A stretch of 60,619 nt of DNA, counting the filler. It is 8 parts of 8 records of this genome, joined end to end, with 100 filler letters (N's around TTAATTAATTAA, not from the genome) between each part and the next. Parts side by side here need not be neighbours in the genome. Positions count along the whole stretch, not along the records: positions 34,863 to 46,627 come from SRR31147125_77066; 7 more parts are not named here. The stretch is one strand, 5' to 3'. The notes below the pieces were generated by a model, which saw only the letters and a list, made by a program, of their open reading frames with translations, did no database searches and was not told the DNA's origin. Numbering within the stretch: the first letter of the stretch is position 1; each line of letters opens with the position of its first letter. The position numbers and the translations under genes were made by a program. This document shows, piece by piece, positions 1 through 60,619 of this stretch.

Positions 1-75
1 CAATCCAGATTAGTAATCAAGGTACCTCACTGGTCGGGATGACATGAATATAGTAATTGAATCCCCCACCTATTT

Positions 76-852
76 ATGCTACGCACACTTTCGATGAAAA
101 CAAGACTATACTCAAAATTATTATTAATTCTAACACTTCTGCTTTTTGCATCCACTCTTTATGCTCAACAAAAGGTAGGACAGCCGACCAACTTTGTGAA
201 TGATTTTGCTGGCGTCATAGATGCTCCAACTGAAAATTCACTTAATAGTCTCTTAAACTCCTTTGAAAAATCAACTTCTGTTGAGGTTGCAGTTGTGACA
301 GTTCCAGACTTAAACAATCTTCCAATTGAAAACTATGCTGTGGAACTATTTGAAAAATGGGGAATTGGTAAAAAAGGAGAAGATAACGGTTTATTGATTC
401 TTGTAGCCCCAAACCAGAGACAGGTCAGAATAGAAGTTGGTTACGGCCTTGAGGGAGCTATAAATGATGCGCTTGCCGGAAGAATTATCGACCAGGCAAT
501 GATCCCCTATTTTAAACAGGGGGCCTTCTCCAAAGGCATAATGAATGGTACTCTTGCATCAATTCAGACAATCAACTCAAGATATAATCTTGGTTTCGAT
601 TTTACTAAAACTGGGGTTGCCTCTACGAATGTTAGGTATGTAAAAAAGAAATCGAGTCTTGGCTCAAAGATATTTAAAATCTTTTTTCTTCTAATTATCA
701 TCGGGCTTTTTATTAAAAACCCATGGGCGGCCCTCTTCATCCTTATGGGGATGCGAGGTGGTGGCAGATCCTCAGGAGGCTTCGGAGGTGGAAGCTTTGG
801 GGGTTTTGGTGGAGGAATGTCTGGTGGCGGAGGAGCCTCAGGCAGTTGGTAA
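76..852 (+). CDS. TPM domain (YgcG-like) membrane protein with Gly-rich C-terminal tail
   Basis: Signal peptide; VNDFAGVI, WGIGKKGEDNGLLILVA and RIEVGYGLEG TPM motifs; one TM helix; GGGxSGGGGASGSW end. Alternative start at ATG 94. Confidence 0.93.
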   Translation: MLRTLSMKTRLYSKLLLILTLLLFASTLYAQQKVGQPTNFVNDFAGVIDAPTENSLNSLLNSFEKSTSVEVAVVTVPDLNNLPIENYAVELFEKWGIGKKGEDNGLLILVAPNQRQVRIEVGYGLEGAINDALAGRIIDQAMIPYFKQGAFSKGIMNGTLASIQTINSRYNLGFDFTKTGVASTNVRYVKKKSSLGSKIFKIFFLLIIIGLFIKNPWAALFILMGMRGGGRSSGGFGGGSFGGFGGGMSGGGGASGSW

Positions 853-874
853 TAGAATATAGAACGGAGGAGTA

Positions 875-1579
875 ATGAATTTAGACCAATTTGTAAATCA
901 GGTAAAAGAGCTCTATGATAAAGATCTTATTGCTGTTGTCCTTTACGGCTCCGCGGCAACTGAAGATTTTTCAAAAAGATATTCTGACTATAATACTATT
1001 ATAGTACTCAAAAAGGTTACGCCAAATGCATTGGCAAAATCCAATAATCTTGTAAAAAAATGGATTAAAGCAAATAATCCACTTCCCCTCTTATTTGATC
1101 CAGAGTATATCGAAACTTCTACCGATGTGTTCCCAATAGAATTTAATGATATTAAATCAAGTAGAAAGATTCTTTTTGGTGATGATCCTTTCACAAATAT
1201 TGAAATTGATACCAAAAATCTGAGGCACCAGTGTGAAAGTGAGTTAAGGGGAAAAATATTACAATTAGAATCCAAGTTTGTTGAGATTTCAACCCACGAG
1301 AAAAAGATAGCAAAACTAATGCTAAACTCTTTTTCTGGCTTTCTATCCATATTTAAGGGAGTAGTATGGTTAATGGGTCATGAGCCAGACTCCAAGAAAA
1401 GAGCTCTAATTGAACGTTTAGCAACGATAATTGAATTTAACCCAACAATATTTATGGAGCTCCTTGACATTCGTGATGGAGACGCCATATTACCAAGACA
1501 CGATGCTATTGAGAAATTTGAAGACTATTTGACACAGATAAAGACTATCACTAATTTTGTAGATAAATTTGATATATAA
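875..1579 (+). CDS. Nucleotidyltransferase-fold (Pol-beta/MNT-like) protein with helical C-terminal domain
   Basis: VVLYGSAA...SDYNTIIV N-terminal motif (GS...DxN); SD GGAGGAG upstream; lies between the TPM and LemA genes. Confidence 0.75.
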   Translation: MNLDQFVNQVKELYDKDLIAVVLYGSAATEDFSKRYSDYNTIIVLKKVTPNALAKSNNLVKKWIKANNPLPLLFDPEYIETSTDVFPIEFNDIKSSRKILFGDDPFTNIEIDTKNLRHQCESELRGKILQLESKFVEISTHEKKIAKLMLNSFSGFLSIFKGVVWLMGHEPDSKKRALIERLATIIEFNPTIFMELLDIRDGDAILPRHDAIEKFEDYLTQIKTITNFVDKFDI

Positions 1580-1603
1580 AATGTAAGTGTTTAAGGAGGA
1601 ATA

Positions 1604-2173
1604 ATGAAAAAAGGCCTGATAATTTTAGGTGTAATTGTTTTAATAGTTGTGATCGCTGGTGCGAGTTGTGTCGGTAAATACAATCGACTCGTAACTCTTG
1701 ATGAAAGTGTTGAAACAGCATGGTCACAGGTTGAAAACGTTCTTCAGAGACGCGCTGATTTGATCCCGAACCTTGTTAATACAGTTAAAGGTTATGCTAC
1801 TCATGAAAAGGAAGTTTTCATACAAGTAACTGAAGCAAGAGCAAAAGTTGGAAGTGCTACAACAAAGGCCGAAAAAATTGGAGCAAACAATCAACTGACG
1901 GGTGCCCTATCAAGACTATTGCTAGTTGCTGAAAGATATCCAGATCTAAAGGCAAATCAGAACTTCTTATCACTTCAAGACGAGCTAGCAGGCACAGAAA
2001 ACAGAATAGCAGTTGAAAGAAAAAGATATAACGATACCGTCAAAGCCTACAATACGTTTGTCAGACGCTTTCCAAGCAACATAATTGCGGGAATGTTTGG
2101 CTACAGTAAGGAAGATGTCTATTTCAAAGCAGACAAGGGAGCGGAGAAAGCACCTGAAGTTAAGTTTGATTAA
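1604..2173 (+). CDS. lemA: LemA family protein
   Basis: N-terminal TM; LQRRADLIPNLVNTVKGYA, ERYPDLKANQNF and ELAGTENRIAVER motifs; SD AAGGAGG. Confidence 0.96.
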   Translation: MKKGLIILGVIVLIVVIAGASCVGKYNRLVTLDESVETAWSQVENVLQRRADLIPNLVNTVKGYATHEKEVFIQVTEARAKVGSATTKAEKIGANNQLTGALSRLLLVAERYPDLKANQNFLSLQDELAGTENRIAVERKRYNDTVKAYNTFVRRFPSNIIAGMFGYSKEDVYFKADKGAEKAPEVKFD

Positions 2174-2196
2174 ATTTATCCACAATTTTGAAAAAC

Positions 2197-2222
2197 AAAG
2201 GCCCCTATAAAGGGGCCTTTTT
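2197..2222. terminator. Bidirectional intrinsic terminator
   Basis: AAAGGCCCCT-ATAA-AGGGGCCTTT perfect stem with A/T tails, between convergent genes. Confidence 0.85.
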
Positions 2223-2231
2223 CATATAATC

Positions 2232-4103
2232 TTATTCTTTAATATCATACCTAAATAATGTAACTGGCGTATCTCCCAATGCCTTTTCAATAGCATCCAT
2301 ATGTAACATCTTTAAGCCCTCTCCCTTCGTATACCTATTATAGAAAGCGATCACCTCATCTAAGTTATGTCTCATATATATTTGACCTAAATCATGAAGA
2401 AGACTTTCTACAGCGGGATGAAACTTATCGTAGTTTAAAACAAATTTTTCAGTAGATTGATCAAACTCTACAGCACCTTTTTCCGTTAAGTAACCGAGTT
2501 GAATTGCTGCTAGTAGTTGGTAAGGGCTCCTCGCTTCATGAAGCTTACTTTCCTTAGCTAGTCCAATTGCGCGTTTTAGTTGTCCCATCATCCAGATAAA
2601 TTCTGCTGTATATACCTTTTTTGTAGTCTCCCTATCATGTAAACCCATCTCTTCAAAGAGGCCTGCTAAATATAAAGCACCTGTTTGAGCCTTCAATTCC
2701 TCGATTCTTAGTGTATACTTTTTGAGATGCTCAGATACTGTTCGTCCATCTCTACACATCATATTCATGGTTGGGCCCATGTTGTGTGAGAACTCATGAT
2801 CAACCATACCACTTTTGAGAACCTCAGGATCAAAGTTCTTCATCGATTCATCACTTAAAATCTGTCCATAATGCCTTAACACTTCAGGGCTATATCCTCT
2901 GGAGGTTTTATTAAAGAAAAGCATGGTCCTATGTTTACAACCCTTACCTGCTCCGTTTTCACCGCACCAATTTGGTAATGTTTGAGCTGCCCAAGCACCC
3001 ATTACATTACCCTTTGCATCCCCCGCTTCAATTACTACATCTAGAAAATCAGGCAAGCTGATATCAACCCGACGTTCTTCATATGGTTTGCCAATAACCT
3101 CTGCAAATCTATGCTCAATTTTTTGACGAATATCTTTATAGTAACCAACAGATTTTGAAACTTCTGGATTAATGATTCCAAAGACCATATTGAAACCTGC
3201 CTTAAGACTCCACTTATGCCAACCAACTTCATCGGGACCAACTCTAAGATAAAACTTAGAATTTCCTTTCATTGCCAACCAGGCCTCATCAGGTTTAACA
3301 TTTGGATAAGTTTCTTTAGACGAAAGTGAATCAGCTACGGCCCAAAGATAATTTGCTAAGTAGTCATCGCCCATTTCATCAGCCATTCTAGCAGCTTTAA
3401 CTATCTCTTCACTTAATTCACCCATCTTTGCAGAGAGATATGATTCACTATAAGGGACTGCTTTATATCCTTTTGTAGTTTCCTCAACCACGGTAAAAGG
3501 AGCAGCTAAATCGCCAACCAATTGATCCATTTTAATTGAGTCTGGGTACATCAGTGTAGAATGAGGTTCGAACAAAGGTGATCCATTACAAATTGGTTTC
3601 AGAGTAGCTTCACACGATAGACGTTGATATTTTTCCATCATTTCAATCATTAAGCGATCTACCCCCACTCTCATGAGCTGTTCTCTGTGTTTATAACTTC
3701 CCACCTGCATCTGAAAAAGTTCGTCTACTATGGGAGCAACCTTTTCCATCTGTCTTACAAATCTAATCTCTTGTTCCACGAGATTATACTTAGACAGTTC
3801 AACTGGAATTACTACCATTTCAGTCTTATCAAGTTCGGCTTGAACAGCTTCGCGTCTTGCTTTCTCAATAATTGCTGCATATCTATGGTTAAATAGCCCT
3901 GTAAACTGGCCATCAACTACAAACTTTTCAAGATTCTGACCTGAAGCCAAAACTGAAATTTCATCAGGATTAATAACGCCTTCGCTAGATTGAGCACTTT
4001 CCCATTTTATGGCATCGCTTGGATAACTCTCAGTCCACAACCTATTAAAGGTCCGTTCGCTAACTTTTGGTAATCCCTGGTACCCATTACTTCCACTACT
4101 CAT
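2232..4103 (-). CDS. Peptidase M49 (dipeptidyl peptidase III-like) zinc metallopeptidase, HExxH type
   Basis: AQTLPN, HEFSHNMGP and IEELKA motifs match the M49 LPN/HExxH/EExKA arrangement. Confidence 0.72.
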   Translation of the reverse strand: MSSGSNGYQGLPKVSERTFNRLWTESYPSDAIKWESAQSSEGVINPDEISVLASGQNLEKFVVDGQFTGLFNHRYAAIIEKARREAVQAELDKTEMVVIPVELSKYNLVEQEIRFVRQMEKVAPIVDELFQMQVGSYKHREQLMRVGVDRLMIEMMEKYQRLSCEATLKPICNGSPLFEPHSTLMYPDSIKMDQLVGDLAAPFTVVEETTKGYKAVPYSESYLSAKMGELSEEIVKAARMADEMGDDYLANYLWAVADSLSSKETYPNVKPDEAWLAMKGNSKFYLRVGPDEVGWHKWSLKAGFNMVFGIINPEVSKSVGYYKDIRQKIEHRFAEVIGKPYEERRVDISLPDFLDVVIEAGDAKGNVMGAWAAQTLPNWCGENGAGKGCKHRTMLFFNKTSRGYSPEVLRHYGQILSDESMKNFDPEVLKSGMVDHEFSHNMGPTMNMMCRDGRTVSEHLKKYTLRIEELKAQTGALYLAGLFEEMGLHDRETTKKVYTAEFIWMMGQLKRAIGLAKESKLHEARSPYQLLAAIQLGYLTEKGAVEFDQSTEKFVLNYDKFHPAVESLLHDLGQIYMRHNLDEVIAFYNRYTKGEGLKMLHMDAIEKALGDTPVTLFRYDIKE

Positions 4104-4295
4104 TATATCCTCCTTCTTTACGCCTTATTTGGCGCTATTTTCCCAGTACTATCCATTTATCGATAGCACGTACGTCTTATAAAAGAAGGATGTTTTACTC
4201 GGAAGACTCAAAAATCGTTTACTGAAGTAAACACCTTTTGGATTGAATTTCACTACCTCTTAGACTATTAAGGATACTTCAAAGGGAGGAAATCA

Positions 4296-6347
4296 ATGTA
4301 TAACCTACCACCTCGTGAGATTACTAGAGAGATTATGTTTAATGTTGGCGGGCCTGATGGTTTTACCAGGTGGTTTATATATGTTCCTTTTGTAATAATT
4401 CTTTTTTTCCTAGTTAGGGGCTTGCTCAGAAAGCTAAAGATCTGGAAAATTGGTCAGAGTGAACCTCGCCACGATAGGATCCCTGAACGGATCAAAGGGG
4501 TCTTCACTCAAGCAATCGCTCAAGCCAAGGTTTTGCGGGAAGCTTATGCAGGAGTCATGCATGCTTCGCTTGTTTGGGGATTTATTATCCTTACAATCGG
4601 AACAACTCTGATTTTCGTACAAGAAGATTTTACAGCTCTTATATTTGGAGAGAGTGGAAAATTCCTATATGGGAATTTCTATCTAATCTATTCACTTCTT
4701 CTCGATTTCTTTGGTCTTGTTGCTATTATTGGAACATTAATGGCTATCTATAGAAGATATGTAACAAAGCCTAAACAGCTCGATAACAAGCCAACCGACC
4801 TATACGCCCTCCTCTTGATCTTTGGAATACTCGTAACAGGCTTTATCTCTGAAGGTTTAAGAATCGCTATTACATACTTTCCTGTATTTGAAGTCTGGTC
4901 ACCAATTGGCTGGATTCTGGGCAAAGGCTTTGTTGGTATTGGACTATCAGAACCAGTTATGATTCTAATCCATAAAATTAATTGGTGGATCCACTTCGCC
5001 CTATCGATGATTTTTATCCTAGCCCTTGTCTCTGGGAAACTTCTTCATATATTCGCATCATCGGCTAATATCTTTTTTAGAAATCTTGGGCCAAAGGGAA
5101 AGTTGGGCATCATCCCACCGGCTGAATTTGAGAAGGCAGAGAGTTTTGGTGTTTCTAAGGTTGAAGACTTTACATGGAAGCAGCTCTTTGATGGTGATGC
5201 TTGCACACGTTGCGGAAGATGCGAAGATGCTTGTCCTGCAACAAATACGGATAAGCCTCTTTCCCCGAAAAAGATCATTCAAGATGTTAATGATAATCTA
5301 TATGCAAATTCAGATAAAATTCGATCTAAGAAAGAAGAAGGTAAAAAGCCTCTAATCGGTGAGTCTGTGCAAGAAGATGAATTGTGGTCCTGTACAAATT
5401 GTGCGGCCTGCCAGGAAGAGTGTCCTGTGCAAATTGAGCACCTTCAAAAGATTACAGATATGCGTAGACACATGGTTCTTATGGAAGGAAAAATGGACGA
5501 GGCTGTTCAAAATACATTCCGAAATATGGAGACAAATGGAAATCCATACGGAATTGGCTTTTCTTCAAGAGGTGATTGGGCAAAAGATTCTGGAATTAAG
5601 ACATTAGCAGAAGATAATGAAGTCGACTATCTCTATTATGTAGGTTGTGCAGGTTCTTTTGATGATAGAAATAAGAGTGTCGCAAAGGCGCTTGTCGCCC
5701 TACTCCAAAAGGCTGGATTAAAAGTCGGCATACTGGGTGAAGAAGAGACCTGCTGTGGAGACTCTGCTCTTAGGATAGGAAATGAATATCTTTTTCAGAT
5801 GCTAGCTCAGCAAAATATAGAGACCTTTAAGCGATACAATATAAAGAAGGTCATAACTACGTGTCCTCACGGCTATAACGTATTCAAAAAGGAATATCGA
5901 GATCTAGGAGCAGATTTTGAAGTCTTTCATCATTCAGAAATCCTTGCTCAATTAATAAAAGATGGAAAACTGAAGGTGGATAAAGCATCATCAGGCGAAT
6001 CAATTACATATCATGATTCATGCATGCTTGGCAGATATAACGAAATCTATGATGCTCCTCGTGAAGTGTTGTCGTCAGTAAGCAAAGATCTCATTGAACT
6101 TTCAAATAGCAAATCAAATAGTTTCTGCTGTGGTGGCGGTGGCGGAAGAATGTGGATGGAAGAAACTCTAGGAACTAGGATCAACCATAAGCGATTTGAA
6201 GAGATCGAAAATACATCTGCAAAGACCGTTGGAACAGCCTGTCCTTTCTGCCTAACAATGTTCTTTGACGCCTCCAAAGAGAAAGGCATAGAAGAAGAAT
6301 ATCAGATTAAAGACATCGCAGAGATATTACTCAATAAAATAGATTAA
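4296..6347 (+). CDS. FadF-like membrane Fe-S oxidoreductase (NarI-like TM region + 2x[4Fe-4S] + 2 CCG domains)
   Basis: Several TM helices with conserved His; CTRCGRCEDACP and CTNCAACQEECP; CCG motifs (TCCGD, CCGGGGG, CPFC). Confidence 0.9.
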   Translation: MYNLPPREITREIMFNVGGPDGFTRWFIYVPFVIILFFLVRGLLRKLKIWKIGQSEPRHDRIPERIKGVFTQAIAQAKVLREAYAGVMHASLVWGFIILTIGTTLIFVQEDFTALIFGESGKFLYGNFYLIYSLLLDFFGLVAIIGTLMAIYRRYVTKPKQLDNKPTDLYALLLIFGILVTGFISEGLRIAITYFPVFEVWSPIGWILGKGFVGIGLSEPVMILIHKINWWIHFALSMIFILALVSGKLLHIFASSANIFFRNLGPKGKLGIIPPAEFEKAESFGVSKVEDFTWKQLFDGDACTRCGRCEDACPATNTDKPLSPKKIIQDVNDNLYANSDKIRSKKEEGKKPLIGESVQEDELWSCTNCAACQEECPVQIEHLQKITDMRRHMVLMEGKMDEAVQNTFRNMETNGNPYGIGFSSRGDWAKDSGIKTLAEDNEVDYLYYVGCAGSFDDRNKSVAKALVALLQKAGLKVGILGEEETCCGDSALRIGNEYLFQMLAQQNIETFKRYNIKKVITTCPHGYNVFKKEYRDLGADFEVFHHSEILAQLIKDGKLKVDKASSGESITYHDSCMLGRYNEIYDAPREVLSSVSKDLIELSNSKSNSFCCGGGGGRMWMEETLGTRINHKRFEEIENTSAKTVGTACPFCLTMFFDASKEKGIEEEYQIKDIAEILLNKID

Positions 6348-6512
6348 TCAGATATAGTCTTTGATTTGATCAAGCAAATCTTGACGGGTTATAAAATCTT
6401 CTAGATAATCATATTTCTCTGTTGATATTCTTATTACGGGTGATAAATTATAGCCGTCGAGCCACTCCTTGTATAGTTTATCGAGCGATTTAAAGTATTT
6501 TGAATTGACTCC

Positions 6513-6612
6513 NNNNNNNNNNNNNNNNNNNNNNNNNNNNNNNNNNNNNNNNNNNNTTAATTAATTAANNNNNNNNNNNNNNNNNNNNNNNNNNNNNNNN
6601 NNNNNNNNNNNN
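6513..6612. other. Artificial contig spacer (N44-TTAATTAATTAA-N44)
   Basis: Identical 100-bp block with stops in all six frames; occurs seven times in the window. Confidence 0.99.
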
Positions 6613-7698
6613 TGGATCAGAGCCGTATGGGCACCCTCTATGCCAGATATCAGTACAGCAGGAGTAAAAACCGTTGCAAGCAATGACGGCGTTATCGAAA
6701 TAGATGTAAAAGATTTTATCCTCATTCGAAGTAAAGGCAGAGATGTCATAGCGCAAAATACGAGTACCGCTACGACACAAAGCACAGCTACGAGTCAGAC
6801 AGTATCTGGTGCGGTTATGGGTATTGGAAGAGCCATTGACAATATTGCACCTCTGGCACCAGCCAGATTCTCTGTTGAAAAAGAAGGTTCTACTGTCAAT
6901 CTACACTGGCCACAAGTCACACACGGCGTAAACGGCACACAGGAATTATTCGGCGTCAACTATGAGATTTATTCTCATACAACAAACGCTTATTTTGATC
7001 CGGATAATGATGGTGTTCTGGAGGCGACTGTTAGTGATACGTCGTACATGTACAATGGAGAAGCTATACGAAAATACTTTATCGTCAGAGCCATTGATAG
7101 TGATAATAAATCCTCCATTACAGAGAGGAAGGGCAAATATGGATTCACCGTTGCTACAGGTGATAATCCAATCTTTAACCACTTGTCACTACCATTAGAG
7201 ACCAGTTCCATTACAAACGCGAAAACAATGGCAGAAGCAGTAGAAGGTGTACTGACTGTTCTCAAACTCGATACTCTCACAAATGGTTATAGCACGTTTT
7301 ATTTACCGACGGTCAACTTTGGCGATAATTTTGATCTCAGCACGGGAATGCCTGTACTTATATCCGCGAGCAACGCAACTCCGGAAAACTGGTTCTATAC
7401 TGGCTTAGTTCCGGCTAAAAAATCGGTCCAATTCAAGCTTAATAATGCCGCTGCCGGTTCGTTTAATGAAATTATCGTTCCATTGGATAGAACAGACCTT
7501 AATACGGCTGATAAACTTGCCAAAGATATTGGTGGTGTAACTGTCGTACTTAAAATAGATCCGGAAACAAATGGATTCAGCACATTCTGGCTACCGGCGA
7601 TTAACTTTGGTGATAATTTCACCATTGAACCAGGTGAACCCGTTCTTATCAATGTAAACACGGACGCACCGGATACATGGCCGGTTTATACAGAATAA
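6613..7698 (+). CDS. 5'-truncated probable exported protein: FN3-like domain plus two tandem C-terminal repeat modules
   Basis: Frame is open from the contig edge (WIRAVWAPSM...); DNIAPLAP...VNLHW...YEIY...YFIVRAID is FN3-like; duplicated N..xxPL...V.K.D..TNG.STF...NFGDNF....G.PVLI module. Confidence 0.7.
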   Translation, partial: WIRAVWAPSMPDISTAGVKTVASNDGVIEIDVKDFILIRSKGRDVIAQNTSTATTQSTATSQTVSGAVMGIGRAIDNIAPLAPARFSVEKEGSTVNLHWPQVTHGVNGTQELFGVNYEIYSHTTNAYFDPDNDGVLEATVSDTSYMYNGEAIRKYFIVRAIDSDNKSSITERKGKYGFTVATGDNPIFNHLSLPLETSSITNAKTMAEAVEGVLTVLKLDTLTNGYSTFYLPTVNFGDNFDLSTGMPVLISASNATPENWFYTGLVPAKKSVQFKLNNAAAGSFNEIIVPLDRTDLNTADKLAKDIGGVTVVLKIDPETNGFSTFWLPAINFGDNFTIEPGEPVLINVNTDAPDTWPVYTE

Positions 7699-7735
7699 TA
7701 ATGCATTATATAAAAATCGAATAAGAGATTGAAAC

Positions 7736-7774
7736 ACCAGAGATTGTAAAAAAGCTTTTTCTGCAATCTCTGGT
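7736..7774. terminator. Intergenic stem-loop
   Basis: ACCAGAGATTG...CAATCTCTGGT inverted repeat enclosing AAAAAAGCTTTTT, between two co-oriented genes. Confidence 0.5.
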
Positions 7775-7812
7775 CAACTTTACACTGCCAACTACCGTAT
7801 CAGGAGGCAATT

Positions 7813-8760
7813 ATGAAAAAAATTATGATATATACATTAACTCTTACATTCATTGTCCTTTTGTCAACATCAGGTTTCGCCCAGATTCCCCACATTGTTT
7901 CGGGCACTGTTCTCAATAAAGACAATTCAGCACCAGGTGCTGATGAAATACAATTCAGAGGATTTCTCAAAAAATCACCCACTGACACGAGTGTAGCCAA
8001 ATTATGTTCGGAAGGTGGCGGCTGGGGTCTTGATGTTATTTATGAGATCCCCAACAGCACATGGGAAGTGGGCGATACTTTGGTTGTTATTTTTGAGAAT
8101 GTAAGCACAGGCCCGGAAGCGGGTTCTGTAACAAAACTAGTCCATGAAACAACAAGTACAAATCCTGAATTCATTGGTGACTATGCACTACCTGTGGAAA
8201 TGACAACCTTTGACGCACTTGTACAACGGGATTCATTTGTCGAAGAGGTGGTCCTGAATTGGAAAACAGTTGGAGAATCCAATAATTACGGATTTGAAGT
8301 ACAAAAAAGCACCGATGGAAAAAAGTGGGAAAAAATCGGTTTTGTAGCCGGAGCAGGTTCGACGAACATTGCCCAGGCCTATGAATTCAAAGATGAAAAT
8401 GTTGATGTAGGGACGTATCACTATCGATTAATACAAATTGACACAAATGGCAATTCAAGTATGTCTGACGTGAAAACACTCACAGTCACACCACCCAAGA
8501 CATATGAGTTGAGCCAAAACTATCCAAATCCTTTTAATCCGCAGACCAACATCATCTTTCAATTGAAAGAAGATATTGATGTCAAGATCACTGTTTTCGA
8601 TGTTCTTGGCCGGGAGGTTGCTTCTCTGGTCGACAGAAAAATGAAAGCCGGTACACATACCATTACTTTTAATGGCAGTCAGCTCTCTTCAGGCTTGTAC
8701 TTTTACAGCATGCAGGCAGGTGATTTCCATCGGGTTAAAAAAATGGCCATCGTGAAATAA
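7813..8760 (+). CDS. Secreted protein with T9SS type A-like C-terminal sorting domain
   Basis: Signal peptide ending GFA-Q; LPVEMTTF...LNWKT..ESNNYGFEVQKS FN3-like segment; YELSQNYPNPFNP...SGLYFY...KKMAIVK C-terminal domain. Confidence 0.88.
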   Translation: MKKIMIYTLTLTFIVLLSTSGFAQIPHIVSGTVLNKDNSAPGADEIQFRGFLKKSPTDTSVAKLCSEGGGWGLDVIYEIPNSTWEVGDTLVVIFENVSTGPEAGSVTKLVHETTSTNPEFIGDYALPVEMTTFDALVQRDSFVEEVVLNWKTVGESNNYGFEVQKSTDGKKWEKIGFVAGAGSTNIAQAYEFKDENVDVGTYHYRLIQIDTNGNSSMSDVKTLTVTPPKTYELSQNYPNPFNPQTNIIFQLKEDIDVKITVFDVLGREVASLVDRKMKAGTHTITFNGSQLSSGLYFYSMQAGDFHRVKKMAIVK

Positions 8761-8782
8761 TATCCAATCTCTCTAAATTTTA

Positions 8783-8829
8783 CTCCCTGAAAAAGCGCCC
8801 CTGCAATATGCCTTTTCAGGGAGTTTTTT
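8783..8829 (+). terminator. Intrinsic terminator
   Basis: CTCCCTGAAAA...TTTTCAGGGAG stem followed by a T run just after the CDS. Confidence 0.7.
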
Positions 8830-8966
8830 ATTGCTGCCAACGTGCTCCATTTACTTCTGTTTATTATGTTTCCAGGCACCATTTCTATTAAATTGAGCAT
8901 TGGACATCCAAAACCCACCTATTTTTCCGCAATTTAAGAACTTTTACAACAAAACTTGAAAAAAAC

Positions 8967-8995
8967 TTGACAAAATTAAAACATAAATATATATT
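8967..8995 (+). promoter_or_regulatory. Putative sigma70 promoter upstream of the molybdoenzyme operon
   Basis: TTGACA-17 bp-TATATT. Confidence 0.45.
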
Positions 8996-9256
8996 TGTTC
9001 AATCGATAAAATTTCTTTTCCATACACTCCTCTCCACTAATGAATTGACACGATTTTTCAATTTCTAAAATCTCACTTTTGAATAAAAGACAATATATAA
9101 ACGAATTGTTCTGGAGATTCCTGACCGGCACGGTTTTCATCTACTGGATTCAATTTTTTGTTGTATTTTTATTTATCATGTAACTATCACAACAAGAGGT
9201 ATAATAAATCCTAAAGGCTACATAACTTTCCAATCAAAATACATTGGGAGTTTAAT

Positions 9257-9886
9257 ATGAGTCAAAATGAAAAGAAATCAGGCATTTCTCGTAGAAGCTT
9301 TATTAAGGGAGTGGGTGGCGGCATCGTTGGAACAACAGCGGTGTCAGCTGCCGTCAGCAAATGTGCCAGTGGAGAAGTTGGGCCGCATGGCTCAAGAATT
9401 CGGGGACCCGAGACCATAAACATATCTCTTCGAATTAACGGGAAAAAGCACTCATTGGCAATCGAACCAAAGATAACTTTGCTGGACGCCATACGAAATC
9501 ACCTTGGCTACACAGGTTCAAAACGCGTATGTAATCGTGGAGAATGCGGTGCCTGCACTGTTATAATGGATGGGAAAACCGTGCTTGCTTGTAGCCTGTT
9601 TGCTCTCGATGCTGATGGAGCAGACATTGAAACAATTGAGGGATTGGCCAATGGTGAAAATTTACATCCTGTCCAGGATATGTTTGTAAAAAATGATGCA
9701 CTTCAATGTGGATTCTGCACACCTGGCTTTATCATGTCAAGTGTCGCGTTATTACGCACGAATACATCTCCGACGATAGACGAAATCAAAGCAGGCGTAT
9801 CAGGTAATTTATGCCGCTGTGGAACCTATCCGCATATTTTCAAAGCTGTTGATGAGGCAGCAAAAACTATGAAGAAAGGAGGGTGA
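9257..9886 (+). CDS. Xanthine dehydrogenase family 2Fe-2S subunit with Tat signal (PaoA/YagT-like)
   Basis: SRRSFIKG twin-arginine motif; CNRGECGACT, QCGFCTPG and NLCRCG. Confidence 0.92.
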   Translation: MSQNEKKSGISRRSFIKGVGGGIVGTTAVSAAVSKCASGEVGPHGSRIRGPETINISLRINGKKHSLAIEPKITLLDAIRNHLGYTGSKRVCNRGECGACTVIMDGKTVLACSLFALDADGADIETIEGLANGENLHPVQDMFVKNDALQCGFCTPGFIMSSVALLRTNTSPTIDEIKAGVSGNLCRCGTYPHIFKAVDEAAKTMKKGG

Positions 9887-9889
9887 GCC

Positions 9890-12001
9890 ATGGCCGGCTG
9901 GAAAAATCGTGATGAAACTAAATTTGTAGGAAAATCTTTTACCCGTGTTGATGGCAATGAAAAAGTCACGGGAAAAGCGAAATATACCTATGATGAGCAC
10001 ATGCCAGGAATGCTCTATGGGCGAATCCTGCGCAGCCCGCATCCTCATGCTAAAATAGTAAACATTGATTCCAGTAAAGTGGAAGCTTTACCTGGTGTAA
10101 AAGCGGTTCTGACCGACATTAAAAATGAAGTCTTTTTTGCCGGAGATGATGTTGCTGCTGTGGCCGCAATCAGTGAAGAAATTGCTGAAGATGCTGTCAA
10201 TCTGTTCCAGGTAGAATACGACATTTTACCTTTTACTGTCGTTGAAGAACAGGCCAAACAAACAGATGCTCCCAAAGTCTTTAGCGATAGAGACAATAAC
10301 ATCGGTCGGAGTCGGGATCAAAGTGAAGGAAATTTACAAAGGGGCTTTCAGGATGCCGATGTTGTTCTGGAGCGTACTTATCGGTTACATGTTCAGGTTC
10401 ATTCGTGCATGGAGACACATGGCTGCATTGCCAAATGGGAAGGTGATGATCTTTATTTTTGGGATTCGACTCAGGGTGTGCATGGCTGTAGAAGTGGCCT
10501 GGCAAGACACTTTGAAATACCTGAAAACAAAGTGCATGTGACCACTAACCATATGGGTGGTGGTTTTGGCAGTAAATTTAGCCCGAAAAGCTATAACATC
10601 ATTGCAGCCAGACTGGCTAAAAAAGCCGGAGCACCCGTTAAAGTCATGCTCAATAGAGAAGAAGATCTTCTCTGCACTGGTAACAGGCCCTCATCAATCC
10701 AAAAGATAAAAATAGGTGCTAAAAGAGATGGCACCTTGACTGCCTTTCAAATGGAATCTTATGGCACCGGAGGCATTGGAGGAGGTGCAGGTGTCCCACA
10801 ACCCTATATTTACTCGTTTCCTCATTATCAGGTCAAGCATAATGACGTACATATCAATGCCGGACCTGGTGCACCTATGCGTGCACCAGGACACCCACAG
10901 GCAAACTTTGCCATGGAAAAAATAATGGACGAGCTGGCCGACAAACTCGGCATGGATCCTTTGGAACTGCGACTAAAAAACGATCCAAATGAAACACGCC
11001 AACAGGAATTTAAAATTGGTGCTGAAAAAATAGGCTGGAATAGAAGAAAGGCCTCTGGAAGCGACAAATCTATTAAAGTCCGCGGCCTGGGTGTTGGAGC
11101 CGGACGCTGGGGAGGTGGTGGCAACAAAAAAACAAAGGCTATTGTTTCTGTCTATCCGGATGGCTCAGTGGACGTTAAAATCGGTACTCAGGATATAGGT
11201 GTAGGCACTCGATCCATTGTCGCAGCTGTGGTTGCAGAAGAATTTGACCTCGAGTTAAAAGATGTTACCCCCCTCATTGGCTCCAGTGATTATCCCTGGG
11301 CGCCAAATAGCGGAGGCAGTACAACGGCACCTTCTGTATGTCCAACGGTCAAACGTGCAGCGGAAAAAGCGAAATCCATGCTTCTCGAAACAGTAGCGAA
11401 TCATCTGGAAGTGCCGGTCGGGGACGTCAAATTAGCGAACAAGGAATTTACCGTCACGAATGACCCGGATAATAAGTTATCCTGGAAAAAAGCCTGTTCA
11501 CTTCTTCAGGGACAACCCATCTCCGAACAGGAATCCTGGAGCGAAGGGCTTTCAGACAGAGGTACTGCTGGTTGTCAATTCGCCGAGGTCGAAGTGGATA
11601 CCGAAACCGGCCAGGTCAGCGTATTGAAAATGGTGGCAGTCCAGGATTGTGGTATGGTCGTGAATCAACTTACCGCAACAAACCAGGTAAATGGCGCTAT
11701 TATTGGTGAAATTGGTTACGCCCTATTCGAGAATCGTCTTCTTGATAAAGATACGGGCGTTATGGTAAATCCAAACATGGAAAATTATAAAATTCCAGGT
11801 GCTCTGGAAATGCCCGAATTTGATGTTTCCTTTTTTGACGAATCGCACCGGGGCGTCATCGGGTTGGGTGAACCGCCGGCAATACCAGGTATTGGGGCTA
11901 TCGCGAATGCGGTTGCCAACGCCATTGGAGTTCATATATATGAATTGCCAATTACCCCGGATAAAGTACTCATGGCCATTGCAACCAGAAAGGAGGGTTA
12001 A
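9890..12001 (+). CDS. Xanthine dehydrogenase family molybdopterin-binding subunit (PaoC/YagR-like)
   Basis: MGGGFGSK, MRAPGHPQ, QDIGVG, GGSTT and GLGEP (catalytic Glu) motifs. Confidence 0.93.
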   Translation: MAGWKNRDETKFVGKSFTRVDGNEKVTGKAKYTYDEHMPGMLYGRILRSPHPHAKIVNIDSSKVEALPGVKAVLTDIKNEVFFAGDDVAAVAAISEEIAEDAVNLFQVEYDILPFTVVEEQAKQTDAPKVFSDRDNNIGRSRDQSEGNLQRGFQDADVVLERTYRLHVQVHSCMETHGCIAKWEGDDLYFWDSTQGVHGCRSGLARHFEIPENKVHVTTNHMGGGFGSKFSPKSYNIIAARLAKKAGAPVKVMLNREEDLLCTGNRPSSIQKIKIGAKRDGTLTAFQMESYGTGGIGGGAGVPQPYIYSFPHYQVKHNDVHINAGPGAPMRAPGHPQANFAMEKIMDELADKLGMDPLELRLKNDPNETRQQEFKIGAEKIGWNRRKASGSDKSIKVRGLGVGAGRWGGGGNKKTKAIVSVYPDGSVDVKIGTQDIGVGTRSIVAAVVAEEFDLELKDVTPLIGSSDYPWAPNSGGSTTAPSVCPTVKRAAEKAKSMLLETVANHLEVPVGDVKLANKEFTVTNDPDNKLSWKKACSLLQGQPISEQESWSEGLSDRGTAGCQFAEVEVDTETGQVSVLKMVAVQDCGMVVNQLTATNQVNGAIIGEIGYALFENRLLDKDTGVMVNPNMENYKIPGALEMPEFDVSFFDESHRGVIGLGEPPAIPGIGAIANAVANAIGVHIYELPITPDKVLMAIATRKEG

Positions 12002-12003
12002 GA

Positions 12004-12611
12004 ATGAATAATTTTGAATATATCTATCCTAAAAACACCGAATCGATCCCGGCATTATTGTCTGATGCTGAAGATCAAACCCTCCTCTTTGCTGGCGGCA
12101 CAGATGCCATTGCAAGACTCAAAGAAGGAATCTCAAAACCTCAACAACTGGTAAACTTGAAAGCAGTTAAAGATCTCAATTATATAAAGTCAGACCCTGA
12201 CGGTTTGCACATCGGTGCGACAACCATACTTGCGGATCTAATAAACGACGATAATGCACAAAAATACAAAGGATTAATAGAGGCAGCCAACTCTATCGGT
12301 TCGCTCCAGCTCCGGAATATGGGGACAGTTGGTGGAAATCTCTGTCAAAGACCGCGATGCTGGTATTTCCGCAGCCGACATTTTCCTTGTTTGCGGAAAC
12401 AGGGTGAGCAATGTTTTGCCATCTATGGAGAAAATAAATACCATTGTTTTTTAGGTGGCAATCCATGCTTTATTGTTAACAGTTCGGATCTGGCTCCCAT
12501 GTTAATCGCCCTCAACGCTAAAGTGACTATTCTGGGACCGGATGGTCCAAAACAAATACCACTTGAAGATCTTTATGTTTTACCTGAACAGGACCCTCAC
12601 CACGAAACCAT
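12004..12611 (+). CDS. FAD-binding subunit (PaoB/YagS-like), 3'-truncated
   Basis: AGGTD and RNMGTVGGNLCQRPRCWYFR with the extra Cys cluster motif; runs into the spacer. Confidence 0.92.
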
Positions 12612-12711
12612 NNNNNNNNNNNNNNNNNNNNNNNNNNNNNNNNNNNNNNNNNNNNTTAATTAATTAANNNNNNNNNNNNNNNNNNNNNNNNNNNNNNNNN
12701 NNNNNNNNNNN
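12612..12711. other. Artificial contig spacer
   Basis: N44-TTAATTAATTAA-N44. Confidence 0.99.
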
Positions 12712-13101
12712 ATCAAAAACGTCGCAAACCGCTGTAATTTCAATGTTTAGATTTTCCTGCTCAATAAAACTTTTAAGTCTTACATTGGGATTTCCTGATG
12801 AATCAAGATTATTTTCCACCCAGTTTTTTTCTGCAAAACCCATAGAACGAAGCAATTGAACTCCTCTTACCCCTATTCCAATTACACCAACCCTAATTAA
12901 ATCAGATTTGCCCATTGGCACGGCTCTGCTTTTTGGGGAAACATCATCAACTGTAAAACCTAAGTCGCTATATAGCTTTTTTGTTTGTTCAATTTTTTCA
13001 GTGTTATAATTTTTCTTTTTAGCCCAGCCAATTCCTAATCCGCCCAAAATGGGAATAGTAGCCAAACTTTTTAAAACATCTCTTCTATTTAATTTGCCCA
13101 T
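12712..13101 (-). CDS. Gfo/Idh/MocA family oxidoreductase with Tat-like signal, 3'-truncated
   Basis: NRRDVLK; IRVGVIGIGVRG Rossmann motif; ITAVCDVF. Confidence 0.8.
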
Positions 13102-13300
13102 TATATCTTGTTTTGAAATACTTATGAAAAACTTACGAATATAATAACGAAATGTTAATTTTAAGAAAGATCAATTTTATTTTTTCTGTCTTATCACCTT
13201 TCTTATGAATCATTTATATTGATTCTACATAACACGAAAATAATACCAAAACTGTCTTTTGCTTAGATAATTTTTGAAAAAACTTTGTAGTAAAATATAT

Positions 13301-13339
13301 ATTGCATATTTTTGCATTGAAAATGAATATTTATTCAAA
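13301..13339 (+). promoter_or_regulatory. Tandem ARG boxes (ArgR operator)
   Basis: ATTGCATATTTTTGCATT (13301-13318) + 3 bp + AATGAATATTTATTCAAA (13322-13339), matching the WNTGAATWWWWATTCANW consensus and 3-bp spacing; abuts the argR start. Confidence 0.85.
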
Positions 13340-13815
13340 TGAAAAACAAAACGCAAAGGCTTTTGGCAATTAAAAGTATTTTAATGGAAACAAAGATTTC
13401 TAACCAGGAAGAGCTGATGCAAGAATTGGAATTAAAAGGTTATCAACTTACACAAGCTACACTTTCAAGAGATTTAAAATTTTTGAAAGTAAGCAAGATA
13501 GTTGATACCGAGAAAGGATATGTTTACCAGATACCTGATAGTATTAACGATAGGAATGCGCCTATTAAAGAAAAATTAATGGTAACGGGTTTTCTCTCAA
13601 TTGAATTTTCCGGGGTTTTCGCTGTAATAAAAACAGTTCCCGGTTATGCCAGCAGTATTGCATCGCGAATTGATAAAGATGATTATTTTGAAATATTGGC
13701 AACCATTGCCGGTGATGATACAATATTGGTAATTCCAAGAGAGGGAGTCAACAAAAATGATGTTTTAAATGTGCTGGCAATGATAATGCCTGAAATAAAA
13801 GATAACGAACAATAA
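13339..13815 (+). CDS. argR: Arginine repressor
   Basis: [14 protein letters not shown] winged-helix motif; [15 protein letters not shown]. Confidence 0.96.
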
Positions 13816-13823
13816 ATATAAAA

Positions 13824-15052
13824 ATGGACAAGCAAAAAGTAGTATTAGCTTACAGTGGTGGATTAGATACTTCGGTAATCCTTAAATGGTTAATCGATAA
13901 GGGGTATGAAGTAATTGCCTATGTTGCTGATGTTGGACAAGATGATGATTACGCCGAGGTTGAGAAAAAAGCTTTACAAATTGGTGCAAGCAAGGTGTAT
14001 ATCGAAAATTTGCAGGAAGAATTTGTGACAGATTATATTTACCCGGCAATTAAAGCAAATGCAATTTATGAAAATAGATATTTATTGGGGACTGCATTGG
14101 CCAGACCATTAATTGCAAAACGACATATTGAAATTGCTGAAAAAGAAAATGCCCAATATGTTTCTCATGGGGCTACTGGTAAAGGAAATGATCAGGTACG
14201 TTTCGAGCTATCTTTTTATGCATTAAATCCAAAAATTAAAGTACTTGCACCTTGGAAAATGCAAGAGTTCCTGGATCAGTTTAAAGGAAGAACTGATATG
14301 TTAAACTATGCTGAAGAAAAGGATATTCCTGTTAAAGCAACACTTAAAAAACCATACAGTGAAGATGATAATCTTTTGCATATTAGTCATGAAGCAGGAA
14401 TTCTAGAAGATCCAAAATATAAAGCTGATAAAGAAATATTTACAAAAATGGTACATCCAAAAGATGCACCAGATAAAGAAACAAGCATTGAGATCCATTT
14501 TAAAGATGGGACTCCGGTATTATTAAAAAATAATACAACCGGAGAAAGTTATAGTAAGCCACTCGAGTTGTTTACATATCTAAATAAAATCGGCGGTGAA
14601 AACGGTATCGGATTATTGGATATGGTAGAAAACAGATATGTGGGTATAAAATCACGAGGAGTGTATGAAACTCCTGCCGGCACAATTCTTTTATTGGCAC
14701 ATCGCGATATTGAAGGAATCGCAATGGATAGGGAAGTAATGAAAATACGAGATATGCTGTCTCCAAAATTTGGCGAACTGGTCTATAATGGATTTTGGTT
14801 TAGCCCCGAGATGGAATTCCTTTTGCCGCTATCGATAAAAGTCAAGAATTAATTGATGGCGTTGTTTATATGACATTATATAAAGGTAATGTACTTGTTG
14901 ACGGTAGAGAATCGCCAAGTTCATTATATAACAAAGAACTTTCAAGCATGGATATTGAAGGTGGATTCGATCAAAAAGACAGTGAAGGATTTATAAAAAT
15001 TAATGCAATACGACTCATGGCCCATCATGCTATCCTCAGTAAAAACAGGTAA
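13824..15052 (+). CDS. argG: Argininosuccinate synthase (frameshift at the T-run ~14821-14824)
   Basis: [33 protein letters not shown]; the shifted frame continues [22 protein letters not shown] to the stop at 15052. Confidence 0.93.
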
Positions 15053-15107
15053 TAAGGTTAATATAATAGGTTTATAATTTTCCAAGGGCTTAAATATGAA
15101 TGTCGTT

Positions 15108-15144
15108 CGGGAGTCCTTATTTACATAAGGATTCCCGTTATTTT
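15108..15144 (+). terminator. Stem-loop/terminator between argG and argH
   Basis: CGGGAGTCCTTAT-TTAC-ATAAGGATTCCCG followed by TTATTTT. Confidence 0.6.
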
Positions 15145-15159
15145 AAAGTTTATTATACA

Positions 15160-16491
15160 GTGAAACTCTGGAGCAAAAATATTGATGTAAATAAAGCAAT
15201 TGAACAATTTACTGTCGGAAAAGATCGGGAATTGGATCTATTCCTTGCAAAATTTGATGTGTTAGGTTCTTTGGCACATACTGAAATGCTCTGCAAAATA
15301 GATCTTCTGAATGAGAAAGATTTCAAAATATTAAAAAGTGAATTTTTAAATATTTTGGAAACTATTGAGAAAGGGCAATTTGTTATTGAAGACGGGATTG
15401 AAGATGTACATTCCCAGGTAGAATTTTTGCTTACACAAAAATGTGGTGATGTAGGAAAGAAAATTCACAGTGGTCGTTCCAGAAATGATCAGGTTTTACT
15501 CGATTTAAAATTATTTTTTCGCGACGAGTTAGAACAGATTGTCGGCTTATCAAAAAATCTATTCGAACTATTATTATCGCTAAGCGAAGAACATAAAAAT
15601 ATACTTGTACCGGGATATACGCATTTGCAAGCAGCAATGCCTTCATCCTTTGGGATGTGGTTTGGAGCCTATGCTGAAGGATTAAGTGATGATCTTGTAC
15701 TTTTAGAATCTGCATATAAAATTGTAAACCAAAATCCGTTGGGCTCGGCAGCAGGCTATGGAAATTCGTTCCCGCTCGATAGGGAATTAACAACCCAATT
15801 ATTGGGATTTGATAATTTGAGTGTTAACTCAATTTATGCACAAATGGGGCGTGGCAAGGTTGAAAGAACATTAGCTTTCTCGCTTGGTTCTGTTGCGGCT
15901 ACATTATCAAAGTTTGCTATGGATGTATGTTTATACGCAAACCAGGATTTTCAATTTATACAGCTGGCCGACGAATTTACAACGGGTTCAAGCATAATGC
16001 CGCACAAGAAAAATCCAGATGTATTCGAGTTAATTCGTGCAAAGTGCAATAAAATTCAGGGAGTATTTGGAGAAATTCAGATGGTAACCAACAATTTGCC
16101 TTCCGGATATTTCAGGGACATGCAAATGGTAAAAGAAATAATATTTCCTGCCATATTCGATTTAAAGCAATGCCTGAAAATATGCGCACTTGCAATTCAA
16201 AATGTTGAGGTTAATAAGGAGATTATTTATCAAGATAAATACAAATATGTTTTTAGTGTAGAGGAAGTTAATAAACTTGTCTTACAAGGAGTACCGTTTA
16301 GGGATGCCTATAAAACTGTAGGTCTCAAAATTGAAAATGGTGAATTTGAACCTAATCATGAACTAAACCATGTTCATTTGGGTAGTATCGGAAATTTGGG
16401 AAACGAGCTTATTAAACAAAAGTTTGAAACAGCATTAAACAAATTTCCATTTGCGAAGGTTAAAAAAGCGCTTGATAAATTAGTTAAGTAA
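15160..16491 (+). CDS. argH: Argininosuccinate lyase
   Basis: GTG start giving MKLWSK; EDVHSQVE, HSGRSRNDQ, PGYTHLQ, GSSIMPHKKNPD. Confidence 0.95.
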   Translation: MKLWSKNIDVNKAIEQFTVGKDRELDLFLAKFDVLGSLAHTEMLCKIDLLNEKDFKILKSEFLNILETIEKGQFVIEDGIEDVHSQVEFLLTQKCGDVGKKIHSGRSRNDQVLLDLKLFFRDELEQIVGLSKNLFELLLSLSEEHKNILVPGYTHLQAAMPSSFGMWFGAYAEGLSDDLVLLESAYKIVNQNPLGSAAGYGNSFPLDRELTTQLLGFDNLSVNSIYAQMGRGKVERTLAFSLGSVAATLSKFAMDVCLYANQDFQFIQLADEFTTGSSIMPHKKNPDVFELIRAKCNKIQGVFGEIQMVTNNLPSGYFRDMQMVKEIIFPAIFDLKQCLKICALAIQNVEVNKEIIYQDKYKYVFSVEEVNKLVLQGVPFRDAYKTVGLKIENGEFEPNHELNHVHLGSIGNLGNELIKQKFETALNKFPFAKVKKALDKLVK

Positions 16492-16497
16492 GGTTTT

Positions 16498-17169
16498 GTG
16501 AAAGAGAATTTTAAAATAGTTGTCAAAATAGAAATACAATCGCTATTAAATAATAATGGTGATTTTGATATCAGTAAAATGGAAAGGCTTGCTATGGTTC
16601 TTGCAAATTTACAGAACAGTAGTAAGAGCTTACTGGTTGTGTCATCAGGAGCGATTGCTTTGGGCACAAAAAAGCTGGGATTAAGCAAAACGCCTACTTC
16701 TTTTACTGATAAGCAGGCAATCTCTGCAGTTGGTCAAGCTGAATTAATTAAAATGTATCAACGCTATTTTGGTGAATATAATCAGATTGTAGCGCAGGTA
16801 CTTCTAACAAAAGATGTTGTAAATTATTCTGATAGATTTGAAAACGCAAGAAATACGCTCAATGAACTATTGGGGATGAATATTATCCCTGTTATAAATG
16901 AAAACGATGTTGTTTCAGTTGATGACATAATACTTGAAGATAACTATTCCTTAGCATTAGAAGTTTCCCAACTTGTTGATGCACAAATGATACTTATAAA
17001 ATGTGAAAAAAATGGTCAGTTTTTGGTACTTGGCAGAGGTGAGAATGAGTATCATTTAGTATCGGAGGATGAATTGTTTGATAAGATTGAAGAAAAAAAG
17101 GTAGACTATTTTTCAAATAAAGAGGGAGAAGATTTCCCAAATGATTATAAAAAATTAATTGTTTGTTAA
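16498..17169 (+). CDS. Degenerate, shortened glutamate 5-kinase paralog
   Basis: Keeps VSSGAIALG, AVGQAELI and PVINENDVV; has KIEIQS for KIGTS and EDNYSLA for GDNDxLS; lacks GTGGM. Confidence 0.75.
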   Translation: MKENFKIVVKIEIQSLLNNNGDFDISKMERLAMVLANLQNSSKSLLVVSSGAIALGTKKLGLSKTPTSFTDKQAISAVGQAELIKMYQRYFGEYNQIVAQVLLTKDVVNYSDRFENARNTLNELLGMNIIPVINENDVVSVDDIILEDNYSLALEVSQLVDAQMILIKCEKNGQFLVLGRGENEYHLVSEDELFDKIEEKKVDYFSNKEGEDFPNDYKKLIVC

Positions 17170-17990
17170 TGGGAAATGAGTTGAAACATAGGGAAGAACT
17201 TAAAACAAAGTCTAAGGTTGTAATAAAAATTGGCACTTCAACTTTATCTTTTGCAAGTGGAAGATTGAACCTCCAAAGAATTGAGCAACTCGTTGAACAT
17301 CTGTGTGCATTAAGAAAATCTGGAAAGAAAGTTGTTCTAGTAAGTTCAGGGGCAATTGGTGTAGGAGCCGGCAGGTTAGGAATGACTGAAAAGCCAAAGG
17401 AATTGAGTGCGAAACAAGCTTTGGCAGCAGTCGGACAAGCTGAGCTGATAAAAATATATCAACGATTTTTTGAACGGCATGATCAAAAAGTCGCTCAGGT
17501 ACTACTCACAAAAGATGTAATGACAGATGAAATTAAAAATACGAATGCAAAGAATACAATAAATAAGCTTCTCGATATGGGAATAATTCCCATAATAAAT
17601 GAGAATGACACTATTTCAACAGACGAAATTTTATTTGGGGATAATGATACACTCTCCGCGAATGTTGCAACGCTCATACATGCCGATCTGTTAATTATGT
17701 TATCAGATATTGATGGATTATTTTCTGAAAACCCGAAAATTAATCCAAATGCAGAAAAAATTTCTTTTGTTGATAACATTACACCGGAAATAGAAAATCT
17801 ATCAAAAGATACAGATTCATCTTTCGGAACGGGTGGGATGGTAACAAAGATTTGGGCAGCTAAAATTTGTTTCGAATCAGGTATTAGTTCAATAATTACA
17901 AATGGTAAAGATCCGAAAGTAATGTTTCAAATATTAAACGGAGAGAATATTGGAACGTTGTTTTCAGCACATCATAAAATATTATCATAA
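17169..17990 (+). CDS. proB: Glutamate 5-kinase (no PUA domain)
   Basis: KIGTS, VSSGAI, NENDT, FGDNDTLSA, GTGGMVTK; TAATG overlap with the upstream paralog. Confidence 0.93.
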   Translation: MGNELKHREELKTKSKVVIKIGTSTLSFASGRLNLQRIEQLVEHLCALRKSGKKVVLVSSGAIGVGAGRLGMTEKPKELSAKQALAAVGQAELIKIYQRFFERHDQKVAQVLLTKDVMTDEIKNTNAKNTINKLLDMGIIPIINENDTISTDEILFGDNDTLSANVATLIHADLLIMLSDIDGLFSENPKINPNAEKISFVDNITPEIENLSKDTDSSFGTGGMVTKIWAAKICFESGISSIITNGKDPKVMFQILNGENIGTLFSAHHKILS

Positions 17991-17992
17991 CC

Positions 17993-18189
17993 ATGGAAGA
18001 ATTAAACATTAAAGGAAAATTAGCCAAAGATGCCAGTCGATTTTTGGTAAAAGCTTCAACGCAGCAGAAAAATAATGTTTTGCTTACGTCTGCTGATTTT
18101 CTTGTGAAACGAAAAGCAGAAATTCTGGCAGCCAATAAAAACGATATGGATAGCGCCGAAGAGAATGGCGTTAAAGGTTCTTTGCTTGA
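17993..18189 (+). CDS. proA: Gamma-glutamyl phosphate reductase, 3'-truncated
   Basis: GKLAKDAS...KNNVL...ILAANKNDM N-terminus; follows proB. Confidence 0.82.
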
Positions 18190-18289
18190 NNNNNNNNNNN
18201 NNNNNNNNNNNNNNNNNNNNNNNNNNNNNNNNNTTAATTAATTAANNNNNNNNNNNNNNNNNNNNNNNNNNNNNNNNNNNNNNNNNNNN
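18190..18289. other. Artificial contig spacer
   Basis: N44-TTAATTAATTAA-N44. Confidence 0.99.
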
Positions 18290-18305
18290 AACATTATCAA
18301 CTTGA

Positions 18306-18707
18306 CATGACACTAGGTATTTTGGCACTTTATTTACTGATTTACGATCGAAAATATTTGTAGAATGTCATCAATTATTACCTTATTACACTGCATCATA
18401 TACACTATTTCAACTTGAAGAGCTTTTCAGGAAAAGAATTGTCGATAAAAAGTATAAAAAAATAAAGTTTTTCATACTAATGATGATCAGATATGAAATT
18501 GATAATTCAAAAGTTCCGTTTTTTAATAGCAGGAAGATAGAAAAATATTGTGAAAATATATTAAGCATCGTTAATACAGAAAGCTTTTTCCATGAAGTAG
18601 TAAGTAATGTAATTCAAAAGATTGATAGTTTGAAGATTGATCTTGATGATAAAGAAATTTCAAAATCCAAAATACTGGTAAAGAGGTGTATTCAAAAATA
18701 TAATTGA
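18306..18707 (+). CDS. C-terminal fragment of an AIPR-like (abortive infection phage resistance) protein
   Basis: Frame upstream of the listed ORF reads HDTRYFGTL...KIF..CHQLLPYYTASYTLFQLEELFR....DKKYKKIKFFILMMIR, resembling AIPR C-terminal regions; in-frame TGA at 18303 near the contig edge. Confidence 0.5.
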   Translation, partial: HDTRYFGTLFTDLRSKIFVECHQLLPYYTASYTLFQLEELFRKRIVDKKYKKIKFFILMMIRYEIDNSKVPFFNSRKIEKYCENILSIVNTESFFHEVVSNVIQKIDSLKIDLDDKEISKSKILVKRCIQKYN

Positions 18708-18807
18708 TATAGTTAAACGATTATGAAATTAGACATTTGCTTATTGCTTTGCAGTACAATCAACAATAGAGATGAACGGTTGTTTTAAATTAGAATGTTT
18801 CTAATAT

Positions 18808-18845
18808 GAAAACAGCCAGGCAATCCCAAACCTGGCTGTTTCTTT
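18808..18845. terminator. Bidirectional terminator between convergent genes
   Basis: AACAGCCAGG...CCTGGCTGTT inverted repeat with A/T-rich flanks. Confidence 0.7.
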
Positions 18846-18876
18846 ATCTATTACTGATGTGGTATATCATTCCAAT

Positions 18877-21785
18877 CTAATCCACCAAATAAAACCGAAA
18901 CGCAATCCTCCTGTTCAGTTTTCTTCCAATAGACTTTTCATTATCCCCGATGAGGATGGGGTCGCCTTTGAGTCGGGTGATTTGTAGCGGCACGTCTTCG
19001 CCGTAGCCTTTGGCTTCTTCGACGTGTTTGAAAAAGTCGGCGGCGTGGTCTTTGTATGTTTTTTCGATGTAGGCGCGGAATTCCTGGTAAAAGCGGCGTG
19101 AGCGTCTGTCGGAGAGGTCCCTGTTGACATTGTCCGGACCGATTTTACAGGCATGGCCCTGGATATTCACGCGCACAGTGGGTTTGTCCAGCAGGACTTT
19201 GGAGCGATTATACAGGTCATCCCACAAAAAGGTGTTCACGGATTTGGTGCCGGCATAGACCAGTGGTACCAGAATGTTGGTCTCGCGCAGAATGGTGTCG
19301 TTGGTCAGCGTCACAAATTGTTCGCGGTTGCGGAAGTGGCGGTTCAGGGTGTCGATAAGAGAAATGTCATAGGTGACATCGGTTTTTGCATTTTTGTCTG
19401 TACTGGCCAGTGTGGGCTGCCACGGGATGGTGAGAACAAGGTCTTTTTCCGGATTCGCTGATATGGATAGCGTATCTGCGATATCTGTACTATTACAAAT
19501 CACCAAAGCGTCTGTGACCGGAACAGCGTGTTTGATATCGGATTCAAAGGGTACCACTTTAGTGAGGATCTCGTCGTCCAGCAGTTTGACCGGGGCAAAG
19601 AGAACCTGTTCGCCTTCCTGATCGGTGGTGATTTTCACATAGCGGCGTTCTTCGAAAACCCATTTGGCGTCGGTCGGATCTTTTGGCACGCGGCGTTGTG
19701 GCAATATGGCACCGGGTAAGAGTCTTATCTGATTCGGTTTCACACCCAGATCCAACAGGGCTGCTTTTATTGCCTGGGAGCGACTGTCGGACAGTGTCAC
19801 GCTCGGCTGCTCGGAATTGGGATCGGAAAATCCCTGCAGTTTTACTTTTAGATGGGGATTGTCAACCAGTCGTTCGGCAATCACTTTCAGGGGCGGATCA
19901 AATACCGTGTTTTCCAGGTAGCCGTTATGCAAAGTCGTATTGTTTTCCTCAAAGGTCACTTCGGTGATCACCGGTAAAAAGATCACTACCTGGTAATCCA
20001 TTAGTACAGGCACCTCGTCTGCTGTGGTGAACAGGCCTTTGGGGATGGTATAAAAGTTTTTCGCCAAAGAGTTGTTGCTGCGGTCCGGATCACCCAGTTT
20101 GTCAGGCTTGTCCGCGAATGCTAAAATACTATGTTGTCCCAGCTGGCTGGTGTGCCATTCAAAATCAATGGTCAGGGAATCGCCGGCAGCCAGTTGATTT
20201 ATGGTCTTTTGCAAAATGATATTGTTTGATTCTTTGTTGAGACTAGTTTCATTTATGGGTGCATGGAAGTCGATTACAGAATCAGATAGAGCCAGTTCAA
20301 AATCCAGGGCCTTGCGATCGCCACTATTTTGGATGGTCACGTGCATAATGCCGTGATAATCATCCTGAGTGATCCAGGGTGAATATTCGAATTGGATGTC
20401 TTTAATCTTGATATCCGGCTGCGGCACGAAGAAATGCGCAATGCGACTGCTGTTTTTGCTGGCAAAACGTATGTGTTCATCCTTGTCGATAGCCAGGACG
20501 GACCAGTAATAATCGCCACCGGTCAGGTTGTACATAAGAAAAGATGTGTGCCTGTTTTTATAATTAACCAGGTACTCCGCGTCTTTTAAGGTGAGGTAAA
20601 AGTCATCTGCTTTTTCATCGTATTTGTTTATCAGTTGTTCCAGTTTTGAGCGATCCTTATCGACCACCAGAGCGTATTCGACATCGTCAAACAGGTCCGG
20701 GTCGCGGGATGATTCCCATTTGAGGGTAATGTTGTCGGTCAGGACAGTGTCGTCATTGAAATAGTTGAGGAACTGAAAACCTTCCGGGTGAATCGGATAG
20801 TGGGAGGCAGTGCCGCGATAGGTGCGGTTAAAGAAATCCACGTCATCCAGACTGGCAAAATCAAGGCGCAGGGCCTTGTTACGGCCTGGCAGCTCGGAAC
20901 CAAACACAGTATTGATGTCATCAAGACGAAGACTGGCGCCAAAGGAAAATTCTTTGAGCAAATCCGCACCAAAATCAATGCCACCGTTAAAAGATATGGT
21001 CCGGTTCAGGGTTAATTCCGTGCCGACACTAACGGCGCCATCTTCGTCTTTAACTTTATAATATTCGCTGGAAAATAACAGCTGCATACCGTCATGGGTA
21101 CCCATAATAAAAGCCAGGCCACCACGAAAGGTACGCGGCAGTGGTGTTCCGACTCTGTCAAAGGTGAGATCCTGTCCTACATGGGACAGAGCAATGCCTG
21201 CGGAAAAGATGCCCTGGGGGAAAATCGAATTTCCCAGTCCAAAGCGATGGGTGCGGGCGTTCAAACCCACATCCACCATCCATGCATCCGCGTCAAAATT
21301 GTCCAGTTTGCTGCGCAGGTATTTGAGACTACTGCCAACAGAAATGTTGTCGAAATCAGGCTCAGGGGCTGGCCAACACTCAGAGAAGCGACCATATCAT
21401 TGGCCGAGGCAGAGGTAATATCCTGGTTCGTACTGTTGAATTCCGGTACACCCTGATAGAGCAGGCCTATTGCAAATCGTGTGCGTTGACTCCAGGGAGT
21501 TCGCACGCCTTTTCCCATAATAAGAGAGGCATTATAGACATCAGCCAGCCATTTGGTATAGGTGGCGGCCAGCTGCCACTCGCGTAAAAATCCGGCTGCT
21601 CCGGGATTGGCAAATATGGCGTGGGGCTCGTCCAGCACAGCCGTATGACTGGCGGCCATGGACTGTAATCGTCCGCCAGGCAACATTTTTAAAAAGGCGG
21701 CACCGGCTCTAATCTGGCCGAAAACGATATTCGCCGATAATAATACAAGAAGAATTGGGTAAGTAAAGTATTTGATTCTATTCAT
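18877..21785 (-). CDS. PorV/PorQ(UPF0164)-like beta-barrel + FN3-like + CARDB + two OmpA-like domains (frameshift ~21350)
   Basis: Signal peptide; AAFLKM.PGGR..SMA...FANPG barrel N-terminus; shifted frame gives NISVGSSLKYLRSKLDNFDADAWMVDVG; PDIK..IQNSG..DRSNN CARDB; QGFSD..LSDSRS and QGHAC..LSDRR..LNRRI OmpA motifs. Confidence 0.78.
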
Positions 21786-21787
21786 TG

Positions 21788-24700
21788 TTATCTCACAATA
21801 ATTAGTTTTTTCCACAATTTCATGTTATCTGCTTTTAATGTCACCAGGTATACACCACTACCGGTCTTGCGGCCTGAATCCAGTTGACCGTTCCAGTATA
21901 AAGTGCTCCAACCATTGGTAAAATATTCATCCGTCAGTTTGGTGATAAACCGTCCGGCTACATCATACACATTCATTTCAACTGGTCCGGCATGGCTCAG
22001 ACGGAAATTTATCTCAACAGCATCTTCCGAATCGATTCGAAATACATTGCGGTCGAGATACATATCCTCACTATCCCGAAATGTCACCCGGTCTTCGGCC
22101 ACACCTTCAATGCCCCGTTCGCTGCGGGCATGAAATTCAAAAACCACGTCCTCCTGATCCTCTGGGGTCACCAGATTTGGATATTTGTACCACTCGTCAA
22201 GGTCGTACCAGACACCCGGTTGAAGCGGGAATATGTTATGAAAGAATTCCTTGTCAATGTCACCATTCGGCCAGATAACCCAGATTTCCCAGTCAGAGAC
22301 GGGAACCGGTACCTGGATCCGAACCTGCACACTGTCGGATATATCAACAACGGGGGGATTGACTTCTATCAACGGAGTAAAGGGAGCGGGTTGCCGGATG
22401 ATATTAAAGACCGGCAGAGTGGAGGAATTGTTATTTTTATTTTCCGGATTTTCGTTTTCAGCACTGACAGAAACTATGTTTAGCATCTGGTTCGTGCCGA
22501 TGGGCATCAGAGCCGGAACCGTGGCATCGAATTGAAACCGTACGGTTGTTAAAGCCGGAATAGATCCCAGGTTCCAGAAAATCGTGTCACCTTCCACCCG
22601 TGTGGCTTGCGGTACGATAGTCGGAATATCGAGAGTGGCATCGAATATGTTCCGGACAACCACATTTAATGCATCGGATTGGCCATTATTCGTCACGTCA
22701 ATGATATAGGTATAGGTTTCACTTTCGCGCACATATTTGAGCGAATCACCAGCGCTGATGGCAAAAGAATCGGTTATTGCTTTTTGAACAACAACCAGAT
22801 CCACGTTTTCTTCGACGACGGTGGTGTCTCTGGCTGCCAGGGCGTAAACCATATCTGTGGCGCTGTTATTGTCCGGTGTTGTATCCTGCAAAGCAACTAT
22901 ATAACTGTTGTTTTGCAGCGGAAACGGGTAAAATGGCAGGGAATCGCTGACCATCACCTGGAAACTCACGCTCCATTCCTCGCCGACAGTAAGACTGTCA
23001 ATAAGCCAGAATGTGGAATCCAGATCCATGCCAATGGGACTCATGGATAGATCCATCAGCTTTACAGAGTCGGGTTGGATATGAGTTACGCCGATGTCAT
23101 AAGCTGAAACAGGGCCGTTATTTATAACAGTTATGGTGTAATTGTAATTTTCACCGGCAAGAACTGCTTTTTCAGTTTGGCCATTGATTAGAGTTGTGGT
23201 ATCTGTTGTAGCCACGACCTGTATAGCCAGATCGGTGTTGGCAGGAGGTGTTTCCGGTTTTTCAATTACATAAACCAGGGATTCTACAAAATCATTGTCT
23301 GAATTGGAATCCAATTCCGCGCTAACCGATGCCGAGCCTTGCAGTTCAAAGGGGAGAACCTCAAAGGGGCCAACTGCTCTGGCATCAATGTTAATGTCAA
23401 TGGATGTATTGGGTGATAGCGATGCTATATTCCATACAAGCGTGTCTGCTCGCGCAGGACTCGTTGTTGCCAGGCTTGTGGACACAATCTCGACAGAATC
23501 CGGTTTTACAAACCAGATGCTGAAATCTGTGGCAGTACCCGGTCCGTCATTGGTCACATTCAGGGTATAGCTATAAATCTCATCCTCGTAAACCGCGTCA
23601 GCGGTGTCATTTGCGACGATGTGAAAATGATCGGTGTTTTCCTCCAGTGTCAGAGCCAGATCAAAAATGTTCGGCTCGGCCTGAGGTTCGAGGACATAGA
23701 CAATGGCTGTTGCCTCATTATTATCCGCTGTTGTGTCCTGCTCAGAGATAACCCGCGCGTCGCTTTCTAACGGAAACGGGTAGGTGGCAAAAGAGTCAAC
23801 AGGTGACGCCACGATTTGTACAACAAATGAGTCACCCACATCCAGATATTCGAGGTTCCAGATTAATGTATCACCATTTTGCAAATCCGGTTCAAAATTA
23901 AAGTTATCAATATTAACAGAATCCGGCATAATCAGGGTGACCCGGGTTTCCAGTGCCGGATCCGGTCCCAGATTGGATACGATTAGCTCGTAATGAATGT
24001 CCTGACCAGGCAGAGAGGCTGGCAATGTATCACCTTCGATAACATAAAAGGTATCTGCTTTGGCATCAAAGGTGAGTTTCAGGTCGATATAATCTATATC
24101 CGGTTGTTGTGGCGGTTCGAGGACATAGACGATGGTTTCTGCCTGATTATTATCCTCTGTTGGATCATTTTCAGTAGAAACGCTGGCATCACCCGGAAGC
24201 GGATAGGGGTAGGACGTAAAGGAATCAACAGGAGAGGCTACGATTTGTACCTCAAATGGTTGACCTACATTAAGTGAATCCAGGTTCCAGATTAATGTGT
24301 CTGCTACCTGTGTATCCGGTTCTACGCTGACACTTTCAATATTAATCGAATCAGGCAGAATCAGGGTGACCCGGGTTTCTTGTGCCGGGTCCGGGCCCAG
24401 ATTGGATACAACGAGATCATAATTGATGGCCTCGCCAGGCAAAACAGCGGGTAAGGTATCTCCGGATATAATATGAAATGTATCGGTTTTTGCAACAAAC
24501 TCGATTGCCACATCGGAATTTATCACGATTGGTGGATGAAAAATAAAAACCGTATCTGTTACGGTGTTATTAGCAAGGGAGGTGTCATTGTCAGCGGTGA
24601 CCGATCCTGTGGTGATCACAAGGGAATCTGTCTCAGCGACCGGGTCTTTTAAGCTGGCAACGATTCTTATCTTTGTGCTATCCAGCGGTGCCAGGGAACC

Positions 24701-25896
24701 TGCATTCCAGGTAATAGTATTGCCTGTTATTTCGATCAAAGCCGGATCAGAAGATAAAAACAAGATAAGGTCGGAAAGTTCATTTTGTACGATCACATTT
24801 TCAGCAATGCCCGGGCCATTGTTTGTCACTACCAGGTCGTAATAAACCGTATCTGAACCTGCAACAACCAGGGTATCCGGATTTGATTCCAGTGAAAGTG
24901 AAATGTCGGCAGGAACGTTCGTTAAATCTCCGTTCACATACACCAGCACAGAGTCCTGATTGTTCGACAGATCCGTGTCATTGGAATCGATCAGGGTGGC
25001 GACATTCATGAGCGGAGTAAATCCATCCGGCATGGTAAGCGGCACGATACCCTCATAAAATACGACAAAGGAATCAGACGGGGATAAATCGGGCACAGAC
25101 CAGATGATCCTCCTGTTCTCTCTTTCGAGCGGTTGGACTGAAAAAGCGGTTAGATCCAGGGAATCCGGTACGGTATTCACGATCCTGGCAAAACGCATTT
25201 CATTTTCTGATTCATTCCTTATGGTGATTTTATATTCGACTTTTTCTGTTGGATACAGGACACCGTGCTCTTCCGAATTGACCATCTCAACTCTGGGAGG
25301 AAAGGCATCTATGGTTAAAACTCCGTCAATGAGTGGCTCTGCCACAACGCGAAGGCTATCGAGAATACGGAGGCTTTCAACGTTGATCAGGTCAATGGAA
25401 TCCCCGACGACAAACTGAGGATACTGCTCAGAAATCATGGCATAGTGATGCAGCCAGATGGTGTTTTGTCCACTCTTCAGGTAGAATAAACCGGAATCGC
25501 GCCAGAATACTGTATTGAGAGTATCGATGGGTTGATCCGTTATGTGATGCGGTGTGCCTGGAATATCCGGGACCACCTTGTAGGAACCGGCATTGGAGTC
25601 TGACGGTGTGCTGATCGTGCCATCCTCATTCACAACAGTTAAATAGTAGGTTTCATTTGGCTGTTCATCGCCGCTGTCATACCACATATGAGGGAAAATA
25701 CGATAATAACCCTCGTATTCGACGTTCACGGTGATAACCTCTTCATTCATACGAGATTCTCCCTGATCGGTACGGATGCTGATTATGCTTGGGAGTGTGT
25801 AATCCATGACCGGTTGAACCTGCGCGAAAACATGGATAGGGAAGAGAAAAAAGCGGCTAAAATGGCAATTCCCAGAGATTCTTTGAATTTTGTCAT
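21788..25896 (-). CDS. Large acidic surface protein with seven DUF11 Ig-like repeats and a C-terminal FlgD-Ig/CTD-like domain (frameshift in the signal peptide at the A-run 25847-25852)
   Basis: Repeated Y.L.V.N.GP..A...D....NN units; C-terminal VYDVAGR..L...WNG....G....SGVYLV...KKLIIVR; adding one base restores MTKFKESLGIAILAAFFLFPIHVFA-Q. Confidence 0.85.
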
Positions 25897-26118
25897 TTTT
25901 AGTTCCAATGTTTGAATAATTTTTTGGGTGGCTAAATAACTATCAGCTCAAATTTCCTGTAATTCGATTATAACTATTTAACGTGCCAGATTATTCAAAA
26001 TCTGGTTCGTTATTTTAGATCGGTTGTATTGAGATATTTATACTTACTTTTGTTGAGTACTGTTTTTTTCACTACGTAAATAGAAGTAGAGCATGTGCTT
26101 TCTGGCGCGTTTTTAACA

Positions 26119-26150
26119 TCCCCTAAATCCCCCTTGGTCAAGGGGGACTT
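26119..26150. repeat. REP-like short palindromic element
   Basis: TCCCCTAAATCCCCCTTGGTCAAGGGGGACTT with a TCCCCCTTG/CAAGGGGGA stem; single copy in the window. Confidence 0.5.
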
Positions 26151-26561
26151 TGGTTTTGTGATTATTGAATTTACGGTGTTTTTATGTGATGTTGAACTAT
26201 TATGGCACTAATCCGGATAATGAATTATGTTCATTATCGGACTGAAAAAAGGCTTGTATTAATGAATACTCGGCCAAAAACAACGCAATTCATTAAATTC
26301 GTGTTGAGATTTTTACAACCGCTGATCTTTTATCAAAATACTGTGCAAAAAGTGAACGTCTGGAAGAAAATCAAATCTGTTCGTTTTACGTGCTATATTT
26401 GCCGTCGCAGTCATTATTGAATTCCGTGTCATGAAAAAATTATTATGGATGTTTTTTGAAACCTGAAAATGCCTTAAAAAGTAGAAAAATGCTGTCGATC
26501 CTCCCTTGTAAAACCCTGAGCTTTTTTTACAGATTGAATCGACCTTTTTAATGACATTTTT

Positions 26562-26661
26562 NNNNNNNNNNNNNNNNNNNNNNNNNNNNNNNNNNNNNNN
26601 NNNNNTTAATTAATTAANNNNNNNNNNNNNNNNNNNNNNNNNNNNNNNNNNNNNNNNNNNN
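26562..26661. other. Artificial contig spacer
   Basis: N44-TTAATTAATTAA-N44. Confidence 0.99.
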
Positions 26662-26693
26662 TTTTTCCTAAGCCGGACCATCAGACCAGGCGA

Positions 26694-26723
26694 TGTAAAC
26701 GATCTTCCCTGAAAACGTTTACA
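26694..26723. promoter_or_regulatory. LacI-family operator-like palindromes (upstream pair)
   Basis: TGTAAACGATCTTC (26694-26707) and TGAAAACGTTTACA (26710-26723), with the central CG typical of LacI/Cra/CcpA sites. Confidence 0.6.
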
Positions 26724-26865
26724 GAAAAATTGATTAATCCGCCGTCATGTTCCCAGATACAGGGCTTTTTAAAAATTACCTATTCAGCGTCAACCAATTA
26801 AAATACATAGTAAATTTTTAATTTTACGGTCCAGCATCATTTTTTGAGCAAACGTTATTTTTCCC

Positions 26866-26907
26866 TTGACAACCCCAAACCCTATAAATACATTGTAAAC
26901 GATTACC
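26866..26907 (+). promoter_or_regulatory. Sigma70 promoter with overlapping LacI-type operator
   Basis: TTGACA (26866)-17 bp-TACATT (26889), followed by TGTAAACGATTACC (26894-26907). Confidence 0.7.
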
Positions 26908-26973
26908 AAAATTAATCAATGGATGTTTCCCATCCCAAGACGTTATTGAAATACCGCAACCAGGAGGACTATT

Positions 26974-28353
26974 ATGTCAAGTAATCAGTTTAAGGTCGGC
27001 GTCCAGTCATTTGGCAGATTTCTAAGCGGCATGGTTATGCCCAACATTGGCGCATTTATCGCCTGGGGGCTGATTACAGCCTTGTTTATTCCCACAGGCT
27101 GGCTGCCCAACGAAACACTCTCAGCCCTTGTGGGCCCCATGATTACCTATCTGCTACCGCTATTGATCGGGTATACCGGCGGTAAAATGGTGGGTGGCGA
27201 ACGGGGGGCTGTGGCAGGAGCGGTAACCACCATGGGCGTCATAGTCGGCAGCGATATCCCCATGTTCATGGGCGCGATGATCGCAGGCCCATTAGGCGGC
27301 CTGGCCATTACCAAATTCGACGACATGGTTCACGGAAAAATCAAACCCGGATTTGAAATGCTGGTGAACAACTTCTCCCTGGGCATTATCTCCATGATCA
27401 TCGCCCTGCTCGCCTATGCCGTCATCGGCCCTGTGGTGGCCTCCCTGACCCAGACCCTGGCCGCAGGCGTGGGATGGATTGTGGACAAATCGCTCCTCCC
27501 CCTGGTGTCCATCATTGTTGAGCCTGCAAAAATTTTATTTTTAAACAATGCCATCAACCATGGCGTGTTTACCCCCCTGGGAGCGGAACAGGCCTCAAAA
27601 GTCGGGTCCTCCATCTATTATCTTATTGAAACCAACCCCGGTCCCGGACTGGGCATCCTCCTGGCATACATGGTCGTGGGCAAGGGCACTGCGCAAAAAT
27701 CAGCCTATGGTGCCTCCATCATCCATTTTCTTGGTGGTATCCATGAAATCTATTTTCCCTATATCTTAATGAAACCCAGACTGGTGATTGCCGTGATCTG
27801 CGGCGGCATGGTCGGGGTCGGGTTTAACATGATCACAGGCAACGCCCTGGTAGGCCCTCCGTCTCCCGGGTCTGTGTTTGCGCTGACCCTGATGTCCACA
27901 AAGGGAATGGGCATTCTCCTGACGCTGGGGTCCATCGCCATATCTGCCGGGGCTTCTTTTCTGGTGGGTGCGGTCATCATCCGCAAGGACGCCCTGGAAA
28001 GTGATGATCTGGAAGCAGCCAAAGCCGCTGTGGCCTCAAACAAGGCCCAGGCAAAAGGCCAGGCAGCACCGCTGGTTCCCGGCATTATCCGTTCAATTAT
28101 CGTGGCCTGTGATGCGGGCATGGGATCTTCGGCCATGGGTGCCACAGTGCTTCGGGGTAAAATTGAAGCAGCCGGCCTGGATATCAAGGTGGCAAATGCC
28201 GCCATCAACGATCTGAAAGAGGCTGACATCGTCATTACCCAGGATGAATTGACTGACCGGGCAAAGGCCAAACTGCCAGGGGCCCGGCATTTCAGCATTG
28301 ACAACTTTATGAATTCAGGATTTTACGACGAACTGGTTGCCAAACTGGTCTAA
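26974..28353 (+). CDS. mtlA: PTS mannitol-type transporter EIICB
   Basis: VQSFGRFLSGMVMPNIGAFIAWG, LNNAINHG, GGIHEIYFP; EIIB ACDAGMGSS. Confidence 0.93.
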   Translation: MSSNQFKVGVQSFGRFLSGMVMPNIGAFIAWGLITALFIPTGWLPNETLSALVGPMITYLLPLLIGYTGGKMVGGERGAVAGAVTTMGVIVGSDIPMFMGAMIAGPLGGLAITKFDDMVHGKIKPGFEMLVNNFSLGIISMIIALLAYAVIGPVVASLTQTLAAGVGWIVDKSLLPLVSIIVEPAKILFLNNAINHGVFTPLGAEQASKVGSSIYYLIETNPGPGLGILLAYMVVGKGTAQKSAYGASIIHFLGGIHEIYFPYILMKPRLVIAVICGGMVGVGFNMITGNALVGPPSPGSVFALTLMSTKGMGILLTLGSIAISAGASFLVGAVIIRKDALESDDLEAAKAAVASNKAQAKGQAAPLVPGIIRSIIVACDAGMGSSAMGATVLRGKIEAAGLDIKVANAAINDLKEADIVITQDELTDRAKAKLPGARHFSIDNFMNSGFYDELVAKLV

Positions 28354-28430
28354 CCGTCTGCGGCATTAAACGAGCAGGTGCTTGCCCGGCCTGCTCCCAA
28401 ACCAATCCAGGTCTTAGGGGAGAAATCCTT

Positions 28431-31039
28431 ATGTCGTTTTTAAAAAAATTGATGGGTGGGGGCAAAAAACAGCAGGAGAATGACACACCGCCGGCACCTG
28501 TCCCAGAGGAAAATAGCCAGGCGGAAAATATCCTGAAAATCAATCCGGACCAGATTATCCTTAACGCCGGGGCAACTTCAAAAACGGAGGTGCTTGAACT
28601 GATCGCCCAAAACCTGCGCGCCCAGGGCCGGGTCAAAGGGGACTATCTGGCGGCATTGCAGGCCCGGGAAGAAAAGGTGTCCACCTATCTGATCAACGGG
28701 GTCGCCATCCCCCACGGGGTCAATGAGGCAAAGGACCAGGTGGTTCAAACCGGGGTCTTCATCGTCCAGATTCCCGGGGGTGTGGTCTGGAACGACAAGA
28801 AAGATCTTGTTCGTCTTGTTGTGGGTATTGCCGCCAAGGGCAAGGACCATCTGGACCTTCTCCAGCGCCTGACCACCGTGGTCATGGACGAGGAGTTGGC
28901 CCACACCCTGGGCACCACCACCGCCAAACAGGACATCCTCACGGCATTGGGAGCCCGGACAACAGACCCGGCCGACACCCATCAGGAGGATTATCCCATT
29001 GCTGCCCAGGCAGAGGTGGTGGATGAGGCAGGCATGCATGCCCGCCCGGCAAGCCTGATATCGGAGCAGGCCACCCGGTTTTCAGGAACAGATATTCTCA
29101 TCCGGAACCAAAAAAATCTGCCAATGCAAAATCCATGGCCTCATTGCTTGCCATGGGGGCTGAAAAAGGGGACACCCTGTCTGTTTCGGCAAAAGGGGAT
29201 GAGGCTGAGGCCGCTGTAGACACCCTGGCCAATATGATCAGCCAGGGCCTGGACAATGATGACCAGGAGAACAATGCCTCTTACCAGCCCCTGACCGTAT
29301 TGGCAGCCCTGCCCGATGTGGTGTGCAACGCCACCCTTAAAGGCTCGGCCGCCTCTCCGGGAATCACCATGGCACCGGCCTTTTGTTTAAAAGCCGGCAA
29401 AATGAGATTTGAACAAGAGGCCCAAGACCCTAAAAAGGAATCCAAATTGTTCAGTTCGGCCCTGTCCGAGGCGGCCCGGCAATTGGACGAACTCAAGGCC
29501 AGTCTCCAGACGAGAGCCCCCAATGAGGCCGCCATTCTCCATGCCCAAAAACAGCTGCTTCAGGATGAACTGATGCTCACGGACAGTGAACAATACATCC
29601 TAAAGGGAAAAACTGCGGCATGGGCCTTTCACCAAGCCATTGAGACCCAGGTGGCTGCTTTGAAAAAAGTGGACAATGAACGCCTCCAGGCCAGAGTCGC
29701 AGATCTCATTGATGTACGGGACCGGGTCCTGGCCTTAATGGTCCCGGCCATATCTGCCGTGGACTATCCCACAACCGATTTCATCCTCATGGCAAAGGAT
29801 CTGACCCCCTCCCAGACGGCAGGCTTAAGCGGCCTGAAGGTTCAAGGCATCTGCACGGAACGCGGCGGCCCCAACAGCCATATGGCCATTCTTGCCAGGG
29901 CATTGGGCCTTCCCGCAGTGGTGGGCCTGGGAGAAGGGGCCTTAGAGGGCATCGCAGGCGGAGAAACCGCCATTGTGGATCCCCAGGCCTCGGCCCTGTA
30001 TATTGGGCCGGATGAGGCCACACGGGAAAATTGTGTTAAATGGATCGCCCAATGGCAGCAGATTCGCAAGGCCGAAGGGGCCCAGAAACACAAACCCGCC
30101 ATGACCGTGGATGGCAGGCACATTGATGTGGTCTGTAATATCGCAAGCCCGGAGGATGCCCCCATTGTTCTGGAAAACGGGGGCGAAGGGGTCGGGCTGC
30201 TCAGAACGGAATTCCTGTTTGAATCCAGTCCTTCCGAACCCACAATAGAGGCCCAGACCGAGGCATTAAAAGCAGTGGTCAAGGTACTTGGCAGTCGCCA
30301 GATCATTGTGCGCACGGCAGATATCGGCGGTGACAAACCCGTCTCCTGGATGCATATCCCCCATGAAAACAATCCCTTTTTAGGGATGCGGGGCATAAGG
30401 CTTTCATTTAAATACGAAGATATGTTCAGACGCCAGTTGGAAGCCATTTACCGCACGGCAGCCTGGCAGATAGAGACCCAGGGCGACACCGGCCTGCACA
30501 TCATGTTCCCCATGATTGCCAGAATGTCGGGGTGGCAAAAGGCCAGGGATATTGCCCAAAGCGTCCGGGAACAGGTCAATGGGCCGAGACTGCCCCTGGG
30601 CATCATGGTTGAGGTGCCCTCCGCCGTTATGACTGCGGAACATCTGGCCAAAGAGGTGGATTTTTTCTCCATCGGTTCCAACGACCTGACCCAATACACC
30701 CTGGCCATAGACCGCCTCCATCCGGATCTGTGCAAAGAGGCGGACAGCTACCATCCCGCCCTGGTCAAGATGATCAAGATGACCGTTGACGCGGCAACCG
30801 CCCATGGCAAGTGGGTGGGGGTTTGCGGAAATGCAGCGGCCAACCCTAACCTTGCCACCCTGCTGGTGGGCCTGGGAGTCAAAGAGCTTTCCGTAAGCCC
30901 TGCCAATGTGGCTGCGGTAAAAAATATTATCCGGGCCGTGAACTATGAAAAACTTAAGGCAAAGGCCAGCAAAGCCTTGCAAATGGAAAGTTCCGAAGCG
31001 GTAATGGAACTATACAAAAACAACCAAGACCTGTTGTAA
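28431..31039 (+). CDS. Multiphosphoryl transfer protein EIIA-HPr-Enzyme I fusion (frameshift at the A-run 29110-29116)
   Basis: EIIA VAIPHG; HPr GMHARPA then ANAKSMASLL in the shifted frame; EI GGPNSHMAILAR, GLLRTEFLF, SIGSNDLTQY, GVCG. Confidence 0.9.
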
Positions 31040-31073
31040 CACCCTAGGGTGCAGGTTGAAAAAAGGAAGCCCC

Positions 31074-32810
31074 ATGACCAACCAATATGAAAAATATCAA
31101 CAGCTTGCCCATGCGTTGCCGGCCACAACCCAAACCTGGAACCTGTACGGGGCCGGCATGGAGAATATCGGCAAAGGGGATCAGCCCGAAGCCTTTGACA
31201 TTCCTGAGCCGGGACCCGGACAACTGCTGGTCCGGATGGATGCTGTGGCCCTGTGCTTTTCAGATGTAAAAGTGATCAACCAGGGCAGAAAGCATCCCAA
31301 ACTCTACAACCGGGATTTGACAAAAGAACCCACCCGGCTGGGCCATGAAGCCGCCTTGACCATCATCAAGGCAGGCCGGGATCTGGAAAAGGAATTCAAG
31401 CCGGGTCAACGCTATGCCATGCAGCCGGACATCTACCAGGAGGGTAAAAGCACGGCCTACGGCTACACCATCCCCGGCGGTCTGGTGCAATACCACCTTA
31501 TCGGACCTGAGGTCCTGGACACCGATGCCGGATCCTGCCTGCTCAAGATTTCAGACCGACTGGCCTATGCCGAAGCCGCCCTGCTGGAACCCTGGGGCTG
31601 TGTCTGGGCAGCCTATACCCAGCGCCGACGCCTTGAACCCAAAGAAAACGGGGTCATGTGGATCAAAGGTCATAACGGCGATGACAAGACCTACGCCTTT
31701 TCAAAGGGGCTTGATGCGCCGGCAACCGTAATATTGACGGATGTGCCGGAGTCGGTTCAGGTCCTGGCCCAGAGTCATGCCCGAAACCTGGTGATCTGCA
31801 ACGGAAGCCATGGAACGGATCCCAAGGCCCTGGCCGATGAATTCACCAAGGGTGAGGGGTTTGACGATGTGGTGATCCTGGATCCTCGATCGGCTGAGGA
31901 ATTGACCCAAATCGCCCAACATGTGGCCAGGCGCGGCACCATGAACATGGTGGGACAAACAAAACTGGACGGACAGGTGGAGGCGGATGTGGGCCGGCTG
32001 CACTACGACTATCTGGCCTTTGTGGGCAACCCGGGAAATGATATTTCCGATTCCTACGGATTTGAGCGCAACCGCTGCGACCTGCGCAAAGGCGGCCTGG
32101 CGGTATTTGTGGGATCCGGCGGCCCCATGGGTCAAATGCATGTCCAAAGGGCCATTGAAAAAAAAGAGGGACCTGCCACGGTCATTGTCACAGATATCAA
32201 TACCCAGCGCCTTGCCGAGATCACCCAGAGATTCGCCCCCCTGACCCAGGCCAACAATTGCCGGCTGCTCACCTTCAACCCCATGGAAAATGAACAGGGC
32301 CTGGTGGAATTTGTCATGGACGTCAGCCAGGGCCGCGGGGCCGACGATGTGGTGGTCTGCGTTCCCAATGCCCAGATCATGGCCGAGTCTGCAAGTGTCC
32401 TGAAAGAGGACGGCATGCTGGTTCTTTTTGCCGGGGTTCCCAACGGCACCCTGGCCCCCCTGGATTTCAGCTCGATCTATCTGGGCAATGCCCAGTACAC
32501 CGGAACCTCGGGCCTGACCATTGAAGACCAGACCGTTGTCATGGAAAACGCCCTGGAGGGCAATATTGCCCCGGCCGTATGCGTGGCAGCCATCGGCGGG
32601 ATAAAATCCGCCAAAAAAGGCATCCAGGCCATGATCGATGCCCGTTATCCGGGTAAAATCCTGATCTTCCCCCAATTGGAAGACCTGGATCTGATGGGGC
32701 TGGATCAATTGGCTGAAAAACTGCCCCAGGTGGCCCAGAAACTTGGGCCGGGCAACACCTGGACCCATGAGGCAGAAAAGGCTTTGTTCCAAACCCTATT
32801 GAAAGGATGA
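31074..32810 (+). CDS. Zn-dependent MDR dehydrogenase, L-sorbose-1-phosphate reductase (SorE/YggP)-like, with internal duplication
   Basis: ALCFSD, GHEA and LLEPWGC zinc ligands; VGSGGPMGQMH nucleotide-binding motif; two G.G.DDVV segments; ATG 31074 after AAGGA. Confidence 0.75.
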   Translation: MTNQYEKYQQLAHALPATTQTWNLYGAGMENIGKGDQPEAFDIPEPGPGQLLVRMDAVALCFSDVKVINQGRKHPKLYNRDLTKEPTRLGHEAALTIIKAGRDLEKEFKPGQRYAMQPDIYQEGKSTAYGYTIPGGLVQYHLIGPEVLDTDAGSCLLKISDRLAYAEAALLEPWGCVWAAYTQRRRLEPKENGVMWIKGHNGDDKTYAFSKGLDAPATVILTDVPESVQVLAQSHARNLVICNGSHGTDPKALADEFTKGEGFDDVVILDPRSAEELTQIAQHVARRGTMNMVGQTKLDGQVEADVGRLHYDYLAFVGNPGNDISDSYGFERNRCDLRKGGLAVFVGSGGPMGQMHVQRAIEKKEGPATVIVTDINTQRLAEITQRFAPLTQANNCRLLTFNPMENEQGLVEFVMDVSQGRGADDVVVCVPNAQIMAESASVLKEDGMLVLFAGVPNGTLAPLDFSSIYLGNAQYTGTSGLTIEDQTVVMENALEGNIAPAVCVAAIGGIKSAKKGIQAMIDARYPGKILIFPQLEDLDLMGLDQLAEKLPQVAQKLGPGNTWTHEAEKALFQTLLKG

Positions 32811-32814
32811 TCCC

Positions 32815-33742
32815 TTGATTTATACACTGACACTGAACCCGGCAGTAGACCGGGAGCTTCTGGTCGATGAGATCATTTTCAGCACCGTGTTAAGGGCTGG
32901 GGAGTTCAGGGTGGACTGCGGGGGCAAAGGATTTAACGTCAGCCGGATGCTCAAGGCATTGGACCGGGAAAGCACGGCCCTGGGGTTTGCAGCAGGCAGA
33001 GCCGGAGAATTTCTCAATGACGCCTTAAATGACCTTGGCATCCATACGGACTTTCTCTGGGTTAAAGGGGAGACCCGCACCAATGTCAGCATTGTCAGCA
33101 CCCGGGACGGGCAATATGTCAAAGCCAACGAGCCTGGGCCCACAATCTGTCCAGCCGACGCCCGGGCATTATTGGACAAGATAAACCACCTGGCCCGGGA
33201 AAATGACCTCTGGGTTCTGGCCGGAAGTCTGCCTCCGGGAATCCCACCGGATATTTACAGCCAGATGATTCAGATTCTGAAAACAGCCGGGGCCAGAGTG
33301 ATTCTTGATACCAGCGGCCAGAGCCTTGGGGCAAGCTGCAAGGCCGGACCCTTTCTGGTCAAGCCCAATGACGAGGAGGCCCGGGCGCTAACGGGGATGA
33401 CGGCAGAGACCCCCAAGACCTGGTCCGGGCAGGCCGGATCATCCAGGGTATGGGCCCTGAACATGTGGTGATTTCCATGGGCAAGGCCGGTGCCATACTG
33501 ATTTCCGGTGATGGGGCCTGGATGGCAAAAGCCCCGAAATCAAGGAACAAAATCCCATTGGTGCCGGGGATTCCATGGTGGGAGGCCTTGTCTGGGCGAT
33601 CAGCCGGGACATGGGCCCGGAGAAAGCCCTGGGCTACGGCATTGCCTGCGGTGCAGCCACCGCCGCCCAAAAGGGAACCGGTATTGGTTCCCGGGAGCTG
33701 GTGGACACACTTCTGCCCCAGGTCAAACTAACAAAACTTTAA
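32815..33742 (+). CDS. 1-phosphofructokinase/PfkB family kinase (frameshifts ~33410-33414 and ~33536)
   Basis: TLTLNPAVD, GGKGFNVS, GSLPPG, LVKPN; shifted frames give MGPEHVVISMG and NPIGAGDSMVGG, ending at 33742. Confidence 0.85.
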
Positions 33743-33751
33743 GGGGGGATC

Positions 33752-34744
33752 ATGGTGGATTACAAAAAAATGGGACTGGTCAATACCCGGTCCATGCTGA
33801 ATCGTGCTGCCACAGGCGGCTATGCTGTGCCAGCCTACAATTTTAACAACATGGAGCAACTCCAGGCCATTGTCCAGGCCTGCGTCCAAACACAGTCTCC
33901 GGTGATCCTCCAGGTCTCATCCAGCGCCAGAGACTACATTCATCCCACGCTGTTAAGGCACCTGGCCCGGGGGGCGGTCGAGTATGCCCAGGCCCTTGGC
34001 AGCAGCATTCCCATTGCCCTTCATCTGGACCACGGCAGCTCATTTGAACTCTGCTGTGACTGTATTGAATCGGGGTTTTCATCGGTGATGATCGACGGGT
34101 CACACCTTGACTATGAATCCAATATTGAACTGACGGCAAAGGTGGTGGGCTTTGCCCATGAACACGATGTAACCGTGGAAGGCGAGCTGGGGGTCCTGGC
34201 CGGTGTGGAAGACGAGATTGTGGCCGAAACATCCACCTATACCGACCCCTGGCAGGTCCAGGACTTTGTCAACAGAACCCGGGTGGATTCTTTGGCCATC
34301 TCCATCGGCACCTCCCATGGCGCCAATAAATTCACCCCGGAGCAATGCACCCGGAACCCTGAGGGCATCCTTGAGCCCCCGCCCCTGAGGTTTGACATCC
34401 TAGAAGAGATCGAAAAAAAGCTGCCCGGGTTTCCCATTGTGCTTCACGGGGCCTCCTCGGTTCCCGGAGAAGCGGTCAAGGCCATCAACCAATACGGGGG
34501 CAGACTGGAACATGCCATTGGTATCCCAGAAGAACAGCTGAAGAAAGCAGCGGCCATGGCTGTGAGCAAAATCAACGTGGATTCCGACGGCAGGCTGGCC
34601 ATGACCATGGCCGTCAGAAAAATATTTTCAACGGCGCCGGAACAATTTGACCCCAGAAAATATCTGGGTCCTGCCCGGGACGCATTAATTAATTTATACG
34701 CCTATAAAAACAAGCATGTACTGGGATCCGCAGGCCAGGCATAA
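33752..34744 (+). CDS. fba: Class II fructose-1,6-bisphosphate aldolase
   Basis: LHLDHG, SVMIDGS, VEGELG, IGTSHG, LHGAS, KINVDSDGR. Confidence 0.94.
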   Translation: MVDYKKMGLVNTRSMLNRAATGGYAVPAYNFNNMEQLQAIVQACVQTQSPVILQVSSSARDYIHPTLLRHLARGAVEYAQALGSSIPIALHLDHGSSFELCCDCIESGFSSVMIDGSHLDYESNIELTAKVVGFAHEHDVTVEGELGVLAGVEDEIVAETSTYTDPWQVQDFVNRTRVDSLAISIGTSHGANKFTPEQCTRNPEGILEPPPLRFDILEEIEKKLPGFPIVLHGASSVPGEAVKAINQYGGRLEHAIGIPEEQLKKAAAMAVSKINVDSDGRLAMTMAVRKIFSTAPEQFDPRKYLGPARDALINLYAYKNKHVLGSAGQA

Positions 34745-34762
34745 CCCCAACCCAATAAAAAA

Positions 34763-34862
34763 NNNNNNNNNNNNNNNNNNNNNNNNNNNNNNNNNNNNNN
34801 NNNNNNTTAATTAATTAANNNNNNNNNNNNNNNNNNNNNNNNNNNNNNNNNNNNNNNNNNNN
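34763..34862. other. Artificial contig spacer
   Basis: N44-TTAATTAATTAA-N44. Confidence 0.99.
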
Positions 34863-35717
34863 GTTCTTGATACGGCTAAAGTGGTGGCAGCCGTTTTAAA
34901 TAGTGAGCAGACGCTGAGTCAGATTATTGGCAACGACAAGCTAAATGGACGTAAAATATGGCTTGCATGCCTGCCCACCACATCGGGGACTGGTAGTGAA
35001 GTATCGCCAAATGCGCTTTTGTTCGATGAGTCGGATCATCAGAAAAAAGCCGTAATTAGTCCTTATTTAGTTCCCGATGCTGCCTACGTGGATCCAAATC
35101 TTACTCTTTCGGTACCTTCACACATAACAGCTGCGACCGGCTTTGATGCAATGATCCATTGTCTTGAGGCTTACACAAATATCAATGCTCACCCACTTGT
35201 TGACCTTTTCGCCCTGGAAGGCGTCCGATTGGTCAGTGAAAATCTGCAGCGAGCGGTAATAAATTGCAGGGATATTGAGTCGAGAATAAATTTGGCACGC
35301 GCGAGTCTTTATGGTGGCAAATGTCTTGGACCGGTTAATACTGCTGCTGTTCATGCGCTTGCTTATCCGCTTGCAAACAGGTTTCATATAACTCATGGTT
35401 TGTCTGTGGCAGTCCTGTTGCCTTTTGTTTTTGAGTATAATATTTCGGCCAATCCCAAAAAACATGCAGATGTTGCTTTGGCGCTGGGTGCACAGGCAGG
35501 ATCTTCCGATGAAGAAACTGCGTTATATGGTGTTGAGAAAATAAAAAAGCTAATGACAGCCTGCGGTTTATCGTTAAAACTTGCTGACTTTATCTCCTTA
35601 AATGATTTACCCTCAATAGCAGAGGATGCCATTAAAATCGAACGATTGTTGAACAATAATCCTAGAAAGATGAATAAAACAGATATTATTGATATTTTCC
35701 AAAACGCATTGAGATAG
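34863..35717 (+). CDS. Iron-containing (type III) alcohol dehydrogenase, 5'-truncated
   Basis: (V)LDTAK at the contig edge; PTTSGTGSE, DAMIHCLE, HALAY, HG metal ligands. Confidence 0.9.
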   Translation, partial: VLDTAKVVAAVLNSEQTLSQIIGNDKLNGRKIWLACLPTTSGTGSEVSPNALLFDESDHQKKAVISPYLVPDAAYVDPNLTLSVPSHITAATGFDAMIHCLEAYTNINAHPLVDLFALEGVRLVSENLQRAVINCRDIESRINLARASLYGGKCLGPVNTAAVHALAYPLANRFHITHGLSVAVLLPFVFEYNISANPKKHADVALALGAQAGSSDEETALYGVEKIKKLMTACGLSLKLADFISLNDLPSIAEDAIKIERLLNNNPRKMNKTDIIDIFQNALR

Positions 35718-35727
35718 AGGCGAAAAT

Positions 35728-36639
35728 TTGAACAGATTAAAAAAGAAATATTCAGGTGTAATCGTTCCGATGGTTACGCCATTCGACAATGACGGACGGA
35801 TTGATTTATTAGCAACAGAACGCATTACCGAGTTTTTACTGGAAAATGGAACATCTCCGTTTGTGCTTGGGACCACCGGAGAATCTGCATCCATCCCGGA
35901 TGAATATCGACTCAATTTTGTAAAAAATGTTGTTAAAATAACCGCCGGAAGATCGTTGACTTTTGCGGGAATTGCATCCAATTGTTTTGAGTCGTCTGTT
36001 AATCTTGCCAAACATTATTTTGATTTTGGAGTGGATGCAGTTGTTGCTCATCTTCCGGGTTATTATCCGCTAAATAAGGATCAGATGCTATCTTATTTTG
36101 AATCTCTAGCTGATGCTTGTCAAGGACCGATGATTTTATATAATATTCCCAAGACAACGCATCATTCCATTCCGTTGGACCTTATCGACCATCTTGGTCA
36201 ACATTCGAATATTTGTGGATTAAAAGATTCAGAGCGAGATTTGGCAAGACTCGAAAAAGCAATTTCTATGTGGAAAGAAAGACCGGATTTCAGTTTCCTG
36301 ATTGGTTGGGCAGCGCAGTCATCATATGGGCTGTCATTGGGTGCTGACGGTATTGTTCCAAGTACAGGAAATATTATACCGGATATGTACAGCAAAATTT
36401 ACAACGCCGTGTTAAAAGGTGATTCTTCAACCGCAGATTTATATCAGCAGAAAACCGGTAAAATTTCACAAATTTATCAAAAGGACAAGATTCTCAGTGA
36501 ATCGATTCCCGCTTTAAAAATCATCATGAATTATCTTGGCTTGTGCGGCCCCCATGTGTTGCCTCCCCTAATAGAGCCGTCTAACGAGGTTCGGGAGGAT
36601 ATTCACAAAAAAATGAAAGTATTGGGATTAATGTCCTGA
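35728..36639 (+). CDS. DHDPS/NAL superfamily class I aldolase
   Basis: MVTPF, GTTGES, ILYNIP (Tyr), GLKDS (Schiff-base Lys). Confidence 0.9.
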   Translation: MNRLKKKYSGVIVPMVTPFDNDGRIDLLATERITEFLLENGTSPFVLGTTGESASIPDEYRLNFVKNVVKITAGRSLTFAGIASNCFESSVNLAKHYFDFGVDAVVAHLPGYYPLNKDQMLSYFESLADACQGPMILYNIPKTTHHSIPLDLIDHLGQHSNICGLKDSERDLARLEKAISMWKERPDFSFLIGWAAQSSYGLSLGADGIVPSTGNIIPDMYSKIYNAVLKGDSSTADLYQQKTGKISQIYQKDKILSESIPALKIIMNYLGLCGPHVLPPLIEPSNEVREDIHKKMKVLGLMS

Positions 36640-36680
36640 CGAATGTGCAGCCGCTTGAGTCATAGGAACAGGATCATCAA

Positions 36681-37724
36681 ATGATAGACAAAAATAATAA
36701 ACCTTTAATTGGCATCACTATGGGTGACCCGGCTGGAATTGGCCCGGAAATCGCACTAAAGGCGCTTCAAAAAAGAAAAGTGAATGAGATTTGTCGTCCT
36801 ATAATAATAGGCGATGCAAAAGTACTTGAATCGGCTGCTGAATTCACTGGTTTGACTGTTCAAATTAGACCGATATCATCTATCGAAAAGACCGATTTCA
36901 ATGCCAATATTATTAATGTGTATGATTTGAATAATGTCGATCTCTCAAGAATTTCGTTTGGTCAAATATCTGCGCATGCCGGATATGCTGCTTATGAAGC
37001 TATTGCAAAGGTCATTCAACTGGCACTGGATAATAAAATCGATGCAACAGTGACAGGCCCGATAAACAAAGAGTCTATTCACCTGGCCGGTTTTCCTTTC
37101 CCCGGGCACACAGAGATATTTGCACACTTTACCAATTCACCGGATACTGCCATGCTGCTGGTCTATGACAATCTTCGGGTCATTCATGTTACGACTCATG
37201 TTCCATTAAAAAGTGCATGCGAATTAATCAAAAAGGAGCGAATTGTCATAGTTATTCGGTTATTAGCAGATGGTTGTCAGACCTTGGGAATTGCTTCGCC
37301 AAAAATCGGTGTTGCAGGTCTCAATCCCCACGCCAGCGACGGTGGTCTGTTTGGCTCTGAAGAGCAAGAGGAAATATTACCGGCTGTTAATGAAGTCATA
37401 TCACTTGGTATTGATGCGGAGGGACCGATTCCGCCTGATTCTCTTTTCCCTAAGGCGATTGGTGGGTATTATGATGGTTGTGTTGCTATGTACCATGATC
37501 AGGGGCATATTCCCTTCAAGTTGGTGGGATTTTCGTGGGATCAAAAATTGCAGTGCATGTCCAGCGTTAAGGGTGTTAATGTGACACTTGGACTTCCTAT
37601 TATCCGAACATCTGTGGATCACGGGACTGCATTTGAGATTGCCGGGAAAGGAATGGCCAGCGAAGACGCAATGGTGCATGCAATAGAGTACGCAGTAAAA
37701 ATGACAAGAAATAAGCTCCACTAA
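36681..37724 (+). CDS. pdxA: PdxA family (PdxA2-type) 4-phospho-tetronate dehydrogenase
   Basis: MGDPAGIGPE, GHTE, LNPHA, YHDQGHIP, RTSVDHGTA; adjacent to a DUF1537 kinase. Confidence 0.92.
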   Translation: MIDKNNKPLIGITMGDPAGIGPEIALKALQKRKVNEICRPIIIGDAKVLESAAEFTGLTVQIRPISSIEKTDFNANIINVYDLNNVDLSRISFGQISAHAGYAAYEAIAKVIQLALDNKIDATVTGPINKESIHLAGFPFPGHTEIFAHFTNSPDTAMLLVYDNLRVIHVTTHVPLKSACELIKKERIVIVIRLLADGCQTLGIASPKIGVAGLNPHASDGGLFGSEEQEEILPAVNEVISLGIDAEGPIPPDSLFPKAIGGYYDGCVAMYHDQGHIPFKLVGFSWDQKLQCMSSVKGVNVTLGLPIIRTSVDHGTAFEIAGKGMASEDAMVHAIEYAVKMTRNKLH

Positions 37725-37741
37725 AAAACGTAAGAACTTTT

Positions 37742-38893
37742 ATGATTGCTGTGCTTGCAGATGATTTTACCGGTGCCGCAGAAATTTCGGGTATCGCTAT
37801 CCGCTACGGATTAAAAACTGAACTACAGACTGATATTCTGTCGGATCCCCAATCGGACATTTATGTTATTGATACAAATACCCGTTCTGCTACTAAAGAC
37901 GCTGCCATGGCAACATTTGACAGGATCCTTCCCAGACTTCTCAAGTTGGAGCCACTTTGGATTTTCAAAAAAACCGACTCTGTTCTTCGCGGTCATGTTA
38001 TCCATGAATTAATTTCGACCATGAAAGCATGTGGAAAGAATATGACACTTTTAATCCCTACGAACCCTGAAAAAGGTCGCATCATTCACAAAGGGAACTA
38101 TTATATTAATGGAGAATTGTTGCATAAAACGACCTTTTCTGATGATCCTGAGTATCCAGCACGCACAGCTGATGTATTAAAGTTATTGGGAAGTCCTGGT
38201 GAAATTAAAACAAGTGTTTTAAAACCAGACCAGCAATTGCCTTCAAAGGGAATTGTTGTTGGGGAGACAAGAAACCGGAAAGAATTGGAGCAATGGACTA
38301 AAAAATGGGAAAGCAGCATGCTTCCGGCAGGAAGTGCAGAATTTTTCGAAATGCTGTTACAACAGCTCGGATATCAGGAAAATATATTCAATTCAATTCA
38401 AAAATTATTAACAGGTAAAAGGGTGCTTGTCATCTGGGGTAGCAGTCTTTTAAAAACGAGCAAGACATATGACATTTTTCGAAACGCAGGATTTAATATA
38501 GTCGAAATTCCGGTACCACCCAATGCGATAGAATTGATTAAAGAATCGGTTTTGACTGAAATGGTACGCCTCGTTTCTGAAAAAATGTCGCGCAATGAAA
38601 GAGTGGTATTTTCATTTAAAAGAGAGCAAATTAAAAAAACAACGGTCAATCCGTCAATTTCAGAAATATCCGGAAATCTTGTTAAGGAGATTGTGCAACG
38701 TTTTGATATTAAAGAATTGCTTATTGAAGGAGGCTCAACAGCATCGACTATTGTGAGGCAATTAAACTGGGAGCGATTTACACCAGTTCAGGAAATTTTA
38801 CCGGGTGTTGTCCGGCTCCAGGTAGAGTCCCACCCAGGTGCATATCTAACCGTAAAACCTGGAAGTTATGATTGGCCGTCGAATCTGATATAA
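37742..38893 (+). CDS. Four-carbon acid sugar kinase (DUF1537; DtnK/DenK-like)
   Basis: ADDFTGA, KKTDSVLRG, EGGSTA, VKPGS. Confidence 0.9.
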   Translation: MIAVLADDFTGAAEISGIAIRYGLKTELQTDILSDPQSDIYVIDTNTRSATKDAAMATFDRILPRLLKLEPLWIFKKTDSVLRGHVIHELISTMKACGKNMTLLIPTNPEKGRIIHKGNYYINGELLHKTTFSDDPEYPARTADVLKLLGSPGEIKTSVLKPDQQLPSKGIVVGETRNRKELEQWTKKWESSMLPAGSAEFFEMLLQQLGYQENIFNSIQKLLTGKRVLVIWGSSLLKTSKTYDIFRNAGFNIVEIPVPPNAIELIKESVLTEMVRLVSEKMSRNERVVFSFKREQIKKTTVNPSISEISGNLVKEIVQRFDIKELLIEGGSTASTIVRQLNWERFTPVQEILPGVVRLQVESHPGAYLTVKPGSYDWPSNLI

Positions 38894-38920
38894 AAGTGGA
38901 TTAAACAAGAGGAACGTATT

Positions 38921-40486
38921 ATGCAAACGCCATCGCTGCACTTGTTCGATTATTTTGTTGTTATTATATCATTAGTTGTTGCTTTGGGTATTGGTATATC
39001 ATTCTCCCGCCGTCAAAACAGTACAAATAAATATTTTGCCGGAGCAGGTTCAATCCCGTCCTGGGCTGTCGGGATGTCCATTTTGGCTACACTTATTAGC
39101 AGCGTTACATTTCTTGCCTACCCCGGAGAAGGCTACTCCTCCAACTGGATTTTACTGGTTCAGGGATTGATGGTTCCAATCGTTTTGGTATTTCTGGTGC
39201 GTTTTGTAGTGCCACTTTACCGAAACGTGATCGGTTTGAGCGCCTATGAATATTTCGAAAAGCGGTTTGGCTTTCTGGCCCGTTTGTATGGATCGCTCGC
39301 CTTTATCTTAACCCATTTCTCAAAAATGGGAACTGTTTTTTTTCTGCTCGGTTTGGCCCTCTCAAAAATGATAGGAGTTAACACGTACATAATTATTTGG
39401 GTGCTTGGAATTGCCATTATTTTTTTAACACTGATAGGCGGAATTGAAGCCGTGATCTGGCTTGATGTTATCCAGGGCTTTATGTTAATTGCAGGTGGTT
39501 TACTGTGCGTCGCTGTTTTATTATTCCGACCAGAGGGAGGGCCGGCTGCCATCTTTCAGATAGCTTTTGAAAATAACAAAATTGGGTTCAGTCCCTATGA
39601 ATGGGACCTTACCAAACTGACCTTTCTAGTGATGGTCCTGAATGGTATCTTTTACGCTATTCAAAAATATGGAACCGACCAGACGATTATACAGCGATAC
39701 CTCACTGCGCGATCAGATAAAAGTGCAATCAAAGCAGCCTTAATGGGAGTATTTTTGAGCGTACCTGTTTGGACTTTGTTTATGTTTATTGGAACCGCAC
39801 TCTTTGCGTATTATAAAATAACGGGAGCATCGCTGCCCGCTGATATTCGACCTGATGCTGTATTTCCATTATTTATCATGACTGAATTGCCTGTTGGATT
39901 AACAGGTTTGATTCTGGCTGCGCTAATGGCTGCGGCCATTTCGAGTCTCGATTCCGATTTGAATTGCCTTGCTGCAATCGGTGTGGACGATTACTATGCC
40001 AGGATTAAACCCAATAGTACAGATGAGCAGAGACTGAAGGTAGGGCGTATACTGGTGGCACTTTCAGGCATTGCCGCAATGATCGTTGCGACGCTGTATA
40101 TTAAAGCGGGAAACAAAGGTGTATTGGGAATTGTATTCGGACTATATGCTATTTTTTCCGGCGGCATTGCCGGTTTGTTTTTACTTGGATTATTTAGCAG
40201 GCGTGCAAACAAATCCGGACTTTATGTGGGTATTGTTGCCAGCGTTTTATTTACGGCATGGGCTGTTCTTACATCTACAAAGTTTTCAATTGGAGGAGAA
40301 TCGCGTGTGATATTGGATTTAGGACGATTCAATTTTTCCCATCACAAGTATATGCTCGGTGTTTACAGCCATTTGATTCTGTTTGGTGTTGGTTATATTG
40401 CCAGTCTCTTTTTTAAACGTGAAAAACCTGATGAAAGCCTGACCATTTATGGCTGGTTAAAATGGAAAGAAAAAATCACCAACTAA
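38921..40486 (+). CDS. Sodium:solute symporter (SiaT-like subgroup)
   Basis: SILATLISSVTFLAYPG, SAYEYFEKRFG, GGIEAVIWLD, DQTIIQRYL, AAISSLDS; many TM helices. Confidence 0.9.
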   Translation: MQTPSLHLFDYFVVIISLVVALGIGISFSRRQNSTNKYFAGAGSIPSWAVGMSILATLISSVTFLAYPGEGYSSNWILLVQGLMVPIVLVFLVRFVVPLYRNVIGLSAYEYFEKRFGFLARLYGSLAFILTHFSKMGTVFFLLGLALSKMIGVNTYIIIWVLGIAIIFLTLIGGIEAVIWLDVIQGFMLIAGGLLCVAVLLFRPEGGPAAIFQIAFENNKIGFSPYEWDLTKLTFLVMVLNGIFYAIQKYGTDQTIIQRYLTARSDKSAIKAALMGVFLSVPVWTLFMFIGTALFAYYKITGASLPADIRPDAVFPLFIMTELPVGLTGLILAALMAAAISSLDSDLNCLAAIGVDDYYARIKPNSTDEQRLKVGRILVALSGIAAMIVATLYIKAGNKGVLGIVFGLYAIFSGGIAGLFLLGLFSRRANKSGLYVGIVASVLFTAWAVLTSTKFSIGGESRVILDLGRFNFSHHKYMLGVYSHLILFGVGYIASLFFKREKPDESLTIYGWLKWKEKITN

Positions 40487-40684
40487 AAAATGCACAAATT
40501 ATAGCAATAGAATTAATCGAGATGAAATGATTGAATTTAATAACATTTCTCCTCCAAAATACCCAATATCTTGATTTACCAGGAGTCTATCAGAATAACA
40601 TACTGGACGTGATAACTGATTTTTGGATGGAGAATTCTGATAATTTTTGTAGAATCAACCATTTAATGAAAAAGTGAGTTTCCG

Positions 40685-42074
40685 ATGAAAAGGTATTCTT
40701 TAACACGCCGTAATTTTCTTACAGCTACATTAACCGCATCCATAGCAGGTTCAAAAGGAATTCGTGCTGCCGTTCAGGAAACATCTTTACGCAAACCGAA
40801 TATCATCTACATCATGGCAGATGACCTTGGCTACGCTGACCTGGGCTGCTATGGACAACAAAAAATCAAAACTCCTCACATCGACCAGTTGGCAAGGCGA
40901 GGAACGCGGTTTACACAAGTATATTGTGGCTCGGCTGTGTGCGCTCCTTCACGGCATGCACTGATGACTGGTCAACATATGGGGCATGCTACGATTCGTG
41001 GAAACCATCCAAAAGTGGGTGGAATACCTTCCTTATAAAGAACCTTCCACACGTTTACCATTAGCCTCCAAAGACGTCACTGTGGCTCAAATTCTAAAAA
41101 ATGCTGGCTATGCGACTGGTATTACCGGCAAATGGGGGATCGGCGAAGCAAACACAGATGCCACCCCTAATCAAAAAGGATTTGATGAATGGCTGGGATA
41201 TCTGAATCAGGATCATGCGGTTTATTATTGGACGGATACGCTATGGCTCAATCGTCAGAAACTACACATTCAGGAAAATCAAGATAATAGGCGAGGAAAA
41301 TACACTCACCATCTTTTTACGGATTTTGCGATTGATTTTATCGCTGATCATAAAGATCGTCCTTTCTTCCTTTATTTGGCTTTTACTATTCCACATTCAA
41401 AAATTGTTGTACCTGATCTCGGGCCATATGCTGAAAAAAAGTGGCCCGAGTCCATGAAAACCTACGCTGCTATGATTTGGCAATTAGATCAATCGGTCGG
41501 TCGGATTATCGAAGAAGTTGAAAAACAAGGATTGACTGATGATACCATAATCTTTTTCTGTTCAGACAATGGTGTAGCCAGGCAGGAATGGATTGATTTT
41601 TTTCACAGTCACGGTGGTTTACGGGGCAAAAAAGGCGATCTGCTTGAAGGTGGCATTCGAACACCCATGATTGTGACATGGCCAGGAAAAATTCCTGCCG
41701 GTCGTATCAATCAGGATTCTGTATGGTATTTTCCCGATTTTCTTCCCACGGCAGCTGATCTTGCTCATGCGCAACCCCCGTCCAATATTGATGGAATTTC
41801 GATTCTGCCAACGCTGTTGGGAAAACGACAAAATCTTGAGGAGCGCTACCTCTATTGGGAATTTCCGAGAAGAGATACCTATCAACAAGCCGCTCGCCAG
41901 GGTCGTTGGAAAGTTTATCGTAATAGATTCGATGAGCCATTACAATTATACAATTTGGAAGCGGACCCGGCGGAACTTTACAACCTTGCAGCTCAACATC
42001 CTGATATGATTCAACGGTTTGAGGAGTATATCAAACATGTACGAATTGAATCACCTCACTGGCCATCTAAATAA
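40685..42074 (+). CDS. Arylsulfatase-family (S1) sulfatase with Tat signal (frameshift ~41020-41035)
   Basis: TRRNFL; ADDLGY; CAPSR formylglycine motif; GKWG; SDNG; EGGIRTP. Confidence 0.9.
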
Positions 42075-42441
42075 TACGAGAGGGATGGAAAAGTCATCCC
42101 GTAATGTGGAAAAATTCCATTCTTCATGCTAAATTATATGTTTATTTAAATGTCTGAATGAATGACCGTGCGAATATTATCCAAACAAAAAAGCGCATCT
42201 GCTATGTTCTGGTACTTTTTCGCCATGAATTTCCATAACATTTACAATTCCTCAGAAAAAAACAGGATTATTTTTTTTCCGGTGCAATGTTCGACTTTTT
42301 CTATAATTGGTGGCGTAGAATTGAGTACATATGAACCTGTTTTATTTGATAAAATACCAGAATATTCTTGTCGTTTCATTTTAAAAAGGCTTCCAATCCA
42401 CAAACCATCTGTAGATAAATAATCGATAAAAAGGTATAACC

Positions 42442-45400
42442 ATGAATTATAAAATAATAATCGCGATTATTTTGAGTATGCAATTAATAAACTGCACGCA
42501 AAAACAAAGCCAACTCTCTTATTTTGATACGCAGTCAAACATAGATTACCAAAAATTAAAAGAAGGCTTTTACAACGTTCCGCAGGAAGCCAAAATGCGG
42601 GCCTGGTGGTTTTGGATGAGTGGCATTGCAACCAAAAAATCCATCACGCAGGACCTGGAGGCTATGAAAGCCAATAACATTGCCGGGACAATACTTTGTG
42701 ATAATGGCGGTGATTACTCTCCACCCGGCGTCGTTTTTATGAGTGCTGAATGGAAAGAGAACTTTGCACATGTCATCAAAGAAGCAGACAGGCTGGGAAT
42801 AGAGATAAGCCTGAATATTCAGAGCGGGTGCGGGGATCCGGGCAATCCCAACATCAAAGATGACAACGGTCTGAAAAAAGTGACCTGGAGCGAAATACAG
42901 GTTCGTGGACCAAAGAAAATTGAAATGGAACTGCCCCTGCCTGCCAACGAGATTTTTTATAAAGACCTTACCGTTCAGGCCATTAAAACCATGGAATCAG
43001 ACAAACGTAAAGATGGGTTGATAAAAAACTGGAGTGTCAAGAGTTTCAACAAGAAGGAGAGGTGGAGTAAAGCACTGGATCGCTATGATTTGAACCAGTT
43101 TTATGACACTTTTGAAAAAGACAGAGAAGACGCAGCTATTGCAAAAAATGATGTCATTGATTTGAGTGGTTATTACAAAGATGGCAAACTCACCTGGGAT
43201 GTTCCTGCAGGTGAATGGACCATTATCCGTTATGGTTATACCTCCACCGGTAAACGAAACGACTATGCCAGCGAAGGCTATAAAGGCGGATTGTGTTACG
43301 ATCCCATTCATAAAAGAGGGATAAATGCCCAGTGGAAAGATGTGATAAAACCCTTGATTGATATTGCCAAAGCAAATGGTAACAGCCTGAAATATGTGCA
43401 TGTTGACAGTTGGGAAATGGGGACAACAAACTGGACGCACGATTTTGAAACAGAATTTAAAGAACGGCGAGGCTATGATATAGAACCTTATTTGCCTATA
43501 CTGACAGGCCGCATTGTGGGCAGCAGGGAAATTGCCAACCGTTTCCTGGAAGATTTTCGCACAACCGTTGGTGATTTGGCAGCGCAATATAACTACAGTG
43601 AGTTATACCGATTGGCACATTCCGAGGGTATTTCCATGCACTCGGAAAACGCAGGTCCGCACCTGCCTCCGGTTGATGGTTTTAAGGTCCTTGGAATAAA
43701 TGATATACCCATGGGTGAAACCTGGGCAAGGTCTACCACCCATCGTAGTACTGAGGGGAGAAGGATACATATCAAAATGGGTTCCAGTGCGGCACACATT
43801 TATGGCAAACGTTTTTTTGCTGCCGAGATACCCTCTTCCATAGGCCCGATTTGGGAACGAAGCCCGGCTGATGTAAAAATTGTTTTCGACAGGGCATTTT
43901 GTACTGGTGTAAACCGGGTAAACTGGCATACCTACACTTCATCGCCCGATGAATACGGCCTGCCAGGAGTTGAGTATTTTGCAGGCACGCATATGAACAG
44001 GCATGTAACCTGGTGGAAAGAGGCAAAAGCATTTACTGAATATGTAAACCGGGCACAGCATATGTTAACACAAGGATTGCATGTGGCCGATGTATTGGGC
44101 TACGTGGGGAGCGGAGTGCCATTATTTGGATTTCTGAATAGTGATCGTGGCGATATTCCCCAAGGGTATGCCTGGGATATGTGCAACGGCGATGTACTTT
44201 TAAACCGTGCGAGTGTAAAAAACGGACGCATTTATTTGACGGATGGTAAAAACTATTCACTCCTTGCACTCTCAAAACATAAAGATATATCGTTACCGGT
44301 GTTAAAGAAAATTGAGGAACTGGTAAAAAAGGGAGCGGTTTTGGTCGGAAATCCACCAGAAAGGGCTTCGGGATTGACAGCTTACCCTGAATCGGACAAG
44401 GAACTGGAAACCATTGTAAAAAGACTCTGGGGAGACGCTGAGGGTACATCCACATTTGTAAATAACTTTGGAAAAGGTAAAGTGTATGCCGGAAAAACAG
44501 TGGCAGAGGTATTGGAACTGGAAAAAATGAAACCCGACCTGGCCTGGGAACCAAAGGAAGATATTGACCTGGAATACATCCACCGTACATCAGGTGATGT
44601 GGATATCTATTATGTTCTGAACAAATGGGCATGGAAGGGCATCAACGATTTAAATCCAAGACATGTTGCCGCTCTGCCCGACAGGTATATTCAAACAAAA
44701 TGTACATTCAGGGTAAATGGTGACAGAAAAATTGAACGTTGGGATCCTGTTACAGGTGAAATTACCCCGGTGGAAGTGTATGAATCCCAGAACGGTTGCT
44801 ACACTTTGCCGGTTTCCCTGGAACCGGAAGGAGCTGCTTTTTACGTGTTTAGCAAAGCAGAAAAATCAAGTCATGTTACCAAAATAAAAAAAGATGGTGA
44901 AGAGCTGGTCGAAGGAAATTCCCCATTTACCACAGGAGCTTCCGGGCTCATCGTAAAGGATAATCGATTGGAAGTATCTGACAACGGTGAGTATAAACTC
45001 ACTTTTGATGATGGAAAAGAAGTTAAATTTAAACATACGGAGGCCGTTGAAGGAATAAATCTGGACGGCACATGGCAGGTGACTTTTATGGAAAAACAAT
45101 TATTGGGAGAGCCATTCACTGCTACTTTTGATGAATTAAAATCCTGGACAGAATCGGATAAACACAAAATCAAATATTTTTCCGGTACGGCACGCTACCA
45201 AAAGTACTTTACCTTAGAAAAAGATAAAATTTCCAATGGCCGTGCTTATCTGGATCTTGGGAAAGTGGGAGATATTGCCTCGGTTAAAGTTAACAGCAAA
45301 AAAGTGGGAATTTATTGGAAACCGCCATATATTGTCGATATTACAGACTATGTAAAAGAAGGAGAAAATGACCTTGAAATTGCTGTAACCAATTTATGGG

Positions 45401-45579
45401 TAAACAGATTGATAGGTGATGAAAAGCTACCGGCTGAAATGCGAAAAACATCAACCAACCTGGTAAATGAGGCCAGATATGAAAAACTTAAAGGGGCTGA
45501 TGCAGACAAGTATCTGAGATATTCGGGATTGATGGGGTCGGTAAAGATTCAGTTTTCTAAAATCTACCAAATAAGATGA
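42442..45579 (+). CDS. Glycoside hydrolase family 106 (alpha-L-rhamnosidase-like), probable lipoprotein
   Basis: LINC lipobox-like; WWFWMSG..TK..IT.DLEAM, DSWEMG, DIPMGE; C-terminal FSGTARY...LDLG...N.LEI.VTN.WVNR.IGD. Confidence 0.85.
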   Translation: MNYKIIIAIILSMQLINCTQKQSQLSYFDTQSNIDYQKLKEGFYNVPQEAKMRAWWFWMSGIATKKSITQDLEAMKANNIAGTILCDNGGDYSPPGVVFMSAEWKENFAHVIKEADRLGIEISLNIQSGCGDPGNPNIKDDNGLKKVTWSEIQVRGPKKIEMELPLPANEIFYKDLTVQAIKTMESDKRKDGLIKNWSVKSFNKKERWSKALDRYDLNQFYDTFEKDREDAAIAKNDVIDLSGYYKDGKLTWDVPAGEWTIIRYGYTSTGKRNDYASEGYKGGLCYDPIHKRGINAQWKDVIKPLIDIAKANGNSLKYVHVDSWEMGTTNWTHDFETEFKERRGYDIEPYLPILTGRIVGSREIANRFLEDFRTTVGDLAAQYNYSELYRLAHSEGISMHSENAGPHLPPVDGFKVLGINDIPMGETWARSTTHRSTEGRRIHIKMGSSAAHIYGKRFFAAEIPSSIGPIWERSPADVKIVFDRAFCTGVNRVNWHTYTSSPDEYGLPGVEYFAGTHMNRHVTWWKEAKAFTEYVNRAQHMLTQGLHVADVLGYVGSGVPLFGFLNSDRGDIPQGYAWDMCNGDVLLNRASVKNGRIYLTDGKNYSLLALSKHKDISLPVLKKIEELVKKGAVLVGNPPERASGLTAYPESDKELETIVKRLWGDAEGTSTFVNNFGKGKVYAGKTVAEVLELEKMKPDLAWEPKEDIDLEYIHRTSGDVDIYYVLNKWAWKGINDLNPRHVAALPDRYIQTKCTFRVNGDRKIERWDPVTGEITPVEVYESQNGCYTLPVSLEPEGAAFYVFSKAEKSSHVTKIKKDGEELVEGNSPFTTGASGLIVKDNRLEVSDNGEYKLTFDDGKEVKFKHTEAVEGINLDGTWQVTFMEKQLLGEPFTATFDELKSWTESDKHKIKYFSGTARYQKYFTLEKDKISNGRAYLDLGKVGDIASVKVNSKKVGIYWKPPYIVDITDYVKEGENDLEIAVTNLWVNRLIGDEKLPAEMRKTSTNLVNEARYEKLKGADADKYLRYSGLMGSVKIQFSKIYQIR

Positions 45580-45735
45580 AAAATCGATCCAATAGAATTA
45601 TGCTCTTTGCATTAATCTTATCGCTGCTATTGGTTGGTTTTTTCAAAAATATTTCTGAATTTACAGTATCCTGAGCATTGAATATCCTTTGCGCAAGTGA
45701 TGCTCACGTTCAATCTGAATAGGAGGTAAGAAGAG

Positions 45736-46627
45736 ATGGAGGACACACACATTGGAAGGCGACAATTTATGCAGTATTCTGCTGCTGGTGTTGTTTTTGC
45801 CGTCTCATCAAACGCGGCTTTGGCAGATGATTCGATTTCTCTGCGACAACCTGCAAAAAAGATTGAAGAGACTGTTACGACAAAGGCTGACATCCTTGTT
45901 GTCGGCGGCGGAACGGCGGGCACCATTGCGGCCATCCAGTCTGCCAGGGCTGGAACGAAAACGATCCTGATCGAGCGGGGATCTCAGCTTGGCGGCACAA
46001 CGACTACAGGAGGTGTGGCTTTCCCGGGGATTTTTCATGCCTGGGGGAAACAGATCATTTCCGGCATTGGATGGGAATTGGTAGTCGATACCGTTTTGTT
46101 GGATGGTGGCTGTTTTCCCGATTTTTCACTGGAAATAAACAATACTTCCGTCCGGCATTGGCGGCACCAGATACATATCAACCCGTTTTTGTATACCATC
46201 CTTGCCGAGGAAAAGTGTGAGGAAGCTGGAGTAGAAATTGCTTACTACGAATCTCCTCAGGCCATTACCAAAACAGCTAAGGGATGGCAGGTGGATTGTG
46301 TTGGATTTAGCACCCGGCGTCGTGTGTTGTGTAAGCAAATTATTGACTGTACAGGCGGTGCGGAGGTGGTCGGCCTTTTAAATCTCCCCCGGCTTCGTGA
46401 AGAAGAAACGCAACCCGGCTCCATGTTATTTCAACTGGGTAAAGCCAATAATCCCGGACGCCAAAATGGCCCGGGAACAGGTACCCTGGATGCTCTGTAT
46501 GTTCACGGAGCTGATTCAACCAATTCCCGAACCGTTACAGCAGCAAACCTGGCAGGTCGTAAGGCCGTTCTTGAAAAAGTCCGGGCATCTAAAAAACGTT
46601 TAATGCACCTACAGCCAGAGGTTGGTT
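45736..46627 (+). CDS. FAD-dependent oxidoreductase (FAD_oxidored-type) with Tat signal, 3'-truncated
   Basis: GRRQFMQ; DILVVGGGTAG..AAI..AR.G; IDCTGGA. Confidence 0.85.
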
Positions 46628-46727
46628 NNNNNNNNNNNNNNNNNNNNNNNNNNNNNNNNNNNNNNNNNNNNTTAATTAATTAANNNNNNNNNNNNNNNNN
46701 NNNNNNNNNNNNNNNNNNNNNNNNNNN
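46628..46727. other. Artificial contig spacer
   Basis: N44-TTAATTAATTAA-N44. Confidence 0.99.
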
Positions 46728-46840
46728 GTATTTGAAATTTCATCCGAATGGACCGGGCTTGAGCATATAAAAAAAGATAGAACCAAAAGGCTCCATCTGA
46801 TTTGTATCAAGCGAGAAATGGTCTTTTTATTGGCTGCCAT
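46728..46840 (-). CDS. Possible N-terminus of an exported protein downstream of the riboswitch (truncated)
   Basis: ATG 46840 after AAAGGGA; MAANKKTISRLIQIRWSLLVLSF... is signal-peptide-like, with a probable slip in a T-run. Confidence 0.35.
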
Positions 46841-46980
46841 TATAGCACTTGTTCCCTTTTAATCCGGTGCAAAATATAATGGATACTTTTTCTTATTGCT
46901 GTGAAAGGGTCAGAAAGAAAGGATTGAGATATTGCCTATTTTGATCAGGCAATCCGATTACGGAAATTTTATGAAATTCC

Positions 46981-47061
46981 CATGTTCTGTAATCCGGCTG
47001 TCTTTTTAAAGACCCGTGACTTTCTGTCCCTGCTTCACAGCAAGTTTAGCTTTCAAACATG
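46981..47061 (-). ncRNA. c-di-GMP-I (GEMM-I) riboswitch
   Basis: Minus strand reads CAUGUUUGAAAGCUAAACUUGCU-GUGA-AGCAGGGACAGAAAGUCACGGGUCUUUAAAAAGACAGCCGGAUUACAGAACAUG: P1 CAUGUUU/GAACAUG, P2 with GNRA loop, GGGAC.GAAAG junction, P3 GUCUUU/AAAGAC. Confidence 0.85.
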
Positions 47062-47069
47062 TGCTCTCC

Positions 47070-47097
47070 ACAATACTTTCATAATCAACAGTGTCAA
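47070..47097 (-). promoter_or_regulatory. Putative sigma70 promoter for the riboswitch leader
   Basis: TTGACA-16 bp-TATTGT ending 8 nt before P1. Confidence 0.5.
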
Positions 47098-47199
47098 CCC
47101 GAATCACTCAAATTAGCCGCATAGAATTCACTTTTTACGATATCCTAAATTTTGACAAACAGATTGCAAATCCACTGCTAAAATTTCGGACACAGATAG

Positions 47200-47305
47200 T
47201 CAAAACAAATGGGTGGATGCCACCAGCCAATCGAATCGGGTCTGGAGTGATATATCTTCTTGTTGCGGGATCATAATACCGATGCATATTATAATGACCT
47301 GGCAG
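47200..47305 (-). pseudogene. Rhs repeat-associated core remnant
   Basis: HYNMHRYYDPATRRYITPDPIRLAGGIHPFV; no upstream Rhs body and no downstream toxin. Confidence 0.7.
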
Positions 47306-47511
47306 GGGCAATTCCAAACACTTTGCCTAATCGTGAAATAATAATTCATTCAGGCCCATGTTTGCAAAAAAATAGGGTGGGCGATGCCTGAAAACAAAAG
47401 GGTTTGACCCCAAAAAATATACATTCAAGTGTTGACCGGGCCAGCACAAACCATTATCAATAAAAGACTATAAATTTGGAAAACCAAGACATCAGAAAGG
47501 ACTTAAACCCC

Positions 47512-48462
47512 ATGCTCCACTTTCTGCCCGGCCCTGTGAAAGGCTGCCTCTCTTTTCTGGGCTATTTTCTGAATACCGTGATCTTCACAGTGCCCCTGAT
47601 CCTTGCTTCTCTGCTGAAATTTGTCATCCCGGCCAGGGGATTTATCGTCCGGCTGGATAAATTTCTCATTGGCATCGCCTCCCTCTGGATCTCCTTTAAC
47701 GGGTTTAACGCCATGCTGTTCAATCAAATTAAATGGGATATCCGGGGGGCCAGCCAGCTCAAAAAGCAGGACTGGTACCTGGTCCTGTCAAACCACCAGT
47801 CCTGGGTGGATATTTTAGTGCTTCAAAAGGTGTTTAACCGGAAAATCCCCATGCTCAAGTTCTTTCTTAAAAAAGAGTTGATCTGGGTGCCCTTTTTAGG
47901 CCTTGCCTGGTGGGCCCTGGACTTCCCCTTTATGAAACGCTACTCCAAGAAATTTTTAGCAAAACACCCCCATCTCAAGGGCAAAGATCTGGAAAACACT
48001 AAAAAAGCATGTGAAAGATTCAAGCATACCCCGGTATCGGTGATGAATTTTGTGGAGGGGACCCGGTTCACAGCACAAAAAAAGGAAGTTCAGCACTCCC
48101 CCCATGCCCATTTGCTGACGCCCCGGGCCGGGGGTATTGCCTTTGTTTTGGGATCCATGGGGGAGTATTTGCATAAGATCGTCAATGTCACCATTGTCTA
48201 TCCGGGAAAAATTCCCACCTTCTGGGAGTATATTTCAGGAAAAATGACACAGGTCATCGTGGATATCGAGGTATTTCCCGTGGCATCGGAATTAAAGGGA
48301 GACTATTTCACCGATCCTGAGTTCAAGGAGGCATTCTGCACCTGGCTGAACCGGCTCTGGGAGGAAAAAGACAATACGATTAGCCGGGTGCTGGCCTCTG
48401 CTCAGGATGACACCAATGACGGTGGAGAGCAAATAAGCCGGGCGGGCAACCTTGGTGCCTAA
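47512..48462 (+). CDS. YihG-like lysophospholipid acyltransferase (PlsC superfamily)
   Basis: NHQSWVD, FFLKKELIWVPFLG, FVEGTRF, PRAGG. Confidence 0.88.
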   Translation: MLHFLPGPVKGCLSFLGYFLNTVIFTVPLILASLLKFVIPARGFIVRLDKFLIGIASLWISFNGFNAMLFNQIKWDIRGASQLKKQDWYLVLSNHQSWVDILVLQKVFNRKIPMLKFFLKKELIWVPFLGLAWWALDFPFMKRYSKKFLAKHPHLKGKDLENTKKACERFKHTPVSVMNFVEGTRFTAQKKEVQHSPHAHLLTPRAGGIAFVLGSMGEYLHKIVNVTIVYPGKIPTFWEYISGKMTQVIVDIEVFPVASELKGDYFTDPEFKEAFCTWLNRLWEEKDNTISRVLASAQDDTNDGGEQISRAGNLGA

Positions 48463-48467
48463 CCGGA

Positions 48468-50622
48468 TTAATAATTGCCCACCTGCATCTGGTAGGAGGT
48501 GCGCTCCCCATCTTCAGTGTTTGTTTTAAACAGCAGTTCGGAGATTCTTGAGTGGCGAACCTCCTTTTCCACCGTATATTCACTATGTTTACCGATGATC
48601 TGGGTGCCGCTTAAAATGGCGCCTTCCACAGCCACCATGGCTTTGCCCGGATTATCCTTAGCCCATTTACTCAAATTATTTCTCTCGGCCACAAGCTCGT
48701 CCTTTTGTTTTACCAATTTTTCTATGATCCGGACGATCTTTTTCATGGCATTCTCAATGGCTTCGGACTTTTCAAAGCAGTGATCCAGCTTTTTTTCCGC
48801 CTCATCCACATCAGCCCCCAGCTCCGCAAGCCTGCGCGTTAATTCTCCTGCATCAGAGCCCCCTGAGTCCTTGAGCTGGGTATCGATTTCCCTCTGCTCA
48901 AGCTGGGCCCGGTCCTGGACATGGGCCAGTTCCGTGATCTCTTTTTGCAGCCGGGTATTCTGCTCCTTTAACTTATCCCTTTTGGCCTCCTGGCCCAGGA
49001 TGACCTCCTTGATCTTGGCCACCTCCACCTTATTCTTTTTTAGTTCCCGCTCGGTAAAGGCATCATGACCGACTTTAATGACCGAGGGCTGGCCCATTTC
49101 AGTACCGATATTCCGGGCCATAAGCCCCATCTTCGCCGTTACCGTGGATGAGATGAGCTTGCCGTTGGCAATGGAGCAGGAGCCTGAGGTTTCAATGCTG
49201 GAGTCTACGATCTCCTTTTGAACATACACATCCCCCATACAGAAAATTTCGGCATTGTGAATAAATTTGGCATAGACATTGCCTCGGGCATAGACCCGGC
49301 CTTCGTTGATGCCGCCGGCCACCTTGACATCCCCTTCAGCCTCCACCATGCCGCCGTCCAGTTCAACGGTGGTGACGTCGTTGCCCCGGACTTTGAATCC
49401 GGATTTGATGCAGCCTTTGACATTGACGTTCCCGTCAAATTCTATGTGTCCGGTTTCATAGTCAACGTCCCCGCCTGCGGTATACTCCTCATGGACAAAG
49501 ACCACCCCGCCCAGGGAATACTTGGGATACCCCCGAACCTCGGCAAGCAGCTTGAGCCCATCCTCGGACAGCACCACCCCATGGCCGAACCGGAGAGGCT
49601 CATCCTCGCCCTTTTCCGTAATGACCTCGTCGCCATAGATATTCTGTCCCCAACGGGCCTCCACCCGGGGGTTTTCTCCGCCAGCACCGTTCCCTTGTCC
49701 ACCAGGGGGATTTCCCCCCGCTGCTTGAAATCAATATACCCGTTATCATCCATGCCCCCGGCCTTGAGGTAGTCGGTGTTGAAAAAGAACTCCACCTTGG
49801 CATCCTGACCCTGGATGGGGCGTATCCCTTTGGCCACCCGAAAGGACTGGGTTTTAAAACCTGAAGACTGGATAAAACCGTTAATCATCTCTTCTGAAAC
49901 AATACCGGAAACCACCCCCCGATCCAGCAGCTCCTCCTTGAGATCCGAGGCCAGGACATTATCGTCAAAGTGATCGGTCTTGGTCAGAAAGGCGGCCATA
50001 AAATCGGAACTGATCTGAAGCTGAATGCCCCCGGTAATGATCTCCGGCTCCAGCAGGGTAACCTCCTGACCATTGGTTGCCCGGGAGACGTTTCCGTTTT
50101 CTTTGACAGCCGATTCAGCCTGGGGTGTTGAGTCTTCCGGGGAGGCGTCCTGGGCGGTTTTCTGTTCCGGTGCAATTACGACGGCGGCAATGGCATTTTT
50201 CCTTACCCGGTTCTGGAGCTTGAGGATATAGTCCCGCTGGCGTTCGGTTAAAAGCCCGGCATCCACCATCATATCCCCGATGAGACGCGGTTTTCTCTTT
50301 TCTTTGATATCGCTTTGCTGGTCTTCCAGAGCCAGATCCAGAACACTTTTATTGATAAAGCCCTTGGCCAGGGCAATGGCACCAAAAGTATACTCCTTTT
50401 GACGGATGGTAATGGCTTTGGCAGCCAGGGTCAGGCGCTGGATATTCTTATTGGAGATCAGCTCCTGGGAGAGAAAATAGGATTTGAGAGCCTCGTCCTG
50501 ATCCTTGGCATCCCGGACCTGGGTCATCCCCACCTCCAGTTCCGATTTGGTCACCAATTGATTCTTTAAGGCCAAAAGCCCGATCAGAGGAATCTTACTC
50601 TTTTTTTGGATCCGCCTGCCAT
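48468..50622 (-). CDS. FapA (DUF342) family protein with N-terminal MshEN-like repeats (frameshifts ~50601-50607 and ~49667-49671)
   Basis: GDVDYETGHIEFDGNVNVKG beta-helix and coiled coil of DUF342; N-terminal FGAIALAKGFI...ALEDQ and LIGDMMVDAGLLT...ILKLQ. Confidence 0.82.
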
Positions 50623-50644
50623 GGACCCTCCGGAGGGTTTAAGT

Positions 50645-52352
50645 TTAGAGCATTAATGCAACAAGTCCGGTTATCACAAAGGAAGACTCGAAAAGCACCT
50701 CATAGGGGCTCACGGACAAAAAGCGGTCTTCCCTGTACAATTTTAACAATAAAAGCATAAACAGGGGCACCAGGGCAAGAAAGAAGATGGCATTGCCCTG
50801 GGGACCTGCAAAATATCCAGCCACCGGCAACAAAGCCGTGGCCCCTAAGGTGCGATGAATATAGGCAAAGCTTTTCTTTTCCCCCAAAATAATGGGTAAG
50901 GTCTCCTTGCCTGAAATCCGGTCTCCCTGGATGGCCAGCACATCCACAAACACGGTTCTGGCAAAGACAAGGCCTGTGGAAAAGAAAAAGGCGATAAGGG
51001 CCATGGCAACAGGCACCCGGCCGGTAAGTGCCGGCAAAAGGCTGGTCACTACCCCCCAGGCCACGGCAATGAGAATGGTCTTGGACCCGGGAATATCCTT
51101 TATCCGGTGCACCCGGCTTTTTATCCAAAGGGGGATGATATTGCGGTTATAGGAAAATCCCAACAGGCTCATGGCCATAAGAATGGTAAAGCACAAAGGC
51201 CCCAGGGCCCAGGCAAGAGACAGTCCCAGCCCCCGGATACCACCACCAGCAACTTAAGGCTGATATGGTACTTTTTATAAAATGCCGCCCGATAGGGACG
51301 GTTATAGGTGTCCGCTCCAATAGTGATGATATTGTTCATGATCTGCATGGACAAAACATAGGCCATGGAAATGACCGCATGCATCAGGATATCTTTCCCA
51401 CCCTGGATGGCCGCAGCCCCAAAGGTCAGACAGCCGGCACCGACGGCCAGGAGGATATTGGTCTGGAGCAGGAAATTCAGGGTTCGAAACAAGGCGGCCT
51501 TTACCGGCTGCTGGTGCTGCATGGCCTGGTCCACCTGAAAGCAGGTCTCCTTGATGATCCAGTTGGGGGTGGAGGCACCGGCTGTAATGGCGATGGATTT
51601 GGCATCGGACAAGGCGTTGTAGTCTAGCTCGCAGGCATCTTCAATATGGGTGGCAAGCGTCCCGGTTTCCCTTACCACCTGGGCCAGGCGTTTGGTATTG
51701 CCGCTTTGCTTTCCCCCCACAACGATGACGGCATCATGGGTGTGGGCAAGCTCCCTGACCTCGTCCTGCCGTTTTTCAGTAGATCCGCAGATGGTATCAA
51801 ATATCTCATAGTGGGGGACATGGGTGTTACACCAGTCCTTGATCTCATCATAAAATCCCGTGTTCTGGGTGGTCTGTGCCACCACAACAGCCTTTTCAAA
51901 TTCAGGCAGGGCCTCAAGCTGTTCTAAGCGGGTCACGGTATGGCCCTGGCCCCTTGCATACCCTAAAAGCCCCACCACTTCAGGGTGTTTTTTATCCCCG
52001 ATAATGATGGTGGCATACCCCTTTTTCGCAAACTTATTGATAATAACCTGGACCCGAACCACCCGGGGGCAGGTCGCGTTAATAACGGTGAATCCCGCAT
52101 CTGCCAGGGCTTTTTCATCATCCGGCGGCACCCCGTGGGCCCGGATCAGCACCACCCCCTGCCCGTTTCCGGAATGGTATCCAGGCGATGGATATCCTTT
52201 CCCTCCAGCATTTCCAGGACCTGGGGATTATGGATGAGGGGGCCGTAGGTATAAATGGGGGTGTCGGAGCCATTGGCAGCATCCAATACCATATCCACCG
52301 CCCGCCTGACCCCCATGCAGAACCCGGCTGTTTTGGCAATGGAAATTCTCAT
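50645..52352 (-). CDS. ispH: IspH (LytB)-UbiA-like prenyltransferase fusion (frameshifts ~52155-52159 and ~51230-51234)
   Basis: GFCMGV, IHN, RAHG, ATCP, HPEV, QTT, TIC, SGNT, AGASTP; same frame continues into TM helices, then KDIPGSK and [17 protein letters not shown]. Confidence 0.88.
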
Positions 52353-53128
52353 GAAATGCTGCTTAAAAGCTCCACCAGGCGGGTGAACTCTGTGCTGGAT
52401 TTAAACCGAATTTCGATTTGACCCTTATCCCCGCTCTTTTTGATTTTTACCTGGGAATTAATGGAACTTGAAAGACGGTGGGAAGTCTGTTCAAGAATAT
52501 TTTTCTCATCCGGGGATAATTGTTCCACCCGCTTTTTAGGCTGTTGTTTGGCCCGGTTGACCAGCCGCTCGGTTTCACGGACCGACAGCCCTTTATCAAG
52601 GACCTGTTTGAAAAGGAGAAGCTGATCTTCTTCAGATCCCCCTCCAAGCAAGGCCCGGGCATGGCCCATGGAAATCTTTTCGGCGATGAGGCTGTCCTTG
52701 ATCTCCAGGGGCAGGGAGCGCAGGCGCAGCAGGTTGGCAATGGTGGACCTGTTCTTACCGATTTTCCTGGCCACTTTTTCCTGGGTATACCCGAATTCGT
52801 CAATGAGTCGAAAATAGGCCTCAGCCTCTTCCAGAACGTTGAGGTTCTCCCGCTGGATATTCTCAATGATGGAGACTTCCAGCACCTGCTCATCGGTGAG
52901 GTCCAGGATGATCACCGGCACTTCGGCAAGCCCGGCTGCCTTTGCCGCTCTCAGTCGGCGCTCCCCGGCTATGAGCTCGTAACTGCCGTCGATATTCCGG
53001 GCCAAAAGCGGCTGGAGCACCCCCTGCTGGGCCACGGAGGTGGTCAGCCGTTCCAGTTCATCCTCGCTGAACCGGGTTCTGGGCTGATAGCGGTTGGGAC
53101 GCAGATCATTTACCGCGCAAAAGAAAAA
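52349..53128 (-). CDS. parB: ParB/Spo0J partition protein, 5'-truncated
   Basis: [55 protein letters not shown] overlap with ispH. Confidence 0.93.
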
Positions 53129-53228
53129 NNNNNNNNNNNNNNNNNNNNNNNNNNNNNNNNNNNNNNNNNNNNTTAATTAATTAANNNNNNNNNNNNNNNN
53201 NNNNNNNNNNNNNNNNNNNNNNNNNNNN
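53129..53228. other. Artificial contig spacer
   Basis: N44-TTAATTAATTAA-N44. Confidence 0.99.
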
Positions 53229-54123
53229 CAAGGTGATGATCACCAGTACCGCGGCCATGCCGGCCTATGCAGCCAAGCTGGCCGGTTTTTTCGGCAGGAA
53301 GGATATTACCGTGATGCACAGTGTCGTGGATACCGTGGGGATGAATTCCATGGTAAGGCGCTTGATGATTAACGGCGCCGGTGCAGTCTGCGGCATGGCT
53401 GACGCGCGAGATTCCGTTGCCGATACAATGCCGGCCATCGCCATCACTGAATTCGGTTTTTGCGATACCGGTGCGCAGTTCATTCGTGAACGATTGGAAT
53501 CGACGTTCGACGTGATTTCCTTCCATGCCACCGGCATCGGTGAACTGGCAGCCTTGGATTTTGTAAGCCAGGGTCGGTTTGAGGCATTTATTGATTTGGT
53601 GCCGGCGGGATTCAGTGAGTATTTGCTGGGCGGCAACCGCGCGCTGGGGCCGGATCGCTTCGACGCCGGATTAAAGACCGGGCGGCCTTACCTTTTGGCT
53701 CCCTGTGGTTTTGACATGCTTGGTTGTGGCCCCATCGAGCGCCGCGACCAAGGGGATCCGTTGTGGGTCAACCATGATCTGGCGAGCCGGCAACTACTGA
53801 TTCAAGACTCGATGCGGGTCCAGGCACGAACAACGATCGGAGAAATGCAGCATATTGCCAGGCAAACGGCAGCTCAGTTAAACAAGGCAAATACACCTCA
53901 TTTGGTTAAGTTCATCGTCCCGATGCAAGGATTCTCCTCGGTCAGTACCCGTGGCGGCGTATTGTACCATCCCGAAGCGGATCGGGCATTTATCGATACC
54001 CTCAAGGCATCTCTGAATCAAAAGATTGCTGTCGTAGAGGTGGACGGCGACATCAATTCTCAACGCTTTGCCGATACGATCACAGAACAACTATTGATGA
54101 TGAAGTGTTCTCACGGTGGATGA
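53229..54123 (+). CDS. Tm-1-like ATP-binding domain protein (UPF0261), 5'-truncated
   Basis: DITVMHSVVD..G.N, FHATGIG, PMQGFS, DRAF...L, INSQRFA. Confidence 0.85.
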
Positions 54124-54568
54124 CATGCCGCTGCTCGAAGGTGCTAATCATAAGGGGTCACATCGACAATCCGACAAGCCATTGGCAGCATCGAATTTTG
54201 TTGCTTGACACCGAGCCCGGCATTTAAATGAAACGCTATCAATGGATCTTTGTCCGAGTGTCGACGATGACGGACCAAATGCTCACCGCAACCAGCGTCT
54301 CGATGACAAACGAACTGTCTGAAATAAAGCCTAATAACAGGTTTGCCGGATTGCTCAATGGATACTTTTGACTTGTCTATCTATGGCTAAAATGGTATGA
54401 ATACGCATTCTTGAAGAAAAGGCGATGATTCCATATTAACTTTATTTCGGCCTGCGCCCGAATAAAGCACTTTCGTATGTTTCGGATACCGGGCGGCATG
54501 CTGAAACAGGTAGATTTTAGGTTTTCATCAACCGTGCCTGCGCAAATAATAGAAAGGCGGATTCCACA

Positions 54569-55135
54569 ATGGTCGGTGAGGTTATCTGCAAAAACATAAA
54601 GCTGCTGCGTAAGACAAAGGGCTTGACGCTGCAGGACCTGGAGGACGTTACCGGGCTCACCAAAGGATATCTTTCCAAAATTGAGCGGTCCAAGAAGGCT
54701 CCGCCATACTCAACGTTGGACAAGTTGGCCAGAGCGTTGGGCGTTCAGGTCAATGTGCTTACCAGTGAAAAGGTCCAGAAACTGGATGACCCGCGGATTG
54801 AATTTATTAAAAGCGGCGAAGGGCGGGTGGAGCAAACCGAAACAAAGGGGAAGGGGTACACCTATCGGGCGCTGGCAACGCGTGTCGTCGGAAAAAACAT
54901 GAAACCTTATATCATCGAGCCGGCGTTTGAGGAGCAGGGGACGTTCCAGCATGAAGGAGAAGAGTTTCTGTTCGTGCTGGAGGGCACCCATGAGTTGGTA
55001 TACGATGGGAAAAAATACCTGATGGAGCAAGGGGATTGCGTCTATTATGATGCCAATGTGCCCCATACCGGCAGGAGCGTCGGTGATAAACTCGCAAAAG
55101 TATTAGCCATAAACTATCATTACAAGCGATATTAA
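54569..55135 (+). CDS. XRE family transcriptional regulator with C-terminal cupin
   Basis: LR..KGLTL.DL...TGLTKGYLSKIER HTH; QHEGEEFLFVLEG...GD..Y.DANVPH. Confidence 0.92.
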   Translation: MVGEVICKNIKLLRKTKGLTLQDLEDVTGLTKGYLSKIERSKKAPPYSTLDKLARALGVQVNVLTSEKVQKLDDPRIEFIKSGEGRVEQTETKGKGYTYRALATRVVGKNMKPYIIEPAFEEQGTFQHEGEEFLFVLEGTHELVYDGKKYLMEQGDCVYYDANVPHTGRSVGDKLAKVLAINYHYKRY

Positions 55136-55189
55136 AACCGTGTGAACCTGCGCGGGGATTAGTGAGAGGCTATACCATCGATTCTCGAT

Positions 55190-55774
55190 CTATATGTGAT
55201 TTTCCCGCATTCGCTGGCCAAGTTCAGCGCTTGCAATCTCTCTGGAATCCGGTAGAAAGAACCAGTTTTTCACCCCATGCGACAATTCCTCGTGAAGGTT
55301 TTCAGCGATCGACCCATCTCCCCAGTGTGGCCATATTTTAGAGAAGTCCCGTGAAAAACGAGATAGTTTGTCTCCATCCTTCAGTATTTTATCATTCAAC
55401 GAGAGGGCTGCCCGGCGACTATCATGGCCGATGATGATGGTGACAATTTCATCGATGTAGTCCCGTTGGTAATCCACATCCCTTAAAATCAGTTCGGCAA
55501 TCAGCGCGCTGATCTCTTCATGGACTTTAATGGTTTCCGGGTCGTTGTCGGGAACTCTTATCTTGCGGGAAACGTTTTCCGGTATCTTGCCCCATCCCGT
55601 ATCGTGCAGGATGGCCGCGGGAATGACGATATGCCGATCCCCATCAACGGTTTGCAGCATCCTGAGACAAAAATGAACCACTTCCCTCGTGTGCAGCTCG
55701 TTGCTCATCACCTGAAGATGGGGGCGGGCCAATTCAAAGATTTTTTCTTCTTGTTCGGTCAATCGCGGGAACAT
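55190..55774 (-). CDS. HD domain protein
   Basis: H...AILHDTG...HE...GHD...DGDKL. Confidence 0.85.
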   Translation of the reverse strand: MFPRLTEQEEKIFELARPHLQVMSNELHTREVVHFCLRMLQTVDGDRHIVIPAAILHDTGWGKIPENVSRKIRVPDNDPETIKVHEEISALIAELILRDVDYQRDYIDEIVTIIIGHDSRRAALSLNDKILKDGDKLSRFSRDFSKIWPHWGDGSIAENLHEELSHGVKNWFFLPDSREIASAELGQRMRENHI

Positions 55775-55862
55775 ATATCAACATCCGGACCAGTTCATTA
55801 TTTGCTCGACGAATCGAAATAAATCGCAAGGCCCGCATGGCGCGGACCTTGCGGATGGCCGT

Positions 55863-57185
55863 TTATTCATACAGTTTTTTAATCAATTGCGTTTTGTACT
55901 GATATTTTGGAAGTTCATCGACCAGTTCCACATCGGCCCTGAAGATCAGTTTTTCCCTTATGGTTGTCTCCACCTTCTTTTTGAGAGCGTCTTTGTCTCC
56001 CGGGTTGTCTCCGACCTCGACTTTCAATTTCAGCGGTGGCTCGACGACGGTGCCCGGCTTTTCCAGCTGAATTTCAATGGCACCGCTGAGCGCCGGTTTC
56101 ATGGTCGATATCACGTCACGGATCGCCAAGGGGTAAACATTGACCCCTAAAATGGTCAGCATGTCATCGGTGCGGCCGAGGACTTCGATGCGGCAACCGG
56201 AGCGTCCGCACACGCATTTGTCCGTGGTCAGGATGCGAACGTTGTCCCTGGAGCGATAGCGCATCAGCGGCATGGCCTGGGAATGAAGGGCGGTATACAC
56301 CAGTTCTCCTTCAGCTCCCTCGCGGATGCTTTTGCTTTCCAGCGTTACCGGATCGATCAATTCCACATGCACATTGCCCTGGGCCGTGTAATGCATGCCA
56401 TTGCCCCGATCCTCGACGCATTCACCCCAGATCACGCAGCTCATCTCCCCCATGCCCATGCCTTCAATGGCCGTGGCGCCGAAACTCTCTTCGATGCGTT
56501 GGCGGATCAGCTTGGCGCCGCCTTCGGCACCGCCGATGATGGTGCGCAGCCCGAGGGATTTGGGGTCGATGCCCTTCTTCTCTATCTCTCCCAAAAAATA
56601 GGACCAGAACGATACGGTGGCATGCAGGGCATCCGCCCCCTGATACTGATACGCCGCGATGCAGCGGTCCACATTGAATCCGACCGGAATGTTCGTGGCG
56701 CCGGTTCTCTCGATCCCTTCGCGGAACGTATCGGCGATAAAGGGGGCGGTCGGAATATTGACCACCTTGCTTTGGGGCCTGACGCCGCCCATCCAGCACA
56801 CCCTTGCAATCGCCTCGGCATGCACGTTGTGGATGTCGTGGTGGGTCAACCCGATGTAGGTCGGCACGCCGGTGGTGCCGCTGGATGAATAAACACGGGA
56901 CAAGTCTTCTTCGGAGCACGCACGATGCCGGCCGACCGGGGGAGAAGACTGTTGGGCCTCCCGGAGTTCGTGTTTTTCGGTAAAGGGCAATTTTACGATA
57001 TCATCCAGGTTTTGGATCGCATCCGGGTGGATGCCGGCCTGCTTGAATTTGTCTTGATAGAGCGGCGAGTTGTTATATACGTATTTAACCTGGCGCAGAA
57101 ACCGGTCCTCGTGCAATGCTCGCAGCCCATCGCTGTCCAGTGTTTCCATTTCGGGGTTAAAGATGTTTTTTTCGTCTGTACTCAT
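55863..57185 (-). CDS. Phenylacetate-CoA ligase (PaaK)-family acyl/aryl-CoA ligase
   Basis: LPFTEK, YSSSGTTGVP, PLMRYRSRD, GRTDDML..LGVNVYP; ATG 57185 after GGAGG. Confidence 0.88.
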   Translation of the reverse strand: MSTDEKNIFNPEMETLDSDGLRALHEDRFLRQVKYVYNNSPLYQDKFKQAGIHPDAIQNLDDIVKLPFTEKHELREAQQSSPPVGRHRACSEEDLSRVYSSSGTTGVPTYIGLTHHDIHNVHAEAIARVCWMGGVRPQSKVVNIPTAPFIADTFREGIERTGATNIPVGFNVDRCIAAYQYQGADALHATVSFWSYFLGEIEKKGIDPKSLGLRTIIGGAEGGAKLIRQRIEESFGATAIEGMGMGEMSCVIWGECVEDRGNGMHYTAQGNVHVELIDPVTLESKSIREGAEGELVYTALHSQAMPLMRYRSRDNVRILTTDKCVCGRSGCRIEVLGRTDDMLTILGVNVYPLAIRDVISTMKPALSGAIEIQLEKPGTVVEPPLKLKVEVGDNPGDKDALKKKVETTIREKLIFRADVELVDELPKYQYKTQLIKKLYE

Positions 57186-57267
57186 AAATCCTCCATTTTT
57201 CGATTCGCGGATGGGCTTTTCCACCCGTATGGCCCCGGTTTTCGGGCGATGGACGCAATCATCGCGT

Positions 57268-58781
57268 TCAACCTGTTTTCAGTGTGGTTGTTACACGAAT
57301 ATGGCTATTGACCGGATGCTTTTTTTGTATGATCGCCGCCGCCGTCGAGGCCGCGATCAGTGCCGCCTTCTTGGCCTGATCCTGGGATGAAATCAATTTT
57401 TCCGCCAGCGGGGACTCGCTCGCCGATATGGCTTTCAAGTCGTCGAAAAGCGTTTTTTCCTTTTCTATGAAATGCGTGTCGATGTCACCGGCCACGAAAC
57501 GCGCATTGTCCATGATGGCTTTATGGAAATCGATATTGGTTTTCACACCGGTGATGATGTATTCATAAAGGGCGCGCTTCATGCGGGCGATGGCTTCGTC
57601 CCGATCCTTGCCCCAGGCAATCAGTTTGGAGATCATGGAATCGTAAAAGGTGGGAATCGTGTACGATGCGTACACGCCACTATCCACGCGGATGCCCGTG
57701 CCGCCGGGGGATCTGTAGTTTCTGACTTTTCCCGGCGCCGGTGAGAAGTCGGCCATGGGATCTTCGGCGTTGATGCGGCATTCAATGGCCCAACCGTTTA
57801 TCTTGACGTCACCCTGAGAAAAACTCAGCGGCTGTCCCATCGCGACACGGATCTGCTCCTTGACGATATCGATGCCGGTCACCATCTCCGTGACGGGATG
57901 TTCCACCTGGACGCGGGTGTTCATCTCCATGAAATAGAACTCACCCTCGGAGAAGATAAACTCGATTGTTCCGGCGCCTTCGTAACCCAGCCAGCTGGCG
58001 GCCTTGACTGCGGCTTCGCCCATTTGCCGGCGCAGCGCCGGGGTCAATGCGGGGAGGGGGCTTCCTCGACCACTTTCTGGTAGCGTCGTTGGATGGAGCA
58101 CTCCCGCTCGTTCAAATGAACGACGTTGCCATGGGAATCGCCCAATATCTGGACTTCGATATGGCGCGGATGGGTGACGTATTTTTCGATATACACATCG
58201 GCCAGGTTAAAGGCCGCGGAGGCGATGGTGCGCGAGTTTTCGAGGGCTTTGACAAGCTCGTCTTGCGAGTGCACGATGGTCATGCCGATGCCGCCCCCGC
58301 CGCCGGCCGGTTTGACGATCACCGGGTAGCCGATCTCACCGGCGATGCGCAGGGCCTCGTCATCGTCGACGGTCGGATCGTCCGTGCCCGGTACGATCGG
58401 GGTGCCCGCCTTCTGCATTTCATGGCGCGCGGCGATCTTGTTGCCCATCAGGTTGAGCACCCGGCTGGACGGGCCGATGAACTTGATGCCCTCATTCTCG
58501 CATCGGTCGGCAAAGTCCGCGTTTTCGGCCAAAAAGCCATAGCCGGGATGGATGCCATCGGCCGCGCAGGTTCTGGCGACCTCGATGAGCGTGTCGATGT
58601 TCAAATAACTTCTGCTTGCCGGCGCGGGACCGATCAGATATGCTTCGTCGGCGTACTTGGTGAACAGTGCCTTCTCATCCGCCGCGGAATAGACGGCCAC
58701 CGTCTTGATCCCCAATTCCCTGCAAGCCCGCATGATTCGTATGGCGATTTCGCCTCGATTGGCGATCAGGATCTTATTCAT
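57268..58781 (-). CDS. Biotin carboxylase subunit (PycA/AccC-like; frameshift ~58051-58054)
   Basis: [36 protein letters not shown]; shifted frame EEAPSPAL...[21 protein letters not shown]. Confidence 0.92.
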
Positions 58782-60567
58782 TGGCCGGCTCCACAATCAT
58801 CAGTACGTCGTTCGATTCGAGCATGTCGCCCTCTTCAAAAAAGATTTCCTTGACCACACCACCGTGGGGCGAATTGACCTCCCGGAGCATTTTCATGGCC
58901 TCGAGAGTCGCCAACGGGTCGCCGGCTTTGATGGTCTGTTCCGGCGCAACCTTGATGGAGACCAACGATCCGGCCATATTGGGCAGGACTGCCCCGGGCG
59001 TGTCGGCCGAACCGCCATTGGGCGACGTGCCGGCGGCAGCCGACGGCGACGATCCGTCACCGGCCTCTCCACCTTGCCCCATCACGGTCACATTGAATTC
59101 CTCGCCTTCAACGTCGACCAAAAAATGCATCGGAAAATCCACAGTGGTACCGGCGGGTACCCGACCGGCCGTCTGTTGGGCCGCACGCTTGGGTGGCGCA
59201 GATGCTTTTTTCTTCTCGGCGGCCTCGACCTTTTCGGCAAATTTCTTGGCATTCACGCCGGGAATCAGCAGTTGCAGCAAGAACTCATCGTCGGTAAGAT
59301 CCGCCCCCACCTCCTGGCGCAGTTGCTCCAGCGGTTTGTGGCGGTTGACCGGTTTCCAATCCAGGATTGCCTTGGCTTCCGGAAGGGATTCGATGCGTTG
59401 CATGAGCGCCGGATCGATCGGCCCGGGCGGGTCGCCGTAATGGCCGCTGATATACTTGATGGACTGGTCGAGGACGCGCTGGTAGCGTTCGCCCACGATG
59501 CAGTTCTCCACCGCCTGGGCGCCGACGATTTGGGAAAACGGGGTGGCCATCACCGGGTAGCCCAGATCCTTGCGGACCTGTATCGCCTCCTGGATAAACT
59601 CGTCCAGGCGGTCTTCGATCTTGAGCTCGGCCAACTGGCGTTGCATGTTGGTCATCATGCCGCCCGGAATCTGGTGTTCGAAGTGATACTCGCTGTACTC
59701 CTGGGGAACGCCGACGGGGAAGCCGGCGTCGGCGGCGACGGTTTCAAAGTGTTTGCAGACCGCTTCCAGGGCCTCGTCGTTGATGTCGTCCGTGTATCCC
59801 AGGTGCCGGGTGTTGGCCAAAATGTTGGTGATCGAGGGCAGGGACGTGCCGTTGGCCAGCACCGGCACCGCCGTGTGCAGGGTGTCCGCCCCGGCCTTGA
59901 CCGCTTCGAGGTAGCAAAGGGGCGCCATGCCCACATTGCAGTGCGAATGGAATTCCACCGGCAGGTCATCGCAGTTGGCCTTGACCGCGGTGATCAGTTC
60001 CCCGGTGCGCTCGGGGTTGATGACGCCTCCGGCATCTTCGATCATGATGCCGTCGACGACGTCCTTGATCTCGGCGATCAGGCGTGTTTTGTGAATCCAG
60101 TGGTCCCTGTCGTGTACCGGGCTGAAGGTATACATAAGCGCCGGATAGACCTTGCAGCCCAGATCCCGGGACAGCTTGGCAAAATTATAAAAGCGTTCCA
60201 TGTCGGTCTGGTAGTCGCACACCCAGAAGTTGTCCACGCCGTTGGCCGTCATGCGTTTGATCCACAGGGCGATGGCATCCTGGGGCGTGTCCACATCGAA
60301 CGACGCCAGGCTGGCCGTCATGTATGAGCCGCGCAGCGGGGTCTTGGTGATCAGTTTGGCCAGTTTGCGGATCCGGTCCCATGGATCTTCGATCAAATTG
60401 CGCACCTGGACCGTGATCCCCATGCTGCCGATGGTGGCGATCTCCTCATAGCCGACTTCATCCATGGCCGGTGCGATGGGCAGCAGCATTTCATTGGTCA
60501 TCAGATAGGCCCAGAGGCTTTGCTGTGCATCCCTGATGGTTTGATCGATAAATTTGATTTTACGCAT
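58774..60567 (-). CDS. Divergent pyruvate carboxylase B/oxaloacetate decarboxylase alpha-like carboxyltransferase with biotin carrier domain
   Basis: [30 protein letters not shown]-terminal EAMKM biotinylation motif. Confidence 0.88.
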
Positions 60568-60619
60568 TGTTCTCCCTTTCGCTCAAAACCACACGTCCGT
60601 TTTAATAATTGCTTGCCGT

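Follow-up and report, generated by a model that had tools for sequence, protein, structure and literature searches.

A candidate mannitol phosphotransferase operon predicted to enter glycolysis through fructose 1-phosphate

How might mannitol reach glycolysis from an operon that encodes a mannitol-type PTS permease and in which, by Pfam, no protein matches the MtlD-type fold (PF01232/PF08125, long-chain mannitol dehydrogenase)? We propose, with a probability of roughly 0.6, that the operon forms a self-contained PTS cassette by which mannitol would enter glycolysis through fructose 1-phosphate and not through fructose 6-phosphate. The in silico tests that were able to break this proposal all came out in its favor, and they support a chemistry that is itself predicted from sequence. 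If true, it would represent an undescribed and widespread way for mannitol to enter glycolysis without the textbook enzyme; our literature search found no description of a mannitol route via fructose 1-phosphate.

The window, that is, the whole stretch of 60,619 nucleotides analyzed here, is made up of eight contigs; between them lie 100-base N-TTAATTAATTAA-N linkers, seven in all, against zero expected by chance. Because the operon occupies a separate contig of 8,101 bases (26662 to 34762), flanked by artificial linkers, genes on the other pieces have no physical linkage to it. The five genes were found at the coordinates that the earlier note had given, all on the plus strand and with short gaps between them (Table 1). 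A divergent LacI-family regulator is present in the relatives L001, L003, L093, and L094; no match to it was found in the window, and the operon contig lacks it.

Table 1. Features of the operon contig and its boundaries
Feature	Position	Strand	Basis or remark
Artificial contig linker (TTAATTAATTAA between two N runs)	26562..26661	.	Left end of operon contig
AT-rich noncoding leader	26662..26973	+	Contig start; presumably the promoter region
Mannitol-type PTS EIICB, 459 aa	26974..28353	+	Pfam PTS_EIIC and PTS_IIB
EIIA-HPr-EI fusion (multiphosphoryl transfer protein)	28431..31039	+	Pfam; frame broken
Long Zn-dependent MDR dehydrogenase	31056..32810	+	Pfam ADH_N and ADH_zinc_N
1-Phosphofructokinase (PfkB family)	32815..33742	+	Spread over three frames; intact orthologues pass TIGR03828
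Class II fructose-1,6-bisphosphate aldolase (Fba), 330 aa	33752..34744	+	PRK07084, TIGR01859
Artificial contig linker	34763..34862	.	Right end of operon contig

In the proposed route, PEP would phosphorylate the EIIA-HPr-EI fusion, the phosphate would then pass to the MtlA-type EIICB, and the latter would import mannitol as mannitol 1-phosphate. The 580-aa zinc MDR, with NAD(P)+, would oxidize C2, which adjoins the phosphorylated C1, to give D-fructose 1-phosphate, from which 1-phosphofructokinase (1-PFK) would form fructose 1,6-bisphosphate (FBP); in this clade only, the class II aldolase of the operon would split FBP into triose phosphates. The dehydrogenase would act as an adapter that stands in the place of MtlD and joins a mannitol transporter to a fruBKA-like fructose 1-phosphate pathway.

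The assignment of the EIICB to the mannitol type was borne out. Its PTS_EIIC domain (residues 19 to 278) is followed by PTS_IIB (residues 375 to 449), it passes both NCBIfam mannitol models (mtlA TIGR00851, 500.1 with a cutoff of 468.4; PRK15083, 692.7 with a cutoff of 589), and it shares 62% identity over 467 columns with Escherichia coli MtlA; this family assignment suggests that D-mannitol is the substrate. The predicted EIIA-HPr-EI fusion was also recovered, with EIIA_2, HPr, and the three EI domains (PEP-utilizers N, mobile, and C) in that order when read over two frames, and the best-scoring model for its EIIA portion is PRK11109, for fused fructose IIA/HPr (134 bits). One frameshift interrupts the copy in the window; the L001 orthologue is a single open frame of 907 aa, and the L093 and L094 orthologues each give a single HSP.

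The central enzyme is the Zn-MDR, which is 584 aa long from a TTG codon and 578 aa long from an ATG at 31074, the codon at which its relatives begin. It consists of a GroES-like domain, a degenerate Rossmann-like domain (about residues 190 to 330) in which the glycine motif is missing, and an NAD(P)-binding Rossmann domain that carries GSGGPMG, the GGPMG motif sitting in VGSGGPMGQMH. The two Rossmann-like regions match one another (24% identity; E = 4e-5), and residues 158 to 321 of YggP, the nearest E. coli relative, match both in succession (28% and 24% identity). Residues C67, H97, E98, and E178, which we take by analogy with MDR enzymes to be zinc-site positions, are invariant in 15 sequences and align with the C, GHE, and E of YggP. 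Proteins of the SorE/YggP group are recognized by ADH_N, ADH_zinc_N, an intact glycine motif, and conservation of the expected zinc-ligand positions, all of which were found here, whereas the single-Rossmann architecture of that group (about 410 to 425 aa) was not. The earlier description of the protein as SorE/YggP-like is therefore upheld by the GGPMG motif and the domains, but the extra degenerate Rossmann-like domain and the low identity to YggP show that it is not a plain SorE/YggP enzyme. Several family members are named "L-sorbose 1-phosphate reductase" by JGI. The structure model was of moderate quality (pLDDT, 71.4; pTM, 0.54), and its confidence was low near the active-site loops. 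We propose that the Zn-MDR is a mannitol-1-phosphate 2-dehydrogenase that forms fructose 1-phosphate. Oxidation at C2 as opposed to C5 is suggested by gene context together with the 24 to 28% identity to the uncharacterized YggP, and it is solely the linkage to 1-PFK that points to redox chemistry at C2 of a hexitol 1-phosphate. The possibility that the Zn-MDR is itself an MtlD was rejected, as it has no PF01232/PF08125 match and E. coli MtlD gave no tblastn match in the window.

The window kinase is split by two frameshifts, and its first 218 aa by themselves score 209.6 on TIGR03828 (cutoff, 292). Its intact orthologues L003 and L001 exceed that cutoff, with scores of 329 and 326, compared with 160 and 153 on the tagatose-6-phosphate kinase model and 156 and 159 on the Pfk-2 model; across tagatose-6-phosphate kinase and Pfk-2 models, these orthologues score 143 to 160. 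For the intact orthologues, the family is thus 1-PFK, in agreement with the FruK/PfkB-family kinase named in the earlier note. The aldolase passes the FBP aldolase models (PRK07084, 565 with a cutoff of 511; TIGR01859, 351.9 with a cutoff of 343.05). It was rejected as a tagatose-bisphosphate aldolase, because its TIGR01858 score of 239.7 falls below the cutoff of 443.55. Its assignment to class II Fba stands; its standing as a general member of the operon does not, since fba belongs to the operon in just 1 of 80 metagenome loci and is restricted to the version of the operon found in this clade.

These 80 loci, collected around the 580-aa dehydrogenase and totaling 785 kb, fall into 69 clusters when grouped at 90% identity and into 24 when grouped at 70%. 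Of the 66 loci that extend 900 b or more downstream of the MDR gene, 63 have a 1-PFK homologue there, on the same strand and starting within 700 b. Of the 50 that extend 2.5 kb or more upstream, 43 have MtlA-type PTS genes on that side; four further loci carry PTS genes elsewhere. Both PTS genes and 1-PFK are present in 39 of the 43 loci that have both flanks. Complete downstream kinases passed the TIGR03828 cutoff in 53 of 59 cases; the other six scored 241 to 291 on that model, and within an E-value limit of 1e-55 no tagatose-6-phosphate kinase or Pfk-2 model matched them. All 20 EIICs with stop-free frames match only mannitol EII models (TIGR00851, PRK15083). A tblastn search with E. coli MtlD matched none of the 80 loci; the earlier note had suggested checking across genomes for the co-occurrence of mtlA, a SorE-like gene, and fruK without mtlD. 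The same gene order recurs in four genome loci, in two near-closed genomes, and in most of the metagenome loci, an arrangement far beyond chance. In the 69 clusters, the dehydrogenase gene is almost invariably linked to that for 1-PFK, and the conserved core consists of the PTS, the long MDR, and 1-PFK.

The absence of mtlD from the operon contig, on which the earlier note had relied, is real, but it carries no weight as an argument for a new route because that contig is just 8.1 kb long. The genomes of relatives are more informative: PF01232 (mannitol dehydrogenase family) was found in none of the four genomes G001 to G004, whose completeness is unstated, and in neither of two near-closed genomes with largest contigs of 5.1 and 5.6 Mb, while a control search matched 7 of 14 well-known genomes. 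An mtlD gene elsewhere in the genome, the escape route that had been foreseen, was therefore not encountered in any of these six relatives. The organism of the window could carry mtlD outside the operon contig. In four of the five genomes with an intact operon (G001, G002, G003, and G427), the operon EIIC is the only PF02378 (Glc/Fru/Mtl-type) EIIC; G507 has a second. The operon kinase is the sole match over the TIGR03828 cutoff in all five. In the four genomes with a single PF02378 EIIC, which is of the MtlA type, the operon 1-PFK has no fructose PTS to serve.

Two other readings of the pathway must be weighed against this evidence. It is unlikely, in our judgment, that the same architecture serves another polyol, with the EII importing D-glucitol (phosphorylated at C1), for example, or a rarer polyol, and with the MDR oxidizing it beside the phosphate to a ketose 1-phosphate, on which the kinase would then act. 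MtlA-family transporters can carry other hexitols too, only 10 of the 20 stop-free EIICs from these diverse loci exceed the mtlA subfamily cutoff of TIGR00851, and CmtA, the paralogue in E. coli, which shares 50% identity with the window EIICB, is still called cryptic. In addition, non-PTS variants retain the MDR and 1-PFK but replace the supply step, L018 with an FGGY kinase and L061 with an ABC transporter, and they show that different uptake systems can feed this core. However, the window EIICB is nearer to MtlA than to CmtA and passes both mannitol models, the kinases pass the fructose-1-phosphate kinase equivalog, and the aldolase passes the FBP models and fails those for tagatose-bisphosphate. 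As the kinases are of the fructose 1-phosphate type and the aldolase is of the FBP type, the product should be fructose 1-phosphate, which would in turn limit the substrate to mannitol 1-phosphate or glucitol 1-phosphate. D-Glucitol phosphorylated at C1 would likewise give fructose 1-phosphate. We regard it as rather improbable that the long MDR is a nonhomologous replacement of MtlD that oxidizes mannitol 1-phosphate at C5 to fructose 6-phosphate, with the PfkB-family kinase acting as a 6-phosphofructokinase. GatD (galactitol-1-phosphate 5-dehydrogenase) offers a precedent, being a Zn-MDR that oxidizes a PTS-made hexitol phosphate far from the phosphate; it differs in its ketose 6-phosphate product and in its ordinary length of about 350 aa, against 578 to 584 aa here. 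The PfkB family does include Pfk-2, but the 156 to 159 bits that the operon kinases reach on that model are far below its cutoff of 353, whereas the 1-PFK equivalog cutoff is exceeded. Furthermore, PfkA-type kinases already exist in 4 of 4 relatives' genomes, and a route through fructose 6-phosphate would therefore need no dedicated kinase, leaving the operon kinase superfluous; classical mtlAD operons such as E. coli mtlA-mtlD-mtlR have none, in contrast to the 1-PFK attached in 63 of 66 informative loci.

The state of the window copy raises a separate question. Three single-base losses next to homopolymers break the EIIA-HPr-EI frame once, at about 29109 to 29116, adjoining an A7 run (29110 to 29116) inside the HPr domain, and the kinase frame twice, near a C5 run (33410 to 33414) and near 33526. 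The break in the fusion is absent from the description in the earlier note. These frameshifts are most likely homopolymer sequencing errors. We see a slim chance that the operon is dead or an artifact in this organism, a misbinned or decaying fragment with a nonfunctional EI fusion and kinase. Three −1 frameshifts within 8.1 kb would fit such a reading, as would a contig GC content of 0.551, unlike most of the remaining window pieces (0.336 to 0.550), and a relative (L004/G004) in which most of EIICB and EI is gone and the MDR and Fba fall into several tblastn pieces. However, single-base losses by homopolymer runs are typical of sequencing error, the remaining coding sequence retains 74 to 87% protein identity to intact orthologues, and intact operons exist in L001, L003, L093, and L094 whatever the state of this copy. 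The window copy, with its three frameshifts, could be a set of pseudogenes.

The proposed fructose 1-phosphate route shares features with several known systems. Like E. coli mtlA-mtlD-mtlR, it has an MtlA-type EIICB and is expected to pass through mannitol 1-phosphate and an NAD(P)-dependent oxidation; unlike that operon, it has an unrelated Zn-MDR in place of MtlD, which is absent from the operon, the 80 loci, and the genomes of six relatives, and its product would be fructose 1-phosphate instead of fructose 6-phosphate. The fruBKA operon, with the multiphosphoryl transfer protein FruB, is the fructose PTS operon of the Rhodobacter/Pseudomonas type. It likewise places a fused EIIA-HPr-EI protein beside a 1-PFK acting on fructose 1-phosphate, but here a mannitol-type permease takes the place of FruA and a dehydrogenase gene separates the kinase gene from the PTS genes. 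In the cryptic E. coli operon cmtB-cmtA-yggP-yggF-fumE-yggC, the mannitol-type PTS genes cmtBA directly adjoin the gene for YggP, a Zn-MDR still listed as "putative" in RefSeq; with its 425 aa, YggP contains one Rossmann domain, and its cluster has no 1-PFK or EI but instead encodes YggF, an FBPase, and YggC, a P-loop protein. The role of SorE, an L-sorbose 1-phosphate reductase, is described in passages of PMC12817954. The enzyme proposed here would resemble it in being a Zn-MDR whose target is the carbon adjoining the phosphorylated C1 of a PTS product, but it is about 160 residues longer and has the extra degenerate Rossmann-like domain. The accompanying PTS genes are of the mannose type for SorE and of the Mtl type here, and the direction proposed here, on mannitol 1-phosphate, is oxidative.

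The DNA at 26974-34744 had been described in the earlier note as a single operon for a mannitol-type EIICB, an EIIA-HPr-EI fusion, a zinc MDR dehydrogenase, a PfkB-family kinase, and a class II aldolase (Fba), and this description was borne out: Pfam and NCBIfam agree on the family labels, and the five genes run in the same direction, 4 to 77 bases apart. The EIICB scored above both curated NCBIfam cut-offs for mannitol EII (500.1 versus 468.4 and 692.7 versus 589) and was 62% identical to E. coli MtlA and 50% identical to its cryptic paralogue, CmtA. The aldolase passed the NCBIfam cut-off for FBA (565 versus 511) and failed the tagatose-bisphosphate aldolase model (239.7 versus 443.6). No homologue of a LacI regulator, MtlR, or MtlD was found anywhere in the window. 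The earlier statement that the contig lacks mtlD is true of the contig but uninformative, because the operon fills exactly one contig (26662-34762).

Features of the window and of three metagenome loci that keep the long MDR and 1-PFK
Feature	Positions (window, unless a locus is named)	Remarks
Linkers (100 bases each)	6513-6612, 12612-12711, 18190-18289, 26562-26661, 34763-34862, 46628-46727, 53129-53228	N/TTAATTAATTAA/N
Mannitol-type EIICB	26974-28353	Pfam and NCBIfam
EIIA-HPr-EI fusion	28431-31039	Pfam and NCBIfam
Zinc MDR dehydrogenase, 584 aa	31056-32810	Relatives start at ATG 31074
PfkB-family kinase	32815-33742	Pfam and NCBIfam
Class II aldolase	33752-34744	Pfam and NCBIfam
Frame break 1	Beside A7 run 29110-29116	HPr part of EIIA-HPr-EI fusion
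Frame break 2	Beside C5 run 33410-33414	Kinase
Frame break 3	Near 33526	Kinase
L018	516-7117 of locus	FGGY-family kinase upstream of MDR and 1-PFK
L061	399-10669 of locus	MDR and 1-PFK preceded by ABC sugar transporter, ordinary Zn-MDR, Fe-ADH
L063	2573-10324 of locus	MDR and 1-PFK preceded by ABC components, two xylose-isomerase-like TIM barrels

Metagenome contigs were scanned with an alignment of the dehydrogenase (here, the long MDR), which gave 565 confirmed relatives; the best 80 of these loci (785 kb) were kept, and the counts that follow refer to them. Clustered at 90% identity their MDRs make 69 groups, and at 70% they make 24. In 63 of the 66 loci with enough sequence, a homologue of 1-phosphofructokinase (1-PFK) begins no more than 700 bases downstream of the MDR and has the same orientation; in one of the three exceptions the kinase is at another place in the locus. 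Upstream of the MDR, PTS genes were found in 43/50 loci, 4 more have them elsewhere in the locus, and both PTS genes and 1-PFK are present in 39 of the 43 loci that have both flanks. With E. coli MtlD as the query, no match was obtained in any of the 80 loci. The 1-PFK equivalog cut-off was passed by 53 of the 59 complete downstream kinases, and the remaining six score 241 to 291, with no match of these six to the tagatose-6-phosphate kinase or Pfk-2 models within the E-value limit of 1e-55. Of 38 EIIC frames, 18 were left out because they contained stops, the HSP having spanned separate genes; all 20 stop-free frames that were scanned match the two mannitol EII models only, 10 of them above the TIGR00851 cut-off. 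Fba is present in just 1 of the 80 loci, and the aldolase is an add-on limited to this clade. PTS genes are absent from L018, L061, and L063, which retain the MDR and 1-PFK. Taken with these variants, the linkage counts define a conserved core of polyol phosphate supply, long MDR, and 1-PFK. One set of loci, exemplified by L074 (10059-15373), has an MDR of about 50% identity; a GH2 glycosidase lies upstream, and after the MDR and 1-PFK come a histidine phosphatase, a GFO/IDH/MocA oxidoreductase, a NanE-like epimerase, and an FGGY kinase.

The gene order EIICB, EIIA-HPr-EI, MDR, kinase is common to four genome loci from delta-proteobacterial MAGs, and Fba comes next in three of the four, the sequence of the other (L001) ending inside the kinase region. 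Alignment with the relatives placed three frame breaks in the window operon, each the loss of one base; the fusion is one frame in L001, and both L001 and L003 have an unbroken kinase frame of 309 aa. L003 also has a LacI-family regulator, encoded divergently, and a GAPDH gene downstream. Sequencing error at homopolymers explains the pattern of breaks better than decay does. Intact operons were also found in two more genomes from the relatives' family, both of which include one contig of >5 Mb. The MDR is rare in this lineage: it occurs in 1 of the 401 genomes of the phylum sample, the one being the centre genome of that sample, and in 3/161 genomes of the family. An mtlD gene elsewhere in the genome would have undercut the earlier proposal; PF01232, the family that includes MtlD, was matched in 0/6 relatives' genomes (four MAGs of unreported completeness and two near-closed genomes, all of one lineage), and the control search gave matches in 7 of 14 control genomes. 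The operon EIIC is the sole PF02378 EIIC in four genomes (G001, G002, G003, and G427), with one more in G507, and the operon kinase is the sole match above the 1-PFK cut-off in 5/5 genomes. In the remaining relative, G004, the operon is decayed (L004, 9411-13706): all that is left of EIICB is its first ~92 residues, and of EI its last ~70, the MDR is in three tblastn pieces and Fba in two, and no PF02378 EIIC was found in the genome, the operon EIIC having been lost there.

Oxidation of D-mannitol 1-phosphate at C5, the reaction of MtlD, yields fructose 6-phosphate, and oxidation at C2 yields fructose 1-phosphate; the comparative data favour C2 for the long MDR. The kinases, in the orthologues and in the metagenome loci, are 1-PFKs by curated thresholds. 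A route through fructose 6-phosphate would need no kinase in the operon, since PfkA-family kinases are present in 4/4 relatives' genomes, and the E. coli mtlADR operon is without one. In the genomes where the sole EIIC is MtlA-type and the sole 1-PFK is that of the operon, there is thus no fructose PTS for the 1-PFK to serve, so that the MtlA-type EII and the MDR must be the source of its substrate. We postulate that the EII, its substrate being judged from homology, supplies mannitol 1-phosphate and that the long MDR would oxidize this at C2 to fructose 1-phosphate, to be taken up by 1-PFK. Fructose 1-phosphate would equally arise from D-glucitol phosphorylated at C1. The full route from mannitol to fructose 1-phosphate, as put forward in the earlier note, is supported as the best reading by the 1-PFK linkage, the lack of MtlD, and the sole EIIC, and we assign it a probability of about 0.6; the broader proposal, that a polyol phosphate is converted to a ketose 1-phosphate that feeds 1-PFK, appears likelier still. 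It also seems rather probable from these sequence comparisons that the long MDRs are a large enzyme family of mannitol-1-phosphate 2-dehydrogenases forming fructose 1-phosphate, which with an MtlA-type PTS and 1-PFK would constitute a second, MtlD-independent PTS mannitol route.

The label SorE/YggP-like that had been given to the dehydrogenase holds insofar as it is a relative of YggP with the GGPMG motif, but compared with YggP it is atypical, with an extra Rossmann-like domain at residues about 190-330. E. coli YggP (425 aa) aligns to the long MDR twice, through its residues 19-321 (residues 47-332 of the MDR, 28% identity) and 158-413 (residues 328-578, 24% identity). The two matching regions are themselves similar (24% identity, E value of 4e-5), and the glycine motif is lost in the first and kept, as GSGGPMG, in the second; the protein thus comprises a GroES-like catalytic domain, a degenerate Rossmann-like domain, and a working Rossmann domain. 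Residues C67, H97, E98, and E178, which we take to be zinc-site positions as in other MDR enzymes, are invariant in an alignment of 15 sequences with 75% mean column identity. The AF2 model is of moderate quality (pLDDT of 71.4), confident in the inserted domain and weak in the active-site loops. A Foldseek search with this model returned ordinary MDRs of ~350 aa and multidomain synthases, among which no tandem-Rossmann precedent stood out, and a PDB sequence search returned generic MDRs only, the best being sorbitol dehydrogenase (residues 39-131).

Among 8000 candidates scored with the long MDR as the query, 3148 proteins had E values of ≤0.001. The best 120 of these 3148 are 557 to 591 aa long and 60 to 82% identical to the query, and they come from marine Gammaproteobacteria, Desulfobacter-like MAGs, Chloroflexi MAGs, and Cohaesibacter. 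Several homologues carry the JGI name "L-sorbose 1-phosphate reductase." At E values of ≤1e-30 the family forms 260 clusters (50% identity). Its named members belong to Gammaproteobacteria, Desulfobacterota, and Chloroflexota, and among them are cultured carriers, namely Agarivorans, Psychromonas, and Photobacterium rosenbergii; an Atlas look-up suggested that Planctomycetota have members too. A plasmid search gave one distant homologue only, 37% identical and in another gene context, on Deinococcus sp. AJ005 plasmid p380k (L008, 11195-15949). There the MDR gene lies between SDR and FGGY kinase genes, with a GntR regulator, and neither PTS genes nor 1-PFK was found near it; this MDR probably represents a subfamily with a different substrate.

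The operon described here is widespread and is probably a variant of the PTS mannitol system. Operons of the fruBKA type, known from Rhodobacter and Pseudomonas, likewise contain a fused EIIA-HPr-EI and 1-PFK; in the cassette of the window, MtlA replaces FruA and a dehydrogenase adapter is added. A parallel is found in the E. coli cmtBA-yggP cluster, labelled putative in RefSeq, in which the genes for a mannitol-type PTS are accompanied by one for a short YggP. The yggP gene directly adjoins cmtA and cmtB, and by analogy the fructose 1-phosphate logic might apply to this cluster as well. In E. coli K-12 the order is cmtB-cmtA-yggP-yggF-fumE-yggC (L006, 5977-11331), which includes an FBPase and a P-loop protein and lies next to fbaA-pgk-epd.

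Mannitol is a major storage carbon of algae and fungi, and to our knowledge its bacterial catabolism through the PTS is taught as one route, via MtlD to fructose 6-phosphate. Full-text literature searches, with subscription journals outside them, gave no description of a mannitol-1-phosphate 2-dehydrogenase or of an operon of this kind. The SorE reaction is as stated in PMC12817954, and the archaeal route described in PMC11519228 is separate and passes through free fructose. The only sentence found to link mannitol 1-phosphate to fructose 1-phosphate, in PMC4428132, is about an MtlD of the ordinary kind and seems to be a slip. If the proposed route is correct, oxidation of mannitol 1-phosphate at C2 would be a new enzyme activity, and there would be a simple reason for 1-PFK in operons without a fructose transporter. 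Annotation as "alcohol dehydrogenase" or "L-sorbose 1-phosphate reductase" would be put right in hundreds of cases, and calls would change for pathway predictors that now score these genomes as mannitol negative for want of mtlD. It would also offer a testable lead, the first functional hypothesis, for the cryptic cmtBA-yggP cluster. The route is readily testable, as all of its parts are easily expressed and assayed.

The 100-base linker, N-TTAATTAATTAA-N, occurs in seven copies in the window (0 expected by chance) and divides it into eight contigs of 5.5 to 11.8 kb with GC contents of 0.336 to 0.551, a spread that suggests a heterogeneous bin. Gene neighbourhood across the joins is therefore meaningless, and linkage to the operon is not known for any other gene in the window. 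We considered whether the operon might be a GC-rich island lying within an Fe-ADH gene and rejected this: the step in GC and the truncation of the Fe-ADH gene at 34881 are both contig-end artefacts. The adjacent contig begins within this gene, of which the first ~98 profile positions are missing, and continues, in the stretch 34881-40486, with a DHDPS-family gene, a PdxA-family dehydrogenase gene, a kinase-like gene with sugar-binding and nucleotide-binding domains (SBD_N and NBD_C), and a sodium:solute symporter gene, a set that looks like an acid-sugar catabolic cluster. The contig before the operon encodes, on the minus strand (18877-25807), two proteins, one of 1338 aa bearing seven DUF11 repeats and the other of 799 aa matching CARDB and OmpA; both are large, are of surface type, and have no relation to the operon.

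Follow-up and report, generated by a model that had tools for sequence, protein, structure and literature searches.

What does a run of five genes that joins a pyruvate aldolase to a sugar-acid kinase break down? The genes lie on one of the eight unrelated contigs that make up the window, as we call the whole 60,619-nucleotide stretch of DNA analyzed here; GC content ranges from 0.34 to 0.55, and artificial N44-TTAATTAATTAA-N44 linkers stand between the contigs. The contig of interest (34863-46627, 11.8 kb) is bounded 5' by such a linker, so that the sequence upstream of 34863, with its genes for class II FBA, PfkB, and PTS, is unlinked to the module. The first-pass annotation had described five tightly spaced genes, namely, those for an iron-type alcohol dehydrogenase (Fe-ADH), a DHDPS/NAL-type aldolase (ALD), a PdxA paralog, a DUF1537 kinase, and a SiaT-like sodium:solute symporter (SSS). 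All five were found on the plus strand where it had placed them, with gaps of 10, 41, 17, and 27 nucleotides from 5' to 3', and family profiles bore out the identity given to each protein (Table 1).

Table 1. Features of the module's contig and its 5' boundary (positions in the window)
Feature	Position	Strand	Profile or remark
Artificial contig linker N44-TTAATTAATTAA-N44	34763..34862	.	5' boundary of the module's contig
Fe-ADH, iron-type (group III) alcohol dehydrogenase, 3' fragment	34863/34881-35717	+	PF00465 + PF25137
ALD, class I (Schiff-base) pyruvate aldolase, DHDPS/NAL family	35728-36639	+	PF00701, E 2.8e-52
PdxA2-like dehydrogenase	36681-37724	+	PF04166, E 3.7e-106
DUF1537-family acid-sugar kinase, divergent	37742-38893	+	PF07005 + PF17042
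SiaT-like sodium:solute symporter (SSS)	38921-40486	+	PF00474
Sulfatase, two frames	40685..42074	+	Pfam Sulfatase on both ORFs; context gene
GH106 alpha-L-rhamnosidase	42442..45579	+	PF17132, E 2.5e-165; context gene
FAD-dependent oxidoreductase, 3'-truncated at contig end	45736..46627	+	PF12831; context gene

Properties of the five proteins

The aldolase motifs had been reported as intact, and indeed GTTGES (residues 48 to 53), Tyr138, and Lys166 are present; GTTGE, Y138, and K166 are invariant among 30 ALD relatives, and two further arginines, R174 and R185, are conserved specifically in ALD. The protein scored below all NCBIfam equivalog cutoffs, including those for dapA (161 bits; cutoff, 206) and NAL (123 bits; cutoff, 281), and the ALD sequences form a separate clade in the tree (63 rows, SH-aLRT 99), apart from the DapA-like rows. 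We propose ALD as a candidate aldolase for the sugar acid Dha, with pyruvate and D-threuronate as products.

Because the contig begins at 34863, Fe-ADH lacks about 100 N-terminal residues: Pfam coverage comprises positions 99 to 168 of PF00465 and the complete PF25137, alignments to NCBIfam models start only near position 107 of 382, and orthologs at the equivalent position in loci L125, L126, and L129 are full length (381 amino acids). Its translation shows D-x4-H and H-x13-H, which we take to be the metal-ligand pattern, as in FucO. The protein is proposed as a candidate reductase of D-threuronate to D-threonate, a step for which we found no precedent, since the word "threuronate" was absent from all papers of the literature library searched.

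Among PDB entries, the module PdxA matched 4jqp (291 bits), 2hi1 (PdxA 2; 270 bits), and 6e85 (D-threonate 4-phosphate dehydrogenase; 263 bits), compared with 207 bits for E. coli PdxA (1ps6); the D-threonate-4-phosphate dehydrogenase model of NCBIfam gave 302 bits (cutoff, 583). In all four genomes bearing the module, PdxA is a second copy, 58 to 61% identical to that of the window, while the other copy of each genome is 33 to 36% identical to it. By these comparisons the module PdxA, nearer to 2hi1 and 6e85 than to E. coli PdxA, belongs with the catabolic PdxA2 enzymes, and we propose it as a candidate 4-phospho-D-threonate dehydrogenase (decarboxylating) that would yield DHAP and CO2. The DUF1537 protein is the least conserved of the module (31 to 45% identity among loci) and reached only 112 bits against the D-threonate kinase model (cutoff, 450) and 66 bits against the 3-oxo-tetronate kinase model; its top PDB match, 4xfm (58 bits), covers the N-terminal domain only. 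The gene is not truncated, since orthologs measure 368 to 395 amino acids, and its product is proposed as a candidate D-threonate 4-kinase. The closest solved structure to the SSS is 5NV9 (282 bits, against at most 158 bits for the remaining SSS structures), titled "putative sodium:solute symporter" in the PDB, which we take to be the sialic acid transporter SiaT. The SSS is thus proposed as a candidate importer of Dha.

Conservation of the gene set

ALD relatives of 44 to 60% identity were found at 80 metagenome loci; merging ALDs at ≥90% identity left 59 groups, of which those with flanks of 8 kb or more, 28 in all, were counted. Across the 80 loci, the genes follow two fixed orders, FeADH-ALD-PdxA-DUF1537-SSS and ALD-SSS-FeADH-PdxA-DUF1537. 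SSS is present in 25/28 groups, PdxA in 22/28, DUF1537 in 21/28, FeADH in 17/28, and all five genes in 15/28; 5 of the 22 groups with PdxA lack Fe-ADH, and 6 of the 28 have no PdxA, 4 of these being ALD-SSS pairs without FeADH, PdxA, and DUF1537. Among 401 Bacteroidota genomes, four carry an ALD ortholog, and all four have the full set in the order of the window. Since the set recurs in two fixed orders at dozens of loci that are independent of one another, in metagenomes and genomes alike, the arrangement goes beyond chance, and the five-gene set is a genuine, widespread module.

Linkage to GH143 and rhamnogalacturonan II degradation

The N-terminal half of BT1020 is a GH143 Dha hydrolase and its C-terminal half a GH142 beta-L-arabinofuranosidase acting on chain D of rhamnogalacturonan II (RG-II), according to the relevant parts of PMC13501991 and PMC7263609. 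Co-occurrence with Dha-releasing GH143, toward which the first-pass annotation had pointed, was seen at both the locus and the genome level. A BT1020-type GH143 gene is present in 9 of the 28 groups (match to residues 24 to 606 of PDB 5MQR [BT_1020], 787 bits), and all 12 copies are codirectional with ALD at a distance of 1.7 to 9.5 kb, whereas a search of 28 DapA-like control loci, 425 kb in total, yielded no copy. A GH142 partner occurs in 4/28 groups (5MQR residues 612 to 1102, 773 bits), immediately 3' of GH143 in every case in which the two were mapped, and RG-II-type CAZymes (GH140, GH141, GH95, GH78, GH28, GH2, GH106, or pectinesterase) occur in 14/28. Of the 401 genomes, 4 have ALD, 16 have GH143, and 3 have both (hypergeometric P = 2.0e-4), so that GH143 is found in three of the four ALD genomes versus 16/401 overall; in two of these three, ALD and GH143 share a contig, 11 and 19 kb apart. 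Conversely, 13 of the 16 GH143-bearing genomes have no ALD ortholog, and one of the four ALD genomes has no GH143.

A proposed route for Dha

On the strength of the family memberships, catalytic motifs, conserved synteny, and GH143/GH142 linkage that we observed, we infer the substrates as follows: the module probably converts Dha to pyruvate and D-threuronate, and the latter via D-threonate and 4-phospho-D-threonate to DHAP and CO2. GH143-type or related sialidase-fold hydrolases would free Dha outside the cytoplasm, from RG-II or from algal scale- or theca-type glycans, and the SSS would import it coupled to Na+. ALD would then form a Schiff base through Lys166 and cleave the C3-C4 bond, Fe-ADH would reduce the aldehyde of D-threuronate with NAD(P)H, the DUF1537 kinase would phosphorylate D-threonate to 4-phospho-D-threonate, and the PdxA2-like enzyme would oxidize C3 to give a product that decarboxylates. 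Formation of 4-phospho-D-threonate is established DtnK chemistry, and its oxidation and decarboxylation to DHAP and CO2 are established PdxA2 chemistry. The net reaction would be Dha + ATP -> pyruvate + DHAP + CO2 + ADP; being redox neutral, it would suit the anaerobic sediment and gut-type samples from which we take some of the module loci to come.

The stereochemistry put forward earlier held when rederived on paper: the D-lyxo configuration at C4 to C6 gives D-threuronate after C3-C4 cleavage, and D-threonate once the aldehyde is reduced. The other substrate that had been considered, a 3-deoxy-heptulosonate broken down via a tetrose, is not favored, because the module has no conserved aldehyde dehydrogenase. 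The annotation knew of no characterized route for Dha, and our literature searches likewise found none published; if the proposal is correct, the module would be the first plausible bacterial route for consuming this rare plant and algal sugar acid.

A sister aldolase clade with other neighbors

ALD has a sister clade, ALD-P (32 to 38% identity to ALD, SH-aLRT 99), which is also paired with an SSS and was found in 10 genomes, with eight loci examined. Four of the eight carry a full L-fucose isomerase together with an FGGY kinase, and three carry a sialidase-like gene, for a BNR_2 protein of 331 to 335 amino acids that is 45 to 48% identical to some part of a GH78-cluster protein; this cluster includes the GH78-BNR_2 fusion L128:10447-14256. 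FeADH, PdxA, and DUF1537 were found in none of the eight. This neighborhood is the downstream set that would be expected for Kdo, which leads to D-arabinose. With the C4 genes beside ALD and D-arabinose-type genes beside ALD-P, each clade is linked to genes suited to the aldehyde product predicted for it.

Alternative readings

ALD and the SSS might instead serve Kdo, 5-O-methyl-Kdo, or both Kdo and Dha, with FeADH, DUF1537, and PdxA forming an independent route for a C4 acid (D-threonate or D-erythronate) that merely travels with RG-II loci, perhaps for some other rare sugar, for example apiose or aceric acid. Kdo and Dha have the same configuration at C4 to C6, as is established, so a single aldolase could accept both; the four groups with ALD-SSS alone fit this reading, as does the L065 group, in which a fucose-isomerase-like gene lies directly 5' of ALD, with an additional DUF1537 gene and an FGGY kinase gene alongside. 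We nevertheless judge it quite unlikely, given that the D-arabinose-type genes already sit with ALD-P, and that, across phyla, one gene order places the C4 genes among ALD and SSS and the other places them immediately next to that pair, which would be unexpected for an unrelated pathway. Moreover, genome G252 has an ALD-P-type set adjoining its ALD module; in this set, another gene of the DHDPS family, an SSS gene, and a gene resembling an isomerase lie beside a BT1013-like GH78-BNR fusion. That ALD is no aldolase at all, being a KdgD-like dehydratase/decarboxylase of the DHDPS family or a DapA/NanA isozyme in a gene order that reflects co-regulation without a common pathway, seems highly improbable. 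Dehydratases do exist in this family and dapA is the top NCBIfam score of ALD, but the dapA and NAL scores stay under their cutoffs, the KdgD models score lowest (54 to 65 bits), and the clade is separate from DapA. Among 62 ALDs, 95% have Thr at position 143, presumably the equivalent of DapA Arg138, and the pairing with a SiaT-like importer in 25/28 groups mirrors lyase-plus-transporter systems.

The window's own contig raises a further reading, namely, that the substrate is a different 2-keto-3-deoxy acid, aldaric or ulosonic, which occurs in sulfated glycans of marine origin, has yet to be described, and is freed after desulfation by an FGE-PA14-BNR sialidase-fold protein, Dha-containing RG-II being one of several sources or no source for this organism. 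On that contig, no GH143 was seen, and the module is followed by the sulfatase and GH106 genes. The nearest relatives (L029, L058, and L125) have a sulfatase instead of GH143, in the order sulfatase-FeADH-ALD-PdxA(-DUF1537-SSS), preceded 5' by an FGE-PA14-BNR gene (L029 and L125, likewise instead of GH143) or by a beta-helix protein gene (L058); sulfatases occur in 6/28 groups. However, GH143 is also present in the sulfatase-type loci L056 and L086 and in genome G102, and DUF1537 and PdxA2 would still need a C4 aldehyde-acid, so that the substrate would have to be a C7 ulosaric acid closely resembling Dha. Marine prasinophyte scales and the Tetraselmis theca contain Dha itself, as a section of PMC10762512 states. 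We therefore hold this reading to be unlikely and retain Dha as the probable substrate. The window's sulfatase is split by a single frameshift near 40990-41040, reflecting either a pseudogene or an assembly error: in tblastn, the intact L125 sulfatase matched with residues 1 to 98 in frame 3 and residues 115 to 448 in frame 1. The GH106 protein matches 6q2f (384 bits) and 5mqm (346 bits).

Relation to known systems

The RG-II degradome of B. thetaiotaomicron resembles the module loci in that orthologs of both BT1020 halves (GH143 and GH142) adjoin the module in several lineages. As published, that degradome reportedly ends at Dha release; this model RG-II degrader, which gave a match for GH143 and none for DUF1537, appears to lack the five-gene module. 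A second relative is the catabolism of D-threonate and D-erythronate by DUF1537 kinases and PdxA2, in which a DUF1537 kinase likewise adjoins a PdxA paralog nearer to PdxA2 than to housekeeping PdxA and the predicted end products are likewise DHAP and CO2. Unlike in that system, the module's kinase is very divergent and the kinase/PdxA pair is embedded with an aldolase, Fe-ADH, and an importer, so that the tetronate would arise inside the cell from a C7 sugar acid instead of being taken up. For the role of DtnK or DenK and PdxA2 in acid-sugar catabolism, PMC10971088, PMC9997740, and PMC13753588 cite Zhang et al. (2016, PNAS).

Sialic acid utilization by NanA lyase, SiaT-type SSS, and sialidase offers the same logic, in which a sialidase-fold exo-hydrolase frees a 2-keto-3-deoxy acid, which enters the cell through an SSS (the module's being nearest to 5NV9) and from which a class I aldolase of the DHDPS family splits off pyruvate. 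It differs in that ALD falls under the NanA cutoffs in a clade of its own and in that the enzymes downstream are a reductase, a kinase, and a decarboxylating dehydrogenase for a C4 acid instead of ManNAc-processing enzymes. In the glucarate/galactarate pathway (GarL-GarR-GarK), cleavage of a keto-deoxy aldaric acid gives pyruvate and an aldehyde-acid, and the latter then undergoes reduction and phosphorylation, as it would in the route proposed here. The module's substrate would be one carbon longer, its aldolase is of the class I DHDPS type and not of the HpcH type, and its C4 product would need an additional oxidative decarboxylation by PdxA2.

A five-gene module on one contig of a composite window

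Seven N44-TTAATTAATTAA-N44 spacers divide the 60.6-kb window into eight contigs of 5.5 to 11.8 kb, with GC contents of 0.34 to 0.55. Since the window is a string of eight short contigs, gene neighborhoods that cross a spacer are meaningless, and its bin may be of mixed composition. The module lies entirely inside the sixth contig (GC 0.42), and the class II FBA, PfkB, and PTS genes 5' of position 34863 sit on a separate contig and are uninformative on it. Its genes encode an iron-containing alcohol dehydrogenase (Fe-ADH), an aldolase of the DHDPS/NAL type (ALD), a PdxA-family protein, a DUF1537 kinase, and a sodium:solute symporter (SSS), separated by 10, 41, 17, and 27 nt. The five genes described by the first-pass annotation were all confirmed; that description had left out the truncation of Fe-ADH and the fact that the window is a concatenation.

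Features of the window and second DUF1537 genes of two Bacteroidota genomes (G064 and G252)
Feature	Position	Strand	Remark
Spacers	6513-6612, 12612-12711, 18190-18289, 26562-26661, 34763-34862, 46628-46727, 53129-53228
Sixth contig	34863-46627
Fe-ADH fragment	34863-35717	+	first gene of the contig
ALD (DHDPS/NAL family)	35728-36639	+
PdxA-family protein	36681-37724	+
DUF1537 protein	37742-38893	+
SSS	38921-40486	+
Sulfatase	40685-42074	+	one frameshift
GH106 rhamnosidase	42442-45579	+
FAD oxidoreductase		+	last gene of the contig, interrupted at its end
Second DUF1537	G064:C1:1715676-1716401		17-22 kb from GH143 gene or module
Second DUF1537	G252:C2:256484-257203		17-22 kb from GH143 gene or module

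The sulfatase gene consists of two overlapping ORFs in different frames, with the frameshift near 40990-41040, and is either a pseudogene or an assembly error; its N-terminal piece apparently retains the sulfatase active-site signature. On the neighboring contig (window 28431-31039 and 32815-33471), a PTS HPr domain is shared by overlapping EIIA-HPr and HPr-EI ORFs, and a PfkB kinase ORF spans about two thirds of its profile; both anomalies may be further assembly frameshifts.

The module is a recurring unit

Scanning metagenome contigs with a profile yielded 534 ALD relatives, and the best 80 loci were taken further. Mapping the window proteins on these best 80 of 534 loci revealed two recurring gene orders, FeADH-ALD-PdxA-DUF1537-SSS, which is that of the window, and ALD-SSS-FeADH-PdxA-DUF1537. 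Merging the loci at an ALD identity of at least 90% gave 59 groups including the window, 28 of which had 8 kb or more of flanking sequence. Among these 28 flanked groups, all drawn from the best 80 of 534 loci, SSS was present in 25, PdxA in 22, DUF1537 in 21, Fe-ADH in 17, and the complete set in 15; five of the 22 groups with PdxA had no Fe-ADH, and four of the 28 had ALD-SSS alone, without FeADH, PdxA, and DUF1537. Of 401 evenly sampled Bacteroidota genomes, four encoded an ALD orthologue (386 to 425 bits), and all four carried the complete five-gene set in the order of the window.

Within one ALD sub-clade, locus L039 reads ALD-PdxA-DUF1537-SSS-RecR and its relatives L030, L031, L034, and L038 read ALD-SSS-RecR, which suggests that the PdxA-DUF1537 pair was recently lost or relocated in these relatives. 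A split transketolase (N and C halves) lies directly 5' of ALD in L040, L042, L056, L068, and L093, and such genes were also noted in L124 (19114-18116); in L093 and in the L040 group it takes the position that Fe-ADH has in the window. This transketolase may belong to an apiose transketolase route or handle the C4 aldehyde in another way. A second, longer DUF1537 gene (open frame of 444 to 453 aa) was seen in two of the four module-bearing genomes.

ALD is separate from DapA-like proteins and scores below the NanA cut-offs

ALD belongs to the DHDPS/NAL superfamily (PF00701, E = 2.8e-52, residues 8-297). The window's protein carries GTTGES, Tyr138, and Lys166; 30 relatives show no variation at K166, Y138, and G48-T-T-G-E52, and conservation across 62 ALDs is 100%. 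It scored 161 bits against the model for DapA (4-hydroxy-tetrahydrodipicolinate synthase; TIGR00674, cut-off 206), and 123 and 91 bits against those for NanA (N-acetylneuraminate lyase; NF003164 and TIGR00683, cut-offs 281 and 382). At position 143, the counterpart of E. coli DapA Arg138, which binds aspartate semialdehyde, 95% of the 62 ALDs have Thr.

Residues T143, E169, R174, and R185 and the loop P211-S212-x-G214 are conserved specifically in ALD; in ALD-P, a sister clade of 32 to 38% identity, the same positions hold H, S, Y, a variable residue, and N-G-x-A. A search of the alignment for a candidate distal-carboxylate binding residue showed that R174 and R185 are clade specific. ALD (63 rows), ALD-P (8), and DapA-like proteins (7) were separated in a quick tree with SH-aLRT supports of 99, 99, and 97, two long-branched DHDPS2 rows staying unplaced. 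Scanning genome contigs with the single ALD protein found only DapA-like relatives (24 to 40% identity), whose loci served as the negative control set. ALD relatives at 50 to 70% identity number in the thousands and are called just "dihydrodipicolinate synthase family" by their sources, the taxa named including Planctomycetota, Poribacteria, KSB1, Sedimentisphaerales, and Bacteroidota.

The remaining module proteins belong to known families

No module protein reached a specific equivalog cut-off in NCBIfam. Fe-ADH matches both PF00465 and PF25137 and belongs to the iron-containing group III dehydrogenases; the Asp/His/His/His pattern of the metal ligands is recognizable in its translation. The fragment lies below every equivalog cut-off and is too short to reach any: its N-terminal third, about 100 residues, is missing only because the contig starts there (NCBIfam alignments begin at about model position 107), and full-length orthologues of 381 aa hold the same position in other loci.

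The PdxA protein matches PF04166 over positions 1-286 of 286 (E = 3.7e-106) and TIGR00557 with 351 bits (cut-off 290). Its scores against the PDB were 270 bits for 2hi1 ("PdxA 2"), 263 for 6e85 ("D-threonate 4-phosphate dehydrogenase"), and 207 for E. coli PdxA (1ps6), and it scored 302 bits against NF002891, the D-threonate 4-phosphate dehydrogenase model (cut-off 583). In the four genomes that carry the module, PdxA genes number exactly two per genome: a copy in the module, 58 to 61% identical to the window PdxA, and another that is 33 to 36% identical to it. Judged from these sequences, the module PdxA is a paralogue and not the vitamin B6 enzyme.

The kinase has the SBD_N and NBD_C architecture (PF07005, residues 2-159; PF17042, residues 230-375) and is very divergent despite having both DUF1537 domains: it scored 112 bits against the DtnK model NF047819 (cut-off 450), over the N-terminal 164 residues only, and 66 bits against the OtnK model (cut-off 350). 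The SSS matches PF00474 (E = 1.9e-41), and among solved structures it comes closest to 5NV9 (282 bits over residues 7-445), other SSS structures scoring at most 158 bits. 5NV9 is SiaT, the sialic acid transporter of Proteus mirabilis, which places the window's SSS in the SiaT-like branch. As to the chemistry, Zhang et al. reportedly described in 2016 the conversion of 4-phospho-tetronate to DHAP and CO2. According to PMC10971088, D-threonate and D-erythronate are phosphorylated by DtnK and DenK, two DUF1537 enzymes, and in PMC9997740 PdxA2 is part of organic acid catabolism.

GH143 and other RG-II enzymes neighbor the module in some related loci

All ORFs flanking ALD were clustered, and cluster representatives were scanned against Pfam. 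Beyond the five genes and the split transketolase, the commonest neighbor was a protein of about 650 aa with PF24067 (BT_1020-like beta-propeller), which aligns to residues 24-606 of 5MQR (787 bits), and the gene often found 3' of it aligns to residues 612-1102 (773 bits). The structure 5MQR is listed as BT_1020 in Table 2 of PMC7263609. According to PMC13501991 and bioRxiv 10.64898/2026.03.13.711244, the N-terminal half of BT_1020 is the GH143 hydrolase that releases Dha (3-deoxy-D-lyxo-heptulosarate) and the C-terminal half a GH142 beta-L-arabinofuranosidase, the two dismantling side chain D (Araf-beta1,5-Dha) of rhamnogalacturonan II (RG-II).

GH143 was present in 9 of the 28 flanked groups from the best 80 of 534 loci, always co-directional with ALD and 1.7 to 9.5 kb from it, and was absent from the 28 DapA-like control loci (425 kb in total). 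Further neighbors are typical RG-II enzymes (apiosidase/GH140, GH141, GH95, GH78, GH28, GH2, and pectinesterase), and at least one RG-II-type CAZyme, counting the window's GH106, occurs in 14 of the 28 groups (best 80 of 534). Across the 401 Bacteroidota genomes, GH143 is encoded in 16, among them three of the four ALD genomes (hypergeometric P = 2.0e-4), and in two of these three it shares a contig with ALD, at distances of 11 and 19 kb. The co-occurrence with GH143 that the first-pass annotation had named as a check is borne out at both the locus and the genome level. ALD is missing in 13 of the 16 GH143-bearing genomes. On the window's own contig, which is cut at both ends, GH106 and the sulfatase are the only candidates visible, and no GH143 is seen. 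Among 14 control genomes, Bacteroides thetaiotaomicron was positive for GH143 (PF24067) and negative for DUF1537 (PF07005), and this model RG-II degrader seems to be without the module.

A candidate route for Dha

RG-II is characterized by the sugars Dha and Kdo, and the enzymes releasing them are known; C4 to C6 of Dha have the D-lyxo configuration, as in Kdo. A class I aldolase would split Dha between C3 and C4 into pyruvate and an aldehyde-acid which, with one hydroxyl on either side in the Fischer projection, would be D-threuronate. Reduction of its aldehyde would give D-threonate, and the kinase, followed by the putative PdxA2, would turn this into DHAP and CO2. With one NAD(P)H consumed and one NADH formed, the route would be redox neutral and cost one ATP. 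All of its substrate assignments are putative. Our derivation on paper agrees with the stereochemistry from Dha through D-threuronate to D-threonate put forward in the first-pass annotation, whose interpretation as Dha catabolism gains support from the independent genomic context. The likely role of the module is to take up and cleave a keto-deoxy sugar acid freed from RG-II-like or algal glycans, the C4 remainder being consumed by a DtnK/PdxA2-type route; that Dha is its physiological substrate we regard as somewhat more probable than not.

Two other readings were rejected. The adjoining GH106 suggested a nonphosphorylative L-rhamnose/L-fucose route, with a KDR/KDF aldolase and a lactaldehyde reductase; in the neighbor clustering, no ALD locus other than the window's had GH106, and PdxA and DUF1537 would be left unexplained by such a route. 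PdxA and DUF1537 were also considered as ApnO and OiaK of D-apiose catabolism, but PMC13753588 gives ApnO a ketol-acid-reductoisomerase-like fold, and the term "PdxA" was not found in it.

Each enzyme family invoked for the Dha route has been described before; the novelty lies in joining them into a candidate pathway for a sugar without a known fate. Among full texts available without subscription, our literature search found no account of Dha catabolism or of the fate of free Dha, no Dha or gene-level Kdo aldolase locus, and no link of DUF1537/PdxA2 to RG-II. The five genes and their explicit redox-neutral reaction sequence make the fate of Dha testable on purified proteins, and would provide a marker set for recognizing organisms that consume Dha in metagenomes from gut, rumen, sediment, and marine sites. 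DUF1537/PdxA2 chemistry would be extended from imported tetronates to a tetronate made intracellularly from a C7 sugar acid. The apparent want of the module in B. thetaiotaomicron may explain why it was previously overlooked.

A sister aldolase is paired with different downstream genes

ALD-P was found in ten further Bacteroidota genomes (219 to 241 bits against the ALD profile), and its loci were examined in eight of the ten (L139-L146, in G293, G176, G381, G313, G173, G388, G333, and G236). An SSS, 43 to 50% identical to the ALD-linked transporters, adjoins ALD-P in every examined locus, and a full-length L-fucose isomerase and an FGGY kinase are found in four of the eight. Fe-ADH, PdxA, and DUF1537 occur in none of the eight loci, and GH143 in none of the ten genomes. 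Aldolase cleavage of Kdo yields D-arabinose, a substrate of FucI/FucK-type enzymes. The expected aldehydes of the two RG-II keto-deoxy acids are a pentose from Kdo and a C4 aldehyde-acid from Dha, and the differing neighbor sets thus tie each aldolase-transporter pair to downstream genes suiting its expected aldehyde. From its gene content, the ALD-P locus looks like an undescribed utilization locus for Kdo or a related ulosonic acid, via D-arabinose.

Three of the eight ALD-P loci encode a BNR_2 protein of 331 to 335 aa that is 45 to 48% identical to a member of a GH78 cluster, the matched region being unmapped; this cluster includes a 1,270-aa GH78-BNR_2 fusion of G252. The fusion has the same architecture as that given in PMC13501991 for BT1013, the rhamnosidase of RG-II chain C and Kdo hydrolase. 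Both sets adjoin in G252: GH143-GH142 is followed at some remove by GH78-BNR, SSS2, an isomerase-like gene, and a second DHDPS gene, and then by FeADH-ALD-PdxA-DUF1537-SSS.

Sulfatase-linked and L065-type loci

The closest relatives of the window carry a sulfatase, and two of them, L029 and L125, also a protein with FGE, PA14, and BNR domains; on this ground, a sulfated marine glycan is a possible food source for the window's organism. Sulfatases and GH143 occur together in L056, L086, and genome G102. According to PMC10762512, the major constituents of prasinophyte scales and thecae include Dha and Kdo-type 2-keto sugar acids. The FGE-PA14-BNR protein (830 to 940 aa; an FGE-sulfatase-like domain, usually PA14, and a BNR_2 sialidase-type propeller) was seen in L029, L052, L053, L056, and L125 (5448-7937), and recurs 5' of sulfatase-FeADH-ALD in marine-type loci. 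Matches in the PDB cover its FGE domain and otherwise comprise just two weak sialidase hits (E of about 0.003 to 0.005); the protein may represent a new exo-hydrolase acting on a sulfated keto-deoxy sugar acid.

A joint reading has, in our view, slightly less than even odds. The module would be the first Dha catabolic pathway, present in several phyla and comprising SSS import, a Dha aldolase, a D-threuronate reductase, a D-threonate kinase, and a decarboxylating dehydrogenase of the PdxA2 type; its marine form with sulfatase and FGE-PA14-BNR protein would mark the use of Dha-rich algal scale and theca glycans; and the sister set of BNR hydrolase, ALD-P, SSS, FucI, and FGGY would be an undescribed Kdo pathway via D-arabinose. 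If true, what is known of how microbes degrade the sugars of RG-II would be made complete by the two pathways.

ALD is preceded by a fucose-isomerase-like gene in the L065 group and may have a dual Kdo/Dha role there. Upstream of ALD, L065, L070, L072, L074, and L079 share a conserved block of a second DUF1537, an MFS transporter, an Asp/Glu racemase, an FGGY kinase, BKACE, and a fucose-isomerase-C-only protein. This block is accompanied by a split transketolase and pectinesterases and may encode the catabolism of a further rare sugar of RG-II, either apiose or aceric acid.
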